Source: an uncultured Bacilli bacterium | Lineage (GTDB): Bacteria; Bacillota_I; Bacilli_A; RF39; UBA660 | Length of the DNA: 64,000 nt | Assembly (NCBI GenBank): GCA_910577505.1 | Contig: CAJTLN010000002.1 | Coordinates: 114,740 to 178,739, forward strand | Reading direction: 5' to 3' | Shown here: positions 1 through 64,000 of the stretch, one piece after another | Layout: every line of letters starts with the position of its first letter | How positions within the stretch are numbered: position 1 is the first letter of the stretch | Notes under the pieces: generated by a model | What the model was told of the DNA's origin: nothing | Seen by the model: the letters and a program-made list of their open reading frames with translations, nothing else | The model's database searches: none | Translations under genes and position numbers: made by a program

Positions 1-467
1 TCTAAGAATGCTTCAGATTCAATATCACCGATTGTTCCACCAATTTCAGTGATTATGATATCAGCGTTTGATGTATGAGCTGCTTCATAAATACGTGCTT
101 TGATTTCATTAGTTACATGTGGAACTATTTGAACTGTTCCACCTAAAAAGTCACCACGACGTTCTTTTTCAATAACGGAAGCAAAAACTTTACCCATCGT
201 CATATTAGATGTGTAGTTTAATTCCTCATCAATGTAACGTTCATAGTGACCTAAATCTAAGTCAGTTTCAGATCCATCAGCTGTTACGAAAACTTCACCA
301 TGTTGATATGGTGACATTGTTCCAGGGTCAACATTAATATATGGATCAAATTTTTGCATGAATACTTTATATCCACGACTTTTTAATAATAGTGCAATAG
401 ATGAAGCTGTTATTCCTTTGCCAAGACCAGAAACAACTCCGCCTGTTACGAATACATATTTAGCCAT
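1..467 (-). CDS. pyrG: CTP synthase, N-terminal part (gene runs off the window start)
   Basis: Reverse-strand translation from ATG (complement of 465-467) gives [35 protein letters not shown]...[21 protein letters not shown]..., the canonical PyrG N-terminus. An RBS lies upstream on the - strand. Confidence 0.9.
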
Positions 468-640
468 TTTTCATACCTCCTTACCAAATAAAAAAAGCTA
501 ATAGCGAGAACGACTATAGGCTCTCTTAAATTATATCACTAAAATATGCATAATAAATAAAAAAAATAATAAAATGTAAAATAGTGACTAAACTTTAATA
601 TAATTTTATGATATTATATTAATAATAAGGGCGTGGTTAG

Positions 641-2044
641 ATGATATGTCGAAATTGTGGTGTTAAACTTAACGAGGAAATTAAGAAATGTCCTTTTTGT
701 GGAACGAATCTTGATAAGTCAGAAGTAGTTGAGTTAGATTCAAAATCAGGTGAAATGGATTTAGAATTACCTATTTTAAAAAATGATGAAGAAATAGTTG
801 AAATTGATGATACAGATTATAATTTAACTGATAATGATTTTGAAATCGAATTAGATGAAAATGATGATAAAGATTTTGATGATAATATTGATATAGATGA
901 ACCAGCTATTGATAATAGTATATCTTTAGAAAAGACTAGAAGCATTTCAATGCTAGAAGACTCACAAGAACTAAATGATTTTTCTTTAATAGATGATATA
1001 AATAAACAAATTGAAAGTGTTAATGAAGAGGCAGAAGAAGCTACTGATGATAGAAAAGAAATTGAAATCGTAGAAGAAGAAAATCTTCCTGAAGATGAAA
1101 AAGAAAATGGGGAAGATCTAACTACTGATGCCAGTTTAAAGAAGAGAAAGAAAATATTAATTTTAACAGGGATTTTTTCACTTATTTTAGTTTTAATGAT
1201 ATTTGTAGGTTTATATGTATATAGTAAAACCGATAAAAAAAATATTGGTGATAATTATGTAGATGAAATGTCAAAAGCATTAGATAGTTATTATAATGGT
1301 GGAGATATTGATGATGTAATATATGTATTAGAAGATGTCAAAAAAGATCCAGATAAAATAAAAGAGGTTCAAGCTAAAACAAGAACAATTTGCGATAGTT
1401 GGGTATTATTATACTTTGATGAAAAAATAAATAATAGAGCTGAGTTTGATGAAATAAGTGTTAAATATAAAGATTTGTTAAATGGATTACATTCTTATGC
1501 AATAGTAAAAAATAATAATATTAGAATTAAGGCATTAACTGATACTGATTATGATGAATTATTAAAACAAGTTGATGATATTTATAGTGATAGTACAATA
1601 TTTTTTGATGCATTAGCTTATTATAATGAGAAAGATTATAATAGGGCTTATTATGATTTTGATAAAATAGAAGATGATAATAAATACTATGAAAAAGCTA
1701 TATCTTATAAAAGTATGATAATATCTAATATTTTGGATTTAATGAAAAATGATATTAAAAAGATAGAAGCTGGAATGGATGATTTAACTGATAATGAAAA
1801 ATTACAAAAATATGCACATATAGAAAGTATTATATTTGAATATAATAATGTTTATGTAAGTGTTAATCTTAGTGATGACAATACATATCAAGAATTATTG
1901 AGTACATATACTAGTAAAGTATCAGAGTATACGGATAAGGTTTCAAGCAGTAATGAAAATAAATTAAATGATAAAAATAATGAAAAAGAAGAGAATAGAA
2001 TTGATGAAAATCAAGAATTAAATGAAGAAGAAAAAAGTGAATAA
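641..2044 (+). CDS. hypothetical membrane protein: N-terminal zinc-ribbon (CxxC...CxxC), acidic low-complexity linker, one TM helix, C-terminal extracytoplasmic domain
   Basis: ORF of 467 aa. MICRNCGVKL...KKCPFCGTNL is a zinc-ribbon. A D/E-rich stretch follows, then the hydrophobic helix ILILTGIFSLILVLMIFVGLYVY. No recognisable catalytic motif. Confidence 0.5.
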   Translation: MICRNCGVKLNEEIKKCPFCGTNLDKSEVVELDSKSGEMDLELPILKNDEEIVEIDDTDYNLTDNDFEIELDENDDKDFDDNIDIDEPAIDNSISLEKTRSISMLEDSQELNDFSLIDDINKQIESVNEEAEEATDDRKEIEIVEEENLPEDEKENGEDLTTDASLKKRKKILILTGIFSLILVLMIFVGLYVYSKTDKKNIGDNYVDEMSKALDSYYNGGDIDDVIYVLEDVKKDPDKIKEVQAKTRTICDSWVLLYFDEKINNRAEFDEISVKYKDLLNGLHSYAIVKNNNIRIKALTDTDYDELLKQVDDIYSDSTIFFDALAYYNEKDYNRAYYDFDKIEDDNKYYEKAISYKSMIISNILDLMKNDIKKIEAGMDDLTDNEKLQKYAHIESIIFEYNNVYVSVNLSDDNTYQELLSTYTSKVSEYTDKVSSSNENKLNDKNNEKEENRIDENQELNEEEKSE

Positions 2045-2067
2045 GACTTATAAAAAGTCTTTTTTTC
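2043..2067 (+). terminator. rho-independent terminator
   Basis: aagactt-ataaa-aagtctt hairpin followed by a T6 run immediately after the stop codon. Confidence 0.6.
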
Positions 2068-2113
2068 TGTAAAAAAATTACAATTTATTGTATACTAATT
2101 ATAGGTGATAAAA

Positions 2114-3340
2114 ATGGAATTTACTGAACTTAAAGAAAAAGAATTTATGGAATTTGTAAATTCTAGACCAGAAAAGAATTTTTTTCAAACTATTATGATG
2201 AAAAAGAGAATAGAACTTGATGGTTATGAAGTTTATTTAGTTGGTGTTAAAGAAAAGAACAAAATTGTGGCTGCTAGTTTAATTGCAGAGACTGGACATT
2301 CTTTTATGGGAAAAAGAACTTTTGAAGCTTATAAAGGTTTTATTATGGATTATAGTAATAAAGAGCTTTTAGACTTTATGACTTTAGAAGTAAAAAAATT
2401 CTTAAAAGAAAAAAATGGTTTAAGATTAATAATAGATCCTTATATACCTAATGTTTCTAGAGATATGGATGCAAACATAATAGATGGTATAGATAATAGA
2501 CAAATAAAGGATTACTTATATAAATTAGGATATAAAGATCATGATGGAGCACAAGTAAAATGGTGTTATTGCTTAGACATAAATGGGAAAAAAAGCGATG
2601 AATTATTTAATGATTTTAGAAGTAGTACAAGAAATAACATAAGTAGAACGATATCTAAATTTAAATTAGAAATAAAAACTTTAAAGAAAGATGAACTTTC
2701 AGAGTTTAAAAAAGTTACTAGTGATACTTGTGATAGAAGAAGTTTTAGTGATAAAACATTAAAGTATTATGAAGAAATGTATGATTGTTTTGGAGACGAT
2801 GTTACATTTAAAATATGTCAGTTGAATTGTGATACATATATTAATTATTTAGAAGAAGAAACAACAGAAATGGTTAGAAGAATAAACGAGTTATCTGATT
2901 CTGCTTCTAATAAGAAGAAAAAAGAACAAATGAAAAAAGACATAGAGAATAATAAAAAGAAAGTAGAAGAAACTAAAAAATTAAAAGATGAAAAAGGTAA
3001 TATTATTCCACTTTCTGCAGCAATGTTTATTATGTATGGAGATGAAATAGTTTATTTGTTTAGTGGTTCATATGCTGAATTAATGAATTTTTGTGGTCAA
3101 TATAGATTACAATGGGAGATTATTAAATATGCAGCTGATAATGGATATAAAAGGTATAATTTTTATGGCATACAGGATGTATTTAATCCAGAAGGTAAAG
3201 ATAGAGGAGTTTATGAATTTAAAAAAGGTTTTGGTGGTTATGTAGAAGAGCTTCTTGGTTCTTTTGAAATAACAGTAAGTCCTATTAATAATCTATATGA
3301 ATTTTTAAGAAAAGTAAAAAAAGTGATTAAAAGAGGATAA
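2114..3340 (+). CDS. FemAB-family aminoacyltransferase (peptidoglycan interpeptide-bridge formation, FemA/FemB/FemX-like)
   Basis: Matches S. aureus FemA across the length. N-terminal MEFTELKEKEF...FFQT...GYEVYLVGVK aligns with FemA MKFTNLTAKEF...FTQT...GYETHLVGIK. LIIDPYIP aligns with LHIDPYLP. The central K/E-rich coiled-coil insert is present. C-terminal GSYAELMNFCGQYRLQWEIIKYAADNGYKRYNFYGI and GVYEFKKGFGGYVEE align with FemA GSYAVQWEMINYALNHGIDRYNFYGV and GVVKFKKGY. The ATG at 2114 has RBS taggtga; the tracked ORF starts at an upstream GTG. Confidence 0.85.
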   Translation: MEFTELKEKEFMEFVNSRPEKNFFQTIMMKKRIELDGYEVYLVGVKEKNKIVAASLIAETGHSFMGKRTFEAYKGFIMDYSNKELLDFMTLEVKKFLKEKNGLRLIIDPYIPNVSRDMDANIIDGIDNRQIKDYLYKLGYKDHDGAQVKWCYCLDINGKKSDELFNDFRSSTRNNISRTISKFKLEIKTLKKDELSEFKKVTSDTCDRRSFSDKTLKYYEEMYDCFGDDVTFKICQLNCDTYINYLEEETTEMVRRINELSDSASNKKKKEQMKKDIENNKKKVEETKKLKDEKGNIIPLSAAMFIMYGDEIVYLFSGSYAELMNFCGQYRLQWEIIKYAADNGYKRYNFYGIQDVFNPEGKDRGVYEFKKGFGGYVEELLGSFEITVSPINNLYEFLRKVKKVIKRG

Positions 3341-3417
3341 TTTTTATTATTCTTTTTTCTTTGTTTATTTATAAAGTTATGAGATAATGAGTATAGAAAT
3401 GATATGAAGTGATAGAT

Positions 3418-4107
3418 ATGGATAAGTATAAAATTTCATTTTATGTGTTGATGTTATTAATGATTTTTTTAATTGGTTTTAAATTGTGTGTTAATTTAAA
3501 AAATGAAGATAAGAATGAAATTAAGAGTAATTTAGAAGATGTACAAATTGGAAACTATATTATAAAAAAGAATAATAATTTTTCTTATCATAATACCAGT
3601 GAAAGAAATAAAAAAATAGAGTACATTGTAATTCATTATACAGGAGCAGAAACAAGTGCTTTATCATATGTGGAATTTTTTAATAATCCTTTATCTACGG
3701 ATGCTAGTGCAGATTATTTTGTAGATTATAATGGAGATATTTATCAATATAATTTAGATATTGATAATAGATATAGTTGGGCTGTTGGTGGAGATAATGA
3801 AAATAGTTTAGGCGGAAGTTTATATGGTATTGTAAACAATGAAAATAGTATAAGTATAGAACTTTGTGTAAGAAGTAATGGAGCTAAGGATGCAAATATG
3901 TATGGCTGGAGTTTTAACTCTGTAACTTTAGAAGCAAGTATTGAATTAGTTAAATATTTAATGGAAAAATATGGTATTTCAATTGATAATGTTATAAGAC
4001 ATTATGACGTGAATGGTAAGCTTTGTCCTGGAATTATTGGATGGAACGAAGATAGCGGTAGTGTAAATGAGTGGGAAAAGTTTAAAACAATGATATCTTT
4101 ACAATAA
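3418..4107 (+). CDS. N-acetylmuramoyl-L-alanine amidase (Amidase_2 / PGRP domain), N-terminally membrane-anchored
   Basis: N-terminal TM helix. YIVIHYTG...SADYFVD.NG.IYQ...SWAVGG...NSISIELC...VIRHYDVNGKLCPG are the conserved Amidase_2 motifs. Confidence 0.7.
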   Translation: MDKYKISFYVLMLLMIFLIGFKLCVNLKNEDKNEIKSNLEDVQIGNYIIKKNNNFSYHNTSERNKKIEYIVIHYTGAETSALSYVEFFNNPLSTDASADYFVDYNGDIYQYNLDIDNRYSWAVGGDNENSLGGSLYGIVNNENSISIELCVRSNGAKDANMYGWSFNSVTLEASIELVKYLMEKYGISIDNVIRHYDVNGKLCPGIIGWNEDSGSVNEWEKFKTMISLQ

Positions 4108-4188
4108 AATAAATATTTGTTATTCTATTATTAAGATAATAGTTGAATGTTATATGAAAAAAGTATTTGTAAATCTAAGGTGAATTTT

Positions 4189-5688
4189 ATGAAAAAGTTA
4201 TTGTGGTTTTTAGTTATATTAGTAAGTTTTATTGAAATAGTATATGCGGATGAATTTCCATTAATAAAGGATAGAGAAGTTGCTAGAGTTGAAATAAATG
4301 ATGAACTTTGGTTTACACCAGATCGTGTTCTTTATGAATTTGGTGAAAAATATTTCGTTTATGATTTTTTTCATACTAATTACATAACAATAGGAGAAAG
4401 ACCTAATTGGCGAGGAGATTCTTTAAAAAAATACACTTTTTATGATAAGAATTGGAAAGAAATTTTAGAACATTCTAATTCTAATTTTTTTGAAGGAGAT
4501 GGTAATTATTTTATAGTCAATAATAAGATTTATAATTTTTTCTATGATTATGTACTGAATATGACAGTTTATGATGAAGATTTTCAATTTAAGACCTACA
4601 CTTTAGATTTTTGGGATGATGTGGTACCTTATGATTTTGGTATAGTAGATGTTATAGCCGATGAAAGCAATATTTATATATTATTGAAAGACATAGATCT
4701 TTATAAAGAAATTAGATTGTATGATGATAATTCTAAATATGAAATATTTGATTTAGATTTGATAGAAGTTAAAGAAAGATTTCCAGAATATTATTATAGA
4801 TATAAAAAGATGAGTGAATCATATTTTATAGTTGGTAATAATATTTATGCCTTTTATAATGATGATGAAATGAAAATGACAATTTATAAAGAAAATTCCA
4901 ACCTTGAAATTTATAATTTAGATTTTTGGGATGATGTGGTACCTTATGATTTTGGCATAGTAGATGTTATAGCTGATGAAAGCAATATTTATATATTATT
5001 GAAAGACGCAGATATTTTTAAAGAAGTCAGATTATATGATGGTAATTCTAAATATGAAATATTTGATTTAGACTTGTTGGAAGTGGAAGAAAGATTTCCA
5101 AAATATTACAATGAAGGTAATCAAAGGGCTACTGAAGAAGTGTATTATGATTGTGTCGGTAATGATGCAGTAATAAGCGGAGATATATTAGTTTATATAG
5201 AGAATGGTAATGAAAAATTTAGAATAAAAAATGAAAAATATAAAAAATATGGTCAAGCACGAAAATATAATAATTTGATTATATCTATTGCTTATAAAGG
5301 TGACTCTTTTAAAAGTGATATTTTGTTTTATGATTTAAATGGTAACCTTATTGGAACTTTTGAACATAACGCTTATGATATTGATTTATTATTTAAGAAT
5401 AATCAACTAGTTGTAGCTACATTATATGTGGATGGAATATGCGATATTTTTACCGAAGGTTATTATTCTTATAATCATAATTGCTCTAGTGTTCTAATGA
5501 ATGAAATTTATGATTTAAAGCCTGAATTTTTGGGCATGGCATTAGGAACAAGTATAGAAGAAAAACCTGATATAGTAACTAATCCTGACACTTTAGGTAT
5601 GATTAATAGAATTATAATGCTTTGTTTTATAACTTCTATTGTTATTACAATATGTGTATTAGTTAAAAAGAAATTTAAGATAATATAA
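4189..5688 (+). CDS. secreted Tyr/Asp-rich surface protein, paralog A1, with sortase-like C-terminal sorting signal (NPDTLG + hydrophobic helix + KKKFKII)
   Basis: Start MKKLLWFLVILVSFIEIVYA (signal peptide) with RBS aaggtga. Contains an internal 105-aa tandem duplication. The C-terminal conserved core RFGQAK.YN.LII.I.YK...DILFYDLNGNL...EHNAYD.D.L..NNQLVVA.LYVDGIC is shared with 6308..7189 and 8628..9899. It ends ...NPDTLGMINRIIMLCFITSIVITICVLVKKKFKII. Confidence 0.6.
   Translation: MKKLLWFLVILVSFIEIVYADEFPLIKDREVARVEINDELWFTPDRVLYEFGEKYFVYDFFHTNYITIGERPNWRGDSLKKYTFYDKNWKEILEHSNSNFFEGDGNYFIVNNKIYNFFYDYVLNMTVYDEDFQFKTYTLDFWDDVVPYDFGIVDVIADESNIYILLKDIDLYKEIRLYDDNSKYEIFDLDLIEVKERFPEYYYRYKKMSESYFIVGNNIYAFYNDDEMKMTIYKENSNLEIYNLDFWDDVVPYDFGIVDVIADESNIYILLKDADIFKEVRLYDGNSKYEIFDLDLLEVEERFPKYYNEGNQRATEEVYYDCVGNDAVISGDILVYIENGNEKFRIKNEKYKKYGQARKYNNLIISIAYKGDSFKSDILFYDLNGNLIGTFEHNAYDIDLLFKNNQLVVATLYVDGICDIFTEGYYSYNHNCSSVLMNEIYDLKPEFLGMALGTSIEEKPDIVTNPDTLGMINRIIMLCFITSIVITICVLVKKKFKII
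4540..5170 (+). repeat. in-frame tandem duplication, two ~315-bp units, ~95% nucleotide identity in the core (4603-4800 vs 4918-5115)
   Basis: ttagatttttgggatgatgtggtaccttatgattttgg.atagtagatgttatagc.gatgaaagcaatatttatatattattgaaagac... occurs twice 315 bp apart. The encoded LDFWDDVVPYDFGIVDVIADESNIYILLKD...YEIFDLDL.EV.ERFP.YY is duplicated. Confidence 0.85.
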
Positions 5689-5712
5689 AACTTCCAATTG
5701 GAAGTTTTTTTG
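5687..5712 (+). terminator. rho-independent terminator
   Basis: aacttcc-aatt-ggaagtt hairpin followed by a T-run right after the stop. Confidence 0.65.
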
Positions 5713-5882
5713 TCAATATTATAAATATAAGAAATATTTTATTTACTTAATTTTTTTATTATGATATTCTTTAATCAATATATACAAAGTAAGTTAAAGA
5801 ATACTTTTCATCATATAGCTCATCATTTTATTAAATTTATGCTCTTTAATTCTTTTATGTATATAATAAAGGAGATTAAAAT

Positions 5883-6311
5883 ATGAAGAAGATTTTTTTA
5901 ATAATTTTATTATTCTTTGCGTTTGCTAATCTTGTTTTTGCGGAAGATGTTCCTTTAAAAAGAAACAAAGAAGTTGCTAGATCTGAAGTTAAAGATCATT
6001 TTAGATTGCCAGAAAGAAAGCTTTTTTATAATGATAATAAGTATTTTATTATAGATGAGTATGAATATGTAGAAGAAATAGGTGAGCGTGAAATATTACA
6101 TACTGGCGAAATGAATTCATATCTATATGACAATAATTGGAATAAGCAAAATGAACTTGTTGGTATAACATCAAGAGATGTTCGTCTATCTTCTGTTTTT
6201 TATATTGATGATTATTATTATAGTATAAGCCAAAATGCTTATTATTATTTCAGCGATAAATCTGTATTTGAAATAAGTAGAGTAGGTAAAATTTTGATAG
6301 AGATGTTATGA
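5883..6311 (+). CDS. N-terminal (signal peptide) fragment of surface-protein paralog A2; split from the next ORF by an ATGA overlap, possibly a disrupted gene
   Basis: RBS aaaggagat. MKKIFLIILLFFAFANLVFA followed by EDVPLKRNKEVARSEVKD, which is homologous to A1 residues ADEFPLIKDREVARVEIND. Ends at TGA overlapping the next ATG (6308). Confidence 0.45.
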   Translation: MKKIFLIILLFFAFANLVFAEDVPLKRNKEVARSEVKDHFRLPERKLFYNDNKYFIIDEYEYVEEIGEREILHTGEMNSYLYDNNWNKQNELVGITSRDVRLSSVFYIDDYYYSISQNAYYYFSDKSVFEISRVGKILIEML

Positions 6312-7189
6312 AACTTGAATATAATAGGAAGAATTATACTTTAAATATTAATGAGTTATATTTTGAAAATAATGAATATATTTATTTTCTTGTTAATGAA
6401 TTTTATTATGCTTATGTTGAGGGCAAAAACATACGTATTAATGAATTTAGAATATTAAGAATTGATAAAGACTTAAGTGACTATACTTTTTTTGATTTAG
6501 ATGACGAAGAAATTATTAACAATGCTCCAGATTATTTTAATCAGATTATTATACCTAATATAGCATCAGGATTAATAGATGGAGAGAGTAATTATTTTCT
6601 TGAGAATGATAGATTATTGATTAGTGGAGATACTTTAAGTTATTATGATAATCTTGAAAAAAAGTTTGAAATAAGCAGCGAAGATTATGTTAGATTTGGT
6701 CAGGCTAAAGTCTACAATGAATTAATAATTGCTATAGGATATAAAAATTATCCTAGAGGTTATGAGGGTGATTCTGATTCGCAAACTACTGGTCTTAATA
6801 ATAGTGATATTTTGCTTTTTGATTTGGAAGGAAATTTATTATCTAAATATGAACATAATGCTTATGATTTTGACTTTTCTTTGATTGATAATCAATTAAT
6901 AGTAGCTAATTTATATGTAGATGGTATTTGTAAAGGCGAATATAGAAGTGGTGACCTTGGAGGATATTTCTCTTATAATTCTACTTGTAAAGGTACGTTA
7001 CAAAATGAAATTTTTGATTTGGATGCTAAATTTTTAGGTATGGCTGTTAGTGAAGATAAAGTTGTTGACGATATAATAGAAAATCCTGAAACTTTACCTG
7101 ATATTAATGTGATAATTATTTTTAGTTTTATCTTTTCTATTATTATTACTTTTAGTTTATTAGTAAAGTCTAAAATAAAAAGAATATAA
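6308..7189 (+). CDS. C-terminal fragment of surface-protein paralog A2 with NPETLP + hydrophobic helix + KSKIKRI sorting-signal-like end
   Basis: Shares the conserved core RFGQAKVYNELIIAIGYK...DILLFDLEGNLL..YEHNAYDFDFSLIDNQLIVANLYVDGIC with A1 and A3. Ends ENPETLPDINVIIIFSFIFSIIITFSLLVKSKIKRI. Confidence 0.5.
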   Translation: MKLEYNRKNYTLNINELYFENNEYIYFLVNEFYYAYVEGKNIRINEFRILRIDKDLSDYTFFDLDDEEIINNAPDYFNQIIIPNIASGLIDGESNYFLENDRLLISGDTLSYYDNLEKKFEISSEDYVRFGQAKVYNELIIAIGYKNYPRGYEGDSDSQTTGLNNSDILLFDLEGNLLSKYEHNAYDFDFSLIDNQLIVANLYVDGICKGEYRSGDLGGYFSYNSTCKGTLQNEIFDLDAKFLGMAVSEDKVVDDIIENPETLPDINVIIIFSFIFSIIITFSLLVKSKIKRI

Positions 7190-7190
7190 A

Positions 7191-7214
7191 AGCTTCTTAT
7201 TTAGAAGTTTTTCT
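7191..7214 (+). terminator. rho-independent terminator (weak)
   Basis: agcttct-tattt-agaagtt hairpin (one G-U pair) plus a T-run. Confidence 0.45.
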
Positions 7215-7234
7215 TTATTAAAGGAATGGTATTG

Positions 7235-8539
7235 ATGAAAAAGGATATATTGGATAGGATTATTGGAATTTATTATGTTATTTTGATTATTGCTTTATGT
7301 TTTATGGGAGGATTATCTAGTTATGATGTATTTTATAGCGATTTTATATCTAATACGTTGATTGGATTTGGAATTGTAGCTTTAATCTTGTATGTCATTT
7401 ATAGAATTAGGAACAACTCTACAAGATATTGGGATTTGATTATACTTATTATGTCTTTTTTAGGATATCTGTCTTATTATTATGCTTTTGATAAAAAAGT
7501 GGCTTTAAAAGGATTTTTGCTTGGTAGAGAAGGTTTGCTTGTAATTTATACATATTACATGACGTTTTTACTTTCATCAGTTTTAAAAAATACAAAGATG
7601 AAAAATCGTATTTTAATGACTGTTACTATTTGTGGTGCTTTACAGGTTATATATGGTCTATTACAGGTTTTTAGAATATCTAATATATTCGGATTACCAA
7701 TTGTTGGTAATTGGAAATATGCATCTGGATTTGTATTTAATTCTAACTTTTTTGGAAGTTACATGGTTTTACTTAATGGATTATGGATGAGTAGATTTTT
7801 CTTCGATAAAGAGATAAATTATAAAAATTTTTTGATTTTATTTATATTTATAACAGGTTTATTAATTAGTGGCGCCATGAGTGCTGTTGTTGCTTTATTA
7901 GTAATGTTCTGTCTGGTTGTTTTTATCAACGTGATAAATAAACAAAATAATATAAGATTGTTTCTAAGAAAAATTGGCATGTATTTAGTTTCAATTTTAT
8001 TAATTTATTCAGTAATTGTATTATGGACAAAAAGTGATTTAACTAAGGATATAAAAGAATTATATACTCAATCAGTTAGTACAGTTTCTGGTAATGTTGA
8101 TGAATCATTTGGTACTGGAAGAATCTATATTTGGAAAGAAGCTTTGAAGTATTTACCTGATTATATTTATACTGGCATAGGAATAGATAATTTTGCTTAT
8201 ATAGGTCATAGAGATGGAACATATATTTATGATTCTCCTAAGAAAGATAATATTATATATAAAGCACACAATGAGTATTTACAAATATTAGTTACAGAAG
8301 GAATATTTATGTTTGTTACTTATTTGATATTTTTAGGAAGTATTTTTTATACTGGAGTGAAGAATATTAAAAATGAAAAAAATAAGAATTTGATTGTTTG
8401 TTCATTACTTTTAATGTTTATTGGTTATTCAGTACAAGCATTCTTCAATATAAGTATGACGCTTATTGCACCTATATTTTTTATGATTAGTGGAATGCTG
8501 GTGTCTTGTTGTGAGGAGAAAATAGTAAAGGAATGTTAA
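7235..8539 (+). CDS. Wzy_C-domain polytopic membrane protein (O-antigen ligase / O-oligosaccharyltransferase family), paralog W1
   Basis: About 10 predicted TM helices. Large loop with GTGRIYIWKEALKYLPDYIYTGIGIDNFAY...AHNEYLQILVTEGIFMF, matching the Wzy_C signature (R...W...G.G...HN.YL...E.G). ATG 7235 has better RBS spacing than ATG 7226. Confidence 0.7.
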   Translation: MKKDILDRIIGIYYVILIIALCFMGGLSSYDVFYSDFISNTLIGFGIVALILYVIYRIRNNSTRYWDLIILIMSFLGYLSYYYAFDKKVALKGFLLGREGLLVIYTYYMTFLLSSVLKNTKMKNRILMTVTICGALQVIYGLLQVFRISNIFGLPIVGNWKYASGFVFNSNFFGSYMVLLNGLWMSRFFFDKEINYKNFLILFIFITGLLISGAMSAVVALLVMFCLVVFINVINKQNNIRLFLRKIGMYLVSILLIYSVIVLWTKSDLTKDIKELYTQSVSTVSGNVDESFGTGRIYIWKEALKYLPDYIYTGIGIDNFAYIGHRDGTYIYDSPKKDNIIYKAHNEYLQILVTEGIFMFVTYLIFLGSIFYTGVKNIKNEKNKNLIVCSLLLMFIGYSVQAFFNISMTLIAPIFFMISGMLVSCCEEKIVKEC

Positions 8540-8627
8540 TGTCAAAATATGGTTACTTTACATTATAATTTTTTTATGTTATTCTTTTCTTGTAAGATAG
8601 TGTATTTCGTTGTATGAGGTGAATAAA

Positions 8628-9899
8628 ATGATAAAAAATAAAATGCCTTTTTTAGTAGGATTTATAGTTTTCTTTTTAGTATTTACTATAGCTTTAGCGT
8701 TAGAAAACGTATTAGAAAGCACAAATGTTGTTAGTGAAATTGATTTTGATGTTATGCAAATTTCAAAGAATAATGTTGTCTTTTATAATGATGGATATAT
8801 TAATTATTTGAATTATTTACAAGGTATTAATCATAGTAAAAAAATTCAGTATTTTGATTTGGATGGAGAATTAAAATCTGAAATAGATGTTCCTTTTTTT
8901 TATTATGGTAGCATGTTTGATGACATAAAAAGTGAGATGATTGTTTCTGATAAATATGTATATATTTTTGATAGAGAAGATTATAAACCACACTCATTTT
9001 CTCCAGTAACTAATGAAGATTTAATTATACATAAATATGATGATAGTTTAAATGAAATTTCTAGTATAAAATTATCAGATTTTGGGGTAAAGTACGAATC
9101 TTTATATTATGTTGATGATGATAATGATAATGTTTATATATATATTTCTAATGAAAGTAGTTCAAAAATTTATAATATAGATTCTGAATTTAAAGAAGTA
9201 ATTCCTATAGAAACTAGTGATGAAAATCTAAAAAAATATTTTCCATCTTTAATAATTACCCAAAACCTTCAATTGGATGAAGATGTGAATTTTAGTTTAT
9301 TGGATAAATGTTTATATTTAGAAAATATAAATAATTATGTAATAGGTTCTAAAAAAAGTATTGGTACTTTAGAAGATGAAGATACTAGTATTTCTTATTT
9401 GAAATATGTAGAAAATGACGAAGTCCTTTTTGAAATAGAAAATGAAAATTATATTTCTTTTTCTTATCCTAGAAAATATAATAATTTGATTTTTGTATTT
9501 GGTGGTTACAATGATACAATGATTGGTTATAAAAGCGATATTTTGGTTTATGATTTGTCTGGTAATTTATTGCAAATTGTGGAAAATAATTCTGTTAATA
9601 GGTCTTATGATATTATGGGTGATAAGTTAATTTTATCTAGAAATTATTTTGATGGTGAATTAGAAAGATTGTTAGAATATAATATATTCTCTACACATAA
9701 GGTGTATTTTTACAATGATATATATAAAATAAATGATGATTTTTTGGGAAGCTCAGTTACTGATAATCCTAAAGAAGAAAAGCCCATTTATGATATAAAG
9801 AATCCAGAAACGAAAGATATTGCTATTATATTAATATTATTACTTTCTGTTGTTTCTTTTATATATTTTATTATTACAAATAAAAAGAAGATTTGTTGA
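8628..9899 (+). CDS. secreted Tyr-rich surface protein, paralog A3, with NPETK + hydrophobic helix + NKKKIC C-terminus
   Basis: RBS gaggtg, then MIKNKMPFLVGFIVFFLVFTIALA signal peptide. Conserved core ...YNNLIFVFGGY...DILVYDLSGNLL..VENN... is shared with A1/A2. Ends KNPETKDIAIILILLLSVVSFIYFIITNKKKIC. Confidence 0.6.
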   Translation: MIKNKMPFLVGFIVFFLVFTIALALENVLESTNVVSEIDFDVMQISKNNVVFYNDGYINYLNYLQGINHSKKIQYFDLDGELKSEIDVPFFYYGSMFDDIKSEMIVSDKYVYIFDREDYKPHSFSPVTNEDLIIHKYDDSLNEISSIKLSDFGVKYESLYYVDDDNDNVYIYISNESSSKIYNIDSEFKEVIPIETSDENLKKYFPSLIITQNLQLDEDVNFSLLDKCLYLENINNYVIGSKKSIGTLEDEDTSISYLKYVENDEVLFEIENENYISFSYPRKYNNLIFVFGGYNDTMIGYKSDILVYDLSGNLLQIVENNSVNRSYDIMGDKLILSRNYFDGELERLLEYNIFSTHKVYFYNDIYKINDDFLGSSVTDNPKEEKPIYDIKNPETKDIAIILILLLSVVSFIYFIITNKKKIC

Positions 9900-9906
9900 T
9901 AATTAG

Positions 9907-9929
9907 AAACTTCCTTATGGGAGTTTTTA
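9907..9929 (+). terminator. rho-independent terminator (weak)
   Basis: aaacttcc-ttat-gggagttt hairpin plus a T-run. Confidence 0.45.
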
Positions 9930-9942
9930 TGATGGAGGGTTT

Positions 9943-11247
9943 ATGAGAGAAAAAATTTATTATATGTTGTTAGAAATATACTTAATATTAGTTTTGTTAT
10001 GGTTGTTTATTGGTTCAATATTAAATACTTATGAATATATAGATAGTACTTTAACATCTTTAGGATTATTTGTATTTGCAATACTTGGTATAATTTTATA
10101 TATATTTTATAAATTTATACAAAAGAAATATTCTCTTATGGATTATTTGATAGTAATGATGAGTTTATTAGGATATCTTTCTTATTGTAATGCTTTTGAT
10201 AAAAGAGTAGCTCTTATTGGATTTATAGATGGAAGAGAAGGATTGCTTGCAATTCTTTCTTATTATATGATTTTTCTTTTAAGTACTACTGTAAAAAATG
10301 AAAAAATAAGAAAAGATGTTTTTAAATTATTAACACTGATAGGGATTATATTTGTTTTTTATGGAGTATTGCAAATTTTTGGTATATTTTCTTTTTTAGG
10401 AATACCAATAGTTGGGCAGTGGAAATATGCTTCTAGTCTACTTAATAATTCTAATTTTATGGGGGCGTTTTGTGTTTTGATGAGTGGTTTATGGTTGGGA
10501 AAATATTTTTTTGAGGATATTGAAAAAATAAATTACAAATCATTAATTGTATTATTTATATTCGTATTAGGTTTATTAATTAGTGGAGCAATGAGTGCAT
10601 TTGTTGCTTTGATTGTGATGATGTTAATAATAATATTTATTTATTTTTTTGTATTTAGAAAAAGATTTAATATAAAAAAAGTTTTTTTAAAAGTTTTAAA
10701 TATTTTCTTAATTTTTTTAATAAGTTTCATTTTTGTAAATTGTTGTAATTCAAACGAATTAATAAAGGATGTAAGAATATTAAATAGTGAAGTTTTTAAT
10801 TCTGCTACATCTGGTTTGAAGAAAGAATATGGAACTGGTAGAGTACATATATGGAAAGAATCCTTAAAGTATTTCCCTAAATATATATGGACTGGAGTTG
10901 GGATAGATAATTTTATTTATTTAGGAAAGAATGAATTTGTTACTGATTATATATCTGGAGTAAAGTATTCTAAAGCACATAATGAATATTTACAGATATT
11001 ACTTACTGAAGGTATCTTTATGTTTGTTATATATTTGTTGTTTTTAGGGATAATTTTTATTAAATCATTATTATCTATTTTTAGAAATAAAAAAGTAAAT
11101 TATGTTGTATTATCACTATTTTTAGCTTATTTCGGATATTGTATTCAAGCTTTCTTTAATATAAGTATGATAAAAGTAGCTCCAATATTTTATATGATTA
11201 GTGGAATGCTGGTGTCTTGTGTTGAAGGAGAGAAATTGAAGTATTAA
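9943..11247 (+). CDS. Wzy_C-domain polytopic membrane protein (O-antigen ligase / O-OTase family), paralog W2
   Basis: Clear paralog of 7235..8539. Both share FDK.VAL.GF..GREGLL, SGAMSA.VAL.VM, GTGR.HIWKE.LKY.P.YI.TG.GIDNF.Y.G, AHNEYLQIL.TEGIFMFV, and a C-terminal ISGMLVSC. Confidence 0.7.
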   Translation: MREKIYYMLLEIYLILVLLWLFIGSILNTYEYIDSTLTSLGLFVFAILGIILYIFYKFIQKKYSLMDYLIVMMSLLGYLSYCNAFDKRVALIGFIDGREGLLAILSYYMIFLLSTTVKNEKIRKDVFKLLTLIGIIFVFYGVLQIFGIFSFLGIPIVGQWKYASSLLNNSNFMGAFCVLMSGLWLGKYFFEDIEKINYKSLIVLFIFVLGLLISGAMSAFVALIVMMLIIIFIYFFVFRKRFNIKKVFLKVLNIFLIFLISFIFVNCCNSNELIKDVRILNSEVFNSATSGLKKEYGTGRVHIWKESLKYFPKYIWTGVGIDNFIYLGKNEFVTDYISGVKYSKAHNEYLQILLTEGIFMFVIYLLFLGIIFIKSLLSIFRNKKVNYVVLSLFLAYFGYCIQAFFNISMIKVAPIFYMISGMLVSCVEGEKLKY

Positions 11248-11415
11248 TAATTTAATGCTTCTTTTTTTATGAAAAAAATTTTTTGAAATAAAAGAAGGGA
11301 AAATGAATATAGAGGTAGAATATATAGAGTAGAGGGAGGTTTCTTAATGATATAAAGTTATTATTATAAATAAAGAGAAGAAGTTATTTAGTGGAAAATA
11401 AACAAATATTTTATT

Positions 11416-12300
11416 ATGTCATTTATTTCTTTAATGAGAGATTTTACTTTTAAAACTTTATGGGTGATAGGGAGTGAAGATAGTAAAAAATTTTTGAATA
11501 GAATTGTTTTTGAATTAGTTGGATATGATACTAATGATTTTATTTTAGGAATGAATGAATTAGGAGCTAATAATTATAAAAGTTTAGCAAATAGGTTAGA
11601 CATATTACTTTGCTCTAAAGATAATTTGACTAAAATAAATGTAGAAATTAATAGTGAATATAAAATTATTATGGTAAATAAAAACGATTCTTATATATAT
11701 AAGTTAGCAGATGAATTTTATTCTGGTATGGAAAGTAGTGATAAATATAAGCAAGAAATTAAAGTAGAACAAATAAATATAAATGGGTTTCTTAATAGAG
11801 AAGATAAAAGTGTTACGATAGCTCATTATGTTTCACGTGATTTAGATAATGATTTGGTTAGGAATGGAGTTAAATTCCATGATGTGTATCTACCAAATGT
11901 GAAAGAAATGTGTTATGATGGTTGTGATGAAATATATAAAGATTTAGCTATGTTTATGGCAAAGAGCTATGAAGAGATGACGGAATATGCTAAAGGAAAT
12001 AAAGAGAGGGAAACCGTTATGAAAGATTTGAAAAGACTTGGTAGTGATGAAGAATATGTAGATTTATATGATCATGACGAATTTGATGCTATTTTATTAC
12101 AATCATATAAAGATGATGATAGGGCAGAAGGATTGGCGGAAGGACGTGCAGAAAGTCGAGCTGAAGGACGAGAAGAAGGGCGAACTGAAGGACGAGCCGA
12201 AGGGCATATTGAAGGAAAAAAAGAAAAGGAACTAGAAATTATTGATAAATTAAAAAGTAAAGGCTTAACTGAAGAAGAGATAAAAGATTTATTAAGTTAG
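11416..12300 (+). CDS. Rpn-family (YhgA-like, PD-(D/E)XK) recombination-promoting nuclease / putative transposase
   Basis: N-terminal LMRDFTFKTLW...FLNRIVFELVG (the D..FK.LF motif of the PDDEXK_2/transposase_31 family). C-terminal tandem AEGLAEGRAESRAEGREEGRTEGRAEGHIEG repeats are typical of the Rpn C-terminal domain. No inverted repeats are seen flanking it. Confidence 0.55.
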   Translation: MSFISLMRDFTFKTLWVIGSEDSKKFLNRIVFELVGYDTNDFILGMNELGANNYKSLANRLDILLCSKDNLTKINVEINSEYKIIMVNKNDSYIYKLADEFYSGMESSDKYKQEIKVEQININGFLNREDKSVTIAHYVSRDLDNDLVRNGVKFHDVYLPNVKEMCYDGCDEIYKDLAMFMAKSYEEMTEYAKGNKERETVMKDLKRLGSDEEYVDLYDHDEFDAILLQSYKDDDRAEGLAEGRAESRAEGREEGRTEGRAEGHIEGKKEKELEIIDKLKSKGLTEEEIKDLLS

Positions 12301-12302
12301 AG

Positions 12303-12328
12303 AGCTTTCCTAATAAGGAAAGTTTTTA
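12303..12328 (+). terminator. rho-independent terminator
   Basis: ctttcc-taataa-ggaaag hairpin followed by T5. Confidence 0.6.
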
Positions 12329-12406
12329 TATGTGATAAAGTATAAAAAATTGCAAAAAAAGATAAGTTTTTATATAATAATGAACAAGTTTAAGAGGTGT
12401 TTTGTT

Positions 12407-12958
12407 ATGAAAAATCTGAAGTTTGGCAAAAGTTTTTTAGCTGGTATTGTTGCAGCATCAATAGTTGGTTGCAGTCTGGGTGGATATCACATTTATAAAA
12501 GACATGAAATTAATAGAGTTAAAGGTTATCTGGAAGATTTTTTAACAGAAGATAATTATGTTGATTTGAGCAAGATAAGTACAGAATATGAAATAAGAGA
12601 CTTTAGTGGTGAAGCTTTAAAAAGTGCTTTAGAAGAGATGGATGTTGATTATGTTAGAATAACTGATTCTTATATTTATGATGAGGCTCATGTGGAGACA
12701 TTTACACAAATGAATGCTGTTAATTATAATAAAGAATTGTGGACGGATCAAAATGGTAACATTATGTATGAAATGTATGAGCCTGTTAGAATGTCAGATG
12801 GATATGGTGTTAGATATGAAATCCCAGAAGGATTTACATTAGAAGAAATTGATGTTATAGCAGAACCAATAAGGTATAGTGAACTTGATAGTAAAATCAT
12901 TTCAGTTAATGAAAATAATTATGAAAACTCTTATAGTTTGGAACTTAGAAGAAAATGA
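12407..12958 (+). CDS. hypothetical lipoprotein
   Basis: RBS aagagg. MKNLKFGKSFLAGIVAASIVGCS contains a lipobox (VGC). The tracked ORF start at 12332 is less likely. Confidence 0.5.
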   Translation: MKNLKFGKSFLAGIVAASIVGCSLGGYHIYKRHEINRVKGYLEDFLTEDNYVDLSKISTEYEIRDFSGEALKSALEEMDVDYVRITDSYIYDEAHVETFTQMNAVNYNKELWTDQNGNIMYEMYEPVRMSDGYGVRYEIPEGFTLEEIDVIAEPIRYSELDSKIISVNENNYENSYSLELRRK

Positions 12959-13983
12959 ATTTAGATGAGTTAATTGGGAAATTCTTAGAGAGAACAGGGT
13001 ATCTTAATAACGATAGAATTTCAGCAATTGTTGTATATGGAAGTCGTGTTAGAGGTACTAATAAAACAACAAGTGACTTAGATATTTTAGTAATTACAGA
13101 AAACAGAAGAAATATAAAAGCAGCAATGATTATTGATGGGATAAAGGTAGATTATAATATTTTTTCATCATATGATTTATTTGAGATAGCTTATGAAAAG
13201 AGAATGGCCAATAATGCTTATTTTGAATCTATTTTGAAAAGTGGTAGAGTTATTAAAAATAATGGTATTTTAGAAGAATTTGAAGCTTATTTAGATGAAC
13301 TTAGTGATATGAAAATTCATAAGCGAAAATTATCATCAAAAGTATTAGAAGAAATAAAAAATCTATATGAAAATTTTACCTCTTCTAAATCAAGTTATTG
13401 GTATTTTAATTTATTAGAGAAATTAAGAATGACTTATAATTATTTAAAGAACTGTTCTTATGTTAGTATGGTAAAAGTTTATGAAGTCTTTTCAAATAGT
13501 GAGTTTTATGAAGATGCATATAGTATTAAACTTCCAAGTAGTGATTTTATATCTTTATTTTTAGATGGAGTAAATGTTAAAAATTTCGAGATACAATTAA
13601 AAATAGTTAATAAGATTATGTTTAATTTAGGTATAGATATTTATAAAGAAGTTGATTACATAGAAGACAGTGCTGAGTTTTTTTATGAAAATGATATAAA
13701 AAGTGAATTATTGGTTATTTATAATAAAGTAGAGAAAGTAATAGATTTTTTAAGTAATAATCATCCTTATGCCGATTATGCTTATAATGTTTTATTAAGA
13801 CAGATAGAATTGTTTTATCAAAGAGTTTATAGAAGTATTTCTAAGGAAATAAGTGATGCATTAAAAAGTGCAAATAATATTAGTAACGGAGAAAGAATAA
13901 GAACTTTAAAAGGATTATTTGGTATTGTTGATAAGGATTATCGTTTTGATTATGACAATTATATGTTAAAATTAAATTTGTAA
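12955..13983 (+). CDS. Pol-beta-superfamily nucleotidyltransferase-domain protein (function unassigned)
   Basis: YGSRVRGTNKTTSDLDILV matches the GS-x(9-13)-DhD NTase fold signature. The ATGA overlap with the upstream lipoprotein gene suggests co-translation. A C-terminal ~230-aa helical region has no recognised motif. Confidence 0.55.
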   Translation: MNLDELIGKFLERTGYLNNDRISAIVVYGSRVRGTNKTTSDLDILVITENRRNIKAAMIIDGIKVDYNIFSSYDLFEIAYEKRMANNAYFESILKSGRVIKNNGILEEFEAYLDELSDMKIHKRKLSSKVLEEIKNLYENFTSSKSSYWYFNLLEKLRMTYNYLKNCSYVSMVKVYEVFSNSEFYEDAYSIKLPSSDFISLFLDGVNVKNFEIQLKIVNKIMFNLGIDIYKEVDYIEDSAEFFYENDIKSELLVIYNKVEKVIDFLSNNHPYADYAYNVLLRQIELFYQRVYRSISKEISDALKSANNISNGERIRTLKGLFGIVDKDYRFDYDNYMLKLNL

Positions 13984-13992
13984 GGTGATGTT

Positions 13993-14628
13993 ATGAATAT
14001 ACAACTTGGATGTTATGAAATACCATTGGAAATAATACATAAGAATAACAAAAATATTTATTTTAGATTTAAAGAGGATGGTATTTTATATGTTACATGT
14101 AATAGGTTTGTTTCAGAAAAAGAAGTTAGAAGATTAATAGCTTTTAATGAAAAATCATTACTTAAGATGTATGAAAATTTTCTTAAACAGAATGAAAATA
14201 ATAGTCATTTTTATTACTTGGGAGATTCTTATACTGTAGTAGTTGATGAAACAGTTAAAAAGGTAAATATTGTGGAAGACATGATATATACAAAAGATGA
14301 TAAAATGCTTGATAAGTGGTGTAAAAATGAAGCTTTAAGAATATTTGGAGAAAGATTAAAAGCTCAAGTATTTAATTTTAGTGATATTCCTCCCTTTACT
14401 TGGAAAATTAGAAAGATGAGTACTCGTTGGGGAGTTAATAATGTTACTAAGAGAATTATTACTTTAAATAGTGAATTGTTAAAAAAGGATGTAACTTTAA
14501 TTGATTATGTTATAGTTCATGAGCTATGTCATTTTTATGAAGCGAATCATAGTAGTAGATTTTGGGCACAAGTAGAAAAGCGATATCCTTATTATAAATT
14601 AGCAAGAAAAAGATTGAGGGTGGAGTAG
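13993..14628 (+). CDS. YgjP-like / DUF45 (M48-like, HExxH) metal-dependent hydrolase
   Basis: WKIRKMSTRWG...YVIVHELCHFYEANHSSRFW is the characteristic YgjP/SprT-like HEXXH block. RBS aaggtga. Confidence 0.65.
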   Translation: MNIQLGCYEIPLEIIHKNNKNIYFRFKEDGILYVTCNRFVSEKEVRRLIAFNEKSLLKMYENFLKQNENNSHFYYLGDSYTVVVDETVKKVNIVEDMIYTKDDKMLDKWCKNEALRIFGERLKAQVFNFSDIPPFTWKIRKMSTRWGVNNVTKRIITLNSELLKKDVTLIDYVIVHELCHFYEANHSSRFWAQVEKRYPYYKLARKRLRVE

Positions 14629-15354
14629 ATGGAAATTATAACTTCATTAGATAATAAACATATTAAAAATTTAAGTAAGTTATTAATTAAGAAATATAGA
14701 GATCAAGAAGATATGTTCTTAGTTGAAGGGGAACATTTAGTAGAAGAATCTTTTAAATCTGGTAATTTAATTGAGTTAATTAAAACTGAGGATTATGAAA
14801 GGGACTTTGATGTTCCTACAACAATTGTAACTTATGAAGTGTTAAAAAAGTTAAGTAGTAGTGTTACACCTCAGAAAGTTATAGGAGTAGTAAAAAAGTT
14901 AGAAGAGAAAAAATATGGTAATAAAATTTTGATTCTTGATAATTTACAAGATCCAGGTAACTTAGGAACGATAATACGTAGTAGTGTAGCTTTTAATGTT
15001 GATACTATTGTTTTATCAGAAAATTGTGTTGATTTGTATAATGATAAGGTTATTAGATCAAGTGAAGGTATGTTGTTTCATATTAATGTAATAAAGAGAA
15101 ATATAGATGAATTTATAGATGAAATACATGAGGAAGGATATAAAGTACTTGGCACTAAGGTAACTGACGGAGAAAATGTTAAGAAGGTAGAAGTTCCGGA
15201 AAAGGTTGCAATAATTATGGGAAATGAAGGCGCTGGAGTAAGATGTGAGATACTTGATAAATGTGATAAGTATTTATATATTTCAATGAATAAGGTTTGT
15301 GAATCATTAAATGTTGGAGTAGCAACAAGTATTATTTTATACGAATTATTTTAG
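14629..15354 (+). CDS. TrmH/SpoU-family RNA 2'-O-methyltransferase
   Basis: ILDNLQDPGNLGTIIRSS, IVL...DLYN.KVIRSS.G and IIMGNEGAGV are the SPOUT motifs. Confidence 0.8.
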   Translation: MEIITSLDNKHIKNLSKLLIKKYRDQEDMFLVEGEHLVEESFKSGNLIELIKTEDYERDFDVPTTIVTYEVLKKLSSSVTPQKVIGVVKKLEEKKYGNKILILDNLQDPGNLGTIIRSSVAFNVDTIVLSENCVDLYNDKVIRSSEGMLFHINVIKRNIDEFIDEIHEEGYKVLGTKVTDGENVKKVEVPEKVAIIMGNEGAGVRCEILDKCDKYLYISMNKVCESLNVGVATSIILYELF

Positions 15355-15376
15355 ATGAATTTTGGGGGATTTGATT

Positions 15377-15718
15377 ATGGAAAAGATAAAGTTTAGCGAG
15401 GAACATGCACATGGATTTGTTAAGGAAGGATTAATGTTAGTTGGTTTTCCTGAGAATTTACAAATTCAAGGTTTTATTGGGGATAATGATACAGTTTCAT
15501 ATTGGGTCTATTATGAATCTGAAGTTAAAGGAAAAATGCATAAGAGAATTAAACCTTTAACTAAAAGAAATTATATTGATTTAATGAAATTCGCATTACA
15601 AATAAATGGTTATGATGTATCTTTTGTTGATATTAAAGTAAGAGATGAAAGTGTGTCGTATACTGTATCTACTAATATAGCTACCTATGATGGACCTCGT
15701 AAAAGAAAAAGAAGATAA
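15377..15718 (+). CDS. hypothetical protein with basic C-terminal tail (PRKRKRR)
   Basis: ORF with RBS ggggga 7 nt upstream of ATG 15377. No recognisable domain. Confidence 0.4.
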   Translation: MEKIKFSEEHAHGFVKEGLMLVGFPENLQIQGFIGDNDTVSYWVYYESEVKGKMHKRIKPLTKRNYIDLMKFALQINGYDVSFVDIKVRDESVSYTVSTNIATYDGPRKRKRR

Positions 15719-15738
15719 AGTAGGAAAGATGGTTGTTT

Positions 15739-16275
15739 ATGAGAGAAATAGAATTAAAGTTTAAAGTTGATAATTTAGATAGTTTTATAGAAAAGCTAAG
15801 AAGTCTTGGATGTGAAATTAGCGAATATATTAATCAAGCAGATACTATATATGTAGAGAATTTAAAAAATACAGAGAGTGTTGAGGGATCTGTTTGGTTA
15901 AGAGTAAGAAAAGTTAATGATAAAATAGAAATGAATTATAAAAAACAAAGTGCTAAAAAGAGTGAGTCACAAGAAATTGAATTTGGTGTTGATGATTATG
16001 AAAAAGCTAATAGTTTTTTAAAAGCATTAGGATATAATGAATGGGTTAGAGTTAATAAAAAAAGAAGATATTCTAAGTGTTTAAATGCCAATATTTGTAT
16101 TGATGAAGTTGAAAGATTAGGTTCATTTGTTGAAATAGAATATCTAATTGATGAAAATGATAAAACTATAGATTATGAAGAAGAATTACTTAAAATAGCA
16201 GAAAAACTTGGAATAGATACAAGTAATCAAGTAAATAGCCATTATGATACAATGATATCTGAACTTGAGGATTAG
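15739..16275 (+). CDS. CYTH-domain protein (class IV adenylate cyclase / triphosphate tunnel metalloenzyme family)
   Basis: N-terminal REIELKFKV (the ExExK CYTH signature). Size ~180 aa, with later acidic residues WLRVRK...EIEFGVDD...VEIEYL. Confidence 0.6.
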   Translation: MREIELKFKVDNLDSFIEKLRSLGCEISEYINQADTIYVENLKNTESVEGSVWLRVRKVNDKIEMNYKKQSAKKSESQEIEFGVDDYEKANSFLKALGYNEWVRVNKKRRYSKCLNANICIDEVERLGSFVEIEYLIDENDKTIDYEEELLKIAEKLGIDTSNQVNSHYDTMISELED

Positions 16276-16277
16276 TT

Positions 16278-16769
16278 ATGGAATATGTTTATATTGGAAA
16301 AATAGTTAATACTCATGGTATAAAAGGGGAACTTAGAATTCGAAGTGACTTTGATAAGAAGGAATTAGTTTTTAAACAAGGGTTTAATCTTTATATTGGA
16401 GAAGGGTATGTAAAAGAAGAAATTGTTAAATATAGAAGACATAAAGATTTTGATATGGTAACGTTTAAAGGATATAACAATATTAATCAAGTTTTAAATT
16501 ATTTAAAATTAAATGTTTATGTTTTAAGAGAAGATTTAAATTTAGATAATAATGATTATGTATTACAAGATTTGGTAGGATTTGAAGTAGTAGAAAACGG
16601 AGAAAAATTTGGTAAAGTAGCCGAAATCGTGTATAATGGAAGTAGTATTTTGTTATATGTTGAGGCAGAGAAGAATTTCTATATTCCTTATGTTGATAGC
16701 TATATAAAAAAAGTTGATTTATGCAATAAGTTAATAGAAGTTCATGGTGCTAAAGGGTTGATATTATGA
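16278..16769 (+). CDS. rimM: ribosome maturation factor RimM
   Basis: YIGKIVNTHGIKGELRI is the typical RimM N-terminus. It sits directly upstream of trmD. Confidence 0.85.
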   Translation: MEYVYIGKIVNTHGIKGELRIRSDFDKKELVFKQGFNLYIGEGYVKEEIVKYRRHKDFDMVTFKGYNNINQVLNYLKLNVYVLREDLNLDNNDYVLQDLVGFEVVENGEKFGKVAEIVYNGSSILLYVEAEKNFYIPYVDSYIKKVDLCNKLIEVHGAKGLIL

Positions 16770-17434
16770 GAATAGATATACTTACATTATTTCCAGGAAT
16801 GTTTGATGGATTTATTAACGAATCAATTATTAAAAGAGCAATAGCACAAAAAAGTGTTATAATTAATATAGTTGATTTTAGAAAGTATTCTAAGTTAAAT
16901 AATAATCAAGTAGATGATACTCCATATGGTGGTGGAGGTGGAATGGTTTTAAGAATAGAACCATTATATGATGCAATTATGGATATTAAGAAGGATTCAC
17001 CAGATGCTAAAGTAATACTCATGGCACCAGATGGAGTTCCGTATAAGCAGAGTATTGCAACGTCATTAAAAAATGAAAAACACTTGATATTTATTTGTGG
17101 ACATTATGAAGGTTTTGATGAAAGAATAAGAAGTCTTTGTGATATGGAAATAAGTATTGGTGATTATGTTTTAACTGGTGGAGAGTTACCAGCAATGGTA
17201 ATAAGTGATAGCATTATAAGATTAATTCCAGGAGTTATTACACAAACTAGTTTGGATAGTGAATCATTTAATGATAAATTGCTTGATTATCCAACATATA
17301 CAAAACCACAAGAATTTATGGGAATGAAAGTACCAGATGTACTCTTAAGTGGAGACCATGCAAAAGTTAGAGCATGGAGAGAAGAAATGAGAATAAAAAG
17401 AACGCAGACGAGACGACCAGATTTATTAAAATAA
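16766..17434 (+). CDS. trmD: tRNA (guanine37-N1)-methyltransferase
   Basis: MRIDILTLFPGMF...TPYGGGGGMVL...ICGHYEGFDERI...VLTGGELPAMV are canonical TrmD motifs. Overlaps the rimM stop. Confidence 0.92.
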   Translation: MRIDILTLFPGMFDGFINESIIKRAIAQKSVIINIVDFRKYSKLNNNQVDDTPYGGGGGMVLRIEPLYDAIMDIKKDSPDAKVILMAPDGVPYKQSIATSLKNEKHLIFICGHYEGFDERIRSLCDMEISIGDYVLTGGELPAMVISDSIIRLIPGVITQTSLDSESFNDKLLDYPTYTKPQEFMGMKVPDVLLSGDHAKVRAWREEMRIKRTQTRRPDLLK

Positions 17435-17446
17435 GAAGGTGAAAAA

Positions 17447-17899
17447 ATGGCAAGTAGCTACTTAATTAATAAAGGACATCATGATGAAAGTGTAGTTTCT
17501 ATACATGAGTTAGATGGCTATAAATTTAAACCAAAACCAGGTAAAGGAAACTATATTAGAGTTAATGAAGTTACAATAGTTGATAAAGTTATGATAGATA
17601 AAATATTATCTATTAAATTTGATAAAGCTTTTAAACAAGTTGTTGCGATGGCACTTGCTGTTATTAATGACGAAGATGCAGACGATGATTCAGCACAAAT
17701 CGTATTAGATGAGGTCGAATTAGTAAGACAAATTCTTTTGAATAGATATCAAAGATTTATAAGTTATGAAAAAGAACAGTTATTCTTGAAAAAATTGAGA
17801 CTTATAGAAAATGAAATGAGAATGAAACAAGTTCAAATTAAGCAGAAAGCTATGTATTTAGAACAACAAGAAACAATGACTCAAGGAAGAAGTAGATAA
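17447..17899 (+). CDS. hypothetical protein
   Basis: ORF of 150 aa with RBS aaggtga, located between trmD and rplS. Confidence 0.45.
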   Translation: MASSYLINKGHHDESVVSIHELDGYKFKPKPGKGNYIRVNEVTIVDKVMIDKILSIKFDKAFKQVVAMALAVINDEDADDDSAQIVLDEVELVRQILLNRYQRFISYEKEQLFLKKLRLIENEMRMKQVQIKQKAMYLEQQETMTQGRSR

Positions 17900-17944
17900 G
17901 GTATAGAAATATATCTTTTTTTTAGGGAAAGTGGGAGTTAAAGG

Positions 17945-17973
17945 TTGCAAAATGTAACTTAATCTGTTATAAT
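17945..17973 (+). promoter_or_regulatory. sigma-A-type promoter upstream of rplS (TTGCAA-17 nt-TGtTATAAT, extended -10)
   Basis: ttgcaa at 17945-50 and tataat at 17968-73 with 17-nt spacing and a TG at -15/-14. It is followed by an ~85-nt untranslated leader before rplS. Confidence 0.6.
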
Positions 17974-18061
17974 CGAAATTGCTTCAAGGAAGAAAATCCG
18001 CTGGAAATGTTTATTCTATGATTTTTGGGTAAGTAATATAGATATGAAAGGATGTATAAAA

Positions 18062-18403
18062 ATGGCTAATTTAGTAGACAAAATTAATGAGAAGCATGTA
18101 AGAAAAGACATTCCTGAATTCCGTGTTGGAGATACTGTAAGAGTAGACGTATGGGTAAAAGAAGGTAAGAAAGAAAGAATCCAAGCTTTTGAAGGACTTG
18201 TAGTTGCTAAAAAAGGTGGATCTGTTTCAGAAACTTTCTCAGTACGTAAAAAATCTTATGGTGTTGGAGTTACAAGAGTATTCCCAGTTAACTCACCAGC
18301 TATTGATAAAATAGTTGTTACTAAGAAGGGTATGGTTAGAAGAGCTAAACTTAACTTCTTAAAAGGAATGAGAAAAGAATACAAAGTAAAAGAAAGAAAT
18401 TAA
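18062..18403 (+). CDS. rplS: 50S ribosomal protein L19
   Basis: MANLVDKINEK...FRVGDTVRVDVWVKEG.KERIQAFEGLVVAKKGG..SETFSVRK.SYGVGVTRVFPV.SP is collinear with B. subtilis RplS. RBS aaagga. Confidence 0.92.
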   Translation: MANLVDKINEKHVRKDIPEFRVGDTVRVDVWVKEGKKERIQAFEGLVVAKKGGSVSETFSVRKKSYGVGVTRVFPVNSPAIDKIVVTKKGMVRRAKLNFLKGMRKEYKVKERN

Positions 18404-18421
18404 TTCTTTCTTTTTTGTTTT
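18391..18421. terminator. rho-independent terminator shared by convergent rplS and 18424..19008(-)
   Basis: agaaagaa-attaa-ttctttct hairpin followed by tttttgttttt. Confidence 0.6.
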
Positions 18422-18423
18422 TA

Positions 18424-19008
18424 TTAATCTTTTATTTCATTAACTTCTTGATATTCAATGTTTTGAGAAGCTAAATAATTTAAATATTCATTTAATTTAG
18501 AACCATATGTAACAGGTAATTTTATTTCTAAGTTATTATTTTTTATAGTATCTTTATTTAATTGATTAATGTAAAAAGTATTTTTTATAAAAAGGTTTTT
18601 ATCATTTAATTTGCATTTTAATTTATATTTACTTTCAATATTATCATAAGCATTACAATAATTAATAATAATATCTTTGTTATCATTTGAAATGTCATTA
18701 TAATAAATATTTATTATTTCTGTTAAAGTATTAATAATGTTGTCGGTAGATGATAGATATACAATATATGTACTTTTTTCATAGTTAATATAATCATTTA
18801 AAGGAATATTATACGCAAGAATATCATATGAATTTTTAGAATATTGAATAATTTTATTTTTAGAATAATTAATAATTTGATTACTAGAACTTATTTCAGG
18901 TTTTTCTTTTAATAAATTTTGAGCAAGAAAAATGATTACTATAATGGATATGATTATAGTTACAAGAATAATTATTTCTATAATTCTTGATTTGTTTATT
19001 TTTTTCAT
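18424..19008 (-). CDS. hypothetical N-terminally membrane-anchored protein (Asn/Ile-rich)
   Basis: Reverse ORF with RBS aaggagt. One TM helix (IIEIIILVTIIISIIVIIFL). Confidence 0.5.
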   Translation of the reverse strand: MKKINKSRIIEIIILVTIIISIIVIIFLAQNLLKEKPEISSSNQIINYSKNKIIQYSKNSYDILAYNIPLNDYINYEKSTYIVYLSSTDNIINTLTEIINIYYNDISNDNKDIIINYCNAYDNIESKYKLKCKLNDKNLFIKNTFYINQLNKDTIKNNNLEIKLPVTYGSKLNEYLNYLASQNIEYQEVNEIKD

Positions 19009-19157
19009 ATTAGTTACTCCTTAATATCTAAATTATAACATAATGTTTAAATAAAGTTTACTATGTTGTAATTTGATATTAACGTATAATTAAGTAAATT
19101 TTAAGATTTAGCTTTTATCAAAAGGATAAAAATGATAAAATGATGATGGTGGATATT

Positions 19158-19649
19158 ATGAATAAAAAAATAAAAAATATAATAAAAGAACTTATACCTT
19201 ATGTAGTTATATTACTTGTAGTAGTATTAATTAGAACATATCTAGTAACACCTATAATGGTTAATGGACCTAGTATGCAACCAACTCTTTCTGGTGGAGA
19301 AATAATGATATTAAATAAAAGGGGTAAAATTGATAGATTTGATGTAGTTGTAGTTGATATAAAGTCTGAGGACATAATTAAAAGAGTTATAGCTATGCCT
19401 GGAGAGACTATTTCATGTGAAAATGGTATTGTCTATGTAAATGATAGAAGACAGGATGAAGAATATAGTAAGGGTATTACAACTGATTTTGATAAAGTAA
19501 CTTTAGGTGAAGATGAATATTTTGTTTTGGGAGATAATAGAGAAAATTCTTTAGATAGTAGACGATTTGGGGCATTTAAAGAAGAACAAATAAAAGGAAC
19601 TGCAAAACTTGTATTGTTTCCGTTTAATAAGTTTGGAAATATAGAATAA
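19158..19649 (+). CDS. lepB: signal peptidase I (bacterial P-type, LepB/SipS-like)
   Basis: GPSMQPTL, RVIAMPGETI and GDNRENSLDSR are the SPase I boxes B, D and E. ATG 19158 is preferred (RBS ggtgga). Confidence 0.85.
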   Translation: MNKKIKNIIKELIPYVVILLVVVLIRTYLVTPIMVNGPSMQPTLSGGEIMILNKRGKIDRFDVVVVDIKSEDIIKRVIAMPGETISCENGIVYVNDRRQDEEYSKGITTDFDKVTLGEDEYFVLGDNRENSLDSRRFGAFKEEQIKGTAKLVLFPFNKFGNIE

Positions 19650-19762
19650 TTATTAGCGAAGATATTAGGCAACAATATCTTTTTTTGTTTTTTATGAGCA
19701 AATTTTGATTATTTTTCTAGTTTGTGTTATTATTATTCCCATGTGAAAAAGGGTGGTTTTTT

Positions 19763-21085
19763 ATGAAAAGAAAAATATCTGTAAATGACTTAAAAGTCGG
19801 TTATGTATTAGAAGAAGATATTAAAACAGGCGATGGTAAAATTTTAATAAAAAAAGGTACTGTTTTAACAGAAAATCTAATTATAAGATTAAGACAATGG
19901 AATGCTAAAAATGATTGTGTATTGGTTGTTGATGATTGTAAGGAAGAGATTGAAAAAAAAGATTTACAAGAAAAAGTTACAACTTCTTTAGAAAATGTTT
20001 TATCAGCAAGTCAAGAAGAACTTTCTAAAGCTGTTTTAGATTTAGATAGTTATGTTTCACATGTTTATGATGATTTAAAAACTATTGAAGATTTGCCGGA
20101 AGATATAATAAAAATTCAGTTTGCAAATACTCGTGGAGGACATTATTTTCGTTTGATGGCAATGTCTTGTGCACTTGCTAGTTTGTATAATAAAGAAATG
20201 GCTAATGGTCAAGAAATATCATTACATTCAATAGCACTTGCAGCTGTATTGCACGATTACGGAAAAAGATTTAGAAATGATCCAACTGGTTTAGGAAATT
20301 TGAAGATTGCTAAAAATGATACTGAGACTGCTGAAATGTTAAGTACACCTTATAGAGATGAACATCAATCTGTATTTTATCATTTGAAGGTAAAAGATAT
20401 GATTAATGGCCCTTATATTGATAGATATCATTCTGCTTATGCATATGTGGCTTTAAAAGATGTTGTACCAGAAGATGTTAGAGCAACTATATTATATTCT
20501 AATAGTACTAAAGAATCTTTTCAAAGAAAGCCAAAATATAATACTGTAATTAAAGCAGCAAATATTATAGCAATAAGTGATGCTTACGATACTTTATTAG
20601 AATATGTTGTTAGAGAAGTTATGAGTACTCCTTTTGAAAACGTTATTTCTTATATGGATCAGCTTGTGCATAATGGTTCTTTAGATAGTGAATTATATAG
20701 TTTATTTTTAAAACATATTCCAATATATCCAACAGGTTCTAAAGTATTATTATCTAATGATCAATATGCTGTCGTTGTTAGAAGATCTTCATCATTTCCA
20801 ACTAAACCATTAGTACTTACTTTGCCTCCAGCAGCGCCTGTATTAATAGATTTAAGTGAAACAACTAACATAACAATAAGAAGAGTTGTTAAAACTGATG
20901 AACATGCTTCAGATAAAGTAGATTCTATTCAAAGAGAGCAATTAGAAGGATTTATGACTAATCAAGTTAATATTACTTCAGAAGATGATCCTAGTACTGT
21001 AGTATTAAGAAGGGAACCAAGAGAACAATCCGTAACTTTAGGTAAGAGATTTAAGGGATTTCTTTCTCCTGAAAATAAAAAGTAA
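19763..21085 (+). CDS. HD-domain phosphohydrolase-like protein (HD-GYP-related N-terminal region, HD motif LHDYGK; no intact GYP motif seen)
   Basis: HSIALAAVLHDYGKRF is HD-like. The N-terminal MKRKISVNDLKVGYVLEEDIK...G.VLTENLI resembles the DUF3391-type N-domain seen before HD-GYP domains. RBS aagggtgg. Confidence 0.45.
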   Translation: MKRKISVNDLKVGYVLEEDIKTGDGKILIKKGTVLTENLIIRLRQWNAKNDCVLVVDDCKEEIEKKDLQEKVTTSLENVLSASQEELSKAVLDLDSYVSHVYDDLKTIEDLPEDIIKIQFANTRGGHYFRLMAMSCALASLYNKEMANGQEISLHSIALAAVLHDYGKRFRNDPTGLGNLKIAKNDTETAEMLSTPYRDEHQSVFYHLKVKDMINGPYIDRYHSAYAYVALKDVVPEDVRATILYSNSTKESFQRKPKYNTVIKAANIIAISDAYDTLLEYVVREVMSTPFENVISYMDQLVHNGSLDSELYSLFLKHIPIYPTGSKVLLSNDQYAVVVRRSSSFPTKPLVLTLPPAAPVLIDLSETTNITIRRVVKTDEHASDKVDSIQREQLEGFMTNQVNITSEDDPSTVVLRREPREQSVTLGKRFKGFLSPENKK

Positions 21086-21185
21086 GCGTAAAGATTGCAC
21101 ATATTTATGTGTAATTTTTTTATTGCCTTAAAAGTATGACTGTATTTATGATATACTATTAGAGAAATCGATTAGGAGAATTAAT

Positions 21186-21845
21186 ATGACAAGATATGTA
21201 AAAAAAGAAGAAATAAATGATTCAATTATAAAGGAGATATCATTAGCATTGAAAGATGGAAAATTAGTAGTTTTTCCGACAGATACAGTTTATGGTATAG
21301 GAACTAATGCATATAATGGAGATGCTTGTGAAAGAATTTATGAAGTAAAGGGTAGACCACCTTATAAACCATTAGTTTTATTGATTTCTGATATTTCTAT
21401 GTTAGAGGAACTGGTTGATTGTATAGGTTTGGTAGAACAAAAATTAATTGATTCTTTTTGGCCTGGAGCATTAACGATAAAAATGAAAAAGAAAAAGGGT
21501 GTTCTTCCTGATGTTATTTCAGCTGGAGATGAGTATCTTAGAGCGAGATTAGTGTCGAAAGGGGTAGTTTATGAATTAATAAAAAAGGCTGGTGTTCCAG
21601 TTGTAGCTCCTAGTGCAAATTTATCTGGTAGTTTAACAGGGACTAAAATGGATAATATAATGAAAGAATTGGATGGAAAAGTAGATTATATTTTAGATTA
21701 TGGAGATATAGAAAGTGATGCTACTTCAACAATTGTCGAAGTTATAGATGGAAAAGTTGTTATTATTAGAGAAGGAAAAATAACAAAGGAAGAATTAGCA
21801 AAAGTTGTTCCATTGCAAATAGAAAATAGTAATGATGAATTTTAA
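21186..21845 (+). CDS. tsaC: L-threonylcarbamoyladenylate synthase, YrdC/TsaC (Sua5) family
   Basis: VVFPTDTVYGIGTNA...YEVKGRP..KPLVLLISD...PSANLSG is the YrdC domain signature. Confidence 0.8.
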   Translation: MTRYVKKEEINDSIIKEISLALKDGKLVVFPTDTVYGIGTNAYNGDACERIYEVKGRPPYKPLVLLISDISMLEELVDCIGLVEQKLIDSFWPGALTIKMKKKKGVLPDVISAGDEYLRARLVSKGVVYELIKKAGVPVVAPSANLSGSLTGTKMDNIMKELDGKVDYILDYGDIESDATSTIVEVIDGKVVIIREGKITKEELAKVVPLQIENSNDEF

Positions 21846-22254
21846 TCAAAAAATGATTCTTAATGGCAAGAATATTGAAATTAGTAAAATAGAATTAAAT
21901 GAATGTGATTTATTAGTTATTGATAAATCACAAAAATATTGTTTTAAGGTATGTGTAAAGTATAATTGGAAAGATATTGATAATATAAAAATAGGTGAAA
22001 ATAAGAGTATTGATTTTAATGAGTATTGTTTATCTGAAAACAATGAATCTGCTTTGATTTGGCCGTCAAATAGATATGTGGAAAAAATAAGTGATGATTT
22101 AATATATTTTTATTTTGAATTTAAAGATATTCATAATACAGTATGTTATATGAATAAAAGAGAATGTTTTGATATAGATTTGAATTCTCTTGAAGTTAAG
22201 GTTTCTATTGATTATAGAGATGCTAGTAATGTTGCTATTATATATGAATTTTAA
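21832..22254 (+). CDS. hypothetical protein
   Basis: ORF of 140 aa overlapping the tsaC stop. No motif. Confidence 0.35.
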   Translation: MMNFNQKMILNGKNIEISKIELNECDLLVIDKSQKYCFKVCVKYNWKDIDNIKIGENKSIDFNEYCLSENNESALIWPSNRYVEKISDDLIYFYFEFKDIHNTVCYMNKRECFDIDLNSLEVKVSIDYRDASNVAIIYEF

Positions 22255-22270
22255 AAAAGAGGTAGAAAAT

Positions 22271-22840
22271 ATGCTCATTGTAGAATTAGGAATAAAATTG
22301 AATAAAGATTTTGAATATTATGATAAAGTTTTAAGAAAAAATGGTTTGATAAATGATTTTATGGTAGTGACTCATGATTTATATTATACAAATAAAGATT
22401 TAGATGGTTTAACTGAAAGTGAAATGAAAAGGTCTTGTATAAGATTAAGAAGTTGTAATGGCGATAACTATAATATACAGAATAATTTAATTAATGATTT
22501 AAATATAAAAGAGGTTTTAAATAATAAATTAAATGATTTTGAAAAAAGATTAGAAACATTTGGGTATAAGAAAGTTTTTGATACTACTAAAAAAGATTTT
22601 CATTATCATAAGGCTGGTATGTGTAATAAAATTCAACTTCAACAGATTGAAAATATAGGTTTACTTGTGTATTATGATAATAAGGAATATTATGAATTTG
22701 ATTCAGATACACAAAGAAAAATGTTAATTCAAGAACTTAATTCTTATGGTTTTAATTTAAGCTATGAAGTATTAGGATTAGATAAACTAAGAACTCTTTA
22801 TTATAAAAAAGAGATGTATAGTAAGAACCAAAATGGATAG
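22271..22840 (+). CDS. hypothetical protein
   Basis: ATG 22271 preceded by RBS aagaggtag. The tracked ORF (22190) starts upstream in the same frame. Confidence 0.4.
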   Translation: MLIVELGIKLNKDFEYYDKVLRKNGLINDFMVVTHDLYYTNKDLDGLTESEMKRSCIRLRSCNGDNYNIQNNLINDLNIKEVLNNKLNDFEKRLETFGYKKVFDTTKKDFHYHKAGMCNKIQLQQIENIGLLVYYDNKEYYEFDSDTQRKMLIQELNSYGFNLSYEVLGLDKLRTLYYKKEMYSKNQNG

Positions 22841-22851
22841 GAAGTGTTAAG

Positions 22852-23727
22852 ATGGATAATAATAGACAAAATTCAACAAATATAAATTGGTATCCAGGAC
22901 ATATGGCTAAAACTAAAAGATTAATTAAAGAAAAATATAATTTAATTGATGTAGTATATGAAGTGATAGATGCTAGAATGCCAAAATCATCTAAGATAAA
23001 AGATATAGATGAATTATTGAAAGATAAGCCTAGGATACTAATAATGACTAAAAAAGATTTGTGTGATTTAGATGTAACTAAGAAATGGGTTAAATATTAT
23101 GAAGAATTAGGTTATTATGTTGTATTAGCTGATTTATCACAAAATAATTCTGTTAGTGAGATAGTTGATTTAACGCATAAGATAACTAAGGAAATTCAAG
23201 AAAAGCGTGAAAATAAAGGTTTAACTAAAAAAGAAATAAGAGCATTAGTAATAGGTATTCCTAATGTTGGTAAGAGTACTTTGATAAATAGATTAGCTGG
23301 TAGAAAGGTTGCTGTTATTGGTAATAATCCTGGAGTTACTAAGAATCTATCTTGGTTAAAAACGAATAGCAATATATTATTACTTGATAGTCCTGGTATT
23401 TTATGGCCAAAATTAGCAGATAAAGAAGGAGCGCATAACTTGGCTGCATTTAGTGCTATACCTAGAGATATATTACCAGTAGATAGTGTGGCTATTCATA
23501 TTTTAAATAAGCTAGATAAATATTATAGTGATATAATTAAGACAAGATATAATTTAGATTATATGGATAATGATGATTTAGAATATGTTTATGAAACAAT
23601 AGGTAGAAAGATAGGAGCAGTTGTATCTGGAGGAGAAATAGATTATGATAGAGTTAGTAATACTATTTTAGAAGATATAAAAAATGAAAGAGTAAAAGGA
23701 ATTACATTTGATAGGATTGATGATTAA
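22852..23727 (+). CDS. rbgA: ribosome biogenesis GTPase A (YlqF/RbgA)
   Basis: INWYPGHMAKTKR...DARMP.SS...MTKKDL...GIPNVGKSTLINRL...LLDSPGIL is the circularly permuted GTPase YlqF. Confidence 0.9.
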   Translation: MDNNRQNSTNINWYPGHMAKTKRLIKEKYNLIDVVYEVIDARMPKSSKIKDIDELLKDKPRILIMTKKDLCDLDVTKKWVKYYEELGYYVVLADLSQNNSVSEIVDLTHKITKEIQEKRENKGLTKKEIRALVIGIPNVGKSTLINRLAGRKVAVIGNNPGVTKNLSWLKTNSNILLLDSPGILWPKLADKEGAHNLAAFSAIPRDILPVDSVAIHILNKLDKYYSDIIKTRYNLDYMDNDDLEYVYETIGRKIGAVVSGGEIDYDRVSNTILEDIKNERVKGITFDRIDD

Positions 23728-24335
23728 TGGTATATGAAGAAGTAGTAAATTATTTAAATGAAAGATTGGATTTAAGAGAATTTTTGAGTCCATTACAAAT
23801 TGAAAAGTTTTATTTGATAATAGCTAAATATTTGACTAATAGGACTACTTTGGAGACTTTTAAAGCTAATTTTGAAGGGACATTAGATTTTTATTCATCT
23901 TTGGGGATTTCGTTAAAAGATACTTTAAATAGTATTATGAATTGGCCTTCAGTTATGCATGCTAATAAAGAAGAATTATTTAAAAAGTATTTATTGTTAG
24001 CTAAAGTTGTTGATGCTTCAACTGGGGAACCAGTTAGGGATGATATAATAATTAATCATCCTAAAGATTTAATGACTGGATTTGAATTAATGTATGCAAG
24101 AACAATGTTTTTTCTTAATCCAGAATTAGATATTGTAAGAAATAATAATATAACTAGAAGAAAACTTATAAAAACAACAAATGATGAGTTTGAACAAATT
24201 TATGGAATATCTAAAATTGATATTATATCTAGATATCCTGTTCCAGAAAATATTTTAGATATTTTATTGTCGTGGGATGAAAATGGCAAAGTAAGGGAAG
24301 TATATGAAAGCAAAAAAAGTGGAAGAAACTATTGA
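23727..24335 (+). CDS. hypothetical protein
   Basis: ORF of 202 aa between rbgA and rnhB. No motif. Confidence 0.4.
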   Translation: MVYEEVVNYLNERLDLREFLSPLQIEKFYLIIAKYLTNRTTLETFKANFEGTLDFYSSLGISLKDTLNSIMNWPSVMHANKEELFKKYLLLAKVVDASTGEPVRDDIIINHPKDLMTGFELMYARTMFFLNPELDIVRNNNITRRKLIKTTNDEFEQIYGISKIDIISRYPVPENILDILLSWDENGKVREVYESKKSGRNY

Positions 24336-24969
24336 TTTATTAAAATATGAAAAAGAACTTTATAAAGAGAATATTACATTAATTGGTGGTGTTGACGAGG
24401 TTGGAAGAGGACCTTTAGTTGGACCTGTCGTTGCTGCTTGTGTTATATTACCTAAAAATTATAGTTTAGATGGACTTACTGATAGTAAAAAATTATCAGA
24501 GAAGAAACGTGAACAATATTATGATATAATAATGAAAGATGCTATTAGTGTTGGAATAGGAATTGTAGATGCTAAAAAAATAGATGAAATAAATATTTTG
24601 GAAGCATCACGATTGGCTATGAAACTAGCTATAGAAGATTTAAAAGTAAAGCCAGAATATATACTTAGTGATGCAATGAAACTTACTAATATTGATATTT
24701 CTTATAGAGATATAATTCATGGTGACGCTTTGTCACTTAGTATTGCAGCAGGGAGTGTTATAGCTAAAGTTACTAGAGATAGGATGATGTATGAGCTTGA
24801 TAAGGAACATCCTGAGTATGGATTTGCTAAGCATAAAGGCTATCCAACAAAGGAACATTTAGAAATGATTGAAAAATATGGGATTTTGGAAAATTATAGG
24901 TTTACTTATAGACCTGTTCGTGATTTAATTAATAAGATGAAAGAATTTAATAATGAAAGTAGTGATTAA
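24304..24969 (+). CDS. rnhB: ribonuclease HII
   Basis: LIGGVDEVGRGPLVGPVVAACVIL...DSKKLS is the RNase HII active-site region. The rbgA-rnhB adjacency matches Bacillus. Confidence 0.9.
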   Translation: MKAKKVEETIDLLKYEKELYKENITLIGGVDEVGRGPLVGPVVAACVILPKNYSLDGLTDSKKLSEKKREQYYDIIMKDAISVGIGIVDAKKIDEINILEASRLAMKLAIEDLKVKPEYILSDAMKLTNIDISYRDIIHGDALSLSIAAGSVIAKVTRDRMMYELDKEHPEYGFAKHKGYPTKEHLEMIEKYGILENYRFTYRPVRDLINKMKEFNNESSD

Positions 24970-24972
24970 AAA

Positions 24973-27087
24973 GTGAGACTTTTCTATAATAACGTATTTA
25001 AAAATTATTTTCTTCTAATGATAACTTTATTTGTTGAAGAACTTATATTTAGATGGTGTGTAGGTTTTTCATTATTTGATTGGTCTGTGTTAAGAATATT
25101 TATTGGGATTAATGCATTAAGTTTATTTCTAAGTGCAATATTTTCATTGTGTGGAAGAGTTGTTAGTAATATTTTATCTTTACTAGCAGCAGTAATTTGT
25201 ACGGTATATGCTTTAGTTCAAGCAGGATTTTTAAATTATCTTGGTGTCTTTATGTCTTTTGGGACGACTTCTCAAGCAGGTGCAGTTAAAGATTATATAA
25301 TGGATTATATTGCATCATTTTCTTGGAAATTTTGGTTAATACTTATTCCATTAGCATTTTTATTAATATTCTATGTTTTCTTTGATCATAGAATAAAAGT
25401 TTTAGAGAGAAATGATACAATAGATTTTGCTGATAAATTTGATAGTGAAGAACGTAAAAAATTAAATGATCAAATTTTAGCTAAGAAAAAAAGAAGAAGA
25501 TTAGTTAATGCAAAAATAAATGCAATGGTTCTTGCGGTTGCTTTTGCTGGTGTTTATTACTATACTCTTGGGGCTGACTTTATGCAAAATGATTTACAAT
25601 TAAAGTCAACAAAAGAACTTTTTGATAATCCAGATATTCCTAATATTGCAATGGGACAATTTGGATATACAATGTATGCTTTTGCTGATTTAAAAGCTGT
25701 GTTGTTACCAACAGATTCTATAGAAGAAACTCCTTTTGATGATGGTTATGTAAAAAATGAGCAGGTAATTAGTGATTATACTAGATATATGGATGATACA
25801 ATTTGGGAACAAATAATTTCTGATGAGAGTAGAGCAAACTATAAAAAATTGAATAATTATTATATAAGTCAACCTATTACAGATAAAAATGATTTTACTG
25901 GTTTCTTTAAAGATAAAAATTTAATTGTAATAATGATGGAATCAACAAATAATATTTTAATAAATGAAGAGTTTTTTCCGAATTTTTATAAACTATATAA
26001 TGAAGGTTGGGCTTGGGATAATGCTTATAGTCCTAGAAATTCTTGTTCTACTGGAAATAATGAAATGAGTGGAATGACTAGTTTATTTACGATTAATAAT
26101 TCTTGTACAGCAAATAATTATAAAAGAAATATTTATCCTGGAGCTATATTTAATTTATTTAATAAATCAGGATATACTACTACTAGTTTCCATAATTATA
26201 CTGATCAATATTATGCTAGAACTATATATCATCCTAATATGGGAAGTGGACATTTTTATGGTGTTCAAGAATTAGGAATTCCTTATAGCAATGTATATCA
26301 TGAGTGGCCTAGTGATGTTGAATTAGTTGAAAAAGTTCTTAATATTACAAAGGATCAAGATAAATTTATGACATGGATTACTTCTGTGTCTGCACATCAA
26401 CCATATACTCAAAGTAGTGAATTAGGAGATAAATATCTTGATTTATTTAAAGATACTAACTATAATATTTCACTTAAGAGGTATATGTCTAAATTAAAAG
26501 AATTTGATAATGCTATTGGAACGTTACTTGATGGACTAGAAGCTCAGGGAAAATTAGATGATACTGTAATTGTTTTATATGCTGATCATTATCCTTATGG
26601 CTTGAATACTAGTACTATTAATTCTTATTTTGATTATGATGTAACTAAGAGATATGAAGTTGATAGAACACCTTTTGTTATTTATAATACAAAGATGCAT
26701 GCACAGAAATATAAAGAATATACTTCATATGTAAATATTGTTCCAACTGTTGCTAATTTATTTGATTTAGATTATGATCCTAGATTATATGTTGGACAAG
26801 ATTTATTGTCAGAAAGTTATGAAAATAGGGTTGTTTTCTCTGATGGTTCATGGCAAGATGAAAAAGCATTCTATAGTGCATCAGGTGGTAGAATTATATA
26901 TTTTGAACCTAATACTACTTATACACCAGAGGAAATTAAAAATATTAATACTAATATCAAAAATAAAATATCTATGTCTAATTTAGCAATAAAGGTTAAT
27001 TACTTTAATTATTTAGAAGAAACAAAAGAAAAATATAAAGTAGAACAAATTCAATCTCAGAGTGGAGATGTATCAGTTTCTGAATAG
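24973..27087 (+). CDS. LtaS-family protein (5-TM anchor + extracytoplasmic sulfatase-type phosphoglycerol-transferase domain)
   Basis: Five N-terminal TM helices. After them, NLIVIMMESTNN is the sulfatase-domain Ser/Thr-metal site. Total 704 aa. The start codon is uncertain (GTG 24973 or ATG 25018). Confidence 0.6.
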   Translation: MRLFYNNVFKNYFLLMITLFVEELIFRWCVGFSLFDWSVLRIFIGINALSLFLSAIFSLCGRVVSNILSLLAAVICTVYALVQAGFLNYLGVFMSFGTTSQAGAVKDYIMDYIASFSWKFWLILIPLAFLLIFYVFFDHRIKVLERNDTIDFADKFDSEERKKLNDQILAKKKRRRLVNAKINAMVLAVAFAGVYYYTLGADFMQNDLQLKSTKELFDNPDIPNIAMGQFGYTMYAFADLKAVLLPTDSIEETPFDDGYVKNEQVISDYTRYMDDTIWEQIISDESRANYKKLNNYYISQPITDKNDFTGFFKDKNLIVIMMESTNNILINEEFFPNFYKLYNEGWAWDNAYSPRNSCSTGNNEMSGMTSLFTINNSCTANNYKRNIYPGAIFNLFNKSGYTTTSFHNYTDQYYARTIYHPNMGSGHFYGVQELGIPYSNVYHEWPSDVELVEKVLNITKDQDKFMTWITSVSAHQPYTQSSELGDKYLDLFKDTNYNISLKRYMSKLKEFDNAIGTLLDGLEAQGKLDDTVIVLYADHYPYGLNTSTINSYFDYDVTKRYEVDRTPFVIYNTKMHAQKYKEYTSYVNIVPTVANLFDLDYDPRLYVGQDLLSESYENRVVFSDGSWQDEKAFYSASGGRIIYFEPNTTYTPEEIKNINTNIKNKISMSNLAIKVNYFNYLEETKEKYKVEQIQSQSGDVSVSE

Positions 27088-27131
27088 TTATTGTAACAAC
27101 TTAGAAGTACATTTAGAAAGGAAAATACAAT

Positions 27132-29150
27132 ATGAAAAAATTAGTAATAGTGGAATCACCTTCAAAGAGTAAAACTATTGAAAAATATTTAGGAAACGAT
27201 TATAAAGTGGTTGCTAGTATGGGTCATATAAGAGATTTGGCAACAACAGGTAAATTTGGTTTAGGTGTAGACGTTGATAATGATTTTGCGCCTTCTTATA
27301 TACCTATGAAGGGAAAAAAGAAAGTTATTACAGATTTAAAGAAAATGTCAAAAGAAGCAGAACAAGTATATTTAGCAACCGACCCTGACCGTGAGGGAGA
27401 AGCAATAAGTTGGCATTTAAAAGAAGCTTTAGGTTTAAAGAAAAATTATGAACGCGTTACGTTTAATGAAATTACAAAAGATGTTATAATTGAAGCTTTT
27501 AATAAAGCTCGTGATATTGATGTTGATTTAGTTAAGAGTCAAGAGACTAGAAGAATATTAGATAGAATAATTGGTTTTAGATTATCTAAATTAATGCAAT
27601 CTAAAACAGGCGGTAAAAGTGCGGGTAGAGTACAAAGTGTTGCTTTGAAGCTTATTGTTGATAGAGAAAGAGAAATACAAGCATTTATACCAGAAGAATA
27701 TTGGTCAATTACAGCTAAATTTAATCAATTTGATGCTGATTTAGAAAAATATAAAAATAAAAAAATTGAACTTAAAAATGAAGATGAAGCTGACTATGTA
27801 ATATCTTCTTTAGGACCAGATTATCACATTAGTAATATTGAGTGTAAAGAGAAAAACAAAAAAGGTGTTATGCCTTTTAAAACTAGTACATTACAACAAA
27901 CAGCAGTTAATAAACTTAATTTTGCAAGTAGTAAGACAATGCGTATAGCACAAAAGTTATATGAAGGTGTAGACATTGGTAGTGAAACAGTTGGTCTTAT
28001 TACTTATATGCGTACAGATAGTGAGAGATTATCTCCTGTGTTTATTAATGAAGCATTTAAGTTTATTAAAGAAACATATGGAGATAAATATGTTGGTGCA
28101 GTAAAACAACAAAAGAAAAATGATAATATGCAAGATGCACATGAAGGTATTCGTGTAACTAGTCCTTATAGAACACCAGAGTCTTTAAAGAAATATTTAA
28201 GTGCAGATGAATATAAATTATATAGTTTAATTTATGCTAGAAGTTTAGCTTGCTTAATGGCAGACGCTAAAGTAAAAGCTACTGCTGTTACGTTACTTAA
28301 TAATGATTATGAATTTAAAGCTACTGGTAGTGTTTTAATATTTGATGGATATCTAAAAGTGTATGGTAATTATGAATCATCTGAAGATACAATATTACCA
28401 GATTTAACAGGTATAACAGTATTAAATGCGGATGAAGTAATAAAAGAACAACACTTTACTAAGCCAGCTCCAAGGTATACAGAAAGCTCATTAATTAAAG
28501 AATTAGAACGTCTTGGAATAGGTAGACCTTCAACATATGCAACAATTATGGAAACTATTAAAGCTCGTGATTATGTAACAGTTGAAGATAAAAAATTTGT
28601 TCCAACAAAAGTTGGTATAGAAACTACAGATAAATTACAAGAAGGATTTAGTGATATTATAAATGTAGAATATACAGCTAATATGGAAACAGAACTGGAT
28701 GAAATAGCTGAAGCTAAATTGAATAATGTTGAAGTATTAAAAGAGTTTTATAATAAGTTTGAACCATTAGTTGAAGATGCGTTTAAAAATATGGAGAAAA
28801 AAGAAGCAGAGCAGACAGGTGAGGCTTGTCCAGAATGTGGAAGTCCATTAGTTATTAGAAATGGTAGATATGGTGAGTTTGTTGCTTGTTCTAATTATCC
28901 AGAATGTAAATTCATAAAAAAGGAAGAAGTACCAGTATTAGAGATTTGTAATTGCCCTAACTGTGATGGAAAGATAATTGAAAAGAAAAGTAGAAAAGGA
29001 AAAGTCTTCTATGGATGTAATAATTATCCAAAATGTAAAACAGCTTATTGGTATAAGCCTGTAGATAGAAAATGTCCAGAATGTGGTGAAATGCTATTAG
29101 AAAAGTCTAAAAAAATAGTATGTAGTAGTTGTGAATATGAAGACGAGTAA
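27132..29150 (+). CDS. topA: DNA topoisomerase I
   Basis: MKKLVIVESPSKSKTIEKYLG...ASMGHIRDL (Toprim), TDPDREGEAI, active-site GLITYMRTDS, and three C-terminal Cys4 zinc ribbons. Confidence 0.93.
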   Translation: MKKLVIVESPSKSKTIEKYLGNDYKVVASMGHIRDLATTGKFGLGVDVDNDFAPSYIPMKGKKKVITDLKKMSKEAEQVYLATDPDREGEAISWHLKEALGLKKNYERVTFNEITKDVIIEAFNKARDIDVDLVKSQETRRILDRIIGFRLSKLMQSKTGGKSAGRVQSVALKLIVDREREIQAFIPEEYWSITAKFNQFDADLEKYKNKKIELKNEDEADYVISSLGPDYHISNIECKEKNKKGVMPFKTSTLQQTAVNKLNFASSKTMRIAQKLYEGVDIGSETVGLITYMRTDSERLSPVFINEAFKFIKETYGDKYVGAVKQQKKNDNMQDAHEGIRVTSPYRTPESLKKYLSADEYKLYSLIYARSLACLMADAKVKATAVTLLNNDYEFKATGSVLIFDGYLKVYGNYESSEDTILPDLTGITVLNADEVIKEQHFTKPAPRYTESSLIKELERLGIGRPSTYATIMETIKARDYVTVEDKKFVPTKVGIETTDKLQEGFSDIINVEYTANMETELDEIAEAKLNNVEVLKEFYNKFEPLVEDAFKNMEKKEAEQTGEACPECGSPLVIRNGRYGEFVACSNYPECKFIKKEEVPVLEICNCPNCDGKIIEKKSRKGKVFYGCNNYPKCKTAYWYKPVDRKCPECGEMLLEKSKKIVCSSCEYEDE

Positions 29151-29235
29151 TCGTCTTTTTTTTATTTATATGTTTGTTCTCTTGACCACTGTTTATAAAA
29201 ATATTATACTAATATTATAGAAAAGAGGAGTTTAT

Positions 29236-29715
29236 ATGAAAAAGAAATTTTTAGGGTTAGTTTTATTTGTTATGATGGCTTTAACTCTTACTGGATGTGG
29301 AAAGGAAGAAAATAAAGATTTAACTTGTAAAGCTAAAATTAATCAAAGTGGAATGGTTATTGAAATGACTGCTAAGGGAAGTTTTGGAAGTAAAAGTGAA
29401 AAGTTAAAAGATTTTGAAATGGAATATTTTTATGATTATACTGATTTATTCGAAAAATCAGGTGTAGAAATAACTAGTCAACTTGCTGATGAAATGAAAG
29501 ATTCAATTAGAACCGAATTAGAGAAACAATTTAAAGATAAAAAAGGAATAGAAATTAAGGACATTACAAATGATGGTAATAAATTTTATATTACTATTAA
29601 TGGAGATGTAGAAACTTTCGAAAAAGAATATCCAGCTGATTTCAAAAATGATGGAGAATTCACATATAATGGATTTAAGAAAGAATACGAAAAACAAGGA
29701 TTAACTTGTGAATAA
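29236..29715 (+). CDS. hypothetical lipoprotein (paralogous C-domain with 30414..31262)
   Basis: MKKKFLGLVLFVMMALTLTGCG lipobox with RBS aagaggag. LTCKAKIN...EMEYFYDYTD and GLTCE resemble the C-domain of 30414..31262. Confidence 0.55.
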   Translation: MKKKFLGLVLFVMMALTLTGCGKEENKDLTCKAKINQSGMVIEMTAKGSFGSKSEKLKDFEMEYFYDYTDLFEKSGVEITSQLADEMKDSIRTELEKQFKDKKGIEIKDITNDGNKFYITINGDVETFEKEYPADFKNDGEFTYNGFKKEYEKQGLTCE

Positions 29716-29748
29716 GAAAAGACTTCAGTTTTGAAGTCTTTTTCCTTT
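29714..29748. terminator. bidirectional rho-independent terminator
   Basis: aagacttcagttttgaagtctttttcc hairpin with a T-run. It lies between the convergent genes 29236..29715(+) and 29725..30285(-). Confidence 0.65.
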
Positions 29749-30285
29749 GGTATTTGAATTAGAATTTTTTTGTTTTTGCTCAGCTAATTTTGCGATACTA
29801 TTTGTATAGTTTCTGGCTTGAGCGATTAAAGCTGATTCCATAGAACGGAATGATATTCCAGTTAAACTTGCATTAAAAACATTTTCTTCGATAGAAGTAA
29901 CACAGTGATGATCTAGATAAGAGGCTTTTTTTAAAATTCTTTTTTCATGAAATTCAAGTCTTTTCTTGTATTCACATAATTTTTTAATAATTTCATTGAT
30001 TTTAGTTTTGTCACTTATAGCTTTATCAGCTAAAGTATTTAGTTCTTCAATACTAAGACTATTTAATGAATCAAAATCAGGAATGTATCCGAGGCTTTCA
30101 ATATATTCAGCATTATTTGAGTTATTTATGCGATAAAAACCTTCTGTATCACATTCCATATTTATAATGGATGGTTCAGTAAATAATTCTGGTCTTACAA
30201 ATTCTTTACTAGCGTTCAATGTTTCAATATCAGTTTTTTCTATAAATGCTATTTTTTTTCCTTTTACAACTCTTATTTTTTTCAT
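29725..30285 (-). CDS. hypothetical protein
   Basis: Reverse ORF of 186 aa with RBS aaggagaa. No motif. Confidence 0.45.
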   Translation of the reverse strand: MKKIRVVKGKKIAFIEKTDIETLNASKEFVRPELFTEPSIINMECDTEGFYRINNSNNAEYIESLGYIPDFDSLNSLSIEELNTLADKAISDKTKINEIIKKLCEYKKRLEFHEKRILKKASYLDHHCVTSIEENVFNASLTGISFRSMESALIAQARNYTNSIAKLAEQKQKNSNSNTKGKRLQN

Positions 30286-30413
30286 ATTTTCTCCTTATGT
30301 AATTATCATATCCCTAATATTACAATATGTCAAATTATCTATTTTTTGACTATAAAAATTTGTTGACTATATTTATTTTATTATATATACTTGTCTTAAA
30401 GTAGTGTGAGAAA

Positions 30414-31262
30414 ATGAAAAAAGATGTAATTACAATTGTTGCTTTATTAATTTTAATAGTTTTATTAGGTGGAGGGATATTTTTTGCTGTTAAAACTAAT
30501 ATGTTTAGTACTAGAACTGATGAAAAAGCGAATTTGACCCATAATGAACAATATTATGATGAGGATGAAGGCGAAGAAGAAAATCAAAATGAAGAAGTAG
30601 AAAAGCCAGAAGAAAAAGTGGAAGAAGTAGAGCAACCAAAGAAAGATGAAGTAAAAAAAGAAGAAAAGCCAGTTACTACACCACCTGTTATAAATAAAGT
30701 AGATGTAATTGAAAAAAATCCTACATTAGGTAGTGGTGGTCAAAATCAAGGAAGTAATAATAATCAAAATAATGATGATCAAGAAAAAAAAGATGATAAT
30801 ACTAATAACAATGGGGATAATCAAGATGATAATCAGAATGATGAACCTAAGCCTCCAGTATTGCCTAAAGAAGGGACGCTTACTTGTACAAATGTAACAA
30901 ATGATGAAGATGGTGTTTTGACACATACTGTAGTTGGTGTATTTGATACTACAGATGCTTATATTAATAATTATAAAGAAACTTTTGTTTATGATTTTAC
31001 TGATACGTATGAACCTTTTGATGATGAAATAAGAGCTACTTTGGAAAAAAGTTTAAATGATGAAGTTGTTGCATCATTAGGAGAGCTTGCTAATTCTTTT
31101 ACGATAACACCAGGAAGTAGAGGTAATATAATTAATTTAAGTTTGGCTAGTGATAGAAATAGATTAAAAGCTGTAAATCCAAGTGGATTTACAACTACTG
31201 GTATTTTCTATTATGAAAATTTTAAAAGTATTTATGCTAGTTCAGGATATATATGTAGTTAA
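30414..31262 (+). CDS. hypothetical membrane-anchored protein with acidic / N,Q-rich low-complexity linker
   Basis: N-terminal TM helix. An EEKVEEVEQPKK... stretch then GSGGQNQGSNNNQNND... Its C-domain is paralogous to lipoprotein 29236..29715 (LTCTNVTN...ETFVYDFTD...GYICS). Confidence 0.5.
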   Translation: MKKDVITIVALLILIVLLGGGIFFAVKTNMFSTRTDEKANLTHNEQYYDEDEGEEENQNEEVEKPEEKVEEVEQPKKDEVKKEEKPVTTPPVINKVDVIEKNPTLGSGGQNQGSNNNQNNDDQEKKDDNTNNNGDNQDDNQNDEPKPPVLPKEGTLTCTNVTNDEDGVLTHTVVGVFDTTDAYINNYKETFVYDFTDTYEPFDDEIRATLEKSLNDEVVASLGELANSFTITPGSRGNIINLSLASDRNRLKAVNPSGFTTTGIFYYENFKSIYASSGYICS

Positions 31263-31349
31263 AGGTATCGATTTTATAATCGATACTTTTTATTATATAT
31301 AGTGAAAAATTTATTTATATGTTATAATTTCTTGTAGTTAGGTGATTTT

Positions 31350-33146
31350 ATGAAACAGGAGAATATTAGAAATTTTTCGATAATTGCACATATAGATCAT
31401 GGTAAAAGTACTTTAGCAGATAGAATCCTAGAAATTACTGGTGGAGTAGATAAACATGATATGAAAGCACAAATGCTTGATAGTATGGATTTAGAGAGAG
31501 AAAGAGGAATTACTATTAAGTTAAATGCTGTACAACTTAATTATCGTTATAATAATGAAGATTATACTTTGCATTTAATAGATACGCCTGGGCATGTCGA
31601 TTTTAGTTATGAAGTATCGAGAAGTTTAGCGGCTTGTGAAGGAGCAATATTAGTAGTAGATGCGGCTCAAGGAATAGAAGCACAAACTTTAGCTAATTTA
31701 TATTTGGCGATGGCTGATGATTTGGTAATAATACCAGTTATTAATAAAATAGATTTACCGAATGCTGATATACCTAAAGTATTAAAAGAACTAAAGGATG
31801 TATTGGGATTTAGAGAAGATGAAGTAATTTTATGTAGTGGTAAGACAGGCGAAGGGGTTGAAGATTTAATAAAAGCAGTTGTAACACGTATTCCAGCTCC
31901 TAAGATTAATAATGAAGCCCCAACTAGAGCATTAATATTTGACAGTCATTTTGATGCTTATAGAGGAGTTATAGCTTTAGTTAGAGTATTTGATGGTAAA
32001 GTAACTAGTAAAGATACGATAAAGATGCTTGCTACTAATGATCAATATGGTGTTGTTGATTTAGGAGTTAATCATCCAAAAGAAGAAATAAAGAATGAAT
32101 TAGTATCTGGAGAAGTTGGATGGATAAGTGGATCTATTAAAGATATTAGAAGTGTTAGAGTAGGAGATACGTTAACTACTTTAAGAAGTGAAGCAGATAC
32201 ACAATTGCCTGGATATCAACCTATGAAACCAATGGTATATAGTGGAATATTCCCTGTTGAACCAAATAAATTTCCAGTGTTGCGTGAAGCTTTAGAAAAA
32301 TTACAATTAAATGATGCTTCACTTGCTTTTGAGCCAGAAACTAGTGATGCATTAGGATTTGGATTTAGAACTGGATTCTTAGGACTTTTACATATGGATA
32401 TTATAATGACTAGATTAGAAAGAGAATTTGATTTAGATGTTATAGCAACAAGTCCTTCTGTTATATATAAAGTTGAATTAACTAATGGGGAATGGGTGGA
32501 AGTTGATAGTCCTAATAAATTGCCAGAAAGAGCTAGAATTAAAGAAATAAATGAACCATATATAAAGACAAATATTTTTGTTCCTAGTGATTATATAGGT
32601 TCTATTATGGAGTTATGTCAGGATAAACGTGGTAATTATATTGGAATGGAATATATAGATCCAACTAGAGTTAATATTCATTATGAGATACCACTTGCTG
32701 AAGTAGTTTATGATTTTTTTGATAAATTAAAGAGTATGACAAAAGGATATGCTTCATTTGATTATGAATTATGTGGTTATAAACCATCTGATTTAGTTAA
32801 AATGGATATACTAATTAATGGAGATACAGTAGATGCATTAAGTGTTATTGTACATAAAGATGATGCTTATAATAGAGGTAAAAAGATAGTTGAAAATTTA
32901 AAAACTATAATACCAAGACAAATGTTTCAAGTCCCTATTCAGGCTAGTATTGGTAGTAAGGTTATTGCGAGAGAGAATATTAGTGCAATGAGAAAGAATG
33001 TTTTGGCTAAGTGTTATGGTGGGGATATTTCACGTAAAAAGAAATTATTAGAAAAACAAAAAGAAGGAAAAAAGAGAATGAAAATGGTTGGTCGTGTTGA
33101 AGTACCACAGGAAGCATTTTTAGCTGTATTAAAGGCGGATAAGTAG
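31350..33146 (+). CDS. lepA: elongation factor 4 (LepA)
   Basis: [20 protein letters not shown]...DTPGHVDF...NKID and the LepA-specific C-terminal domain. Confidence 0.95.
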
Positions 33147-33154
33147 GTGTTTAT

Positions 33155-34264
33155 ATGACAAAGAAAGATTTTAAAGATAAGATATTATTAATTACTTATG
33201 GAGTTTTGTTGTTCGTATTTTTAATGAATTATAATTGGATAGGCAATATACTAATGTATTTAGGAAATATTCTTTTACCATTTATAATAGGAGCTATTAT
33301 TGCATTTATATTAAATGTAATTGTTAAGATGTTAGAAGATTCTATTTTAAAGAAAACTGGTAAATATAAAAGGGGATTAAGTATTCTATTATCTTTATTG
33401 ATAGTATTTGGATTTATAGCTATAATGTTGTTTATTTTAATCCCTCAAATAAAAAATGCTGGAATGATTTTTATTGAAAATATTCCAGAATATCAAGAAA
33501 CGATTTATGATATTGGATCAAAATTTGGTTTATCAGAAGAAACATTAAGTTATATCGATTTGGAAAATAATAAAATAAAGGATGATTTTTTAACATTATT
33601 GTCTGATAATACAGAACATATTATTAATTTTTCAATGATGTTTGCTAATTCTTTATTAAGTGCTCTTACAAATTTCTTTGTTGGGTTTGTATTTGCAATT
33701 TATATTTTAATTGATAAAGAAAATTTATCTCGTCAGTTTAAAAAAATATTAAATAAACTTTTCAAGTCATCAGTTTACGATAAAGTATTAGAAATATCTA
33801 GATTATCTAATATGACGTTTCAGAATTTTATAAAAGTACAAGCATTTGAAGCTTTTATATTAGGTTTCTTATGTTTTATTGGTATGTTAATATGTAGATT
33901 ACCATATGCAGCAACTATATCTGTTCTTGTCGGATTTACAGCGTTAATTCCAATATTTGGAGCATTTATAGGTTGTGCTATTGGAGCGTTCTTAATATTT
34001 ATGATTAATCCTATAAAAGCTATTATATTTATTATATTCTTCTTAGTATTACAGCAAATAGAAGGAAATTTGATTTATCCCCATGTTGTTGGTGGAAAAA
34101 TTGGATTACCAAGTATTTGGGTTTTAGTTGCTGTAATGATAGGTGGATCTGTTGGTGGAGTATTTGGGATGTTAATTGGAGTTCCAATTATGTCTATAGT
34201 ATATAGTTTATTAAAAGTTTACGTAAATGATAAAAATAAAAAGAAAATAACTACTTCTAAGTAG
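33155..34264 (+). CDS. AI-2E (PerM/YtvI-like, UPF0118) family transporter
   Basis: About 8 TM helices. The C-terminal LQQIEGNLIYPHVVGGKIGLPSIWVLVAV block is typical of this family. Confidence 0.55.
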   Translation: MTKKDFKDKILLITYGVLLFVFLMNYNWIGNILMYLGNILLPFIIGAIIAFILNVIVKMLEDSILKKTGKYKRGLSILLSLLIVFGFIAIMLFILIPQIKNAGMIFIENIPEYQETIYDIGSKFGLSEETLSYIDLENNKIKDDFLTLLSDNTEHIINFSMMFANSLLSALTNFFVGFVFAIYILIDKENLSRQFKKILNKLFKSSVYDKVLEISRLSNMTFQNFIKVQAFEAFILGFLCFIGMLICRLPYAATISVLVGFTALIPIFGAFIGCAIGAFLIFMINPIKAIIFIIFFLVLQQIEGNLIYPHVVGGKIGLPSIWVLVAVMIGGSVGGVFGMLIGVPIMSIVYSLLKVYVNDKNKKKITTSK

Positions 34265-34272
34265 TTATTTTT
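34248..34272 (+). terminator. rho-independent terminator
   Basis: aactac-ttctaa-gtagtt hairpin overlapping the stop, followed by attttt. Confidence 0.5.
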
Positions 34273-34300
34273 AGTATACTTTATATAAGGAGAGTATGTT

Positions 34301-35044
34301 ATGAAAAAGAAATTTGTTATGATTCTTTTATTACTTGTTAGTGTATTTATAATCGCTGGATGTAAAAAAGAAGAAAGTTTAGGAAGAAATTTGACGGATG
34401 ATGAGAAAAAGATATTAATGGAAAGGGTGAATTCTTTAGAATTTTTTGATTTTTATGGAAGGAATTTTTCAACAAGTGATTTGACAAATCAGGAAGTTTT
34501 ACATTATGCATTTTATTCGAATCCAGATGCTGTAAGTTTTAAAGAATTAAAGAATTTAGTTGATAAAACAGTTGATTTTGAATTAGAACCAGAAAATTTT
34601 AAGTGTTTTATTCATGATAATGATGATTTAAGTAGTTATTATTTTCTTTATAATGAAGATACAGGAGAGTATGATGATAATTTAGAGCATGAGAGTCATG
34701 GAGCAGGCGGTTTTTTATCAAATGTATACAATCGTTATAGAAGTTCTTATAATGAAGGAGATATTTATACAATTTCTGTATATAAAATGTTTTCAGCGTT
34801 AAAACAATCTACAATAGATGAAAGACCAATGTTTTATGCAACATATAATGATGCAAAGAATAATAAAAATGTTATATTAAATTTAGAAGAATTCTATAAT
34901 TGGGAAAGCTTAAAATTAGCTGTAGAACCACAAGAATATTTAGATAAAATGGATAAAGATAAGTTGGTAACTTATACTTATACTTTTAAAAAAGTAGGAG
35001 ATAATTATCTTCTTACAAATTATGAATTTAAGAAAAAAGCATAA
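34301..35044 (+). CDS. hypothetical lipoprotein
   Basis: MKKKFVMILLLLVSVFIIAGCKKEE lipobox with RBS aaggagag. Confidence 0.5.
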   Translation: MKKKFVMILLLLVSVFIIAGCKKEESLGRNLTDDEKKILMERVNSLEFFDFYGRNFSTSDLTNQEVLHYAFYSNPDAVSFKELKNLVDKTVDFELEPENFKCFIHDNDDLSSYYFLYNEDTGEYDDNLEHESHGAGGFLSNVYNRYRSSYNEGDIYTISVYKMFSALKQSTIDERPMFYATYNDAKNNKNVILNLEEFYNWESLKLAVEPQEYLDKMDKDKLVTYTYTFKKVGDNYLLTNYEFKKKA

Positions 35045-35048
35045 TAAA

Positions 35049-35077
35049 ACAAGAGATTTATTTTCTCTTGTTTTTTT
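35049..35077 (+). terminator. rho-independent terminator
   Basis: acaagaga-tttattt-tctcttgt hairpin (8 bp) followed by T7. Confidence 0.7.
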
Positions 35078-35184
35078 AATTAGATTCTTTTATGGTATAT
35101 ATGTTTGTTACTCCTAAAAGAATGATAATAAGTAGTAAAATTATTATTACTATCGTGTTACCAATATATTTAATTAATAAAAAA

Positions 35185-35218
35185 AACAATATTTAAATAT
35201 CTTAGGTATTGTTTTTTT
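35185..35218. terminator. candidate bidirectional terminator downstream of 35227..36471(-)
   Basis: aacaata...tattgtt inverted repeat flanked by an A-run on one side and a T-run on the other. Confidence 0.45.
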
Positions 35219-35226
35219 ATTAGTAA

Positions 35227-36471
35227 TTATTTACTTTTTTTCTTTTTTTCTTTTAGCCAATCTTTCCCGTCTACCATACGTCCAACTAACATTGAACTAG
35301 CTGTATCACCAACTACGTTTAATACTGTAGCAGGAGCATCGATAACTGTAGCAATTATTGTTAAAATAGGTAGTGCTGCAGCAGGGAATCCCATAAGAGT
35401 TAAGATAAACATTTCAGAGATTGTTCCACCACCAACTGGTACTGCTGTTACTAGAAGTGTTGCAAGTAATGATACCCCAAGAACTGTCCATATACTTGGA
35501 TTCATTTCGAATAAGTATACTAGGAACATAATTTTAAATACGCTTCCTATAACAGATCCATCTTTATGGAAACTTGTACCCATTGGAATTGTTGTTTCAG
35601 CGATATCTTCAGATACACCAGCTTCTCTAGCAGCTTTTACGTTTACTGGAATACAAGCAGCAGATGAACAAGTAGCAAGAGCTGTAAAAGTAGGAGCTAG
35701 AACACTAGACCAATAAGATTTAAAGCCTTTTTTACCACCTGCAATAAATGCATATAATGAGTAAACTGCAAAGTAAACTATAACACATGTAACTGTATAA
35801 ATTATAAATGTTTTTAGGAAACCTACAGCAATACTTTGTCCATAAGTTCCGATTAATGCTGCAAAATAGCAACCTAAACCAATTGGAGCATAATACATAA
35901 TGATATTAACCATTTGAAGTACTACGTCATTTAAACTAATTAAAATATTTTTTAATCCTTCGCCTTTTTCTTTAGTTTTTCTGATAGCAAGCCCAAAGAT
36001 AATAGAGAATACTAATAGTGGAATGATACTATCTTTACTTAGCAAAGTATGAAAGTCACTTACTGTAAGTAAACTAGCAGTTCTTTCTAAGATAGATACA
36101 TCATTATCTATAACACTTTCTTCATCTAATAATTCTAATATTTTAGAATTTTCTTTAGTTTCTACTAAATTGAATGAGTAAGTTGAAACTAAACCAATTA
36201 AAGCAGATATTACTGACATTATTACAAATGCAATAACGATTCTACTCATAATTTTTCCAAGTCTTTTAGGACTTTCCATTTTTATAATGGCTGTTGTAAT
36301 TGTTAAGAAAATAAGTGGTACTATAACAACAAACATTAAATTAATGAATATGTCTCCAAGTGGACTTAATACACTTGCTTTCTCCCCAAATACTAAACCT
36401 ACAATAGCACCAATAATAATTGAAACAATTAAAATTATTGTCTGCTTATAATTTGACCATATTTTTTTCAT
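35227..36471 (-). CDS. dicarboxylate/amino acid:cation symporter (DAACS family)
   Basis: CSSAACIPVNVKAARE.GVSEDIAETTIPMGTSFHKDGSVIG corresponds to the SSSAxLPxT ... PxGxTxNMDGTA motifs. About 8 TM helices with re-entrant loops. Second ATG chosen for RBS ggagg spacing. Confidence 0.75.
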   Translation of the reverse strand: MKKIWSNYKQTIILIVSIIIGAIVGLVFGEKASVLSPLGDIFINLMFVVIVPLIFLTITTAIIKMESPKRLGKIMSRIVIAFVIMSVISALIGLVSTYSFNLVETKENSKILELLDEESVIDNDVSILERTASLLTVSDFHTLLSKDSIIPLLVFSIIFGLAIRKTKEKGEGLKNILISLNDVVLQMVNIIMYYAPIGLGCYFAALIGTYGQSIAVGFLKTFIIYTVTCVIVYFAVYSLYAFIAGGKKGFKSYWSSVLAPTFTALATCSSAACIPVNVKAAREAGVSEDIAETTIPMGTSFHKDGSVIGSVFKIMFLVYLFEMNPSIWTVLGVSLLATLLVTAVPVGGGTISEMFILTLMGFPAAALPILTIIATVIDAPATVLNVVGDTASSMLVGRMVDGKDWLKEKKKKSK

Positions 36472-36601
36472 AGTCATCCTCCTTCATTACTAATAATCAT
36501 ATTCCTAAATTATAAAAATAGTAAGGAATGCAAATCCACAGAAAAAAATATAGATATAGATAAAATCCACAATATGTGGTATTGTTGTAATAGGTGATAT
36601 T

Positions 36602-38164
36602 ATGCAAAAGAAATATATAAAGATGAATAATAATGATGAACATTTAAGTATAGGAAATTTATTTAGAATTATAAAGGACTCTTCTAAAAATAAGATGTCA
36701 GCATTACAAAGTGAAATGTTTTGTACTTTATTTGAATTAGAATATATAAATGATACAACGGTAAATAATTATTGTGTTGGATGTAGAAGTATTGGAGCAG
36801 AATATAAACAGACTTTCTTAAATAAAGAGATAAGATATGAGAAAGAAAAGCAGGAATTTGCTGATAACATAATAGGTTTAATTAATATTATGGATGGTGT
36901 TGTTCATAAAGATATTAAAGATAAGATACAATTTATAAATGAAAGTGATAGTGCTTTAAGTCTCTCTAAAAAATTATATAATTTAGCAAAGAATGATAAA
37001 CAAATAATAAATGAATTTACGAATAGGCTATATCAACTTATTAATGATAATAAGATATATGATTGTTTAATAGAAGAGTTAATATTTATTGTTCTTCATA
37101 AAAAGCAACCAATTTATGAAGATGAATTAAAGAAGGAAGTATTTGAAACTGTCCTTAATGATACGAGTATTAGTTCAGTTGATTTACAAGAGTATTTATC
37201 TTTGAAATTAAGAGAAGGTATTAATTTTGATTATTCAATGAAAAAATTAGCTATAGAAGGTAATGCTTATGCTAATTTTGAAATAGGTAGTAATGAGTAT
37301 TATGGTTATTTTACAGGTAATCCTAGATATGATGAAGCATTCAAATACTTAGATAAAGCAGCTTCTATGAATCATGCTAGTGCAAATTATATGATAGGAA
37401 ATATGTTTGTTAGAGGATTAATTGGAGGTAAATCTAATGAAGAATTAGAACGAGGATATGAATATTTAGTTAAATCATATAATTTAGGGAATGTTGCGGC
37501 ATCTAATTTAATAGGAAATATGTATAGAGATGGAATATATCCTTTAAAGAAAGATTTAGATAAAGCTCGAGAGTATTATAATAAAGCAGCAAATAATGAT
37601 TATGCTTATGCTTATAATAATTTAGGGAAGATAGAAGAAAATAATGGAAATACTAGTGAGGCATTTAAATATTACTTAATTTCAGCTGATTTAGGAGAAA
37701 GTTGGGCTTGTAATAAAGTTGGAGAATATTATAGAACTGGTATTATAGAAAAAAATATGAAAAAGGCTTTTTATTATTATCAAAAAGCTTTAGAAAGTAA
37801 TTATAAGGTTTTGTGCAATTATGCTTATTATAATTTGGCTAAGTACTTTTATATGGATGGATATATGGATATTGTATTGGAGGGAGATGTAGATAAAGCT
37901 TTAGCCTATTATCAAAAAGCTAGTGAAAATGGTATTTTAGAAGCAACTATTGAATTGTTTAAATATAACACTAAGAAATATTTGTTTTTTAGAGATAATG
38001 ACATTAAAAAGGAAATTTATAGATTAAAAAAGATAATAGAAGGACATCCAAAATACAATAAAGATATATGTGATGAAGTCGAAACAATTATTAATGAATT
38101 AATGGAAAAAAGAGAAATAAATATTGAGCCAATAGAAGATTTAGCATGGGAAATAATTGAATAA
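36602..38164 (+). CDS. Sel1-like repeat (SLR/TPR-like) protein
   Basis: Repeated A.Y.IGNMF..G / SNLIGNMYRDG / YNNLGKIEE..G / ACNKVGEYYRTG blocks spaced ~36 aa apart match the Sel1 repeat pattern. Confidence 0.55.
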   Translation: MQKKYIKMNNNDEHLSIGNLFRIIKDSSKNKMSALQSEMFCTLFELEYINDTTVNNYCVGCRSIGAEYKQTFLNKEIRYEKEKQEFADNIIGLINIMDGVVHKDIKDKIQFINESDSALSLSKKLYNLAKNDKQIINEFTNRLYQLINDNKIYDCLIEELIFIVLHKKQPIYEDELKKEVFETVLNDTSISSVDLQEYLSLKLREGINFDYSMKKLAIEGNAYANFEIGSNEYYGYFTGNPRYDEAFKYLDKAASMNHASANYMIGNMFVRGLIGGKSNEELERGYEYLVKSYNLGNVAASNLIGNMYRDGIYPLKKDLDKAREYYNKAANNDYAYAYNNLGKIEENNGNTSEAFKYYLISADLGESWACNKVGEYYRTGIIEKNMKKAFYYYQKALESNYKVLCNYAYYNLAKYFYMDGYMDIVLEGDVDKALAYYQKASENGILEATIELFKYNTKKYLFFRDNDIKKEIYRLKKIIEGHPKYNKDICDEVETIINELMEKREINIEPIEDLAWEIIE

Positions 38165-38356
38165 TTTAATAGGTGATGGAATGGTGAATGAATATAATAC
38201 AGAAACAGAAGTTATGATAAATAAATATACTATTGTTAAGGTTTTATATACAAGTAATTAGATACCTTTTAAAATAACTGTCTAATAGGAGTCAATAATA
38301 ATGAATTTTAATTTATGAATTGATATAATAAAGATGGTAGTAAAGGTAGTGGTTTG

Positions 38357-39439
38357 ATGGAAAGTGTTTATATACATATTCCTTTTTGTAAGAGCATTTG
38401 CAGTTATTGTGATTTTTGTAAAATGTTATATAACGGCTCTTGGGTTACGCAATATTTAAATGCTTTAATAAATGAAATACAAGATAGGTATTTAGGAGAA
38501 GAAATAAGAACTTTATACATAGGTGGGGGGACACCTTCTTCGTTATCAATAAAAGATATAAGATATTTATTTGAAATAATAAGTCGTTTAAATTTGAATA
38601 AGTTAGAAGAGTTTACTTTTGAATGTAATTTAAATGATATAAGTGAAGATTTACTTCAAGTATTAAGAGAAAATGGTGTAAATCGTCTTAGTATAGGAAT
38701 AGAGTCATTTAATGAAGATAAGTTGAAGTTTATGGAAAGATATCATACATTTAGTGATGCTAAAGATAAGATGAAACTAATTAGAAAAATGGGCTTTAAT
38801 AATGTTAATGTTGATTTAATATATGGAATACCAGGAGAAACATTAAAAGATTTAAAAAAAGATTTAGAACTTATATTAAAACTAGAACCAGATCATATTA
38901 GTACATATTCATTGATAGTTGAAGATAATACAAAAATAGGTATTAATGGTGTTTTACCTATACCAGAGGAATTAGATGCTTCAATGTATGAATATATATG
39001 TGATAAATTGGATATAAAAAAATATAATCACTATGAAATAAGTAATTTTGCATTAAATGGCAAGGAGAGCCGTCATAATTTACAATATTGGAATAATAAT
39101 GAATATTATGGATTTGGTTTAGGAGCTCATGGTTATATTCATGGTGTTAGATATGAAAATACAAGAAGTTTAACTAAGTATGTTAAGGGTGAGTTTTTAA
39201 AAAGTGAAGAAATACTTAGCAAGGAAGATAAGATGTATAATGAATTAATGCTTGGTTTTAGAAAAATGGAGGGCATTAATTTAAAAGATTTCTTTATGAA
39301 ATATGAAGTTAATATGCAAGAGGTATTTGATTTACATGAAGTTTTAAGAGATGAAGAATTAATTGTTGATGGGGAATATATTTATGTTAATCCAGAATAT
39401 ATATATGTTATGAATGAAATACTGATTAAAATAATTTAG
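38357..39439 (+). CDS. hemW: radical SAM heme chaperone HemW (HemN-like coproporphyrinogen-III oxidase family)
   Basis: YIHIPFCKSICSYCDFC (CxxxCxxC radical-SAM cluster) ...LYIGGGTPS... with HemN C-domain. It occupies the conserved lepA...hemN...hrcA neighbourhood. Confidence 0.85.
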   Translation: MESVYIHIPFCKSICSYCDFCKMLYNGSWVTQYLNALINEIQDRYLGEEIRTLYIGGGTPSSLSIKDIRYLFEIISRLNLNKLEEFTFECNLNDISEDLLQVLRENGVNRLSIGIESFNEDKLKFMERYHTFSDAKDKMKLIRKMGFNNVNVDLIYGIPGETLKDLKKDLELILKLEPDHISTYSLIVEDNTKIGINGVLPIPEELDASMYEYICDKLDIKKYNHYEISNFALNGKESRHNLQYWNNNEYYGFGLGAHGYIHGVRYENTRSLTKYVKGEFLKSEEILSKEDKMYNELMLGFRKMEGINLKDFFMKYEVNMQEVFDLHEVLRDEELIVDGEYIYVNPEYIYVMNEILIKII

Positions 39440-39463
39440 ATTAGTTTTTATAAAAATAATAAA

Positions 39464-39498
39464 AGACAAATAAGAGATGAACTTATTTGTCTTTTTTT
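39464..39498 (+). terminator. strong rho-independent terminator
   Basis: agacaaataag-agatgaa-cttatttgtct (11-bp stem) followed by T7. Confidence 0.8.
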
Positions 39499-39560
39499 GA
39501 TATTATTTAAAAAGTTTTTTTATGTCTTCAGGATTGTACGTTTCAATTTTTCTTGCAACT

Positions 39561-40024
39561 TTAGTAGTTTGCAAATAGGTATGCAAGGTCATATCTTTTT
39601 AATTCTATTAGACGATTTATAATGAGAGGACTAGTTATTTCATCACTTATGTTAGCACTATTTTTGATAATAATTTTAATGATTTCTTCTAGGTTTTTTT
39701 GTTGATATTCTTTTACTATATAAGCGCCTTCACTTTGACCAAATTCGCTTATTATTTCTTGAGTTGTAAAATCATTAATAATAATATTAATAAAATATTC
39801 AGGACTTTTTTCTTTCAGAGCATTTAGGACTATTGTGGTTATTTTAGGGTTAATAGTTCTTCACCTAAATAATCTGCAAAAGATTCAATATTAAATTCGC
39901 TTCCAGCGGCTATTTTATTTATTAACGTTTCTCTTAATTCGGTATTGGAAGATATTATTTTATAATCTTCATTAGTTAATGAAGAGGTGTCAGAATTTAT
40001 TTTGTTTAAAATTTCTTTTTCCAT
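39561..40024 (-). pseudogene. frameshifted small gene (61-codon ORF with start, continuing in another frame for ~91 codons without a start)
   Basis: Reverse ORF 39839-40024 (MEKEILNKINSD...GEELLTLK*) is directly followed, in a different frame, by an open frame encoding TIVLNALKEKSPEYFINIIINDFTTQEIISEFGQSEGAYIVKEYQQKNLEEIIKIIIKNSANISDEITSPLIINRLIELKRYDLAYLFANY* that has no initiation codon. Confidence 0.3.
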
Positions 40025-40156
40025 ATAATTACCTTCTATCTATCTTTTAAAATTATATCATATTTGCAATAAGTTTTAATTATTAAAAATTAAAATAATT
40101 TTTTTTGATCTTAAATTATGATATAATTTGTTTATACTATTGAAAGGTAGGATAAA

Positions 40157-42439
40157 ATGGAAGATAAAGAATTAGAAAAGACTAAGCCTATTGAAGTTAT
40201 TAATGAAGAAATTGAAAGTCGTAGTGAACGATATAATGAAGATTTTAGCGATGACTTGTCTAGAGAACAAAAGTATAAAGATAAAATAGAAGTTGAAGAA
40301 AGAAAAGTAGAAGAAGAAGCTGCTGAAGAAGCTTTAGCCGAAAAAAATATTGCATTGGCAGAATCATATTTAGCAGAAGAAAGACAAGAAGAAGTTTTAG
40401 AAGAACCAGTTCTACAGAAAAAAATGAACTTGATAGATAAAATAAAAGCTAAATGGGAAGATATGGATAAAAAACAAAGAATAATGTTAATTGTGATTCT
40501 TGTTTTATTATTGATTTTAATATTAATATTTACAATTTTTATAGTTATTAGGTTAAATAAAAAAGATACTTTAGATAAGCCAGAGAAAAAAGTAGAAGAA
40601 AAAGCTCCAGAAATAACTGATAATTTCTATTATAAAGACGGTAAGTTATATTTTTTAGATGCTTCAGAAAAAGAAATAGGAACATATGAATGTGAAAATA
40701 AGGATTCTAAATTATGTTATGTGGCTAATAATAAATATAGGGATGATTTTGATGTTCCAAAATTAGAAGATGAAGATAAAGAAGAAATAGTTAATAGAAT
40801 GTCAATATATGAGGATAATTATGTTTTTGTTGTAGATACAAGTGATGAGAAGAATAAAGATACTAAGTTATACTCTATAAAAGATAATGAAGTTAAGGAT
40901 GCATATTCTGATGTTAAAGCTTATGATGATAATTATGTTATTGTAGCTAATACAGATAAGAAATATGGTTTAATAGAGATAAATGAAGGAATAAAAGAAG
41001 TTATAAAGAATAATTATGAATATTTAGGATTAATAGATGGAGAAGATAACCTAATTGCTAAAAATAAAAAAGGTTACATTGTTATTGATAAAAAGAATAA
41101 AGAATTAAGTTCTATATTTGATTCTAAGTATGAAATTAAATCGTATAATAATAATTTTGTAGTTGCTAAAGTAGGTAACGAATACTTAGCATTTAATTAT
41201 AAAAATGAAGTTATTGCTAGTGGATATAAATATATAACAGTAGCTGATGATTATGTTGTTGCAGCAAATGATGAGAAAAAAGTTTATATTTATGATGGTG
41301 AAAAAAATAAATATAATGAAGGTAATATATCTTTAAATAATGATAATTATGTTAAGACATATATTTATAATGATAAGGGAAGTATTCTAGAAATAAAGAG
41401 AAGCTTTGAAGTAACTGTTAAAGATACTGTAATAGAAATAGCTGTTTATAAAGAGGGAGAAGATAATCCGACTTATAAAAACATTGATATTGTTGAAGGA
41501 TTAGCAAATAAGAAAAATAAATATGTAAATTATTTTGAAAATAAATTGTATATTTATAAAGATTTAGATAAAACACAATTGTTAACAATTTATACTTGTG
41601 ATAATAAGAATTATATAACTAAAGAGTCAGATACTTTTGATTATTGTTTTATTGCTCAAGATGAAATATATGAAGATCACGATATGATGGAACAAGGATA
41701 TAAAGATAGAAAAGCTTTGGTTCCAATAATAAATAATAGATTTATCTTTATCAAAGATGGTAATAATACAGTAAAATTATATAATTTTGTTGAAGATAAA
41801 GTAATGGGAACATATACAAGTGTTAATTCTTATACTAATAATAATGATTATAGTGTTTCATATTTTGATGGTAAGATTGATATTGTAGGTGTAAATAAAA
41901 AAGGTAAATATGGGGTACTTACAATAGATGGTGATAATGTAAGGGCGAAATATACATTTGAATATAATAAGATAGAAAAAATGGAAGATAATTTTATTGC
42001 TCAAGATTCAAATAATAATTGGAAATTATTAAAGAGTGATGGAAATGAGTCCGAAAGTTTTAAAGGTAAAATAATGGGTTATTCTAAAGATATGAAGTAC
42101 TTTAAAATTAAGGTCGGCAATAATTATGTTGTATATAATGATAATAATGAACAAGTTAGTGTAGATATTCATTCTTATGTTGACTTATATAATGGCTATT
42201 ATGTTGGAGTAGACAAAGAAAAAAAATTGTATATATATGATTATCAAGGTGAAAAATTATCTACAGAAGGGATTAAATTAGGAGATTTTCCTTATGTTAA
42301 TACAAATAATCCTGCATATAAGGTAAAGAAGGTTGGCAATGACTTTGTAGTTTCTGTATATGATGGATCAAATTATATTGATTATAGTACAAAAGCAGAT
42401 AAAGTAGAGACTCCAGAAGAAAATTCGGAAGAATCATAA
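40157..42439 (+). CDS. type-II membrane protein: acidic coiled-coil cytoplasmic N-terminus, one TM helix, large extracytoplasmic WG/KWG-like repeat (beta-propeller-type) domain
   Basis: RBS aaaggtagg. TM helix IMLIVILVLLLILILIFTIFIVI. More than 10 degenerate ~35-45-aa repeats of the form (D/N)NYV.V....KKYG(L/V)I..NG..V(I/L), including NNNWKLLKSDGNE. Confidence 0.5.
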   Translation: MEDKELEKTKPIEVINEEIESRSERYNEDFSDDLSREQKYKDKIEVEERKVEEEAAEEALAEKNIALAESYLAEERQEEVLEEPVLQKKMNLIDKIKAKWEDMDKKQRIMLIVILVLLLILILIFTIFIVIRLNKKDTLDKPEKKVEEKAPEITDNFYYKDGKLYFLDASEKEIGTYECENKDSKLCYVANNKYRDDFDVPKLEDEDKEEIVNRMSIYEDNYVFVVDTSDEKNKDTKLYSIKDNEVKDAYSDVKAYDDNYVIVANTDKKYGLIEINEGIKEVIKNNYEYLGLIDGEDNLIAKNKKGYIVIDKKNKELSSIFDSKYEIKSYNNNFVVAKVGNEYLAFNYKNEVIASGYKYITVADDYVVAANDEKKVYIYDGEKNKYNEGNISLNNDNYVKTYIYNDKGSILEIKRSFEVTVKDTVIEIAVYKEGEDNPTYKNIDIVEGLANKKNKYVNYFENKLYIYKDLDKTQLLTIYTCDNKNYITKESDTFDYCFIAQDEIYEDHDMMEQGYKDRKALVPIINNRFIFIKDGNNTVKLYNFVEDKVMGTYTSVNSYTNNNDYSVSYFDGKIDIVGVNKKGKYGVLTIDGDNVRAKYTFEYNKIEKMEDNFIAQDSNNNWKLLKSDGNESESFKGKIMGYSKDMKYFKIKVGNNYVVYNDNNEQVSVDIHSYVDLYNGYYVGVDKEKKLYIYDYQGEKLSTEGIKLGDFPYVNTNNPAYKVKKVGNDFVVSVYDGSNYIDYSTKADKVETPEENSEES

Positions 42440-42440
42440 A

Positions 42441-42464
42441 AAGAACATTAATTGTTCTTTTTTT
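42441..42464 (+). terminator. rho-independent terminator
   Basis: aagaaca-ttaat-tgttctt hairpin followed by T7. Confidence 0.6.
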
Positions 42465-42519
42465 CTTGTTGACACATTCTTTTTGACTAAATATAATAAA
42501 TTTTTAATTGGGTGGTTTA

Positions 42520-43269
42520 ATGAAAAATATAGATTTATTTTTAAAAATGAAGAAAGATCTTGGTGGTTATCAAATAGGATTTCATAATATAGGATTGAAA
42601 AAATATCAAAGACTTATAAGTGGTGATTATAAATATAAAGATTTGTTTGAAATTACAGGTGCTGATGTTAGCGAAAAAGCAATTGCTGAGAGGATTTTAA
42701 ATAGTGGATTAAAGGTTGTTGAAAGATGTAGGGGATTAAGAAGTACTGTTATGCCAGTTAATGATTTTAATGAGGAAAGTTTAAATTATACATATAATTT
42801 GTATGGAGTTGGAACTACTTATAATATAATTGTCGCAATTCCATATATATTTTATTATAATGGGGAAAAGTATTTTGTGGGAGATATTAATGATTGGGCA
42901 AGTTTTTGTAATATATTTATGTTTCCTTCTGGTATAACTAAAGAATTCATTTATGGCTATTATACAAAGGAAATTGTTGATTCTATTGAGGAACGTGTTG
43001 GTAATAATGTTTGGCATGAGTTGATTTATGATGACGAATTAGAGTTTGTTGATAATCATAATTTTTATGGTAAAATGAGCCAGGAAGACCAAGCACTATT
43101 TTTAAGAGAGATTTTTAAGGGAAGAAGGAGATTATTGAGTAATTTAAAACTTGCTAATAGTGATAAAAAGTGGCCTTTATTATTTAGAACTCCTTATGAA
43201 AGAATGGTTATAAAAAATACAAGAGAAGATGCTAAAAGATTAATATATGAAAAATATGAAAAAAAATAA
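42520..43269 (+). CDS. hypothetical protein
   Basis: ATG with RBS gggtgg. About 250 aa. No motif. Confidence 0.45.
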   Translation: MKNIDLFLKMKKDLGGYQIGFHNIGLKKYQRLISGDYKYKDLFEITGADVSEKAIAERILNSGLKVVERCRGLRSTVMPVNDFNEESLNYTYNLYGVGTTYNIIVAIPYIFYYNGEKYFVGDINDWASFCNIFMFPSGITKEFIYGYYTKEIVDSIEERVGNNVWHELIYDDELEFVDNHNFYGKMSQEDQALFLREIFKGRRRLLSNLKLANSDKKWPLLFRTPYERMVIKNTREDAKRLIYEKYEKK

Positions 43270-43291
43270 CTACAATTTGGTAGTTATTTTT
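43267..43291. terminator. bidirectional rho-independent terminator between convergent genes
   Basis: aactac-aatttgg-tagtt hairpin with an A6 run upstream and T5 downstream. Confidence 0.55.
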
Positions 43292-44267
43292 CTATGTAAT
43301 AAGCGTAATACTCATCAAATGTTATGTTTTCTTCGTAAATTTGTTTTGCTACATCATAGCCAACATATCTAAAATGCCAGCTTTCTGTATTATATCCTGT
43401 TATATGTTCTTTTCCTTCTGGGTAACGAAGAATAAAACCATATTTGTAACAATTATCTTTTAACCAAGCATATTCTTCAGATTCTTTAAACTCATTGGCT
43501 GTTTTATGCTCTAAAGAAGTGATATCGATTGCAAGTCCAGTTTGATGTTCGGAAAAACCTGGACGAGCAGCGTATGAATCAGCATATTTTAAACTTATTT
43601 TTTTATATTCGTTATATATTTCTTCTTGAGATTTGTAAGGACGATATGATGAGTTAATCATTAATCTTACACCAAGGGCTTCATTAACATCGTTGCGCAT
43701 ATTTTCAAAATTTTCAATAACAATACTAGCTACTTTATTGCCAGCGTAAGAATATTGCAAGCTGACGTTTTGTAAGTCAGTTCTTTCATAATTGCTATCT
43801 AAATAATAAAATTTATTAACTATGACTAAATAGTTATTGTCAATGTTGCTTTTATATGTTTCATTATACCATCCGGCATTGGCATGAACATTTACAAGTG
43901 CTATAACATCTTCATATGTTGTTTTTTCGTGGTATTCTTTGTATTCGACATATTTGTCAAAGTATTTTTCTTTATAGTATTTTTGATTTACTATTTGATA
44001 ATATGATTCATTGTATTTTTTAGTAAGAATTTGATCTAATTTATCTGATGAAAGTTTTTCTATTAGTTTTGTTGTCTCTTTTTTAGAATATCCTTTTTCT
44101 AATATTTTATATTCGTATGTTTCTTTGTACTTGAATTCTTCGACAATTTTAATAGATTCATTTATTGTATAAATGAACATTATTATAAAAAATGTGAAAT
44201 AAATTAGGAATCTTTTGAAGCTTGACTTTAGGCGAAGACGCTTTTTCTTCTTTTTTCTTTTTACCAT
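43284..44267 (-). CDS. D-alanyl-D-alanine carboxypeptidase, VanY / peptidase M15B family, N-terminally membrane-anchored
   Basis: SYRPYKSQEEIY...AARPGFSEHQTGLAIDI...WLKDNCYKYGFILRYPEGKEHITGYNTESWHFRYVG are the VanY/M15B motifs (Zn ligands H..D...H). RBS aaaggatg. Confidence 0.8.
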   Translation of the reverse strand: MVKRKKKKKRLRLKSSFKRFLIYFTFFIIMFIYTINESIKIVEEFKYKETYEYKILEKGYSKKETTKLIEKLSSDKLDQILTKKYNESYYQIVNQKYYKEKYFDKYVEYKEYHEKTTYEDVIALVNVHANAGWYNETYKSNIDNNYLVIVNKFYYLDSNYERTDLQNVSLQYSYAGNKVASIVIENFENMRNDVNEALGVRLMINSSYRPYKSQEEIYNEYKKISLKYADSYAARPGFSEHQTGLAIDITSLEHKTANEFKESEEYAWLKDNCYKYGFILRYPEGKEHITGYNTESWHFRYVGYDVAKQIYEENITFDEYYAYYIEK

Positions 44268-44406
44268 TTAATCACATCCTTTATAATATAATTATAGCAA
44301 AATAAATCACTTAATGGTAGATAATAAAATTTTTTTAAGTCGTTCGGATTTTATTGCCTTTTGTCGAAATAAAGTGTATTATTTAAAATAGAGGAGGAGT
44401 GAAAAA

Positions 44407-44973
44407 ATGAGAAAAGGAAAAAGCATAAAGTTAGCAGTAGTAGTAGCTGTATTAGCAATGTTGGTAGGTTTTGCTGCTGTTTCTACTGTTTTAAGATTTA
44501 ATGGTACTGTTTCATTAAAAGGTAATGCTGCTGAATTTGAAAATAATCTTCGTTTTGTTAGTACTGGTGCTAAAGCACCTACAATTGAGTCAAGTATGAA
44601 TAAAACTGGTAATAAGTCAGTATCTGTATCTGATAATGGAAAGCAATTAACTTTTGTTACACCAGAGTTTAATACAGTAGGTGAAACAGCAACTGTTACT
44701 TATTATGTTGAAAATGTTGGTCAATATGACGCTTTACTTGGGGAAATAACTTGTAAGGCTACTGCTACAAATGCAAATTTAGTTGATTATTTAGAAATAA
44801 TTGAAAGTACTAATTATAATGGAACTACACTTGCTGCTGGTAGTGAAGCAAGTCCTACTCAAACTGAAGAAGCTTCAACTATCACAGTTAAGTTAAAGAA
44901 AACTTACGCTAGTGAAGAAACAGGGATAGTAACAATTACTTGTCAATTACCTGCAACAGCTAAAGAAAATTAG
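44407..44973 (+). CDS. small secreted TasA/camelysin-like (SipW-cognate-type signal) protein
   Basis: Strong RBS gaggagg. MRKGKSIKLAVVVAVLAMLVGFAAVSTVLRFNGTVSL resembles the TasA-family signal/N-region (...LVGGGTWAAFND...). The mature ~150-aa beta-rich domain FVTPEFNTVGETATVTYYVENVGQYDALLGEITCKA is paralogous to the N-regions of 47520, 51539 and 58782. Confidence 0.55.
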   Translation: MRKGKSIKLAVVVAVLAMLVGFAAVSTVLRFNGTVSLKGNAAEFENNLRFVSTGAKAPTIESSMNKTGNKSVSVSDNGKQLTFVTPEFNTVGETATVTYYVENVGQYDALLGEITCKATATNANLVDYLEIIESTNYNGTTLAAGSEASPTQTEEASTITVKLKKTYASEETGIVTITCQLPATAKEN

Positions 44974-45012
44974 AAGTTTAGTAGAAAATAGTTAAAGAGT
45001 GGTGATGAAAGA

Positions 45013-46152
45013 ATGTTAAAAATTGGATTACAGATTGTATTTGAAATTTTATTAGCAATATTACTATTCTTTAACGTTTTTGTACTCAGAACTTTTAATT
45101 TAGTTTGGGTATTTATTGGATTATTAGGATTTTTAATTTTTTTATTATTTTTAATTAAGTATAAGAAACCTAGTAAACAAAGAAGTAAGACATTATATTA
45201 TATAGTAGTTGGTGGATGTTTAATTGTTCAAATATCTTTCTATATATGGGGATTATTTACAGGTTTTTCTACAAGTTATAATGTATTTTATAGAAATTAT
45301 TTATCAAAGATTCATATACTTGGTGTATTCTTTATTGTTTCTATAACTGAAATGATAAGATATCTTATTTTCTTAAATTATAATTATAATAAAAAAGATA
45401 AGAAAAAGTATATAGCAAGATTCATAATGATATTTAATTATGTTCTTATAGATTATATGTTGTTAGGAAAAAGTTGTAATTTTACAAGTAGATATGACTT
45501 AGTTAATACTTTATTGACTTTTGTTATTCCTTCAATTGCTAAAAACTTGTTTTTAGATTATACGAGTCAAAAATATGGTTATATAGTTAATTATTGGTAT
45601 CGATTAATAATGGATTTATACTTATATTTTATTCCTATAGAACCAAATGTAAATATATTTATAAAGACTGTAATATTATCAGTTTTACCATATTTTCTAT
45701 ATGTTATATTGGAAAATGTGTTTGGTAATAAAAAGAGAATAGCTCGTAAAGATAAAAAGAAAAACATAAGTGTTAATATTGTAACTTTAGTAATTCTTGC
45801 AGTATTGGTTTATTTAATATCGTGTCAATTTACTTATTCGATGATAGCTGTCGGAAGCGAATCAATGCAGGGGACTATTAATAAAGGTGATGCTGTAATA
45901 TATAAAGAATATAAGGGTGAAAAATTAAGTGATGGAGAAGTAATTGTATTTCGACAAAATAATAAATTAATAGTTCATCGTATATCTTCTGTATTTGAAT
46001 TAGATAATGGAGATCAAGCCTTTAATACAAAAGGTGATGCTAATGTTAGTGAAGATAATTGGATTGTAACTAAAGAAAATGTAGTTGGCGTTGTAAAATT
46101 AAGAGTTTTACTGATTGCATGGCCATCAGTATTATTAAATGAATGGTTGTAA
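45013..46152 (+). CDS. SipW-like (ER/archaeal Sec11-type) signal peptidase I with ~265-aa N-terminal polytopic membrane extension
   Basis: The C-terminal 110 aa carry, in order, the Sec11/SipW boxes: VGSESMQGT (SGSMEP), KGDAVIY (GD), LIVHRIS (HR, His-type catalytic dyad) and TKGDANVSEDN (GDNN). The N-terminal ~265 aa form 6-7 hydrophobic helices. Confidence 0.7.
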   Translation: MLKIGLQIVFEILLAILLFFNVFVLRTFNLVWVFIGLLGFLIFLLFLIKYKKPSKQRSKTLYYIVVGGCLIVQISFYIWGLFTGFSTSYNVFYRNYLSKIHILGVFFIVSITEMIRYLIFLNYNYNKKDKKKYIARFIMIFNYVLIDYMLLGKSCNFTSRYDLVNTLLTFVIPSIAKNLFLDYTSQKYGYIVNYWYRLIMDLYLYFIPIEPNVNIFIKTVILSVLPYFLYVILENVFGNKKRIARKDKKKNISVNIVTLVILAVLVYLISCQFTYSMIAVGSESMQGTINKGDAVIYKEYKGEKLSDGEVIVFRQNNKLIVHRISSVFELDNGDQAFNTKGDANVSEDNWIVTKENVVGVVKLRVLLIAWPSVLLNEWL

Positions 46153-46166
46153 GTGGAGTGATAAAA

Positions 46167-47492
46167 ATGAATGAAGAAAAAAATAATAGAAATAAGAAAG
46201 AGATTATTTTAGTAGCAGTTGGAGCAGTTGTAATTTTAATGCTTACAATGTTTTTATGTTACAAATCAATAAAAAGTAAAGAAGAGTATGTTATGCATTA
46301 TTCTGATAGTTCAGAACTAGATTATAACGTATATTTAAAAAAGAATGATTTTTATACTACTCCATATTTACCTAAAGATAGAGTATATATTTCAACATTA
46401 ATAGATTATATTGATGCGTCTTTCAATTATAATTTTGATGTGGTCGAAGATATTAATTTAGGATATAAATATTATATAAGTGCGAAAGTTGTTGTTGATA
46501 GTAGTTCTGGAAAAAGAATTTTTGAAAGTGAAGATATGCTTTTAGATAAGACAAGACTACAAAGAGTTAAAGATAAGAAATTCTCAATTAAAGAAAATGT
46601 AAAAATAGATTATAATAAATATAATCAATTAGCTAGTTCATTTATCAACAAATATGAACTTTCAGCTAAAGCCAATGTACTTGTAAGTATGTATGTTGAT
46701 GTAGCTGGTACTTATGAAAAATTTGAAAAGGAATTAAATGATTCAGCTGTAGTTAGTTTTGAGATTCCTTTGACTGCTAATACTACAGAATTAAAAATGA
46801 ATTATGATTTAAAAAATAATGTAAATGAAAAATTTGAATATGGTAAAACAAGGATTATTCATCCATTCTTATTTGCTTTATCTATATTAATAGCAATTAT
46901 AGATATTATATGGTTTATATATGAATTAGTTATATATGTTCAAAATAAAGATGTAAAAGTTAAATATAAAGAAAAATTAAAAAAGATATTTAGAGATTAT
47001 GGTCCTTATATTAGTAAGAAAGCAGCATCTACTAATACTAGAGATATTATGTATACTATGTCGTTAAGAATAGAAGTAGTTAATTCTTTTGATGATTTAA
47101 TTAATGTAAGAGATAGTATTGAAAAACCTATTTTGTTCTATGAAGCAATACCTGGAGAGCAGGCAATATTCTATATTATAGATACTAAAGTTTCTTATAT
47201 TTATATAATGAATGCAAGAGATTGTGGTAAGAAAAAAAATGAAGAAATTGAATATACTCAGGAAGAAGAAAAAGATATAGAATCTATTTCTAATATTGAA
47301 AATTTTGAACAAGAAGTTGAAGAGGTAGTAGAAAATGAAGAAACTACTGAAAAAATAAAAGAAGATATTAAAGAAGAAAAAAAAGAGGAATTATCTACTA
47401 TTGATCAAGAGGAAGTAATAGATAAAGATAAAGAAAAAAAGAAAAAGAAGAAAAAAAAGAGTACTAAAAAGAAAAAAGAAGTAGCTGAATAG
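46167..47492 (+). CDS. bitopic membrane protein with extracytoplasmic domain between two TM helices and K/E-rich cytoplasmic tail (possibly DUF5305-like SipW-locus partner)
   Basis: Overlaps the peptidase gene end (start inside its last codons, RBS agtggagtga). TM1 is IILVAVGAVVILMLTMFLC and TM2 is IIHPFLFALSILIAIIDIIWFIYELVIYV. Ends in EEKKEEL...KEKKKKKKKKSTKKKKE. Confidence 0.5.
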   Translation: MNEEKNNRNKKEIILVAVGAVVILMLTMFLCYKSIKSKEEYVMHYSDSSELDYNVYLKKNDFYTTPYLPKDRVYISTLIDYIDASFNYNFDVVEDINLGYKYYISAKVVVDSSSGKRIFESEDMLLDKTRLQRVKDKKFSIKENVKIDYNKYNQLASSFINKYELSAKANVLVSMYVDVAGTYEKFEKELNDSAVVSFEIPLTANTTELKMNYDLKNNVNEKFEYGKTRIIHPFLFALSILIAIIDIIWFIYELVIYVQNKDVKVKYKEKLKKIFRDYGPYISKKAASTNTRDIMYTMSLRIEVVNSFDDLINVRDSIEKPILFYEAIPGEQAIFYIIDTKVSYIYIMNARDCGKKKNEEIEYTQEEEKDIESISNIENFEQEVEEVVENEETTEKIKEDIKEEKKEELSTIDQEEVIDKDKEKKKKKKKKSTKKKKEVAE

Positions 47493-47519
47493 AACTAGAA
47501 AAACAAGGAGATATGCAGT

Positions 47520-50500
47520 ATGAAGAGAAAAAGTCGTATAAAGATAAATAAACTTAAGCTGGTTATGATAATCCTTGTTTTTTCTATGACTATTGGTTTT
47601 GCAGCTTTAAATACTGAATTAAATTTCTTTGGAGTAAGTACAATAGCTTTTGGTGAAAATGATTTTAGAGTTTATATTAGTAGAGCTTTTATAAATGATG
47701 TTGGTAAATCAAATGTTATAAACGAAAATAAAGATGCTTTTACTTTTACTTATTCTGATATTAATCGTAAGGATGCTGACTTAAAATATACAGTAAAAAA
47801 TACTTCAAATTCATATTATGCAGATGTTGAAGTAAGTTGTAAATCTCGTAAAAATGATGGAACTTCGTTTATTTATAATGAAGAAAATTATGAAAGTCAT
47901 AAGTTTCGTATTGAGCCAGGAAAGTCTTTAACTAAGGATATTAAGTTATTGCTTCCTAATACAAATTTAAATTTAATAAGTGAGAATTCTGATATTTTAT
48001 TGGTAGATCATATAAAAGGTATATCAAAAGGTAGTGATAGTAATATTAATTTTAATACATCAAATGGCACAGGTGTATATGAAAGTACAAGTACAAATTC
48101 TGGTAATAAGGTATATTATTATCGTGGAGCTACTGCTAATAATGATGTTATATTTGCAGATAAATGTTGGAAGATTTTAAGAACTTCTGAAAATGGTGGA
48201 ATAAAGTTAGTTTATAATGGTAATTCAATTGGTGGCACTTGTACGGAATTTTCTTCATCGTTAGGAATTTTATCTGATGAGGAAGTTATACAAATTGATA
48301 GTTCTCAGAATTTTAATAATAATGCATATGCAGGATATATGTATGGTGGTTTAAATTCGTCTGATTATTTGGGAACTCATAGTAATATAAATGATTCTTA
48401 TTTTAAACAAAAATTGGACGATTGGTATGAGAGATTTATTTTAAACACTGAATATGAAAAATATGTAATTGATGATTCTTTTTATAATGATAGAACTATA
48501 TTAAGAGATTATTCTAAAGTTACTAGTACTGATACTTTTGAAGGTTTAGGTTATGGTACTCATACTACTTTGTATGAAAGTGCTGGAAGATCTAGTTCAT
48601 TAGCAAAAACATTGTCACCTACTTATAAAGTTAATAATACAAATGATAGTTTTTCTGTTTCTAGTACTAATGGTAATGGTAAATTAAATTATCCTATAGG
48701 AATGTTGACAGCAGATGAATTAGTATATGCGGGAGTAACTAATGATGCTTCTAATAAGTCATGGTTAGAGGCATATAAAAGATTTATTTTAACAATTTCT
48801 CCTGTTGGATATTATAATAATTCAATGAATTTTAATGCATTAAGTGGTAGAGTTTTAAAGGCTTATCCTTCTGATTTTAAAGACGAAAGTGTTTATGTTT
48901 TACCAGTTTTAACTATAAGTTCAGATTTACATATTGTTAGTGGAGATGGAACGTCATCTAGTCCTTTTGTGTTATCTTCTGAAGATACATACGAGAATAG
49001 TTACACTTGTTCTCTTAATGTTAATAAAGTAGGTTATAGTGAAGATATAGAACCAAGAAATCCTTTACTTGATTTAGAGGTTGGGGAAGAGTATTGTTTT
49101 GATGAAGAATGTTTTTATACGATTAGCAATGACAATAAAGGAACTATAAAAATGATTGCTAAGTATAATTTATATGTTGGAAATAATTATGCTGATTATT
49201 CTAATTCTACAACTATTTCTAAAACAGATGCTTTATATGGAAAACAACATTATACAGCTGTAGGTACGCCAACATCAGGTGCGTATCCTCATATTGCAAC
49301 TGTTCCTTATAGTAAAAATACTACTGATAATACTTATGTTAATAGTGTTGTAAAAAATTATGTTGATGAATATGGGAAATATTTACAAGATCTTACAGGA
49401 ATTAATTTAAAGGCTGAACTTATTACTAGAGATGAATTAGTTGATTTGGGATGTGTTGTTATATCGAAGACAGACGGAAATTGTAATAATCCTAAGTTTG
49501 ATTGGGTAACTAGTACTACTTATTGGACTATGACTCCTGAGAATGGAACAGTTTATTTAGTTGGAAGTGATGGTTATTTTAAGGCTCCAACTACGCAATC
49601 GAACCTGGCAGCAAGTATGTTTAGAGGAGTACGACCTGTAATAACTATTTCTTTACCATCTAAGAATCCAGATGTAACTTTTGTTACAGGTAATGGTGAA
49701 ACACCTGGAGATGAATTATGTATAGGTAATGAATGTTTCTACGTTTTAAAATATGATGAGACTAATTATACTTTGTTTTCTAAATATAATTTATATGTTG
49801 GAAATAAATTTGATACCGGAAGTAGAACAACAATTAGTACGACTGATCCAAGTTATGGCAAGCAGAATTCTTTGGCTCTAGGAGATAAAGGATCACCAAT
49901 ATATGGAACGTTAAATTATGCAGATTCACTTAAAGCAATAAGTAATTATGTAGATTATTTGAATAATACGTATGGTTTGCACGCGACTGGAAGAGGCATT
50001 TCTCTTGAGGAATTGGAAAATCCAATTGGATGTCGAGATTTAACTGGTTCTGGTATTAATCATGGTTGTAGTAAAGAGAAAAATCCGCTTGTTAAATATG
50101 AATGGGTAACTAATACAACTTATTGGACAGGTGCTCTGAGTGGAGATAACGTTTATATAGTAGGAGGAGATGGCTTTTTTAAAGCTGTTGCTAAGACAAA
50201 TACGGATAATCGAGGAGCTCGACCTGTTATTATTGTTCCTGCATCTGAAATAAAAAGTCCTGATTATGTTGTAGATGATAAAAATAAATATCCAGAGTCT
50301 TGGAATGATAATGGTATCTTTTCTGAATATTACGACCAAGCATACGAAAAGTTAAAGACAATGACGACAGAAGAAAAGATTGGTCAGTTGTTGGTTGTTT
50401 CTTATTCTAATGGTAAGCCTAGTGATACTGAAAAAGCCATACAGAGTTACCATGTTGGAGGAGTTTTATTTTTTGCTGATGCTTTTGAAGACAAGAGTGA

Positions 50501-51413
50501 AGCGCAAGTTATATCTATGACATCTAATTTGCAGTCTAAATCTAAAATACCTTTAATGATGCAAGTTGATGAAGAAGGTGGAATTGTAACTCGAGTGGCT
50601 AGAAATACTAATTTAGTTAGTAATGAACTGCAAGCTTATCCAAATTTATTTAAAACATATACAAGAACAATTAGTGGAGTAACGTCTACATTTAATGGAT
50701 TTAAGTCTCCTAGTGATTTATATAATGATAGTGGTCATAATTTTGAACTAGTTAAGCAAGAGACTAAAGTTAAAAATTCAGTTTTAAGAAGACTTGGATT
50801 AAATATAAACCTTGCTCCAGTTTCTGATATAGCTGCTTCATCTTCTTATATTTATCCTAGAACTTTAGGAAAAGATGCATTCACAACTGGCGAATTTGTA
50901 AAGACAGTAGTAGAAACCAGCAAAAATAGTGGAGTTAGTCATTCATTAAAGCACTTTCCTGGTTATGGAAATAATTCAGATACTCATACTTCTTCATCAG
51001 TAGATGAAACTAGTTTGGAAGAATTAAAAAATAAGCACTTAGTACCATTTGTGTCTGGTATAAATGCTGGTGTTGAGTCTGTATTAATATCTCATAATAT
51101 TATTTCAGCTTTAGATAAAGATAATCCAGCTTCATTATCGTATGCAGTTCATTCGTTATTGTTTGATGATTTAGGTTTTACTGGTCTAGCAATAACAGAT
51201 GATTTATCTATGAATGCTAGTAGTGGTATTAGTAATACATATATAAAGGCATATACAGCTGGGAATCATATTTTGCTTACATCTGATAAATATGCTACTG
51301 CATATAGTGAAATATTAGAAGGTGTTCAATCTGGAAATATTTCTCTTTCGGATTTAAATCAAAGAGTTTTTAAAGTATTGGCTTGGAAATATTATGCAGG
51401 AATATTATCATAG
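47520..51413 (+). CDS. 1297-aa secreted multi-module protein: TasA-like signal/N-domain, repeated ~200-aa modules, C-terminal GH3 beta-N-acetylhexosaminidase (NagZ-like) domain
   Basis: RBS aaggagat. N-terminal MKRKSRIKINKLKLVMIILVFSMTIGFAALNTELNFFG resembles that of 44407. Two modules carry ECFY..., KYNLYVGN..., SYGKQ, W.T.TTYWT, G.DG(Y/F)FKA, (V/A)RPVI (approx. 49080-49670 and 49700-50250). The C-terminus (approx. 50330-51413) has KIGQLLVV, QVDEEGGIVTR, KHFPGYG and GFTGLAITDDLSM, which are GH3/NagZ motifs. Confidence 0.7.
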   Translation: MKRKSRIKINKLKLVMIILVFSMTIGFAALNTELNFFGVSTIAFGENDFRVYISRAFINDVGKSNVINENKDAFTFTYSDINRKDADLKYTVKNTSNSYYADVEVSCKSRKNDGTSFIYNEENYESHKFRIEPGKSLTKDIKLLLPNTNLNLISENSDILLVDHIKGISKGSDSNINFNTSNGTGVYESTSTNSGNKVYYYRGATANNDVIFADKCWKILRTSENGGIKLVYNGNSIGGTCTEFSSSLGILSDEEVIQIDSSQNFNNNAYAGYMYGGLNSSDYLGTHSNINDSYFKQKLDDWYERFILNTEYEKYVIDDSFYNDRTILRDYSKVTSTDTFEGLGYGTHTTLYESAGRSSSLAKTLSPTYKVNNTNDSFSVSSTNGNGKLNYPIGMLTADELVYAGVTNDASNKSWLEAYKRFILTISPVGYYNNSMNFNALSGRVLKAYPSDFKDESVYVLPVLTISSDLHIVSGDGTSSSPFVLSSEDTYENSYTCSLNVNKVGYSEDIEPRNPLLDLEVGEEYCFDEECFYTISNDNKGTIKMIAKYNLYVGNNYADYSNSTTISKTDALYGKQHYTAVGTPTSGAYPHIATVPYSKNTTDNTYVNSVVKNYVDEYGKYLQDLTGINLKAELITRDELVDLGCVVISKTDGNCNNPKFDWVTSTTYWTMTPENGTVYLVGSDGYFKAPTTQSNLAASMFRGVRPVITISLPSKNPDVTFVTGNGETPGDELCIGNECFYVLKYDETNYTLFSKYNLYVGNKFDTGSRTTISTTDPSYGKQNSLALGDKGSPIYGTLNYADSLKAISNYVDYLNNTYGLHATGRGISLEELENPIGCRDLTGSGINHGCSKEKNPLVKYEWVTNTTYWTGALSGDNVYIVGGDGFFKAVAKTNTDNRGARPVIIVPASEIKSPDYVVDDKNKYPESWNDNGIFSEYYDQAYEKLKTMTTEEKIGQLLVVSYSNGKPSDTEKAIQSYHVGGVLFFADAFEDKSEAQVISMTSNLQSKSKIPLMMQVDEEGGIVTRVARNTNLVSNELQAYPNLFKTYTRTISGVTSTFNGFKSPSDLYNDSGHNFELVKQETKVKNSVLRRLGLNINLAPVSDIAASSSYIYPRTLGKDAFTTGEFVKTVVETSKNSGVSHSLKHFPGYGNNSDTHTSSSVDETSLEELKNKHLVPFVSGINAGVESVLISHNIISALDKDNPASLSYAVHSLLFDDLGFTGLAITDDLSMNASSGISNTYIKAYTAGNHILLTSDKYATAYSEILEGVQSGNISLSDLNQRVFKVLAWKYYAGILS

Positions 51414-51427
51414 ATAATTAAATTAAT

Positions 51428-51467
51428 CTCAGTAAATGAAAATACTGAGATTTTTTATTAATGTTAT
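51428..51467 (+). terminator. rho-independent terminator
   Basis: atctcagta-aatgaaaa-tactgagat hairpin followed by T6. Confidence 0.65.
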
Positions 51468-51538
51468 AAATAGAGAAAAATTTTACTAAATATGGGAAAA
51501 ATGATATTATAAGGCCGTTATTTTGGGGGGATTCTAAT

Positions 51539-52009
51539 ATGCAAAATATAATATTGTTGATAAAGTATCCGTTTATAACAATTGCAGGTATAGTAGTGTT
51601 TATAGGAGCAATAATAAATGGAACAATAGATATAAATATTTCTTGTAATAAGTTTGATGTTGGATTATCTAATGTTAAAATAGATGGTGAAGCTAAAAAC
51701 GTGTCTATTAATAAACGTAATATTAATTTTGTAACAGGAGATTTAAAAAATGTTGGAGATGTATCTATTTTAGAATATGATTTAACTAATAAGAGCAAAT
51801 TATATAATGCTAATATTTCAATGAAATGCTATAAAGAAGGAAATAAAAGTGATTATTTTAGTGTTGAAGATATAACTCCTCAAATTCTTAAAGCTGGTGA
51901 AACTAAAAAAGGTTATATAAAAGTGAGTCTTTTAAAGGAATCATTAACAGATAGTAATGAAAATTTTTATTGTACAATGGATGTTAAAGCAGAGAAAAAT
52001 AATAAGTAA
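51539..52009 (+). CDS. small TasA-like paralog (N-terminal hydrophobic segment + beta-rich domain)
   Basis: RBS ggggggat. MQNIILLIKYPFITIAGIVVFIGAIINGT, then FVTGDLKNVGDVSILEYDLTNKSKLYNANISMKCYKEG, which is homologous to the FVTPEFNTVGETATVTYYVENVG...ITCKA block of 44407. Confidence 0.5.
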   Translation: MQNIILLIKYPFITIAGIVVFIGAIINGTIDINISCNKFDVGLSNVKIDGEAKNVSINKRNINFVTGDLKNVGDVSILEYDLTNKSKLYNANISMKCYKEGNKSDYFSVEDITPQILKAGETKKGYIKVSLLKESLTDSNENFYCTMDVKAEKNNK

Positions 52010-52053
52010 ACGTAAGAAAAAGTCTATACAAGAGTGTGTAGATTTTTTTGTAA

Positions 52054-52081
52054 TTAGCAGTTGACCATTGACATCTGCTAA
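52054..52081. promoter_or_regulatory. CIRCE-like operator 1 (imperfect, 10-nt spacer), overlapping the hrcA promoter
   Basis: TTAGCAGTT-gaccattgac-ATCTGCTAA compared with consensus TTAGCACTC-N9-GAGTGCTAA. The 7-bp arms TTAGCAG/CTGCTAA are perfect inverted repeats. Confidence 0.5.
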
Positions 52082-52096
52082 TAAAATGTTTATAAT
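52068..52096 (+). promoter_or_regulatory. consensus sigma-A promoter for the hrcA-grpE-dnaK operon (TTGACA-17-TATAAT)
   Basis: ttgaca at 52068-73 and tataat at 52091-96 with 17-nt spacing. Embedded between/within the two CIRCE elements. Confidence 0.65.
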
Positions 52097-52100
52097 TAAT

Positions 52101-52127
52101 TTGGCACTTAAGAAAGAATAGTGCTAA
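52101..52127. promoter_or_regulatory. CIRCE operator 2 (HrcA binding site)
   Basis: TTGGCACTT-aagaaagaa-TAGTGCTAA is a 9-N9-9 inverted repeat that matches the CIRCE consensus at 15 of 18 arm positions. Located just downstream of the -10. Confidence 0.8.
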
Positions 52128-52141
52128 TGGTGGTGACTTTT

Positions 52142-53140
52142 ATGGATGAAAGACAAAAAGAACTACTTAAAGAAATAGTAGAGTCTTATATTAAAAGTGT
52201 TAAACCTGTTGGTAGCCAAGCATTGTGTAAGAAGTTTAAATTATCTTCTGCAACAATTAGAAATGAAATGGCTACTTTAGAAAAATTGGGATATATTGAA
52301 AAAAATCATGTATCTAGTGGTAGAGTTCCTAGTGAACGAGGATACAAATATTATGTAGAACATTTAATGCAACCTAAAGAATTAAATGGAGAAGAAATGT
52401 TAAAGCTACAAACGATATGTCATAATCAACAGTTACAGGTAAGTGACGCAATTGCAAAATGTATGGAAATTATTGCTGATATAACTAATTATACTAGTGT
52501 TGTATTGGGCAAAAATTCAAATGATAATAATTTGCAACAAGTTAATATGATTCCACTTGATAATAATCAAGTAATTGCTCTGGTTTGTACTAACAAAGGT
52601 ATTGTAGAAAATAAAAAGTTTAGGATACCAGAAAATATATTTATGGAAGAACTAGTTAAGACTTGTGAAATCATTAATAAGATGTTAGTTGGAACGCCAA
52701 TTGATGAAGTAAGTCAAAGATTAGAATATGATATTAAGCCTATTATAAGTAAAACTATTAATCAATATGAAAAAGTTTATGAAATATTCTATGATGCATT
52801 TAATGATTTTACCAAAAATAGTGCCAATGTATATTTTAGTGGTAAGACTAATATTTTAAAACAACCTGAATATGATAATATTGAAGAAATTAAAAGGATT
52901 GTTAATAAATTCGAAGACGAATCTTTGGTTAGAAAAATCGAATGTAAGAGTGAAGGAATTAATGTTTATATTGGAGAAGAGTCAGAATTTGATCCAAATG
53001 TCACAATAATTAAAAGTAAGTATAACATTAATGGAGAGGAAGGCACTATTGCTATAGTTGGTCCTAAAAGGATGGAATATGATAAAGTAATAGGATTACT
53101 TGAATACATTAATGAAGAATTTAAAAGTAAAGATGAATAA
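52142..53140 (+). CDS. hrcA: heat-inducible transcription repressor HrcA
   Basis: MDERQKELLKEIVESYIKSVKPVGSQAL.KK...SSATIRNEMATLEKLGYIEK.HVSSGRVPS is collinear with B. subtilis HrcA. ATG 52142 preferred over the tracked upstream GTG. Confidence 0.88.
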   Translation: MDERQKELLKEIVESYIKSVKPVGSQALCKKFKLSSATIRNEMATLEKLGYIEKNHVSSGRVPSERGYKYYVEHLMQPKELNGEEMLKLQTICHNQQLQVSDAIAKCMEIIADITNYTSVVLGKNSNDNNLQQVNMIPLDNNQVIALVCTNKGIVENKKFRIPENIFMEELVKTCEIINKMLVGTPIDEVSQRLEYDIKPIISKTINQYEKVYEIFYDAFNDFTKNSANVYFSGKTNILKQPEYDNIEEIKRIVNKFEDESLVRKIECKSEGINVYIGEESEFDPNVTIIKSKYNINGEEGTIAIVGPKRMEYDKVIGLLEYINEEFKSKDE

Positions 53141-53199
53141 TTTATGTGAGTAATTTTGGACTTACTATAAATTTTACTTGTAGAAGAGGAGACTAAAAA

Positions 53200-53823
53200 A
53201 TGGAAGAAAATAAAAATACTCCAGTTCAAGAAGAAACAAAAGTAGTAGAGGAAGTAGAAAAAGCTGTGAAAGAGGAAGTAGCAGAAGAAACAAATAATAC
53301 TACTGAAGTTAGTAATGAAGAAACTCCTAAGAAAGAAGAAAAGAAAAGCTTTTTTAAGAAAAAAGACGATACAGAATTAAAGAAACTTAAAGAAGAAAAT
53401 GAGATATTAAAAGATAAATTCTTAAGAGTTAATGCTGAAATGCAAAATATGAGAAGAAGAATGGAAGAAGAAAAATCTAATCTTCTTAAATATGAAGGGG
53501 AAGAATTGATTAAAAGATTACTTCCAATCGTAGATAATTTTGAAAGAGCTATAGGAATGGATGATACTAATTTAGAAGATGAAGTAAGTAAGTTCTTAAG
53601 TGGATTTAAAATGATCTATGGAAATTTAAATAGTACATTACAAGGATATGAAATTATTGCAATGGACTCATTAAATAAGCCTTTTGATCCTAATACTATG
53701 GAAGCGGTTTTAGCTGAACCAGTTGAAGGAATGGAACCTAATATTGTAGTAGATGTTTTACAAAAAGGTTATACTTATAAAGGTAAAGTTATTAGACATG
53801 CTATGGTAAAGGTTAGCAAATAA
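53200..53823 (+). CDS. grpE: nucleotide exchange factor GrpE
   Basis: RBS agaggag. Acidic N-terminal region, coiled-coil LRVNAEMQNMRRR and C-terminal beta domain (LLPIVDNFERA). Confidence 0.9.
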   Translation: MEENKNTPVQEETKVVEEVEKAVKEEVAEETNNTTEVSNEETPKKEEKKSFFKKKDDTELKKLKEENEILKDKFLRVNAEMQNMRRRMEEEKSNLLKYEGEELIKRLLPIVDNFERAIGMDDTNLEDEVSKFLSGFKMIYGNLNSTLQGYEIIAMDSLNKPFDPNTMEAVLAEPVEGMEPNIVVDVLQKGYTYKGKVIRHAMVKVSK

Positions 53824-53886
53824 TAACAAAATAAACATAAATTTAATTATACAAATTATACAAAAATATAGAAAAGAGAGATAATT

Positions 53887-55713
53887 ATGGGAAAAATTAT
53901 TGGTATAGATTTAGGTACAACAAACTCATGTGTTGCAGTACTTGAAGGTGGAGAACCACACGTTATAACTAATCCAGAAGGAAATAGAACAACTCCTTCA
54001 GTAGTTGCTTTTAAAGGTGATGAAGAATTAGTTGGTGAAACTGCTAAAAGACAAGCCGTTACAAATGTAGATAATACAATTGCTTCAATTAAAAGAAAAA
54101 TAGGTACTAAAGAAAAAGTTAGTGCTAATGGTAAGAAATATACTCCAGAAGAAATAAGTGCAAAGATTTTAATGAAATTAAAGAGCGATGCAGAAGCTTA
54201 TTTAGGAGAAAAAGTTACAGAAGCAGTTATTACTGTTCCTGCATACTTTAATGACGCTCAAAGACAAGCTACTAAGAACGCTGGTAAGATTGCTGGTTTA
54301 GATGTTAAACGTATTATTAATGAACCAACAGCCGCAGCTTTAGCTTATGGTATTGATAAACAAGAAAATGCTCATACAGTATTAGTTTATGACTTAGGTG
54401 GAGGAACATTCGATGTTTCAATTCTAGACTTAGGTGATGGTGTATTTGAAGTTAAATCAACATCAGGAAATAATAAACTTGGTGGAGATGATTTTGACCA
54501 AAGAATTATGGATTATTTAGTAGCAGAATTTAAGAAAGAAAATGGTGTTGATTTATCAAATGATAAAATGGCAATGCAACGTATTAAGGATGCTGCTGAA
54601 AAAGCTAAAAAAGATTTATCTGGTATGACTTCAACACAAATTAATATTCCATTTATTACTCAAAATGAAAATGGACCATTACATTTAGATGTAACATTAT
54701 CAAGAGCTAAATTTGAAGAAATCAATATGGATTTATTTGAAAGTACTTTAGATCCAGTTAGAAAAGCACTTAAAGATGCTAAGTTAACTGCTAAAGATAT
54801 TGATAAGGTATTATTAGTTGGTGGATCAACTCGTATTCCATATATTCAAGATTTAGTTAAGAAAGAATTAGGACAAGATCCTAGTAAAGGAGTTAACCCT
54901 GATGAATGTGTTGCAATTGGTGCATCTATTCAAGGTGGTGTTTTAACTGGTGAAGTTAATGACTTAATCTTATTAGATGTAACTCCATTATCACTTGGTA
55001 TTGAAACTTTAGGAAATGTTATGACAGTATTAATTCCTAGAAATACAACAATACCAGCAAGTAAGAGTCAAGTATTTAGTACTGCTGCAGATAATCAACC
55101 TGCTGTAGATATTCATATCTTACAAGGTGAAAGACCAATGGTACAAGATAATAAGACTCTAGGAAGATTCCAATTAGGAAATATTCCTCCAGCACCTAGA
55201 GGAGTTCCACAAATCGAAGTTAAATTTGATATTGATGCTAATGGTATCGTTAATGTATCTGCTAAAGATTTAGGAACTGGTAAAGAACAAAGTATTACAA
55301 TTACTTCAAATACTAACTTAACTGATGAAGAAATTGATAAGATGATGAAAGAAGCAGAAGCTAATAAAGAACAGGACGAAAAACGTAAAGAAGAAGCAGA
55401 AGTAAGAAATGAAGCTGATTCATTAATCTTCCAAACTGAAAAGGCAATTAAAGATTTAGGAGATAAAGTTGATTCTGCAGATAAAGAAAAAGCTGAAGAT
55501 AAAATGAAAGAATTAAAAGATGCTTTAGCTGGTGATGATTTAGATGCTATAAAAAAAGCAAAAGATGAATTACAAGAATCTGCTATGGCATTAGCTACAA
55601 AAGTTTATGAAGAAGCTGCAAAAGCAAATCAAGCTAATGCTGGCGAAGCTACTGAATCATCTGATGATGATAAACATGATAATGTACAAGAAGCTAGTTA
55701 CGAAGAAAAATAA
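53887..55713 (+). CDS. dnaK: molecular chaperone DnaK (Hsp70)
   Basis: [18 protein letters not shown]...[10 protein letters not shown]...[11 protein letters not shown]... is unmistakable Hsp70. Confidence 0.97.
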
Positions 55714-55776
55714 TTAAAATTAAGGTAAAAAGTTCTAGGTGACTAGAACTTTTAGCCGATATATGGAGGAAAACTT

Positions 55777-57582
55777 ATGCAAAAATATAATAGTAGAGAT
55801 GAAGTACCTGAAGAATTTAAATGGGATTTAACTCCATTCTTTAAAAATAATGACGAATTTGAAGATAGTTATAAAAAGACAAAAGAATTAGCTTTAGAAT
55901 TAAAAGATTATGTTGGGTGTACTAAAGATGCTAATAGATTGTATGAATTCTTAAAAAAGCAAATAGAGTGCATTGCTTTATGGGAAGATTTATATGTTTA
56001 TGCATATTTGATTAATGATCAAGAGCTTGGAATTTCAGAAAGTATGGAAAGAAAAAACAGATCAGAACAGTTAAATACTATTTTAACTACAAATACTAGT
56101 TTTTTTGCTCCAGAGTTATTAAGATTATCAAAAGAAGAATATGATGCATTGTTTAAAAATAATTCTAAATTAGAAGAATTTAGAGCAGATTTGGATAGTA
56201 CTTATAGAGAAAAAGAACATGTTTTATCGGAGAATGAAGAAGTTATTGTAAGTCAATTAACTGATGCAATGAATCATTTTGACGATATGTCTTCGGCTTT
56301 ATTAAATAAAGAACATGATTATGGAAAAATAAAATTAGAAGATGGTAGTGTTTCTACTATTGCTCCAAATAATTTTCGTTCTTTGATGCGTAATAAAGAT
56401 GAAAATATACGTAAGAGAGTTTATAACCTATTTAATAAAAAGTTAATGCAATATGCAGATAGTAATGCAATGTATTTAAATAGTTATGTTTCTATGAATG
56501 ATACAATTGCTAAAATTCGTCATTATAAAGATTCTTGGAATAGTAAATTATTTGGTTTAAATTTAAGTGATAAAGTATTTAAAACATTAGTTAAAGTTAC
56601 TGAGGATGGATATGATACTTTACATAGATATTATGAATTAAAAAAGCATGCTTTAGGATTAGATACAATGCATAGATATGATTTGTATTTAGAAATGGCT
56701 AAGTCTGAAAAAGAATATAGTATACCTGAAGCACAAAAGTTAATACGTGAAGCATTAAGACCATTAGGGGAAAAATATTTAGAAAAGTATGATAAAGTTA
56801 TTAAAAATCGTTATATTGATTATTGCCAATATAAAGGGAAATGTAGCGGTGGATACTCATTTTCTACAGTGTTACAAGATTCTAGAATACTAATGAGTTA
56901 TAATTATACTTTGGATTCTGTTTCAACAATAGCACATGAAGCAGGTCATAATATTCATCATCAATTCGTAGGGGAAAATAATCCTTATCAATATCGTTTC
57001 CCATCTTCAATTGTTGCAGAAGTTGCTTCTTTAACAAATGAATGTTTACTTTCTAATTACTTAGCTGAGCATGGCGAAACAAAAGAAGAAAAATTAGCGG
57101 GTCTTGCCAACATTATGGGAGTTATTACAAGCAATTTATTTGATGCGGTAAGAGAAGGTAAACTTGAACAAGAAATGTATCAAGAAGTACATAAAGGCGG
57201 AATGATTACTAAAGAATTCTTAAATAAAAAAGCTAAGTCTTCTTTAAAAAAATATTATGGTCCAGTTGTAAAAATGGATAAATATGCTGCTAATACATGG
57301 ATAACTAGAAGTCATTATTATATGCATTTTTATCTATATAGTTATTCAATTTGCATAAGTGTTGCTTCAAATGTAGCATCTAAAATTCTTGTAGGAGATA
57401 AAAAGATGCTTGATAGTTATATGAAATTTTTATGTGCAGGATCTGATAAATGGCCTAATGAAGCATTTGCGATTTTAGGAATAGATTTAGAGGATAGTTC
57501 TGTATATGAAAATGCTATAAAGTATTTTGATTCATTAATTGATAAATATTATGAAATACTTAATGAAGATGAGGTGAAATAA
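55777..57582 (+). CDS. pepF: oligoendopeptidase F (peptidase M3B)
   Basis: About 600 aa with HEAGH zinc motif (...[13 protein letters not shown]...) and PepF-like overall layout. Inserted between dnaK and dnaJ. Confidence 0.75.
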
Positions 57583-58709
57583 TGGCTAGTAGTAGAAATT
57601 ATTATGATGTTTTAGGTGTTTCTAAGACGGCTACAGATGCAGAAATTAAAAGTGCATTTAGAAAATTAGCTAAACAATATCATCCAGATATTAATAAAGA
57701 GCCTGGAGCTGAGGAAAAGTTTAAAGAGATTGGTGAAGCTTACGCAGTATTAAGTGATTCTGAAAAACGTAAACAATATGATCAATTTGGGCATGAAGCA
57801 TTCACACAAGGAGCTGCACAAGGTGGATTTGGTGGAGGATTCGGAGGATTTTCTGCCGATGATATTGATTTATCTAGTATCTTCGATGATTTATTTGGTG
57901 GTGGAATGTTTGGAGGAGGATCTCGTAGAGGACAAAATAGAAATCGTCCTACGAAGGGAAGAGATTCTTTAGTAAATGTAACACTAACTTTCGAAGAAGC
58001 TGTATTTGGTTGCAAAAAAACTATTAATATAGATTTAGATTCAGAATGTGAGTCTTGTGATGGAAAAGGTGGAAGTGGCGAAGAAACATGTTCTACTTGT
58101 GGTGGTAGAGGAAGAGTTATCACACAACAAAGAACGATGTTTGGAGTTTTCCAATCTGAAACAACTTGCCCTGATTGTAATGGGAAAGGTAAGTCATATA
58201 AAAATGTATGTAAAAAATGTAATGGTAGTGGACATGTAGTAAAAAATAAAGAAATAGAAATTACTGTTCCAGAAGGTGTTGATACAGGACATCAACTGCG
58301 TATTACAGGTAAAGGTGCTGCGGGATATAATGGTGGCCCTAATGGTGATATTTATATTGAATTTAAAGTAAAAGATCATCCGTTATTTGAAAGAAAAGAA
58401 AATGATATTTATGTAGATGTACCACTTACAATTACAGAAGCGGTTTTAGGTTGTAAAAAAGAAATACCAACATTATCTGGAAGTGTAGTATTAACAATTG
58501 ATGCAGGAAGTCAACCTGGAGATCAATTACGACTTAGGGGTAAAGGAGTTAAAGATCCTGTTCGAAATAAAAAAGGCGATATGTATGTTGTTTTAGATGT
58601 AGTTATTCCAGATAAATTAGATAGAAAACAAAAAGAGTTATTTAAAGAGTTAGATAAAACAGACTTAGAAACAGGTAATAGTTTTAAAAACTTTAAAAAA
58701 TATCTATAA
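57582..58709 (+). CDS. dnaJ: molecular chaperone DnaJ
   Basis: J-domain YYDVLGV...HPD (HPD motif), a G/F-rich region, and four CxxCxGxG zinc-finger repeats. Confidence 0.95.
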
Positions 58710-58731
58710 GAGCTTTATAAAGCTCTTTTTC
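58709..58731 (+). terminator. rho-independent terminator after dnaJ
   Basis: agagcttta-taaagctct hairpin followed by T5. Confidence 0.65.
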
Positions 58732-58781
58732 TTTTTATATTTTTTTGTTATACTTAAAATAGTGAAAAGGGTGAAGATAAC

Positions 58782-60068
58782 GTGGCTAAATTTTGGAATA
58801 TGGACAATAAATACTCAATAATTATTGTATCTATGGTTGGTGTTTTTGTTATATTAGTTATATTAGCTGTAATATTTAGTAACGTGAAATTTGAGGCGAA
58901 AACTGAAGGAACTGTTGCAAAAATAATTAATGATGGAGATTTAACGATAAATTATGTCGATGGAGATATGATAGATTTTAATGATTCTAAAGAACATTCT
59001 TATGGTGTTACTATAACAAATACATCTGATGCCAAATTATACTATTCTATTTATTTTAGCTCTGCTAATGTAGATGCGAATGTAAGAATAAATGATTATG
59101 AAGGTAAAACAGTTAATGAATTAAGTGAAGATATAACTAAAAATAAGTTGATTAATCTTTATAGTATAGAAAGTGGAGAAACATTAAGATATACAATAGT
59201 TATAAAGAGTAAAAGTAAGTTTAAAGGTAATTTAAACGTTGTTAATGAGTCTTTAACAACGGATACTTTTTCTGATTTAATATTATTAAATAACAATATC
59301 TCAGTACCTAAAACTAGAGTAGGTGAAGAAATTGCTACAAAGAATGAGGGATTAATTACGACAATTGATAATAGAGGAACTTCTTATTATTTTAGGGGAG
59401 CAGTATTAAATAACTATGTAAAATTAGGAAATATCTTATTTAGAGTTGTTAGAATTAATGGTGATAGTACTGTAAGATTAGTTTTAGATAATGCGTTAGA
59501 AACTCAATTGGCGTATAATACAAACTCATTAGCTCAAGATCAAGAGCCTTCGTCACTAGCTTTACTTTCTGGGGCATCTATATTAACTTCATTAAATACA
59601 TGGATGGAAGAGAATTTAGCTGATTATTTATCATATTTAACAGTTGGGGATTATTGTACTGATACTAATTTTAATAATAATATAAATGGAATTAACTATT
59701 CTTCTGCATACAATAGAAATATTGTTGATAAAGAACCAGACTTATTTTGTACTGGAGAGGTATATACTGGTAAAGTTGGATTATTGAGTGCTGATGAAGT
59801 AGTATTTGCGGGAGCATCTACTAATATACCTAATAGTAGTTATTATTTGTATAATAAAGATATTCAAGGGAACTATGTAACAAATAGTAGTTATTCTGTT
59901 AATTCTGCTAATAATGTAGCAATGATAAATGTAATGTCAAATGGAGCTTTTGGAGATGGTATTCTAATAAATAATATTTCTTATGTAAGACCTGTTATAA
60001 ATGTTAGTATAAGTGCTAAAGTTAAAGGGTCAGGTACATTAAAAGATCCATATATTATTGTTTCTTAA
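58782..60068 (+). CDS. secreted/anchored paralog of the N-terminal region of the 1297-aa protein (TasA-like N-domain + YY(F/Y)RGA...RLV and LLSADEVV(F/Y)AG blocks)
   Basis: N-terminal hydrophobic segment IIIVSMVGVFVILVILAVIF. SYGVTITNTSDAKLYYSIYF aligns with YTVKNTSNSYYADVEVSCKS. GTSYYFRGAVLNNYVKLGNILFRVVRINGDSTVRLV aligns with GNKVYYYRGATANNDVIFADKCWKILRTSENGGIKLV. VGLLSADEVVFAG aligns with IGMLTADELVYAG. Start is GTG 58782 or ATG 58797. Confidence 0.55.
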   Translation: MAKFWNMDNKYSIIIVSMVGVFVILVILAVIFSNVKFEAKTEGTVAKIINDGDLTINYVDGDMIDFNDSKEHSYGVTITNTSDAKLYYSIYFSSANVDANVRINDYEGKTVNELSEDITKNKLINLYSIESGETLRYTIVIKSKSKFKGNLNVVNESLTTDTFSDLILLNNNISVPKTRVGEEIATKNEGLITTIDNRGTSYYFRGAVLNNYVKLGNILFRVVRINGDSTVRLVLDNALETQLAYNTNSLAQDQEPSSLALLSGASILTSLNTWMEENLADYLSYLTVGDYCTDTNFNNNINGINYSSAYNRNIVDKEPDLFCTGEVYTGKVGLLSADEVVFAGASTNIPNSSYYLYNKDIQGNYVTNSSYSVNSANNVAMINVMSNGAFGDGILINNISYVRPVINVSISAKVKGSGTLKDPYIIVS

Positions 60069-60151
60069 TGTAAAAAAATATAAATTATTTTATTTCATTA
60101 TTTATAAATGAAAAAAATGGTGTTATACTCAAATGGTAGGGAGATGTAATT

Positions 60152-60820
60152 ATGAATTATTTACTAAATATTCTTGATGCAATATCAGAATCTAGTACTT
60201 TTTTCTTAGTATTAATTATTTTATTAATTATAGTTTCTCTATCTATGCTTTATTTACTTTATGTACAAAAAAAAGAAATATCTGAAAAAAATATTGAAAG
60301 TCAGATGACTAATCAAAGACAGATAATTGAGCAGGTTGAGGAGATTAATGCTACTCCAAATGAAGTAGTACAAGAAAATAATGAATTACAATCTGGTTTA
60401 TCGACTGAAAATTCAACTGTTCAAACATCTGAATTGGTTGAGATTACGGATGATGAAATTCCAAAAGAATTAGAATATACTCAAGCTTTATGGGAGAATG
60501 ATAGTTTTGATTTAAAGAGTGTTACTCAAGAATTAGAAGCATTACCAAGAGAGAAAACAATTCAACTTACTCCTTATGAGGCTGAACAAGAAGAAAAAGC
60601 AATAATAAGTTATGATGAACTAATAGGTCAGACTGATAGAATTGATATTAATTATAATAAATCAAAAAAAATTGAAAATGATGTTTATGTAAAACAAAGT
60701 GATTTGAATAAGAGTAATCAGTTTGAAGATAAAAGGGTTAATAAAGTTGATGTTACGACTTATGAGCATGAAGAGGCCTTTTTAGAAGCCTTGAAGCAAT
60801 TACAAAAAATATTAAATTAG
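60152..60820 (+). CDS. hypothetical N-terminally anchored protein
   Basis: RBS gggaga. TM helix FFLVLIILLIIVSLSMLYLLYV, then a Q/E-rich soluble region. Confidence 0.45.
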   Translation: MNYLLNILDAISESSTFFLVLIILLIIVSLSMLYLLYVQKKEISEKNIESQMTNQRQIIEQVEEINATPNEVVQENNELQSGLSTENSTVQTSELVEITDDEIPKELEYTQALWENDSFDLKSVTQELEALPREKTIQLTPYEAEQEEKAIISYDELIGQTDRIDINYNKSKKIENDVYVKQSDLNKSNQFEDKRVNKVDVTTYEHEEAFLEALKQLQKILN

Positions 60821-60839
60821 GACTCTTAGGAGTCTTTTT
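60820..60839 (+). terminator. rho-independent terminator (short stem)
   Basis: gactc-ttag-gagtc hairpin followed by T5. Confidence 0.45.
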
Positions 60840-60857
60840 GTGTAGGGAGAGTATGTT

Positions 60858-62135
60858 ATGGTAAAAAATAAAGAAAAAAAAGAATATATTTTAGAATATG
60901 ATATGATTTTTGCTAATGTCTTATCTTTTCTTTTATTGATTATAGCTATAGGAATTACTGGTGTAATAATTGTTTTATTTAAGCTACCTAATAATTTTAG
61001 TATTTATTTAGAGGATAATAATTTAAGTTTTTATTTTGGTATATTTTTTATTATAATGATTTTTTGGATGGTTTTACATGAAATAATACACGGGATTGCT
61101 TATCAAGTTATGGGAGCTAAAAACGAAAATATTGTTTTTGGAGCAGCAATTGAAAAAGGGGTTTTTTATTGTAAATGTAAGGAATATATTGATAAGAAGT
61201 GTATTATGGTTTCGCTTATTTCGCCTTTTATTTTAATAGGAGTTGTTACTTATATAATTGGTTTTATAATAAAGTCTCCTTTACTTATCATTTTATCTAT
61301 TATAAATATTTCTGGAGCTTCTGGGGATTTAATGATGTTTAGTTTCTTTTTAAAACAAGATAATGATGTTGAATTTAAAGAGTTAGGTTTTTCTTCCCCT
61401 TTTGTTCTAAGAACTAGTAAGAATTTGAATGAAAAAAAATATTTAGGTATTAAATCGATTAAAGAAGTAAAAGATGAATCAGAAACAAAAGAGGGACCAG
61501 AAAAGAAAATACATATTAGTAAAGCTTCATGGATTTTTATAATAGTTATGCTAATTTTATTAATATTATTGTTTGTTTTACAAACAATAAATAATAATAT
61601 AGACAAAAGTGAATTAAATGAAAATTATGGTGTAGTAGAAGAGGAAAGCGAAGTTACTGATGCATTAGAAAAATATGATGGTGAAAAGATAGAATGGAAT
61701 GTTGTTAACGATTCAAAGGTTAAAGAAATACCAGGTGTTATTTTTAGAAGACTTGATGGAAATATTGTAGCAGATGACGGGATGTCTGAAAAAAATGTTT
61801 TTACTAATTTTTATTCATTAAAAAATGTATTTTTATATGATCTTACAAATGATAATGTACCTGAAATAATAGCATCATTTGACTGCTGTTATGGCGTTTC
61901 TATTGGAGTCATAGAAATTTATGATTGGGTTAGTAATATTACTTATATTTTTACTGAAGAAAATTATCATAAATATTATTTGTATTCAAAAAACAATAAA
62001 GTTTATTTATTAGATTGGGATTTTGATAACCAATATTATGCTTTTCGTGGAAGTTTGAAGTTAGAAGAAGAATTTATGGATGATGATAATTCTAATTATA
62101 GAAAACTTACAATAAAGCAGGAGGAAGAACTATAA
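60858..62135 (+). CDS. membrane-embedded HExxH zincin-like protein (DUF3267-like putative metalloprotease) with C-terminal extracytoplasmic domain
   Basis: RBS gggaga. LHEIIHGIAYQVMGA lies at a TM helix boundary. About 5 TM helices, and the C-terminal ~190 aa are soluble. Confidence 0.45.
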   Translation: MVKNKEKKEYILEYDMIFANVLSFLLLIIAIGITGVIIVLFKLPNNFSIYLEDNNLSFYFGIFFIIMIFWMVLHEIIHGIAYQVMGAKNENIVFGAAIEKGVFYCKCKEYIDKKCIMVSLISPFILIGVVTYIIGFIIKSPLLIILSIINISGASGDLMMFSFFLKQDNDVEFKELGFSSPFVLRTSKNLNEKKYLGIKSIKEVKDESETKEGPEKKIHISKASWIFIIVMLILLILLFVLQTINNNIDKSELNENYGVVEEESEVTDALEKYDGEKIEWNVVNDSKVKEIPGVIFRRLDGNIVADDGMSEKNVFTNFYSLKNVFLYDLTNDNVPEIIASFDCCYGVSIGVIEIYDWVSNITYIFTEENYHKYYLYSKNNKVYLLDWDFDNQYYAFRGSLKLEEEFMDDDNSNYRKLTIKQEEEL

Positions 62136-62307
62136 AAAAGTAAATTACATCTGTTATATAAAAGTGAACTTATTGCATATATAAAAGTTGTGATTTAGAA
62201 AAGATGAGCCCAATTGATAATAAAAGGTATAAAATTTATGTTATAAAAGATAATTTAGGAAATTATCTTTTTTTGTGCTATAATTTTGTTTGAATTAGGT
62301 GATGTAT

Positions 62308-63582
62308 ATGAAGTTTAATATATTAACATTTGGATGTAAGGTTAATTCTTATGAATCTGAATATATGAAGGAACAACTAATTAATCATGGATATATTTAT
62401 GAAGATGATTATAAGTCAAGTGATATAGTTATAGTTAATACTTGCAGTGTTACTAATACTGCAGATAATAAATGTAAAAAGATGATTAGAAATGTTAGGA
62501 GAGATAATAATGATGCTCTTTTAATGGTTTGTGGTTGTACAGCAGAGAATCATCGTGATGAACTTAATGATTTAGATATAGATATATTAATTGGTAATAA
62601 GGAAAAATCTAAGGTTATAGAATTAATTGAAGATCATCAAACTAGTCATGAAAAATATATTAAATTTTATAATGATAGAAGATTACCTTTTGAAGATATG
62701 AAAGTTAATGAGTTTAATGATAAAACGAGAGCTTATGTTAAGATTCAAGATGGATGTAATAATTATTGTGCCTATTGTATTATTCCTTATGTAAGAGGAA
62801 GTATTAGAAGCAAGGGATTTTTAGAAGCTGTTTCAGAAATTAAAGAATTAGTATATAAGGGACATAAAGAAATAGTTTTTACAGGTATTAACACTGGTGC
62901 TTATGGAAAAGAAACTGGTAAATATGATTTAACTGATTTAATTAGAGAAATCTCTAAGATTGACGGACTAGAAAGAATAAGAGTATCTAGTATAGAAATT
63001 ACAGAAATAAATGATAAGTTTATTCTAGAAATGAAAAATAATAAGAAGTTATGTGGACATTTGCATGTTTCTTTGCAATCTGGTAGTGAGAGAATCTTAA
63101 ATATTATGAATAGAAAATATACTAAACAAGAATATTTAGATAAAATAAATAAGTTAAGAGAAGCAAGACCTGATATTAATTTAACTACTGATGTTATTGT
63201 TGGTTTTCCAACTGAGACTGAAGAAGAGTTCTTAGAATGTATAGATTATTGTAAGTTAGTAGGTTTTAGTAAAATACATGTTTTTCCTTATTCGAAGAGA
63301 GAGGGAACTAAAGCTGCAGAAATGGATGGACATTTACCAAATAATATTAAGAAAGATAGGGCAAGAAGGTTAATTCTAATAGATAATGATTTACAGCTTA
63401 AGTATAATCAAAAGTTTATTGGTAAGATGGTTAATGTTTTAGTAGAAGAAATAATAGATGGAAAATCTATTGGTCATACAGAGAATTTCTTGAAAGTTAT
63501 AATTGATAAAGAATTGGATACTAATAGATGTTATGATGTAGTTATTAAAGAAGCTTATATTGATTATGTTAAAGGAGAATAA
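62308..63582 (+). CDS. mtaB: MiaB-like tRNA methylthiotransferase (MtaB/YqeV family; radical SAM)
   Basis: MTTase N-domain with Cys (FGCKVNSYES...NTCSVT), radical SAM IQDGCNNYCAYCIIP, and a C-terminal TRAM-like segment. Confidence 0.8.
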   Translation: MKFNILTFGCKVNSYESEYMKEQLINHGYIYEDDYKSSDIVIVNTCSVTNTADNKCKKMIRNVRRDNNDALLMVCGCTAENHRDELNDLDIDILIGNKEKSKVIELIEDHQTSHEKYIKFYNDRRLPFEDMKVNEFNDKTRAYVKIQDGCNNYCAYCIIPYVRGSIRSKGFLEAVSEIKELVYKGHKEIVFTGINTGAYGKETGKYDLTDLIREISKIDGLERIRVSSIEITEINDKFILEMKNNKKLCGHLHVSLQSGSERILNIMNRKYTKQEYLDKINKLREARPDINLTTDVIVGFPTETEEEFLECIDYCKLVGFSKIHVFPYSKREGTKAAEMDGHLPNNIKKDRARRLILIDNDLQLKYNQKFIGKMVNVLVEEIIDGKSIGHTENFLKVIIDKELDTNRCYDVVIKEAYIDYVKGE

Positions 63583-63678
63583 AATAATTAATTCTTCTTT
63601 TTCTTATGTTGAAAAAGAGAATGATTTATTATATAATTTTATATAGTAAGGGCAGTGTTAACTGTAACGGTGATATAT

Positions 63679-64000
63679 ATGAAAAATGATAATGATTTAA
63701 ATTTAGATTTTATTGTATCTAGAAGATATAAGTTGACAGAAAGTACACTAAATGAAGTTGCGGATGAAATCCAAAAAAAATATGGTGTTGAAGTATTAGG
63801 AATAGTAGAAAATGAAGATGGTTATGTTTTTAGAGGAAAGTATGGATTTACGATTGGAGATTTAACTTATGATATAAAACAGGGAAGGTATAGTAAATTC
63901 AATTATCATCGTGGAGTTAAGGAAAGTATAAGAGAAAAGGATGAAGCTATGAAAAGAGCTTCTAGACGCAAGTATAAGGTTCAAAGAAATAGAATTGGTG
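63679..64000 (+). CDS. hypothetical protein, 5' part (runs off the window end)
   Basis: ATG 63679 opens a frame (MKNDNDLNLDFIVSRRYKLTESTLNEVADEIQKKYGVEVLGIV...) that is uninterrupted to the window end. Confidence 0.3.
   Translation, partial: MKNDNDLNLDFIVSRRYKLTESTLNEVADEIQKKYGVEVLGIVENEDGYVFRGKYGFTIGDLTYDIKQGRYSKFNYHRGVKESIREKDEAMKRASRRKYKVQRNRIG

Follow-up and report, generated by a model that had tools for sequence, protein, structure and literature searches.

A secreted modular protein with pilin-like, lectin-like and NagZ-type GH3 domains in an uncultured gut Bacilli bacterium, a possible enzyme-bearing subunit of a donor-strand-type surface fibre

Introduction

Fibres of the TasA superfamily with a dedicated signal peptidase (SPase) and a DUF5305 protein have been described only recently, mostly in archaea and in a small number of Bacillota, and the proteins at their tips are regarded as adhesins. 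Two sources (PMC11821415, bioRxiv 10.64898/2026.01.04.697558) give this gene set, with variable 'tip proteins', for the Tafi and AbpX-type loci, and ascribe an accessory role to the DUF5305 protein. In the Tafi system of haloarchaea (PMC11821415, PMC12337348), a small beta-sandwich major subunit is found with a dedicated multi-span SPase I (TafD), DUF5305 (TafG) and a larger minor tip subunit, TafC, in which an N-terminal pilin-like sandwich is joined to a carbohydrate-binding-type domain. For AbpX loci, in Bacillota as well as archaea, the preprint (bioRxiv 10.64898/2026.01.04.697558) describes a polytopic (~10 TM) TIGR02228 SPase I, a DUF5305 accessory, minor subunits and variable 'tip proteins'; the sections consulted mention no enzyme-bearing tip, and DUF5305 is not listed for the Bacillus TasA locus. 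In the tapA-sipW-tasA operon of Bacillus subtilis, for which N-terminal donor-strand fibre chemistry has been proposed, a SipW-type Ser/His SPase lies between its secreted substrates.

Here we describe a 1297-aa protein (the giant) and its gene cluster, encoded in a 64,000-nucleotide stretch of DNA (the window). The cluster has the Tafi components named above, the giant being built like TafC, and the predicted fold matches of both systems include the same FimA structures. Unlike Tafi, it comes from bacteria (gut Bacilli) and relies on a Sec-type signal in place of the Tat signal; where TafC has one laminin-G-like domain, the giant has a glycoside hydrolase together with three C-type-lectin-like modules. 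Tafi and the cluster showed no sequence similarity, no C-terminally anchored TafF-like protein was identified in the cluster, and no AbpX sequence match to the cluster was found. The cluster shares with the B. subtilis operon the position of a SipW-type Ser/His SPase between secreted proteins and a proposed donor-strand chemistry, but its peptidase is polytopic and accompanied by DUF5305.

Results

The 1297-aa product proposed in an earlier, sequence-only reading of the window was confirmed as an intact open reading frame (Table 1). Because it is conserved over its full length in ~12 metagenomic relatives (37-89% identity), we consider it a real gene. The giant is a secreted modular protein of ~140 kDa from an uncultured, walled, low-GC member of the gut Bacilli; the wall follows from FemAB and VanY being encoded in the window, VanY adjoining the cluster. 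A hydropathy scan found the giant's only hydrophobic segment at the N-terminus; the C-terminus lacks an anchor, an LPXTG motif and a TM segment. The architecture is a pilin-like N-domain, then three modules of C-type-lectin-like type, then a GH3 NagZ-type domain at the C-terminus. A SipW-processed extracellular beta-hexosaminidase had been put forward as a novel combination, and literature and database searches found no characterised protein of this architecture. Each motif quoted at the time was located at its claimed one or two positions in giant aa numbering: ECFY (530/738), KYNLYVGN (548/755), YGKQ (573/779), TTYWT (666/866), FKA (687/887) and RPVI (705/901) twice, and KIGQL (953), DEEGG (1017), KHFPGYG (1144) and GFTGLAITDDLSM (1219) once.

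Table 1. Features of the giant gene and its cluster in the window (a slash within a motif marks the presumed cleavage site)
Feature	Coordinates	Strand	Description
Small subunit, 188 aa, putative major pilin-like protein	44407..44973	+	Signal with VGFA/AVSTVLRFNGT motif, then beta-sandwich
Polytopic signal peptidase I, 379 aa, archaeal/ER (SipW) type	45013..46152	+	TIGR02228 E=2.4e-21
DUF5305-family protein, 449 aa, putative peptidase accessory subunit	46143..47492	+	Two TM helices (aa 21-39, 242-260), K/E-rich tail
Giant protein, 1297 aa	47520..51413	+	Single open frame, ATG start
Signal peptide, aa 1-28	47520..47603	+	Single N-terminal hydrophobic segment; ends G26-F-A28
N-terminal mature strand (ALNTELNFFG...) and first part of pilin-like beta-sandwich, aa 29-150	47604..47969	+	Small-subunit profile match
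Domain A, aa ~160-487	47997..48980	+	Large lectin-like module, apparently inserted in last hairpin of beta-sandwich
Putative closing strand of beta-sandwich, aa 490-510 (NSYTCSLNVNKVG)	48987..49049	+	Invariant T496-C497
Module B1, aa 511-712	49050..49655	+	C-type-lectin-like fold
Module B2, aa 719-908	49674..50243	+	Paralogue of B1
GH3 NagZ-type beta-N-acetylglucosaminidase domain, aa 936-1297	50325..51410	+	Single TIM-barrel; PF00933
Terminator-like hairpin	51425..51452	+	10-bp stem then TTTTATT; directly after the giant's stop codon
Variant small subunit, 156 aa	51539..52009	+	Small-subunit profile E=7.4e-15; N-terminus without GFAA..T.L segment

Cleavage of the giant is predicted at A28/A29, G26 and A28 being invariant in the 12 giant homologues. 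The signal motif recurs in the small-subunit family, and the giant shares both this motif and the following domain with the neighbouring 188-aa protein, the small-subunit profile matching it at E=1.6e-12. The mature N-terminal strand, a putative donor strand by analogy with known fibres, is the most conserved part of the N-domain family. At the other end of the sandwich, the putative closing strand resembles the C-terminal strand of the small subunits (...ITCQLPAT), and its equivalent in the relative P0010 is matched by the small-subunit profile; C107 and C497, both invariant among homologues, probably form a disulfide. The G-x-aromatic-A/A-x-N cleavage region of TasA presumably resembles that of the cluster. 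The predicted mature N-termini of the giant (A-L-N-T) and of the small subunit (A-V-S-T) both differ from AbpX, as described in the preprint, in having no calcium-binding donor-strand signature (aromatic residue at position 2, acidic residue at position 4).

The best fold matches of the N-domain, by two methods, were donor-strand pilins (Sulfolobus thread, AbpA and FimA); among them were the FimA entries 5NKT, 2M5G, 6R74 and 6R7E, also reported in the Tafi paper as fold matches of TafE. TasA was absent from the top fold matches and from a profile search of PDB sequences. The sequence models for TasA/Peptidase_M73, camelysin, DUF1102 and the TIGR04088 SipW-cognate signal did not match the N-domain, and Pfam and NCBIfam at E<=10 gave no TasA, camelysin or SipW-cognate match for the N-terminus of the giant or for the small subunit. 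The N-domain, initially described as TasA-like, is better described by its predicted resemblance to donor-strand pilins. The N-domain family is large and unannotated (8383 clusters), with the module N-terminal in its 150 best matches. In 50 long members the cargo was of adhesin type (DUF6273, ALK/LTK glycine-rich, List-Bact repeats, BspA LRR and discoidin), GH3 being the sole enzyme cargo seen in this limited sample.

Two ~200-aa repeat modules had been recognized from the sequence, and both are real, although the lectin-like modules number three. B1 and B2 align with 38% identity (E=4e-30); over 180 aligned residues they share 41.7% of protein and 55.4% of DNA positions, with a longest common DNA word of 23 nt, in agreement with the earlier remark that they are similar as protein and divergent as DNA. 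They form separate orthologous classes, each kept across homologues. The third module, domain A (~330 aa with a large N-terminal extension), is homologous to B in its C-terminal half (hhalign 94.7%, E=6e-8), occurs in tandem in many other proteins and is missing from the natural variant P0009, in which its flanks are joined directly. The modules have the C-type-lectin-like fold of the solved members of the DUF6273/Lcl_C (DUF1566) set, their near relatives being the N-terminal domain of the T. ramosa IgA protease (9qa6), Legionella Lcl-CTD (8q4e) and DGR variable proteins. Unlike these, they remain below the Pfam threshold: the assignment as DUF6273/Lcl_C type holds by fold, whereas PF19789 (DUF6273) gives B1 only 14 bits (E=0.045) against a gathering score of 23.5 and does not match B2 or A. 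Some B homologues and some members of the N-domain family do pass PF19789. Since B also heads type IV prepilin-like proteins and short proteins with the N-domain of the giant, it appears from these sequences to be a module repeatedly displayed on filament subunits. The repeats look like targeting modules.

The proposed GH3 domain was found by Pfam, Glyco_hydro_3 (PF00933) matching aa 949-1287 with 176 bits (E=1.2e-51) against a cut-off of 27. Its closest solved relatives are GH3 GlcNAcases: Paenibacillus 6k5j (E=3.5e-35), M. tuberculosis LpqI (6gfv) and B. subtilis NagZ/YbbD (3bmx), extracytoplasmic enzymes of walled bacteria like the giant, with the same catalytic family, nucleophile Asp and Asp-His dyad. 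Unlike them, the giant carries its GH3 domain behind ~930 aa of pilin-like and lectin-like modules; with only a single TIM-barrel domain, it resembles LpqI and Gram-negative NagZ enzymes. D1227 (in AITDDLSM) aligns with the nucleophile D318 of YbbD, a column pinned by 3lk6 (the D318N mutant entry, with N in place of D), and D1154/H1156 align with the YbbD dyad D232/H234, so that the catalytic Asp and His, whose absence would have spoken against a NagZ-type enzyme, are present. The NagZ signature reportedly given by Litzinger et al. 2010 is KH[FI]PG[HL]G-x4-D[ST]H; the loop of the giant, K1144-H-F-P-G-Y-G-N-N-x-D1154-T-H1156 (KHFPGYG-x3-DTH), is one residue shorter than canonical NagZ, with Tyr for His/Leu. 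The best NCBIfam match was the NagZ equivalog NF003740 (E=2e-34), and because its score of 119 bits is below the cut-off of 207 bits, we file the domain, on its sequence, as a NagZ-type GH3 and not as a NagZ equivalog.

The giant belongs to a conserved set of small subunit, polytopic archaeal-type SPase I, DUF5305 protein, giant and variant small subunit. The order small subunit, 379-aa SPase I and DUF5305 was found in the window and in L001, L007, L019, L032, L056 and L086 (the last found independently, via the small subunit), while L004-6 have a different gene order. Small stand-alone subunits always had the polytopic peptidase and DUF5305 as neighbours. In the relative P0010, no peptidase adjoins the gene. 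The SPase I consists of a multi-span membrane domain of ~250 aa followed by a catalytic domain with GSESM, VHR and GDAN boxes, and the hydropathy scan gave six separate hydrophobic segments above threshold; reading the sequence by eye, we estimate ~8-10 spans. It also matches SipW (E=2e-11, below cut-off) and Pfam Peptidase_S26 (E=1.5e-7), and aligns end to end with the L004 homologue at 44% identity. The 449-aa protein is 44% identical (E=2e-93) to L004:15034-16137, which matches Pfam DUF5305 at E=2e-15. The 156-aa variant belongs to the same beta-sandwich family as the small subunit, and in L001 it is likewise conserved after the giant gene (14011-14475, E=1.8e-11); speculatively, it is a candidate acceptor-only or anchor subunit. 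This operon context of a DUF5305 gene, polytopic peptidase and two small subunits was missing from the sequence-only reading.

Discussion

A dedicated multi-span SPase I and DUF5305 beside subunit genes, by which donor-strand fibre loci are recognized, are found here. So is the neighbouring TIGR02228 Ser/His SPase expected for SipW-cognate proteins, and this linkage is kept in the other loci. The giant had been called SipW-cognate, and as the SipW-type (TIGR02228) SPase lies two genes upstream of it and it shares its signal motif and domain with the 188-aa protein, a cognate substrate is plausible, although no SipW-cognate model matched. From sequence and gene context, we judge at about even odds (probability roughly 0.5) that the giant serves in a donor-strand-type surface fibre as a tip or minor subunit carrying the enzyme and the lectin-like modules. 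The dedicated SPase I, with DUF5305 as accessory, would cleave it after G-F-A. By donor-strand complementation of the kind proposed for TasA, Tafi, Abp and thread fibres, the exposed N-terminal strand would then enter the sandwich of a small subunit next to it. This insertion would build the giant, at the tip or as a minor component, into a short surface fibre whose main constituent is the 188-aa protein. The lectin-like modules would attach to a target that carries glycans, and the GH3 domain would remove terminal beta-linked GlcNAc from it, the target possibly being peptidoglycan fragments, host mucin-type glycans or chito-oligosaccharides. Several observations speak against the fibre reading: TasA-related sequence models do not match the N-domain, the AbpX signature is missing from the mature N-terminus, P0010 has no peptidase beside it, and the GH3 domain has an atypical signature loop and a NagZ score under the cut-off. 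In addition, related genomes mostly have this GH3 as a plain ~450-aa membrane-anchored enzyme, so the enzyme needs no fibre to work.

A role in wall turnover with no fibre involved, which we regard as rather unlikely, would make the giant a secreted or signal-anchored paralogue of the ~450-aa membrane-anchored NagZ-like protein of the lineage, with sandwich and lectin-like modules as spacer or wall-binding parts and a neighbouring peptidase that only removes the signal peptide. Consistent with this, stand-alone TM-anchored GH3 homologues keep the KHFPGYGN motif in hundreds of related MAGs, one of which encodes both forms, the peptidoglycan recycling of B. subtilis involves its extracellular NagZ, YbbD (PMC5061867, PMC8054146), and FemAB and the adjoining VanY show a wall. 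It leaves unexplained why the N-domain is homologous to stand-alone small subunits that are always beside the peptidase and DUF5305, and it sits poorly with a predicted pilin-like fold in which conservation is highest in the mature N-terminal strand and with a B module that also heads type IV pilin-like proteins.

Improbable in our view is the original proposal of a SipW-processed, released matrix- or wall-remodelling hexosaminidase held by its repeat modules, the N-domain having no structural role. The lectin-type fold of the modules, the adjacent SipW-type peptidase and the missing C-terminal anchor, LPXTG motif and TM segment agree with it, but lectin-type modules are not described as anchors to the cell's own wall in the cited source, and the N-domain, besides being conserved, shares homology with the small subunits. 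Tethering is likelier to occur via the pilin-like N-domain and the conserved peptidase, DUF5305 and small-subunit cluster than through the repeats. That the protein is purely an adhesin with GH3 as a non-catalytic carbohydrate-binding head is very improbable: other cargo of the N-domain family is adhesin-like, the signature loop is atypical and the score is under the NagZ equivalog cut-off, but the nucleophile, the dyad and the motifs for substrate binding (KIGQL, DEEGG and KHFPG) do not vary among the 12 giants, and KHFPGYGN recurs in the stand-alone homologues.

If the giant is a fibre subunit, it would be the first case found in which such a fibre delivers a glycoside hydrolase, and uncultured gut Bacilli would be shown to use the system widely (~8400 clusters with the N-terminal module). 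It may be, though we put this forward only tentatively, that the window reveals Gram-positive surface fibres of a very large, unannotated class, sortase-independent and chaperone-free, with exchangeable tip cargo, of which this gene would be a 'catalytic pilus tip'. Such fibres would be made of beta-sandwich subunits with a 'VGFA/AxSTxLxxNGT' N-terminus cut by a polytopic SPase I-DUF5305 complex, and lectin targeting together with a glycosidase would let reduced-genome gut Bacilli harvest GlcNAc away from the cell. The fibre reading offers handles for testing in a defined cleavage motif, a three-gene assembly core and a soluble enzyme domain for which a simple fluorogenic assay exists. On an ordinary reading, too, it is unusual to find C-type-lectin-like DUF6273 modules fused to a NagZ-type enzyme, and the repeat module, unnamed before, now has a fold and a family assigned.

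Domain composition of the giant protein

The 1297-aa product of a single ORF (see table; hereafter the giant) joins an N-terminal domain, a domain A, two modules (B1 and B2) and a C-terminal GH3 domain. The sequence-only reading had noted this gene. Its interpretation is supported in part, and its observation was borne out: the ORF is intact, each quoted motif is found at the claimed copy number, the modules have diverged, the GH3 domain is present, and some dozen proteins from metagenomes or MAGs match the giant over the full length at 37-89% identity. We rate the locus as a fibre locus of the TasA-superfamily type whose large subunit carries an enzyme, on a basis that is entirely computational beyond the domain assignment.

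Features of the locus, compared relatives and structure matches (L, relatives' loci; P, homologous proteins from other genomes)
Feature	Position or identifier	Strand	Remark
Giant	47520-51413	+	uninterrupted ORF, 1297 aa
Module B1	aa 511-712 of giant
Module B2	aa 719-908 of giant
188-aa small subunit	44407-44973
Signal peptidase I, archaeal/ER (SipW) type	between 188-aa and giant genes		379 aa; TIGR02228 E=2.4e-21
449-aa protein, two TM helices	between 188-aa and giant genes		44% identical to a protein matching Pfam DUF5305
156-aa small-subunit paralogue	51539-52009	+	small-subunit profile E=7e-15; without G-F-A-A..T.L segment
FemAB-family, two Wzy_C (O-antigen-ligase-like) and VanY genes	2105-3340, 7226-8539, 9943-11247, 43284-44267 (-)
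Giant relatives compared for module content	L008 8001-12308; L009 8007-12290; L002 10001-13801; protein P0009
B-type head on type IV prepilin N-terminus (PF07963)	P0097, P0102, P0104, P0106, P0108, P0110, P0111, P0113, others
~450-aa GH3 example	L037:7641-9032		complete 1.26-Mb chromosome OZ006994.1
B-module structure match	Thomasclavelia ramosa IgA protease, 9qa6		9.8
B-module structure match	Legionella Lcl C-terminal domain		8.1
B-module structure match	Treponema TvpA		6.8
B-module structure match	Bordetella phage Mtd		5.5
B-module structure matches	classical C-type lectin domains, dozens		lower values

The GH3 domain

Glyco_hydro_3 is the sole Pfam domain of the giant (aa 949-1287, E=1.2e-51), which confirms the GH3 assignment made from the sequence, and its closest solved structures are all beta-N-acetylglucosaminidases, namely 6k5j (E=3.5e-35), mycobacterial LpqI and B. 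subtilis YbbD/NagZ. D1227, the Asp of AITDDLSM, is identified as the nucleophile by its alignment with the YbbD column occupied by Asp in 3bmx but by Asn in 3lk6, the entry for the D318N mutant. The catalytic Asp and His of NagZ-type enzymes are also present, with D1154 and H1156 of KHFPGYGNNSDTH aligned to the YbbD Asp-His dyad, and neither these three residues nor the motifs KIGQL, DEEGG and KHFPG vary among 12 aligned giant homologues. Compared with canonical NagZ, the G-to-D loop is shorter by one residue, a Tyr stands where His or Leu is usual, and the NCBIfam NagZ equivalog score is 119 bits, under the cut-off of 207. Because of these three departures we label the domain NagZ-type rather than a NagZ equivalog; it is probably active.

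Among the species-representative genomes scanned, at least 585 loci encode a relative. Nearly all of the best 80 belong to MAGs of uncultured gut 'Bacilli' or 'Tenericutes', in which the protein is usually ~450 aa long and anchored in the membrane by its N-terminus. Given that this is the usual form, and that it occurs along with a giant on a single MAG contig (L024 and L006), the giant is a derived fusion or paralogue. The signature KHFPGYGN is unusual, and the proteins bearing it, very common in uncultured gut Bacilli/'Tenericutes' MAGs (L010-L085), are a lineage-specific NagZ-like family. The ~450-aa anchored proteins also carry a small extra domain (...IYTF...).

Lectin-like modules

The sequence-only reading had described two modules alike as protein yet diverged as DNA, and this held: B1 and B2 are 38% identical (E=4e-30) by direct pairwise comparison, and over an alignment of 180 residues the identity is 41.7% for protein but 55.4% for DNA, with a longest common DNA word of 23 nt. 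Direct comparison was needed, as a whole-protein self-BLAST of the giant did not detect the B1/B2 repeat. Among homologues, B1 and B2 sort into distinct orthologous classes, and the duplication is old rather than a recent repeat.

When searched with a B1+B2 profile, homologues were found in 250-370-aa proteins with the module as a C-terminal head, preceded by one of two kinds of N-terminus, either a type IV prepilin (PF07963, GFTLIELLAVIVILAIIALIA) or the giant's own N-domain. The same head is therefore carried by two unrelated filament-subunit scaffolds. The fold of module B is lectin-like, with the structure matches listed in the table. The match to 9qa6 is attributed to the N-terminal domain of the T. 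ramosa protease, classed as DUF6273 in PMC12402451, and not taken from a reported aligned range; in phage receptor-binding proteins, DUF6273 has been described as C-type-lectin-like (PMC10743442). As to the family name of the repeat, a few of the B-profile matches carry PF19789 (DUF6273), but the Pfam match on B1 itself is sub-threshold (E=0.045).

Many other surface proteins contain domain A (aa ~160-487), either as one copy or as tandem copies. BLASTP of domain A against module B gave nothing significant, and it took a comparison of profiles to relate the C-terminal half of A to B (94.7% probability, E=6e-8). The giant therefore has three lectin-type modules, not two; the earlier count was right for the B pair but overlooked the third, and these modules are heads of lectin-like type. 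Module content varies among the giant's relatives: A+A+GH3 in P0010/P0011, A+B+GH3 in P0012/P0013, B1+B2+GH3 without A in the natural variant P0009, and additional module copies in longer relatives of 1427-1435 aa. From these differences, the lectin-like modules are evidently undergoing shuffling inside the protein family. The window encodes one more protein of the domain A family downstream of dnaJ (58782-60068, +). It has 428 aa and consists of a TM anchor at the N-terminus, a beta-sandwich and a module resembling domain A (YYFRG..NNYV..FRVVRINGD...VRPVINVS..GSGTLKDPYIIVS).

The N-terminal domain

The first ~110 residues of the giant are homologous to the 188-aa small subunit (29% identity, E=4e-8), and both have a hydrophobic segment ending G-F-A followed by a conserved A(L/V)(N/S)T.L.F.G. 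No match to TasA, camelysin, DUF1102 or SipW-cognate models was found in the giant N-terminus, the 188-aa protein or any of the 36 family members (Pfam and NCBIfam, permissive E-values), and the small-subunit family profile gave chance-level matches only against PDB sequences (e.g. Flpp3 and MS2 coat protein). Nothing in Pfam, NCBIfam or the PDB sequences matches the N-domain, TasA/Peptidase_M73 and the SipW-cognate signal model included. The label 'TasA-like' stands at most at the superfamily or fold level.

An AF2 model of the 188-aa protein is a beta-sandwich (pLDDT 83.5) with lowest confidence at the N-terminal strand. Its top Foldseek matches are FimA structures (6r74, 6erj, 6r7e, 2m5g and 5nkt; prob 0.80-0.98), and four of the five (5NKT, 2M5G, 6R74 and 6R7E) coincide with best matches given for TafE in a paper on haloarchaeal Tat-fimbriae, tafi (PMC11821415). 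This evidence is suggestive, not decisive, of a donor-strand pilin fold.

An exhaustive search with the N-domain profile yielded 8383 clusters at E<=1e-3, of which 4871 remain at E<=1e-10; in the best 150 matches (113-907 aa in total length) the module is always N-terminal (150/150). Among 50 long family members, the C-terminal domains include DUF6273 (10), ALK/LTK glycine-rich (6), Listeria-Bacteroides repeats, BspA LRR, DUF285 and discoidin, and none of the 50 has an enzyme domain. Sequence comparison also suggests that domain A sits within the last hairpin of the N-terminal sandwich. The final strand of small subunits reads ...ITCQLPAT, and T496-C497 (in NSYTCSLNVNK), right after domain A, is invariant in giants, as is C107; in P0009 the two flanks of the absent domain A are joined directly, and in P0010 the small-subunit profile matches again at the strand following it.

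A conserved gene cluster

The sequence-only reading missed the conserved gene cluster around the giant. Between the 188-aa and giant genes lie those for the SipW-type peptidase, with ~250 aa of multi-span membrane domain ahead of its catalytic part, and the DUF5305-related protein; a terminator-like hairpin directly 3' of the giant is followed by the 156-aa paralogue, which keeps the beta-sandwich, has a counterpart in L001 (14011-14475) and is a candidate for an acceptor-only subunit, either anchor or terminator. A similar small-subunit variant with another N-terminus occurs at L004:9349-9891.

The linkage to the peptidase and DUF5305 genes is conserved: the cluster is syntenic in L001, reordered in L004-L006 (giant, small subunit, peptidase, DUF5305) and present in L007, and the small-subunit, peptidase and DUF5305 genes together adjoin stand-alone GH3 genes in L019, L032 and L056 and recur in L086, a locus found solely via its small-subunit homologue. 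The P0010 locus has no adjacent peptidase, which counts against obligatory linkage. P0082 and P0085 were left aside, their surroundings being uninformative owing to a contig end or missing DNA. That the giant is SipW-cognate is plausible from gene context, but no SipW-cognate signal model matches. The genes at 40157-42439 and 42508-43269 were rejected as members, with synteny in the close relative L001 only and absence from L004. A promoter scan of the operon did no better than shuffled sequence.

Comparison with known fibre systems and a proposed mechanism

According to the tafi papers (PMC11821415; PMC12337348), processing of TafA, the major subunit, requires the peptidase TafD, and TafG belongs to DUF5305. 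In their models the minor subunit TafC, with a TafA-like N-terminal sandwich and a laminin-G-like domain, is at the tip, and TafF serves as an acceptor-only membrane anchor. The AbpX preprint (bioRxiv 10.64898/2026.01.04.697558) describes loci of archaea and Bacillota that encode an SPase I of TIGR02228 with ten TM segments, minor subunits, tip proteins that vary in structure, and a DUF5305 accessory composed of an extracellular sandwich, two TM helices and a cytoplasmic domain. The window's cluster agrees gene for gene with these descriptions. No sequence similarity is detectable between its subunits and those of tafi or AbpX; its signals are Sec-type rather than Tat-type as in tafi, and, unlike either system as described there, its large subunit bears an enzyme. 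AbpX subfamily membership was rejected on the absence of the N-terminal aromatic-2/acidic-4 signature.

We propose that the dedicated peptidase complex would cut after G-F-A, that the conserved mature N-terminal strand would slot into the adjacent sandwich, and that the 188-aa subunits would form a fibre with the giant at its tip or as a minor component; most speculatively, the 156-aa variant may be an acceptor-only terminal or anchor subunit. The main rival holds that the giant is simply a wall-turnover enzyme, secreted or anchored, in which the extra domains act as spacers or binders. It draws on the ubiquity of the simple ~450-aa GH3 form; it does not account for the pilin-like head or for the locus.

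In the proposed mechanism, the lectin modules would target a glycan from which the GH3 domain would take off terminal beta-GlcNAc. The FemAB-family, Wzy_C and VanY genes of the window show a peptidoglycan wall and surface polysaccharide machinery in this low-GC organism (about 26%; related MAGs are labelled 'Tenericutes'). Since the organism is walled (FemAB and VanY), peptidoglycan fragments, the substrate of B. subtilis NagZ (PMC5061867, PMC8054146), are a possible substrate, and host or dietary glycans are equally possible.

Neighbouring heat-shock operon

Upstream of hrcA (52053-52127), a perfect sigma-70-like promoter (TTGACA-17-TATAAT, 52068-52096) is flanked by CIRCE-like inverted repeats, TTAGCAGTT-N9-ATCTGCTAA (about 52053-52081) and TTGGCACTT-N9-TAGTGCTAA (about 52101-52127), which looks like ordinary heat-shock operon control. 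A 601-aa ORF (55777-57582, +) between dnaK (53887-55713) and dnaJ (57582-58709) is an uncommon insertion inside the hrcA-grpE-dnaK-dnaJ operon; it corresponds to a Peptidase_M3 gene, oligoendopeptidase F-like, in L001.

Follow-up and report, generated by a model that had tools for sequence, protein, structure and literature searches.

The closest solved relative of the protein domain considered here is the N-terminal domain of the IgA peptidase of Thomasclavelia ramosa (IgAse or ThomasA, PDB 9qa6), which is extracellular and not catalytic; the species belongs to the Bacilli and lives in the gut. This domain (residues 31-321) is an enlarged CTLD (PMC12237041), with a C-type-lectin-like core about twice the canonical CTLD size, and has been annotated as DUF6273 (PMC12402451). 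It lacks the long-loop Ca2+/carbohydrate site and the conserved disulfides (two or three) of canonical C-type lectins and is dispensable for catalysis (PMC12237041); its structural zinc ligands are D78, H90 and C126. The complete enzyme joins this domain to an M64 metallopeptidase and carries a C-terminal sortase anchor. The Pfam family DUF6273 (PF19789) also includes DGR-diversified phage receptor-binding proteins ("tentaclins"), and in phage receptor-binding proteins DUF6273 adopts a C-lectin fold (PMC10743442).

Here we describe p428, which appears to have a domain of the type found in both the IgA peptidase N-terminus and the phage receptor-binding DUF6273 proteins. It is encoded in a window of 64,000 nucleotides (the whole stretch of DNA that was analysed) from an uncultured Bacilli bacterium. 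An earlier note on this DNA had read p428 as a satellite of a recently expanded surface-protein family that includes a protein of 1297 aa (p1297) and has dedicated processing enzymes. On balance, we favour the reading that p428 diverged long ago and is a core gene passed on vertically, that its lectin-fold domain is displayed externally and binds a ligand, that p1297 is a distant paralog, and that the neighbouring zincin is not the maturation enzyme of p428. The three open reading frames that the note describes exist, and their coordinates are correct: 58782-60068 (428 aa), 60152-60820 (222 aa) and 60858-62135 (425 aa). The features discussed below are as follows.

47982..48980, + strand: copy of the lectin-fold domain in p1297, residues about 155-487, of a different subfamily (independent profile, BLASTP)
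58708..58727, + strand: terminator-like hairpin with a T-run directly after dnaJ (consensus scan)
58782..60068, + strand: p428 gene, 428-aa open reading frame with a GTG start
58806..58880, + strand: p428 residues 9-33, long hydrophobic helix (helix in the AF2 model)
58917..59246, + strand: p428 residues 46-155, generic beta-sandwich (stalk) domain
59259..60065, + strand: p428 residues 160-428, enlarged DUF6273-like C-type-lectin-fold domain
60152..60820, + strand: p222, single-pass membrane protein of 222 aa (open reading frame; orthologs after p428 in 71 of 82 loci)
60819..60836, + strand: terminator-like hairpin with a T-run between p222 and the DUF3267 gene (consensus scan)
60858..62135, + strand: DUF3267 putative membrane zincin, 425 aa (PF11667 at 2.3e-18)
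62299..63582, + strand: mtaB (tRNA methylthiotransferase), conserved downstream synteny anchor (TIGR01579 at 2e-134)

Architecture and fold of p428

In the AF2 model (pLDDT 84, pTM 0.70), p428 starts with a transmembrane (TM) helix, continues with a beta-sandwich and ends in a C-type-lectin-fold domain that is DUF6273-like. Read from the sequence, the N-terminus has a hydrophobic run of about 20 residues and no AXA-like site, and helix 9-33 is probably an uncleaved signal anchor. The charges that flank the TM helix are ambiguous for p428 and p222 alike and do not decide the topology; the orientation is predicted from secreted homologs, and the same homology would place the lectin-fold domain outside the cell. 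Since promoter-like sites occur in the AT-rich DNA of the window at chance frequency (89 found, 83 expected), we do not claim a promoter for p428.

The lectin-fold domain contains the motifs YYFRG..NNYV, RVVRINGDSTVRLV, W274, C292/C323, GLLSADEVVFAG, RPVINV and GSGT..PY. C292 and C323 are two invariant Cys of p428; in the wider family E339 is invariant and C323 nearly so. Column identity averages 63% among 18 orthologs. Full-length orthologs are about 400-435 aa long and have no Pfam matches. For p428 and its orthologs, no family in Pfam or NCBIfam scores above noise, and a cluster look-up for names returned no annotation.

With neither the Pfam model nor any PDB sequence matching p428, it is structure, together with weak matches made through relatives, that supports the DUF6273 assignment. 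PF19789 (gathering score 23.5 bits) does not match p428 or 17 of its orthologs at E<=1; it weakly matches 5 of 23 diverse family members, one of them above the gathering score (25.6 bits), and for two homologs in the database a PF19789 match is already on record. Since PF19789 matches relatives of p428 and not p428, the membership of p428 is transitive and at the superfamily level only. When p428 is compared with viral models using Foldseek, several "DUF6273 domain-containing" proteins are found with TM-scores up to 0.62, and the modelled C-type-lectin-like fold of p428 resembles solved or predicted DUF6273 domains. A Foldseek search of PDB matched only the generic N-terminal beta-sandwich of p428. 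The family profiles (A1, A2) gave no meaningful match to PDB sequences even at E<=10, and thus the link to the IgA peptidase is a purely structural one.

Pfam DUF6273 proteins and p428 have in common the motifs LL(S/T)xDE...AG and (V/I)RP(V/A), as seen in their sequences. Unlike the 172-position DUF6273 profile, p428 has an extra N-terminal beta-meander of about 75 residues (YYFRG...WRIVRINGDG..RLI) before the aligned region. Unlike the DGR-diversified proteins, it is conserved rather than hypervariable, with no DGR and no retroelement nearby, and is thereby ruled out as a DGR target. The domain of p428 is enlarged like that of IgAse, but no match between the two is detectable at the sequence level. 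In contrast to IgAse, p428 has no peptidase domain (neither Peptidase_M64 nor any other in Pfam and NCBIfam), and it is anchored by the TM helix at its N-terminus, with the beta-sandwich as spacer. The sequence contains no HExxH, and hence not the catalytic HExxHxxxGxxD of the M64 IgA peptidase (igalysin). A peptidase is ruled out by the missing metal-binding motif, and a pilin by the missing class III signal.

The domain family comprises 5109 representative proteins at E<=1e-3 (clustered at 50%), and most of these more than 5000 representatives have no Pfam match. Up to 11 tandem copies of the domain occur in one protein of 4905 aa. Giant multi-repeat proteins and phage DUF6273 proteins, together with the N-terminal domain of the IgA peptidase, support the view that the family is typical of secreted and surface proteins. 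By this homology, the function of p428 is probably surface ligand binding; the domain, displayed outside the cell, carries no catalytic motif and would bind either a glycan or protein that comes from the host or the diet, or else an envelope polymer of the cell itself.

Gene order from hrcA to mtaB

In a one-genome-per-species collection, we find 557 stretches that match p428. The gene order hrcA-grpE-dnaK-pepF-dnaJ-p428-p222-(DUF3267)-mtaB is kept in most of the 82 related loci compared, including those with as little as 31% identity, so that p428 is conserved after dnaJ, contrary to a recent duplicate. Because this place is kept in many uncultured gut Bacilli, p428 is an old core gene, which would have been inherited vertically within one broad lineage, Candidatus Coprovivens and its relatives, which are uncultured gut Bacilli of low GC content. 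The hrcA-grpE-dnaK-pepF-dnaJ unit ends at the hairpin at 58708..58727, and an equivalent hairpin with a T-run follows dnaJ in most related loci that have adjacent dnaJ and p428.

The anchored Q/E-rich protein that the earlier note had placed after p428 does exist: p222 combines a single TM helix with a linker that is acidic, variable and of low complexity, and its C-terminal region of about 100 aa is conserved. Its conserved motifs are DL.S.T.ELE, YE.EQEEKAIISYDEL and Y.HEEAFL.ALK.L...LN, and its invariant features are E143, Q146, E147, AIISY, E207 and E208. A scan of Pfam and NCBIfam found no family above noise for p222, and among its homologs, at least 2167 in number, none is named and none has a Pfam match. 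In the proposed scheme it would be a co-conserved single-pass membrane protein, closely spaced to mtaB.

The tight adjacency of p428 and p222, which extends over the whole divergence range, could reflect a functional link. The two proteins might form a membrane module in which p428 performs extracellular binding or sensing and p222 is a bitopic partner that docks another factor, the pair being kept through joint work (e.g., envelope organisation or signalling) and not as mere inherited order. Such a module fits the fact that both proteins are lineage-restricted, membrane-anchored and unannotated, and that p222 has three conserved helical motifs with invariant positions. However, a terminator-like hairpin lies between the two genes in about half of the loci, and the AF2 model of p222 is mostly disordered (pLDDT 59). 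Moreover, the gap between p222 and mtaB is only 7-26 nt in loci without DUF3267, which points to co-transcription of p222 with mtaB rather than with p428. Note also that the adjacency of dnaJ and mtaB is ancestral in Bacillota, as in the dnaK operon of B. subtilis, and any genes that came to lie between the two would tend to keep their place. We regard both the module and its maintenance through joint work as tentative possibilities.

A more far-reaching version, which we consider rather doubtful, holds that p428 and p222 are an envelope module that defines a lineage, namely a clade of order rank whose members are uncultured gut Bacilli with reduced genomes. In it, p428 would bind a mucosal ligand of the host (glycan or immunoglobulin) or organise the surface, and p222 would relay or scaffold via its three invariant helical motifs; p428 may then be a stand-alone, membrane-anchored version of the tip domain of the T. 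ramosa IgA peptidase.

The domain shared with p1297 and the island that carries it

BLASTP aligns p428 with p1297 in two collinear HSPs (p428/p1297 residues 202-268/199-257 and 332-428/393-487, with E-values of 2e-4 and 3e-4), and when low-complexity regions are filtered with SEG, the same HSPs have E-values of 4e-4 and 5e-4, so that the condition under which the note would have given up the paralogy (E>0.01) does not arise. A domain profile constructed from 21 other family members, with p428 and p1297 both left out, matches residues 160-428 of p428 (approximately) at 6e-72 and residues 155-487 of p1297 (approximately) at 1.1e-39, and matches nothing else among 165 open reading frames of the window. 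The two proteins thus belong to one domain family of the surface type, as the earlier note had held, and the region they share is one domain of about 265 aa. The paralogy that the note proposed between p428 and the N-terminal region of p1297 therefore stands for this C-terminal domain of p428 and fails for the N-terminal block, including the TITNTS/TVKNTS motifs (E-value 0.5).

More specifically, residues 1-160 of p428 in BLASTP with SEG gave an E-value of 0.5 against residues 1-160 of p1297, no match against p188, and 0.018-0.039 against p156. In hhalign the probability against p1297, p188 and p156 is about 1%, and a local iterated search (jackhmmer) did not bridge the N-domain of p428 to this group. 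The N-terminal regions of p188, p1297 and p156 are linked to each other weakly but consistently (5.6e-4, 0.005 and 8.7e-4). Thus three of the four paralogous N-domains that had been counted remain, and p428 is not linked via an N-domain.

Among 174 domain instances, the p1297 copy ranks last (174th) relative to p428, and p428 ranks 168th relative to p1297; few pairs in the family are as divergent as these two copies. The island that includes p1297 (44407-52009) is missing from the slot between VanY and hrcA in seven related loci (L001, L003, L004, L007, L012, L017 and L019). Since the p428 slot is conserved and the large locus is absent in several relatives, the supposed satellite is the conserved core and the large locus is accessory. 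The idea of a recent expansion is contradicted by these ranks and this distribution. In our scheme p1297 would be a distant paralog via one domain, located in an accessory island with its own SipW-type signal peptidase.

This enzyme, a SipW/archaeal-type signal peptidase I at 45013 (TIGR02228, 2e-21), is the sole clearly dedicated processing enzyme nearby, and it belongs to the island. The arrangement resembles SipW/TasA-type secretion pairs in that the peptidase adjoins p188, p1297 and p156, which have similar N-terminal regions; the NCBIfam model of the SipW-cognate signal gave no match. Unlike SipW-cognate substrates, p428 is 13 kb away and unlinked by sequence to that N-terminal family, and it persists in genomes that lack the SipW-bearing island in this region.

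The C-type-lectin/FGE-like fold superfamily includes enzymes, and p1297 fuses the domain to a GH3 glycosidase (p428 has neither GH3 nor the extra repeat modules, a point on which Pfam and the earlier note agree). Together with the conservation of E339 and C323, this could be taken to mean that the C-terminal domain of p428 is itself catalytic, as a lectin/FGE-like-fold enzyme acting on envelope or host substrates. We consider this very unlikely: searches of Pfam, NCBIfam and PDB sequences match p428 to no enzyme family, long tandem arrays such as that of 11 copies are typical of binding modules and not of enzymes, and the N-terminal domain of the IgA peptidase is not needed for catalysis (PMC12237041).

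The DUF3267 protein between p222 and mtaB

The third open reading frame encodes, as had been recognised, a polytopic DUF3267-like putative zincin. PF11667 matches residues 67-168 with 66.9 bits against a cutoff of 27.1, which places the protein in DUF3267, and the HExxH (HEIIH, 61077-61091) is at the end of a TM helix. Compared with most DUF3267 relatives, which are about 240 aa long (about 460 aa in L008), the window copy has an extra TM segment and a C-terminal extension of about 180 aa, for which there is no Pfam match.

A DUF3267 gene occupies the slot between p222 and mtaB only in L001-L006, L008-L010 and L012-L021, that is, within the closest clade (L001-L021). In L007, L011 and L022-L082 the slot holds no DUF3267 gene although both p428 and p222 persist; presence and absence are read from fetched flanks of up to about 21 kb per genome, and copies elsewhere in a genome are possible. 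The hairpin between p222 and the DUF3267 gene recurs in similar form in L008 and in weaker form in L017, and most other loci that contain DUF3267 have none. Because the gene is in this slot only in the closest clade and is missing from it in two members of the clade, a processing role for the zincin is unsupported, and with it the dedicated processing enzyme that had been suggested for the p428 locus. The DUF3267 gene would be a later, clade-restricted insertion, and its protein is probably independent of p428.

An origin of p428 through recent duplication of the N-terminal portion of p1297, with the DUF3267 zincin and local enzymes as the dedicated maturation protease of an expanding family, would suit the common domain, the HExxH membrane protein two genes downstream on the same strand and the SipW-type peptidase of the other locus, but it is the least credible of the readings, since each of the two copies ranks near last relative to the other, the N-domain similarity is not significant, p428 orthologs keep their position over a wide divergence and also where the DUF3267 slot is empty, the large locus and not p428 varies between relatives, and a terminator-like hairpin separates p222 from the DUF3267 gene.

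Our analysis demonstrates no new mechanism for the p428 locus, and p428 is an ordinary conserved hypothetical gene. The evolutionary reading of the region is nevertheless reversed: the small gene is ancient and syntenic, and the large multi-domain locus is accessory. The region also serves as a warning that protease-substrate pairs should not be inferred from adjacency alone. If the envelope-module version were true, it would provide the first functional handle on the N-terminal domain of gut IgA peptidases and on the surface biology of these commensals. Finally, a large and mostly unannotated family gains a fold, of the DUF6273/C-type-lectin type that it has in common with that N-terminal domain, and this assignment aids the annotation of the genomes of uncultured gut Bacilli.

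Gene order and age of p428

The genes of the window (GC ~26%, strongly positive GC skew) that are considered here are listed below, with a single coordinate giving the start of a gene. The open reading frames, and the HEIIH motif in the DUF3267 protein, had been correctly placed in the earlier note.

44407, + strand: p188, 188-aa protein
45013-46152, + strand: SipW/archaeal-type signal peptidase I fused to a polytopic membrane region
46143, + strand: p449, 449-aa protein
47520, + strand: p1297, 1297-aa protein with a GH3 domain at its end
51539, + strand: p156, 156-aa protein
52121-58709, + strand: hrcA, grpE, dnaK, pepF-type M3 peptidase, dnaJ
58782-60068, + strand: p428, 428-aa protein
60152-60820, + strand: p222, 222-aa protein
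60858-62135, + strand: DUF3267 protein, 425 aa
62299, + strand: mtaB

Scanning a single genome from each species identified 557 stretches that encode relatives of p428. For the synteny comparison, the ORFs of 82 fetched loci (L001-L082) were compared with the window proteins. Metagenome-assembled genomes of uncultured gut Bacilli, a few of them named Candidatus Coprovivens, supply the exact and close matches. The order hrcA-grpE-dnaK-pepF-dnaJ-p428-p222-mtaB recurs throughout the 82 loci, down to a p428 identity of 31%, at which dnaK is ~80% identical, and all p428 orthologs are ~400-435 aa long with the same architecture. The large locus at 44407-52009 is gone from the slot between VanY and hrcA in L001, L003, L004, L007, L012, L017 and L019, where hrcA directly follows VanY; it behaves as an accessory island. 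When 174 domain instances are ranked by distance to p428, the p1297 copy is the farthest (rank 174/174), and p428 is at rank 168/174 in distance to p1297. Because of the conserved synteny, the absences of the large locus and these mutual ranks, the two window copies are subfamily members that diverged long ago, and the recent local expansion that had been supposed did not produce them; p428, described as a satellite, is the core gene.

The block of p188, the SipW-like gene, p449, p1297 and p156 is partly present in other loci (L005, L008). Some related genomes contain a second p428-like gene, adjacent or a few kilobases away (L071, 3995-5479 and 5639-6871; L076; L082, 16837-17607), and local duplication of p428 therefore occurs elsewhere in the lineage.

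Similarity between p428 and the large locus

BLASTP aligns p428 with p1297 in two collinear segments (E 2e-4 and 3e-4). Since these segments stay at 4e-4 and 5e-4 under SEG masking, the relation lies on the significant side of the limit set beforehand for its refutation (E>0.01). As a stronger test, a domain profile was constructed from 21 unrelated family members, excluding both window proteins; it matches p428 residues ~160-428 at 6e-72 and p1297 residues ~155-487 at 1e-39, and matches none of the remaining window ORFs. The similarity of p428 to the first ~490 residues of p1297 is significant for the C-terminal two thirds of p428 and does not extend to the N-terminal "TITNTS/TVKNTS" block, for which p428(1-160) against p1297(1-160) gives a non-significant E of 0.5.

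Similarly, p428(1-160) has no match to p188 and an E of 0.018-0.039 with p156, the profile-profile comparison of the p428 N-region with the p1297/p188/p156 group gives a probability of ~1%, and the two remain separate in iterated local searches. Mutual similarity among p188, the p1297 N-region and p156 is weak but consistent (5.6e-4, 0.005, 8.7e-4). Therefore, of the "four paralogous N-domains" claimed, three are related N-regions, and p428 has only the C-domain in common.

The SipW-like gene sits amid p188, p1297 and p156, whose N-terminal regions share this weak similarity. Its product matches TIGR02228 (SipW/archaeal-type signal peptidase I) at 2e-21 over residues 248-363; its N-terminal part, of ~240 aa, is a polytopic membrane region fused to this peptidase domain. 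Together, these genes look like an island of a SipW-type peptidase with its cognate substrates.

Transcription units and neighboring genes

Because a hairpin and T-run follow dnaJ (58708-58727 in the window; the same in most related loci), p428 probably starts its own transcription unit. A perfect sigma-70-like promoter (TTGACA-17-TATAAT, 52068-52096) precedes a CIRCE-like inverted repeat (52101-52127, 3 mismatches to the consensus), which overlaps the annotated GTG start of hrcA (52121); since gene callers give 332 aa, hrcA probably begins at the ATG located seven codons downstream. In nearly all related loci, a pepF-type M3 oligoendopeptidase gene (55777-57582 in the window) lies between dnaK and dnaJ. 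By identity to the window copy these genes fall into two groups (62-89% vs 27-36%); this operon position thus seems to be taken by one M3 subfamily in some genomes and by a second in others.

A p222 ortholog follows p428 in 71 of the 82 loci, and about half of the loci have a hairpin between the two genes; a functional pairing of p428 with p222 is conceivable but rather improbable. p222 has a single TM helix and a variable acidic linker of low complexity; its C-terminal ~100 residues are conserved and include invariant E143, Q146, E147, A150-Y154 (AIISY), E156, L157, E207, E208, L211 and L214. Its model is mostly disordered (pLDDT 59) apart from short helices where the motifs are conserved, and none of its homologs (at least 2167, all ~170-230 aa) is annotated. 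In loci without the DUF3267 gene (within L022-L082), the gap between p222 and mtaB is only 7-26 nt and has no hairpin, which implies that this membrane protein is co-transcribed with mtaB (tRNA methylthiotransferase). In B. subtilis, the dnaJ-mtaB interval holds prmA and rsmE.

The match of the 425-aa protein to DUF3267 is firm (PF11667, 66.9 bits vs a cutoff of 27.1, 2.3e-18). Among the 82 loci, its gene separates p222 from mtaB in the closest clade alone (L001-L021); even there it is missing from this slot in L007 and L011, as it is in every more distant locus. The window has a terminator-like hairpin at 60819-60836, between p222 and this gene. This phyletic pattern lends no support to the idea of a zincin dedicated to processing p428. 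The zincin is 425 aa long in the window vs ~240 aa in most relatives: in the window (residues ~225-425, 61530-62135) and L008 it is extended by a further TM helix and a C-terminal domain of ~180 aa, which has no Pfam match and is absent from most relatives.

Domain family and likely role of p428

The AlphaFold2 model of p428, based on 18 orthologs (pLDDT 84, pTM 0.70), has four parts: a long N-terminal helix (9-33), a beta-sandwich (46-155), a short helix, and an alpha/beta domain (~180-428). Pfam, NCBIfam and PDB sequence searches give no match for p428 itself. In a Foldseek search against viral models, four "DUF6273 domain-containing" phage proteins are among the top matches (target TM-score <=0.62). 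PF19789 is matched weakly by 5 of 23 diverse family members (the best at 25.6 bits vs a gathering score of 23.5 bits); one member aligns to profile positions 5-170 from about domain residue 75, and two database homologs have a precomputed PF19789 match. These results agree with a DUF6273-like assignment, DUF6273 being a C-lectin-fold, ligand-binding module of phage receptor-binding proteins (PMC10743442). The p428 domain is of a known, poorly characterised kind.

With 5109 representatives at E<=1e-3 and 3072 at E<=1e-10 (50% clustering), this modular family is very large. Two giant proteins, P0128 (4905 aa) and P0129 (3528 aa), have up to 11 tandem domains of ~260-270 aa apiece, P0128 having 11. 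Almost all listed family members lack Pfam annotation. Family-wide, G206, N211, W274, E339, G344 and G418 (p428 numbering) are invariant and Y202, R205, C323 and P404 nearly so. No catalytic signature is apparent, and the domain is unlikely to be an enzyme.

The earlier observation is thus confirmed in part, and its interpretation is only partly supported: p428 and p1297 do belong to one family with the character of surface proteins, but "recent expansion" and "dedicated processing" do not hold. An extracellular location and a binding role for p428 are suggested by its homologs, which include a secreted IgA peptidase, giant repeat proteins and phage receptor-binding proteins. In the best supported reading, p428 would be a constitutive surface protein with an N-terminal anchor, whose beta-sandwich serves as a stalk for a lectin-fold binding domain of the DUF6273 type, and it has been inherited vertically at a fixed place between the dnaK operon and mtaB.
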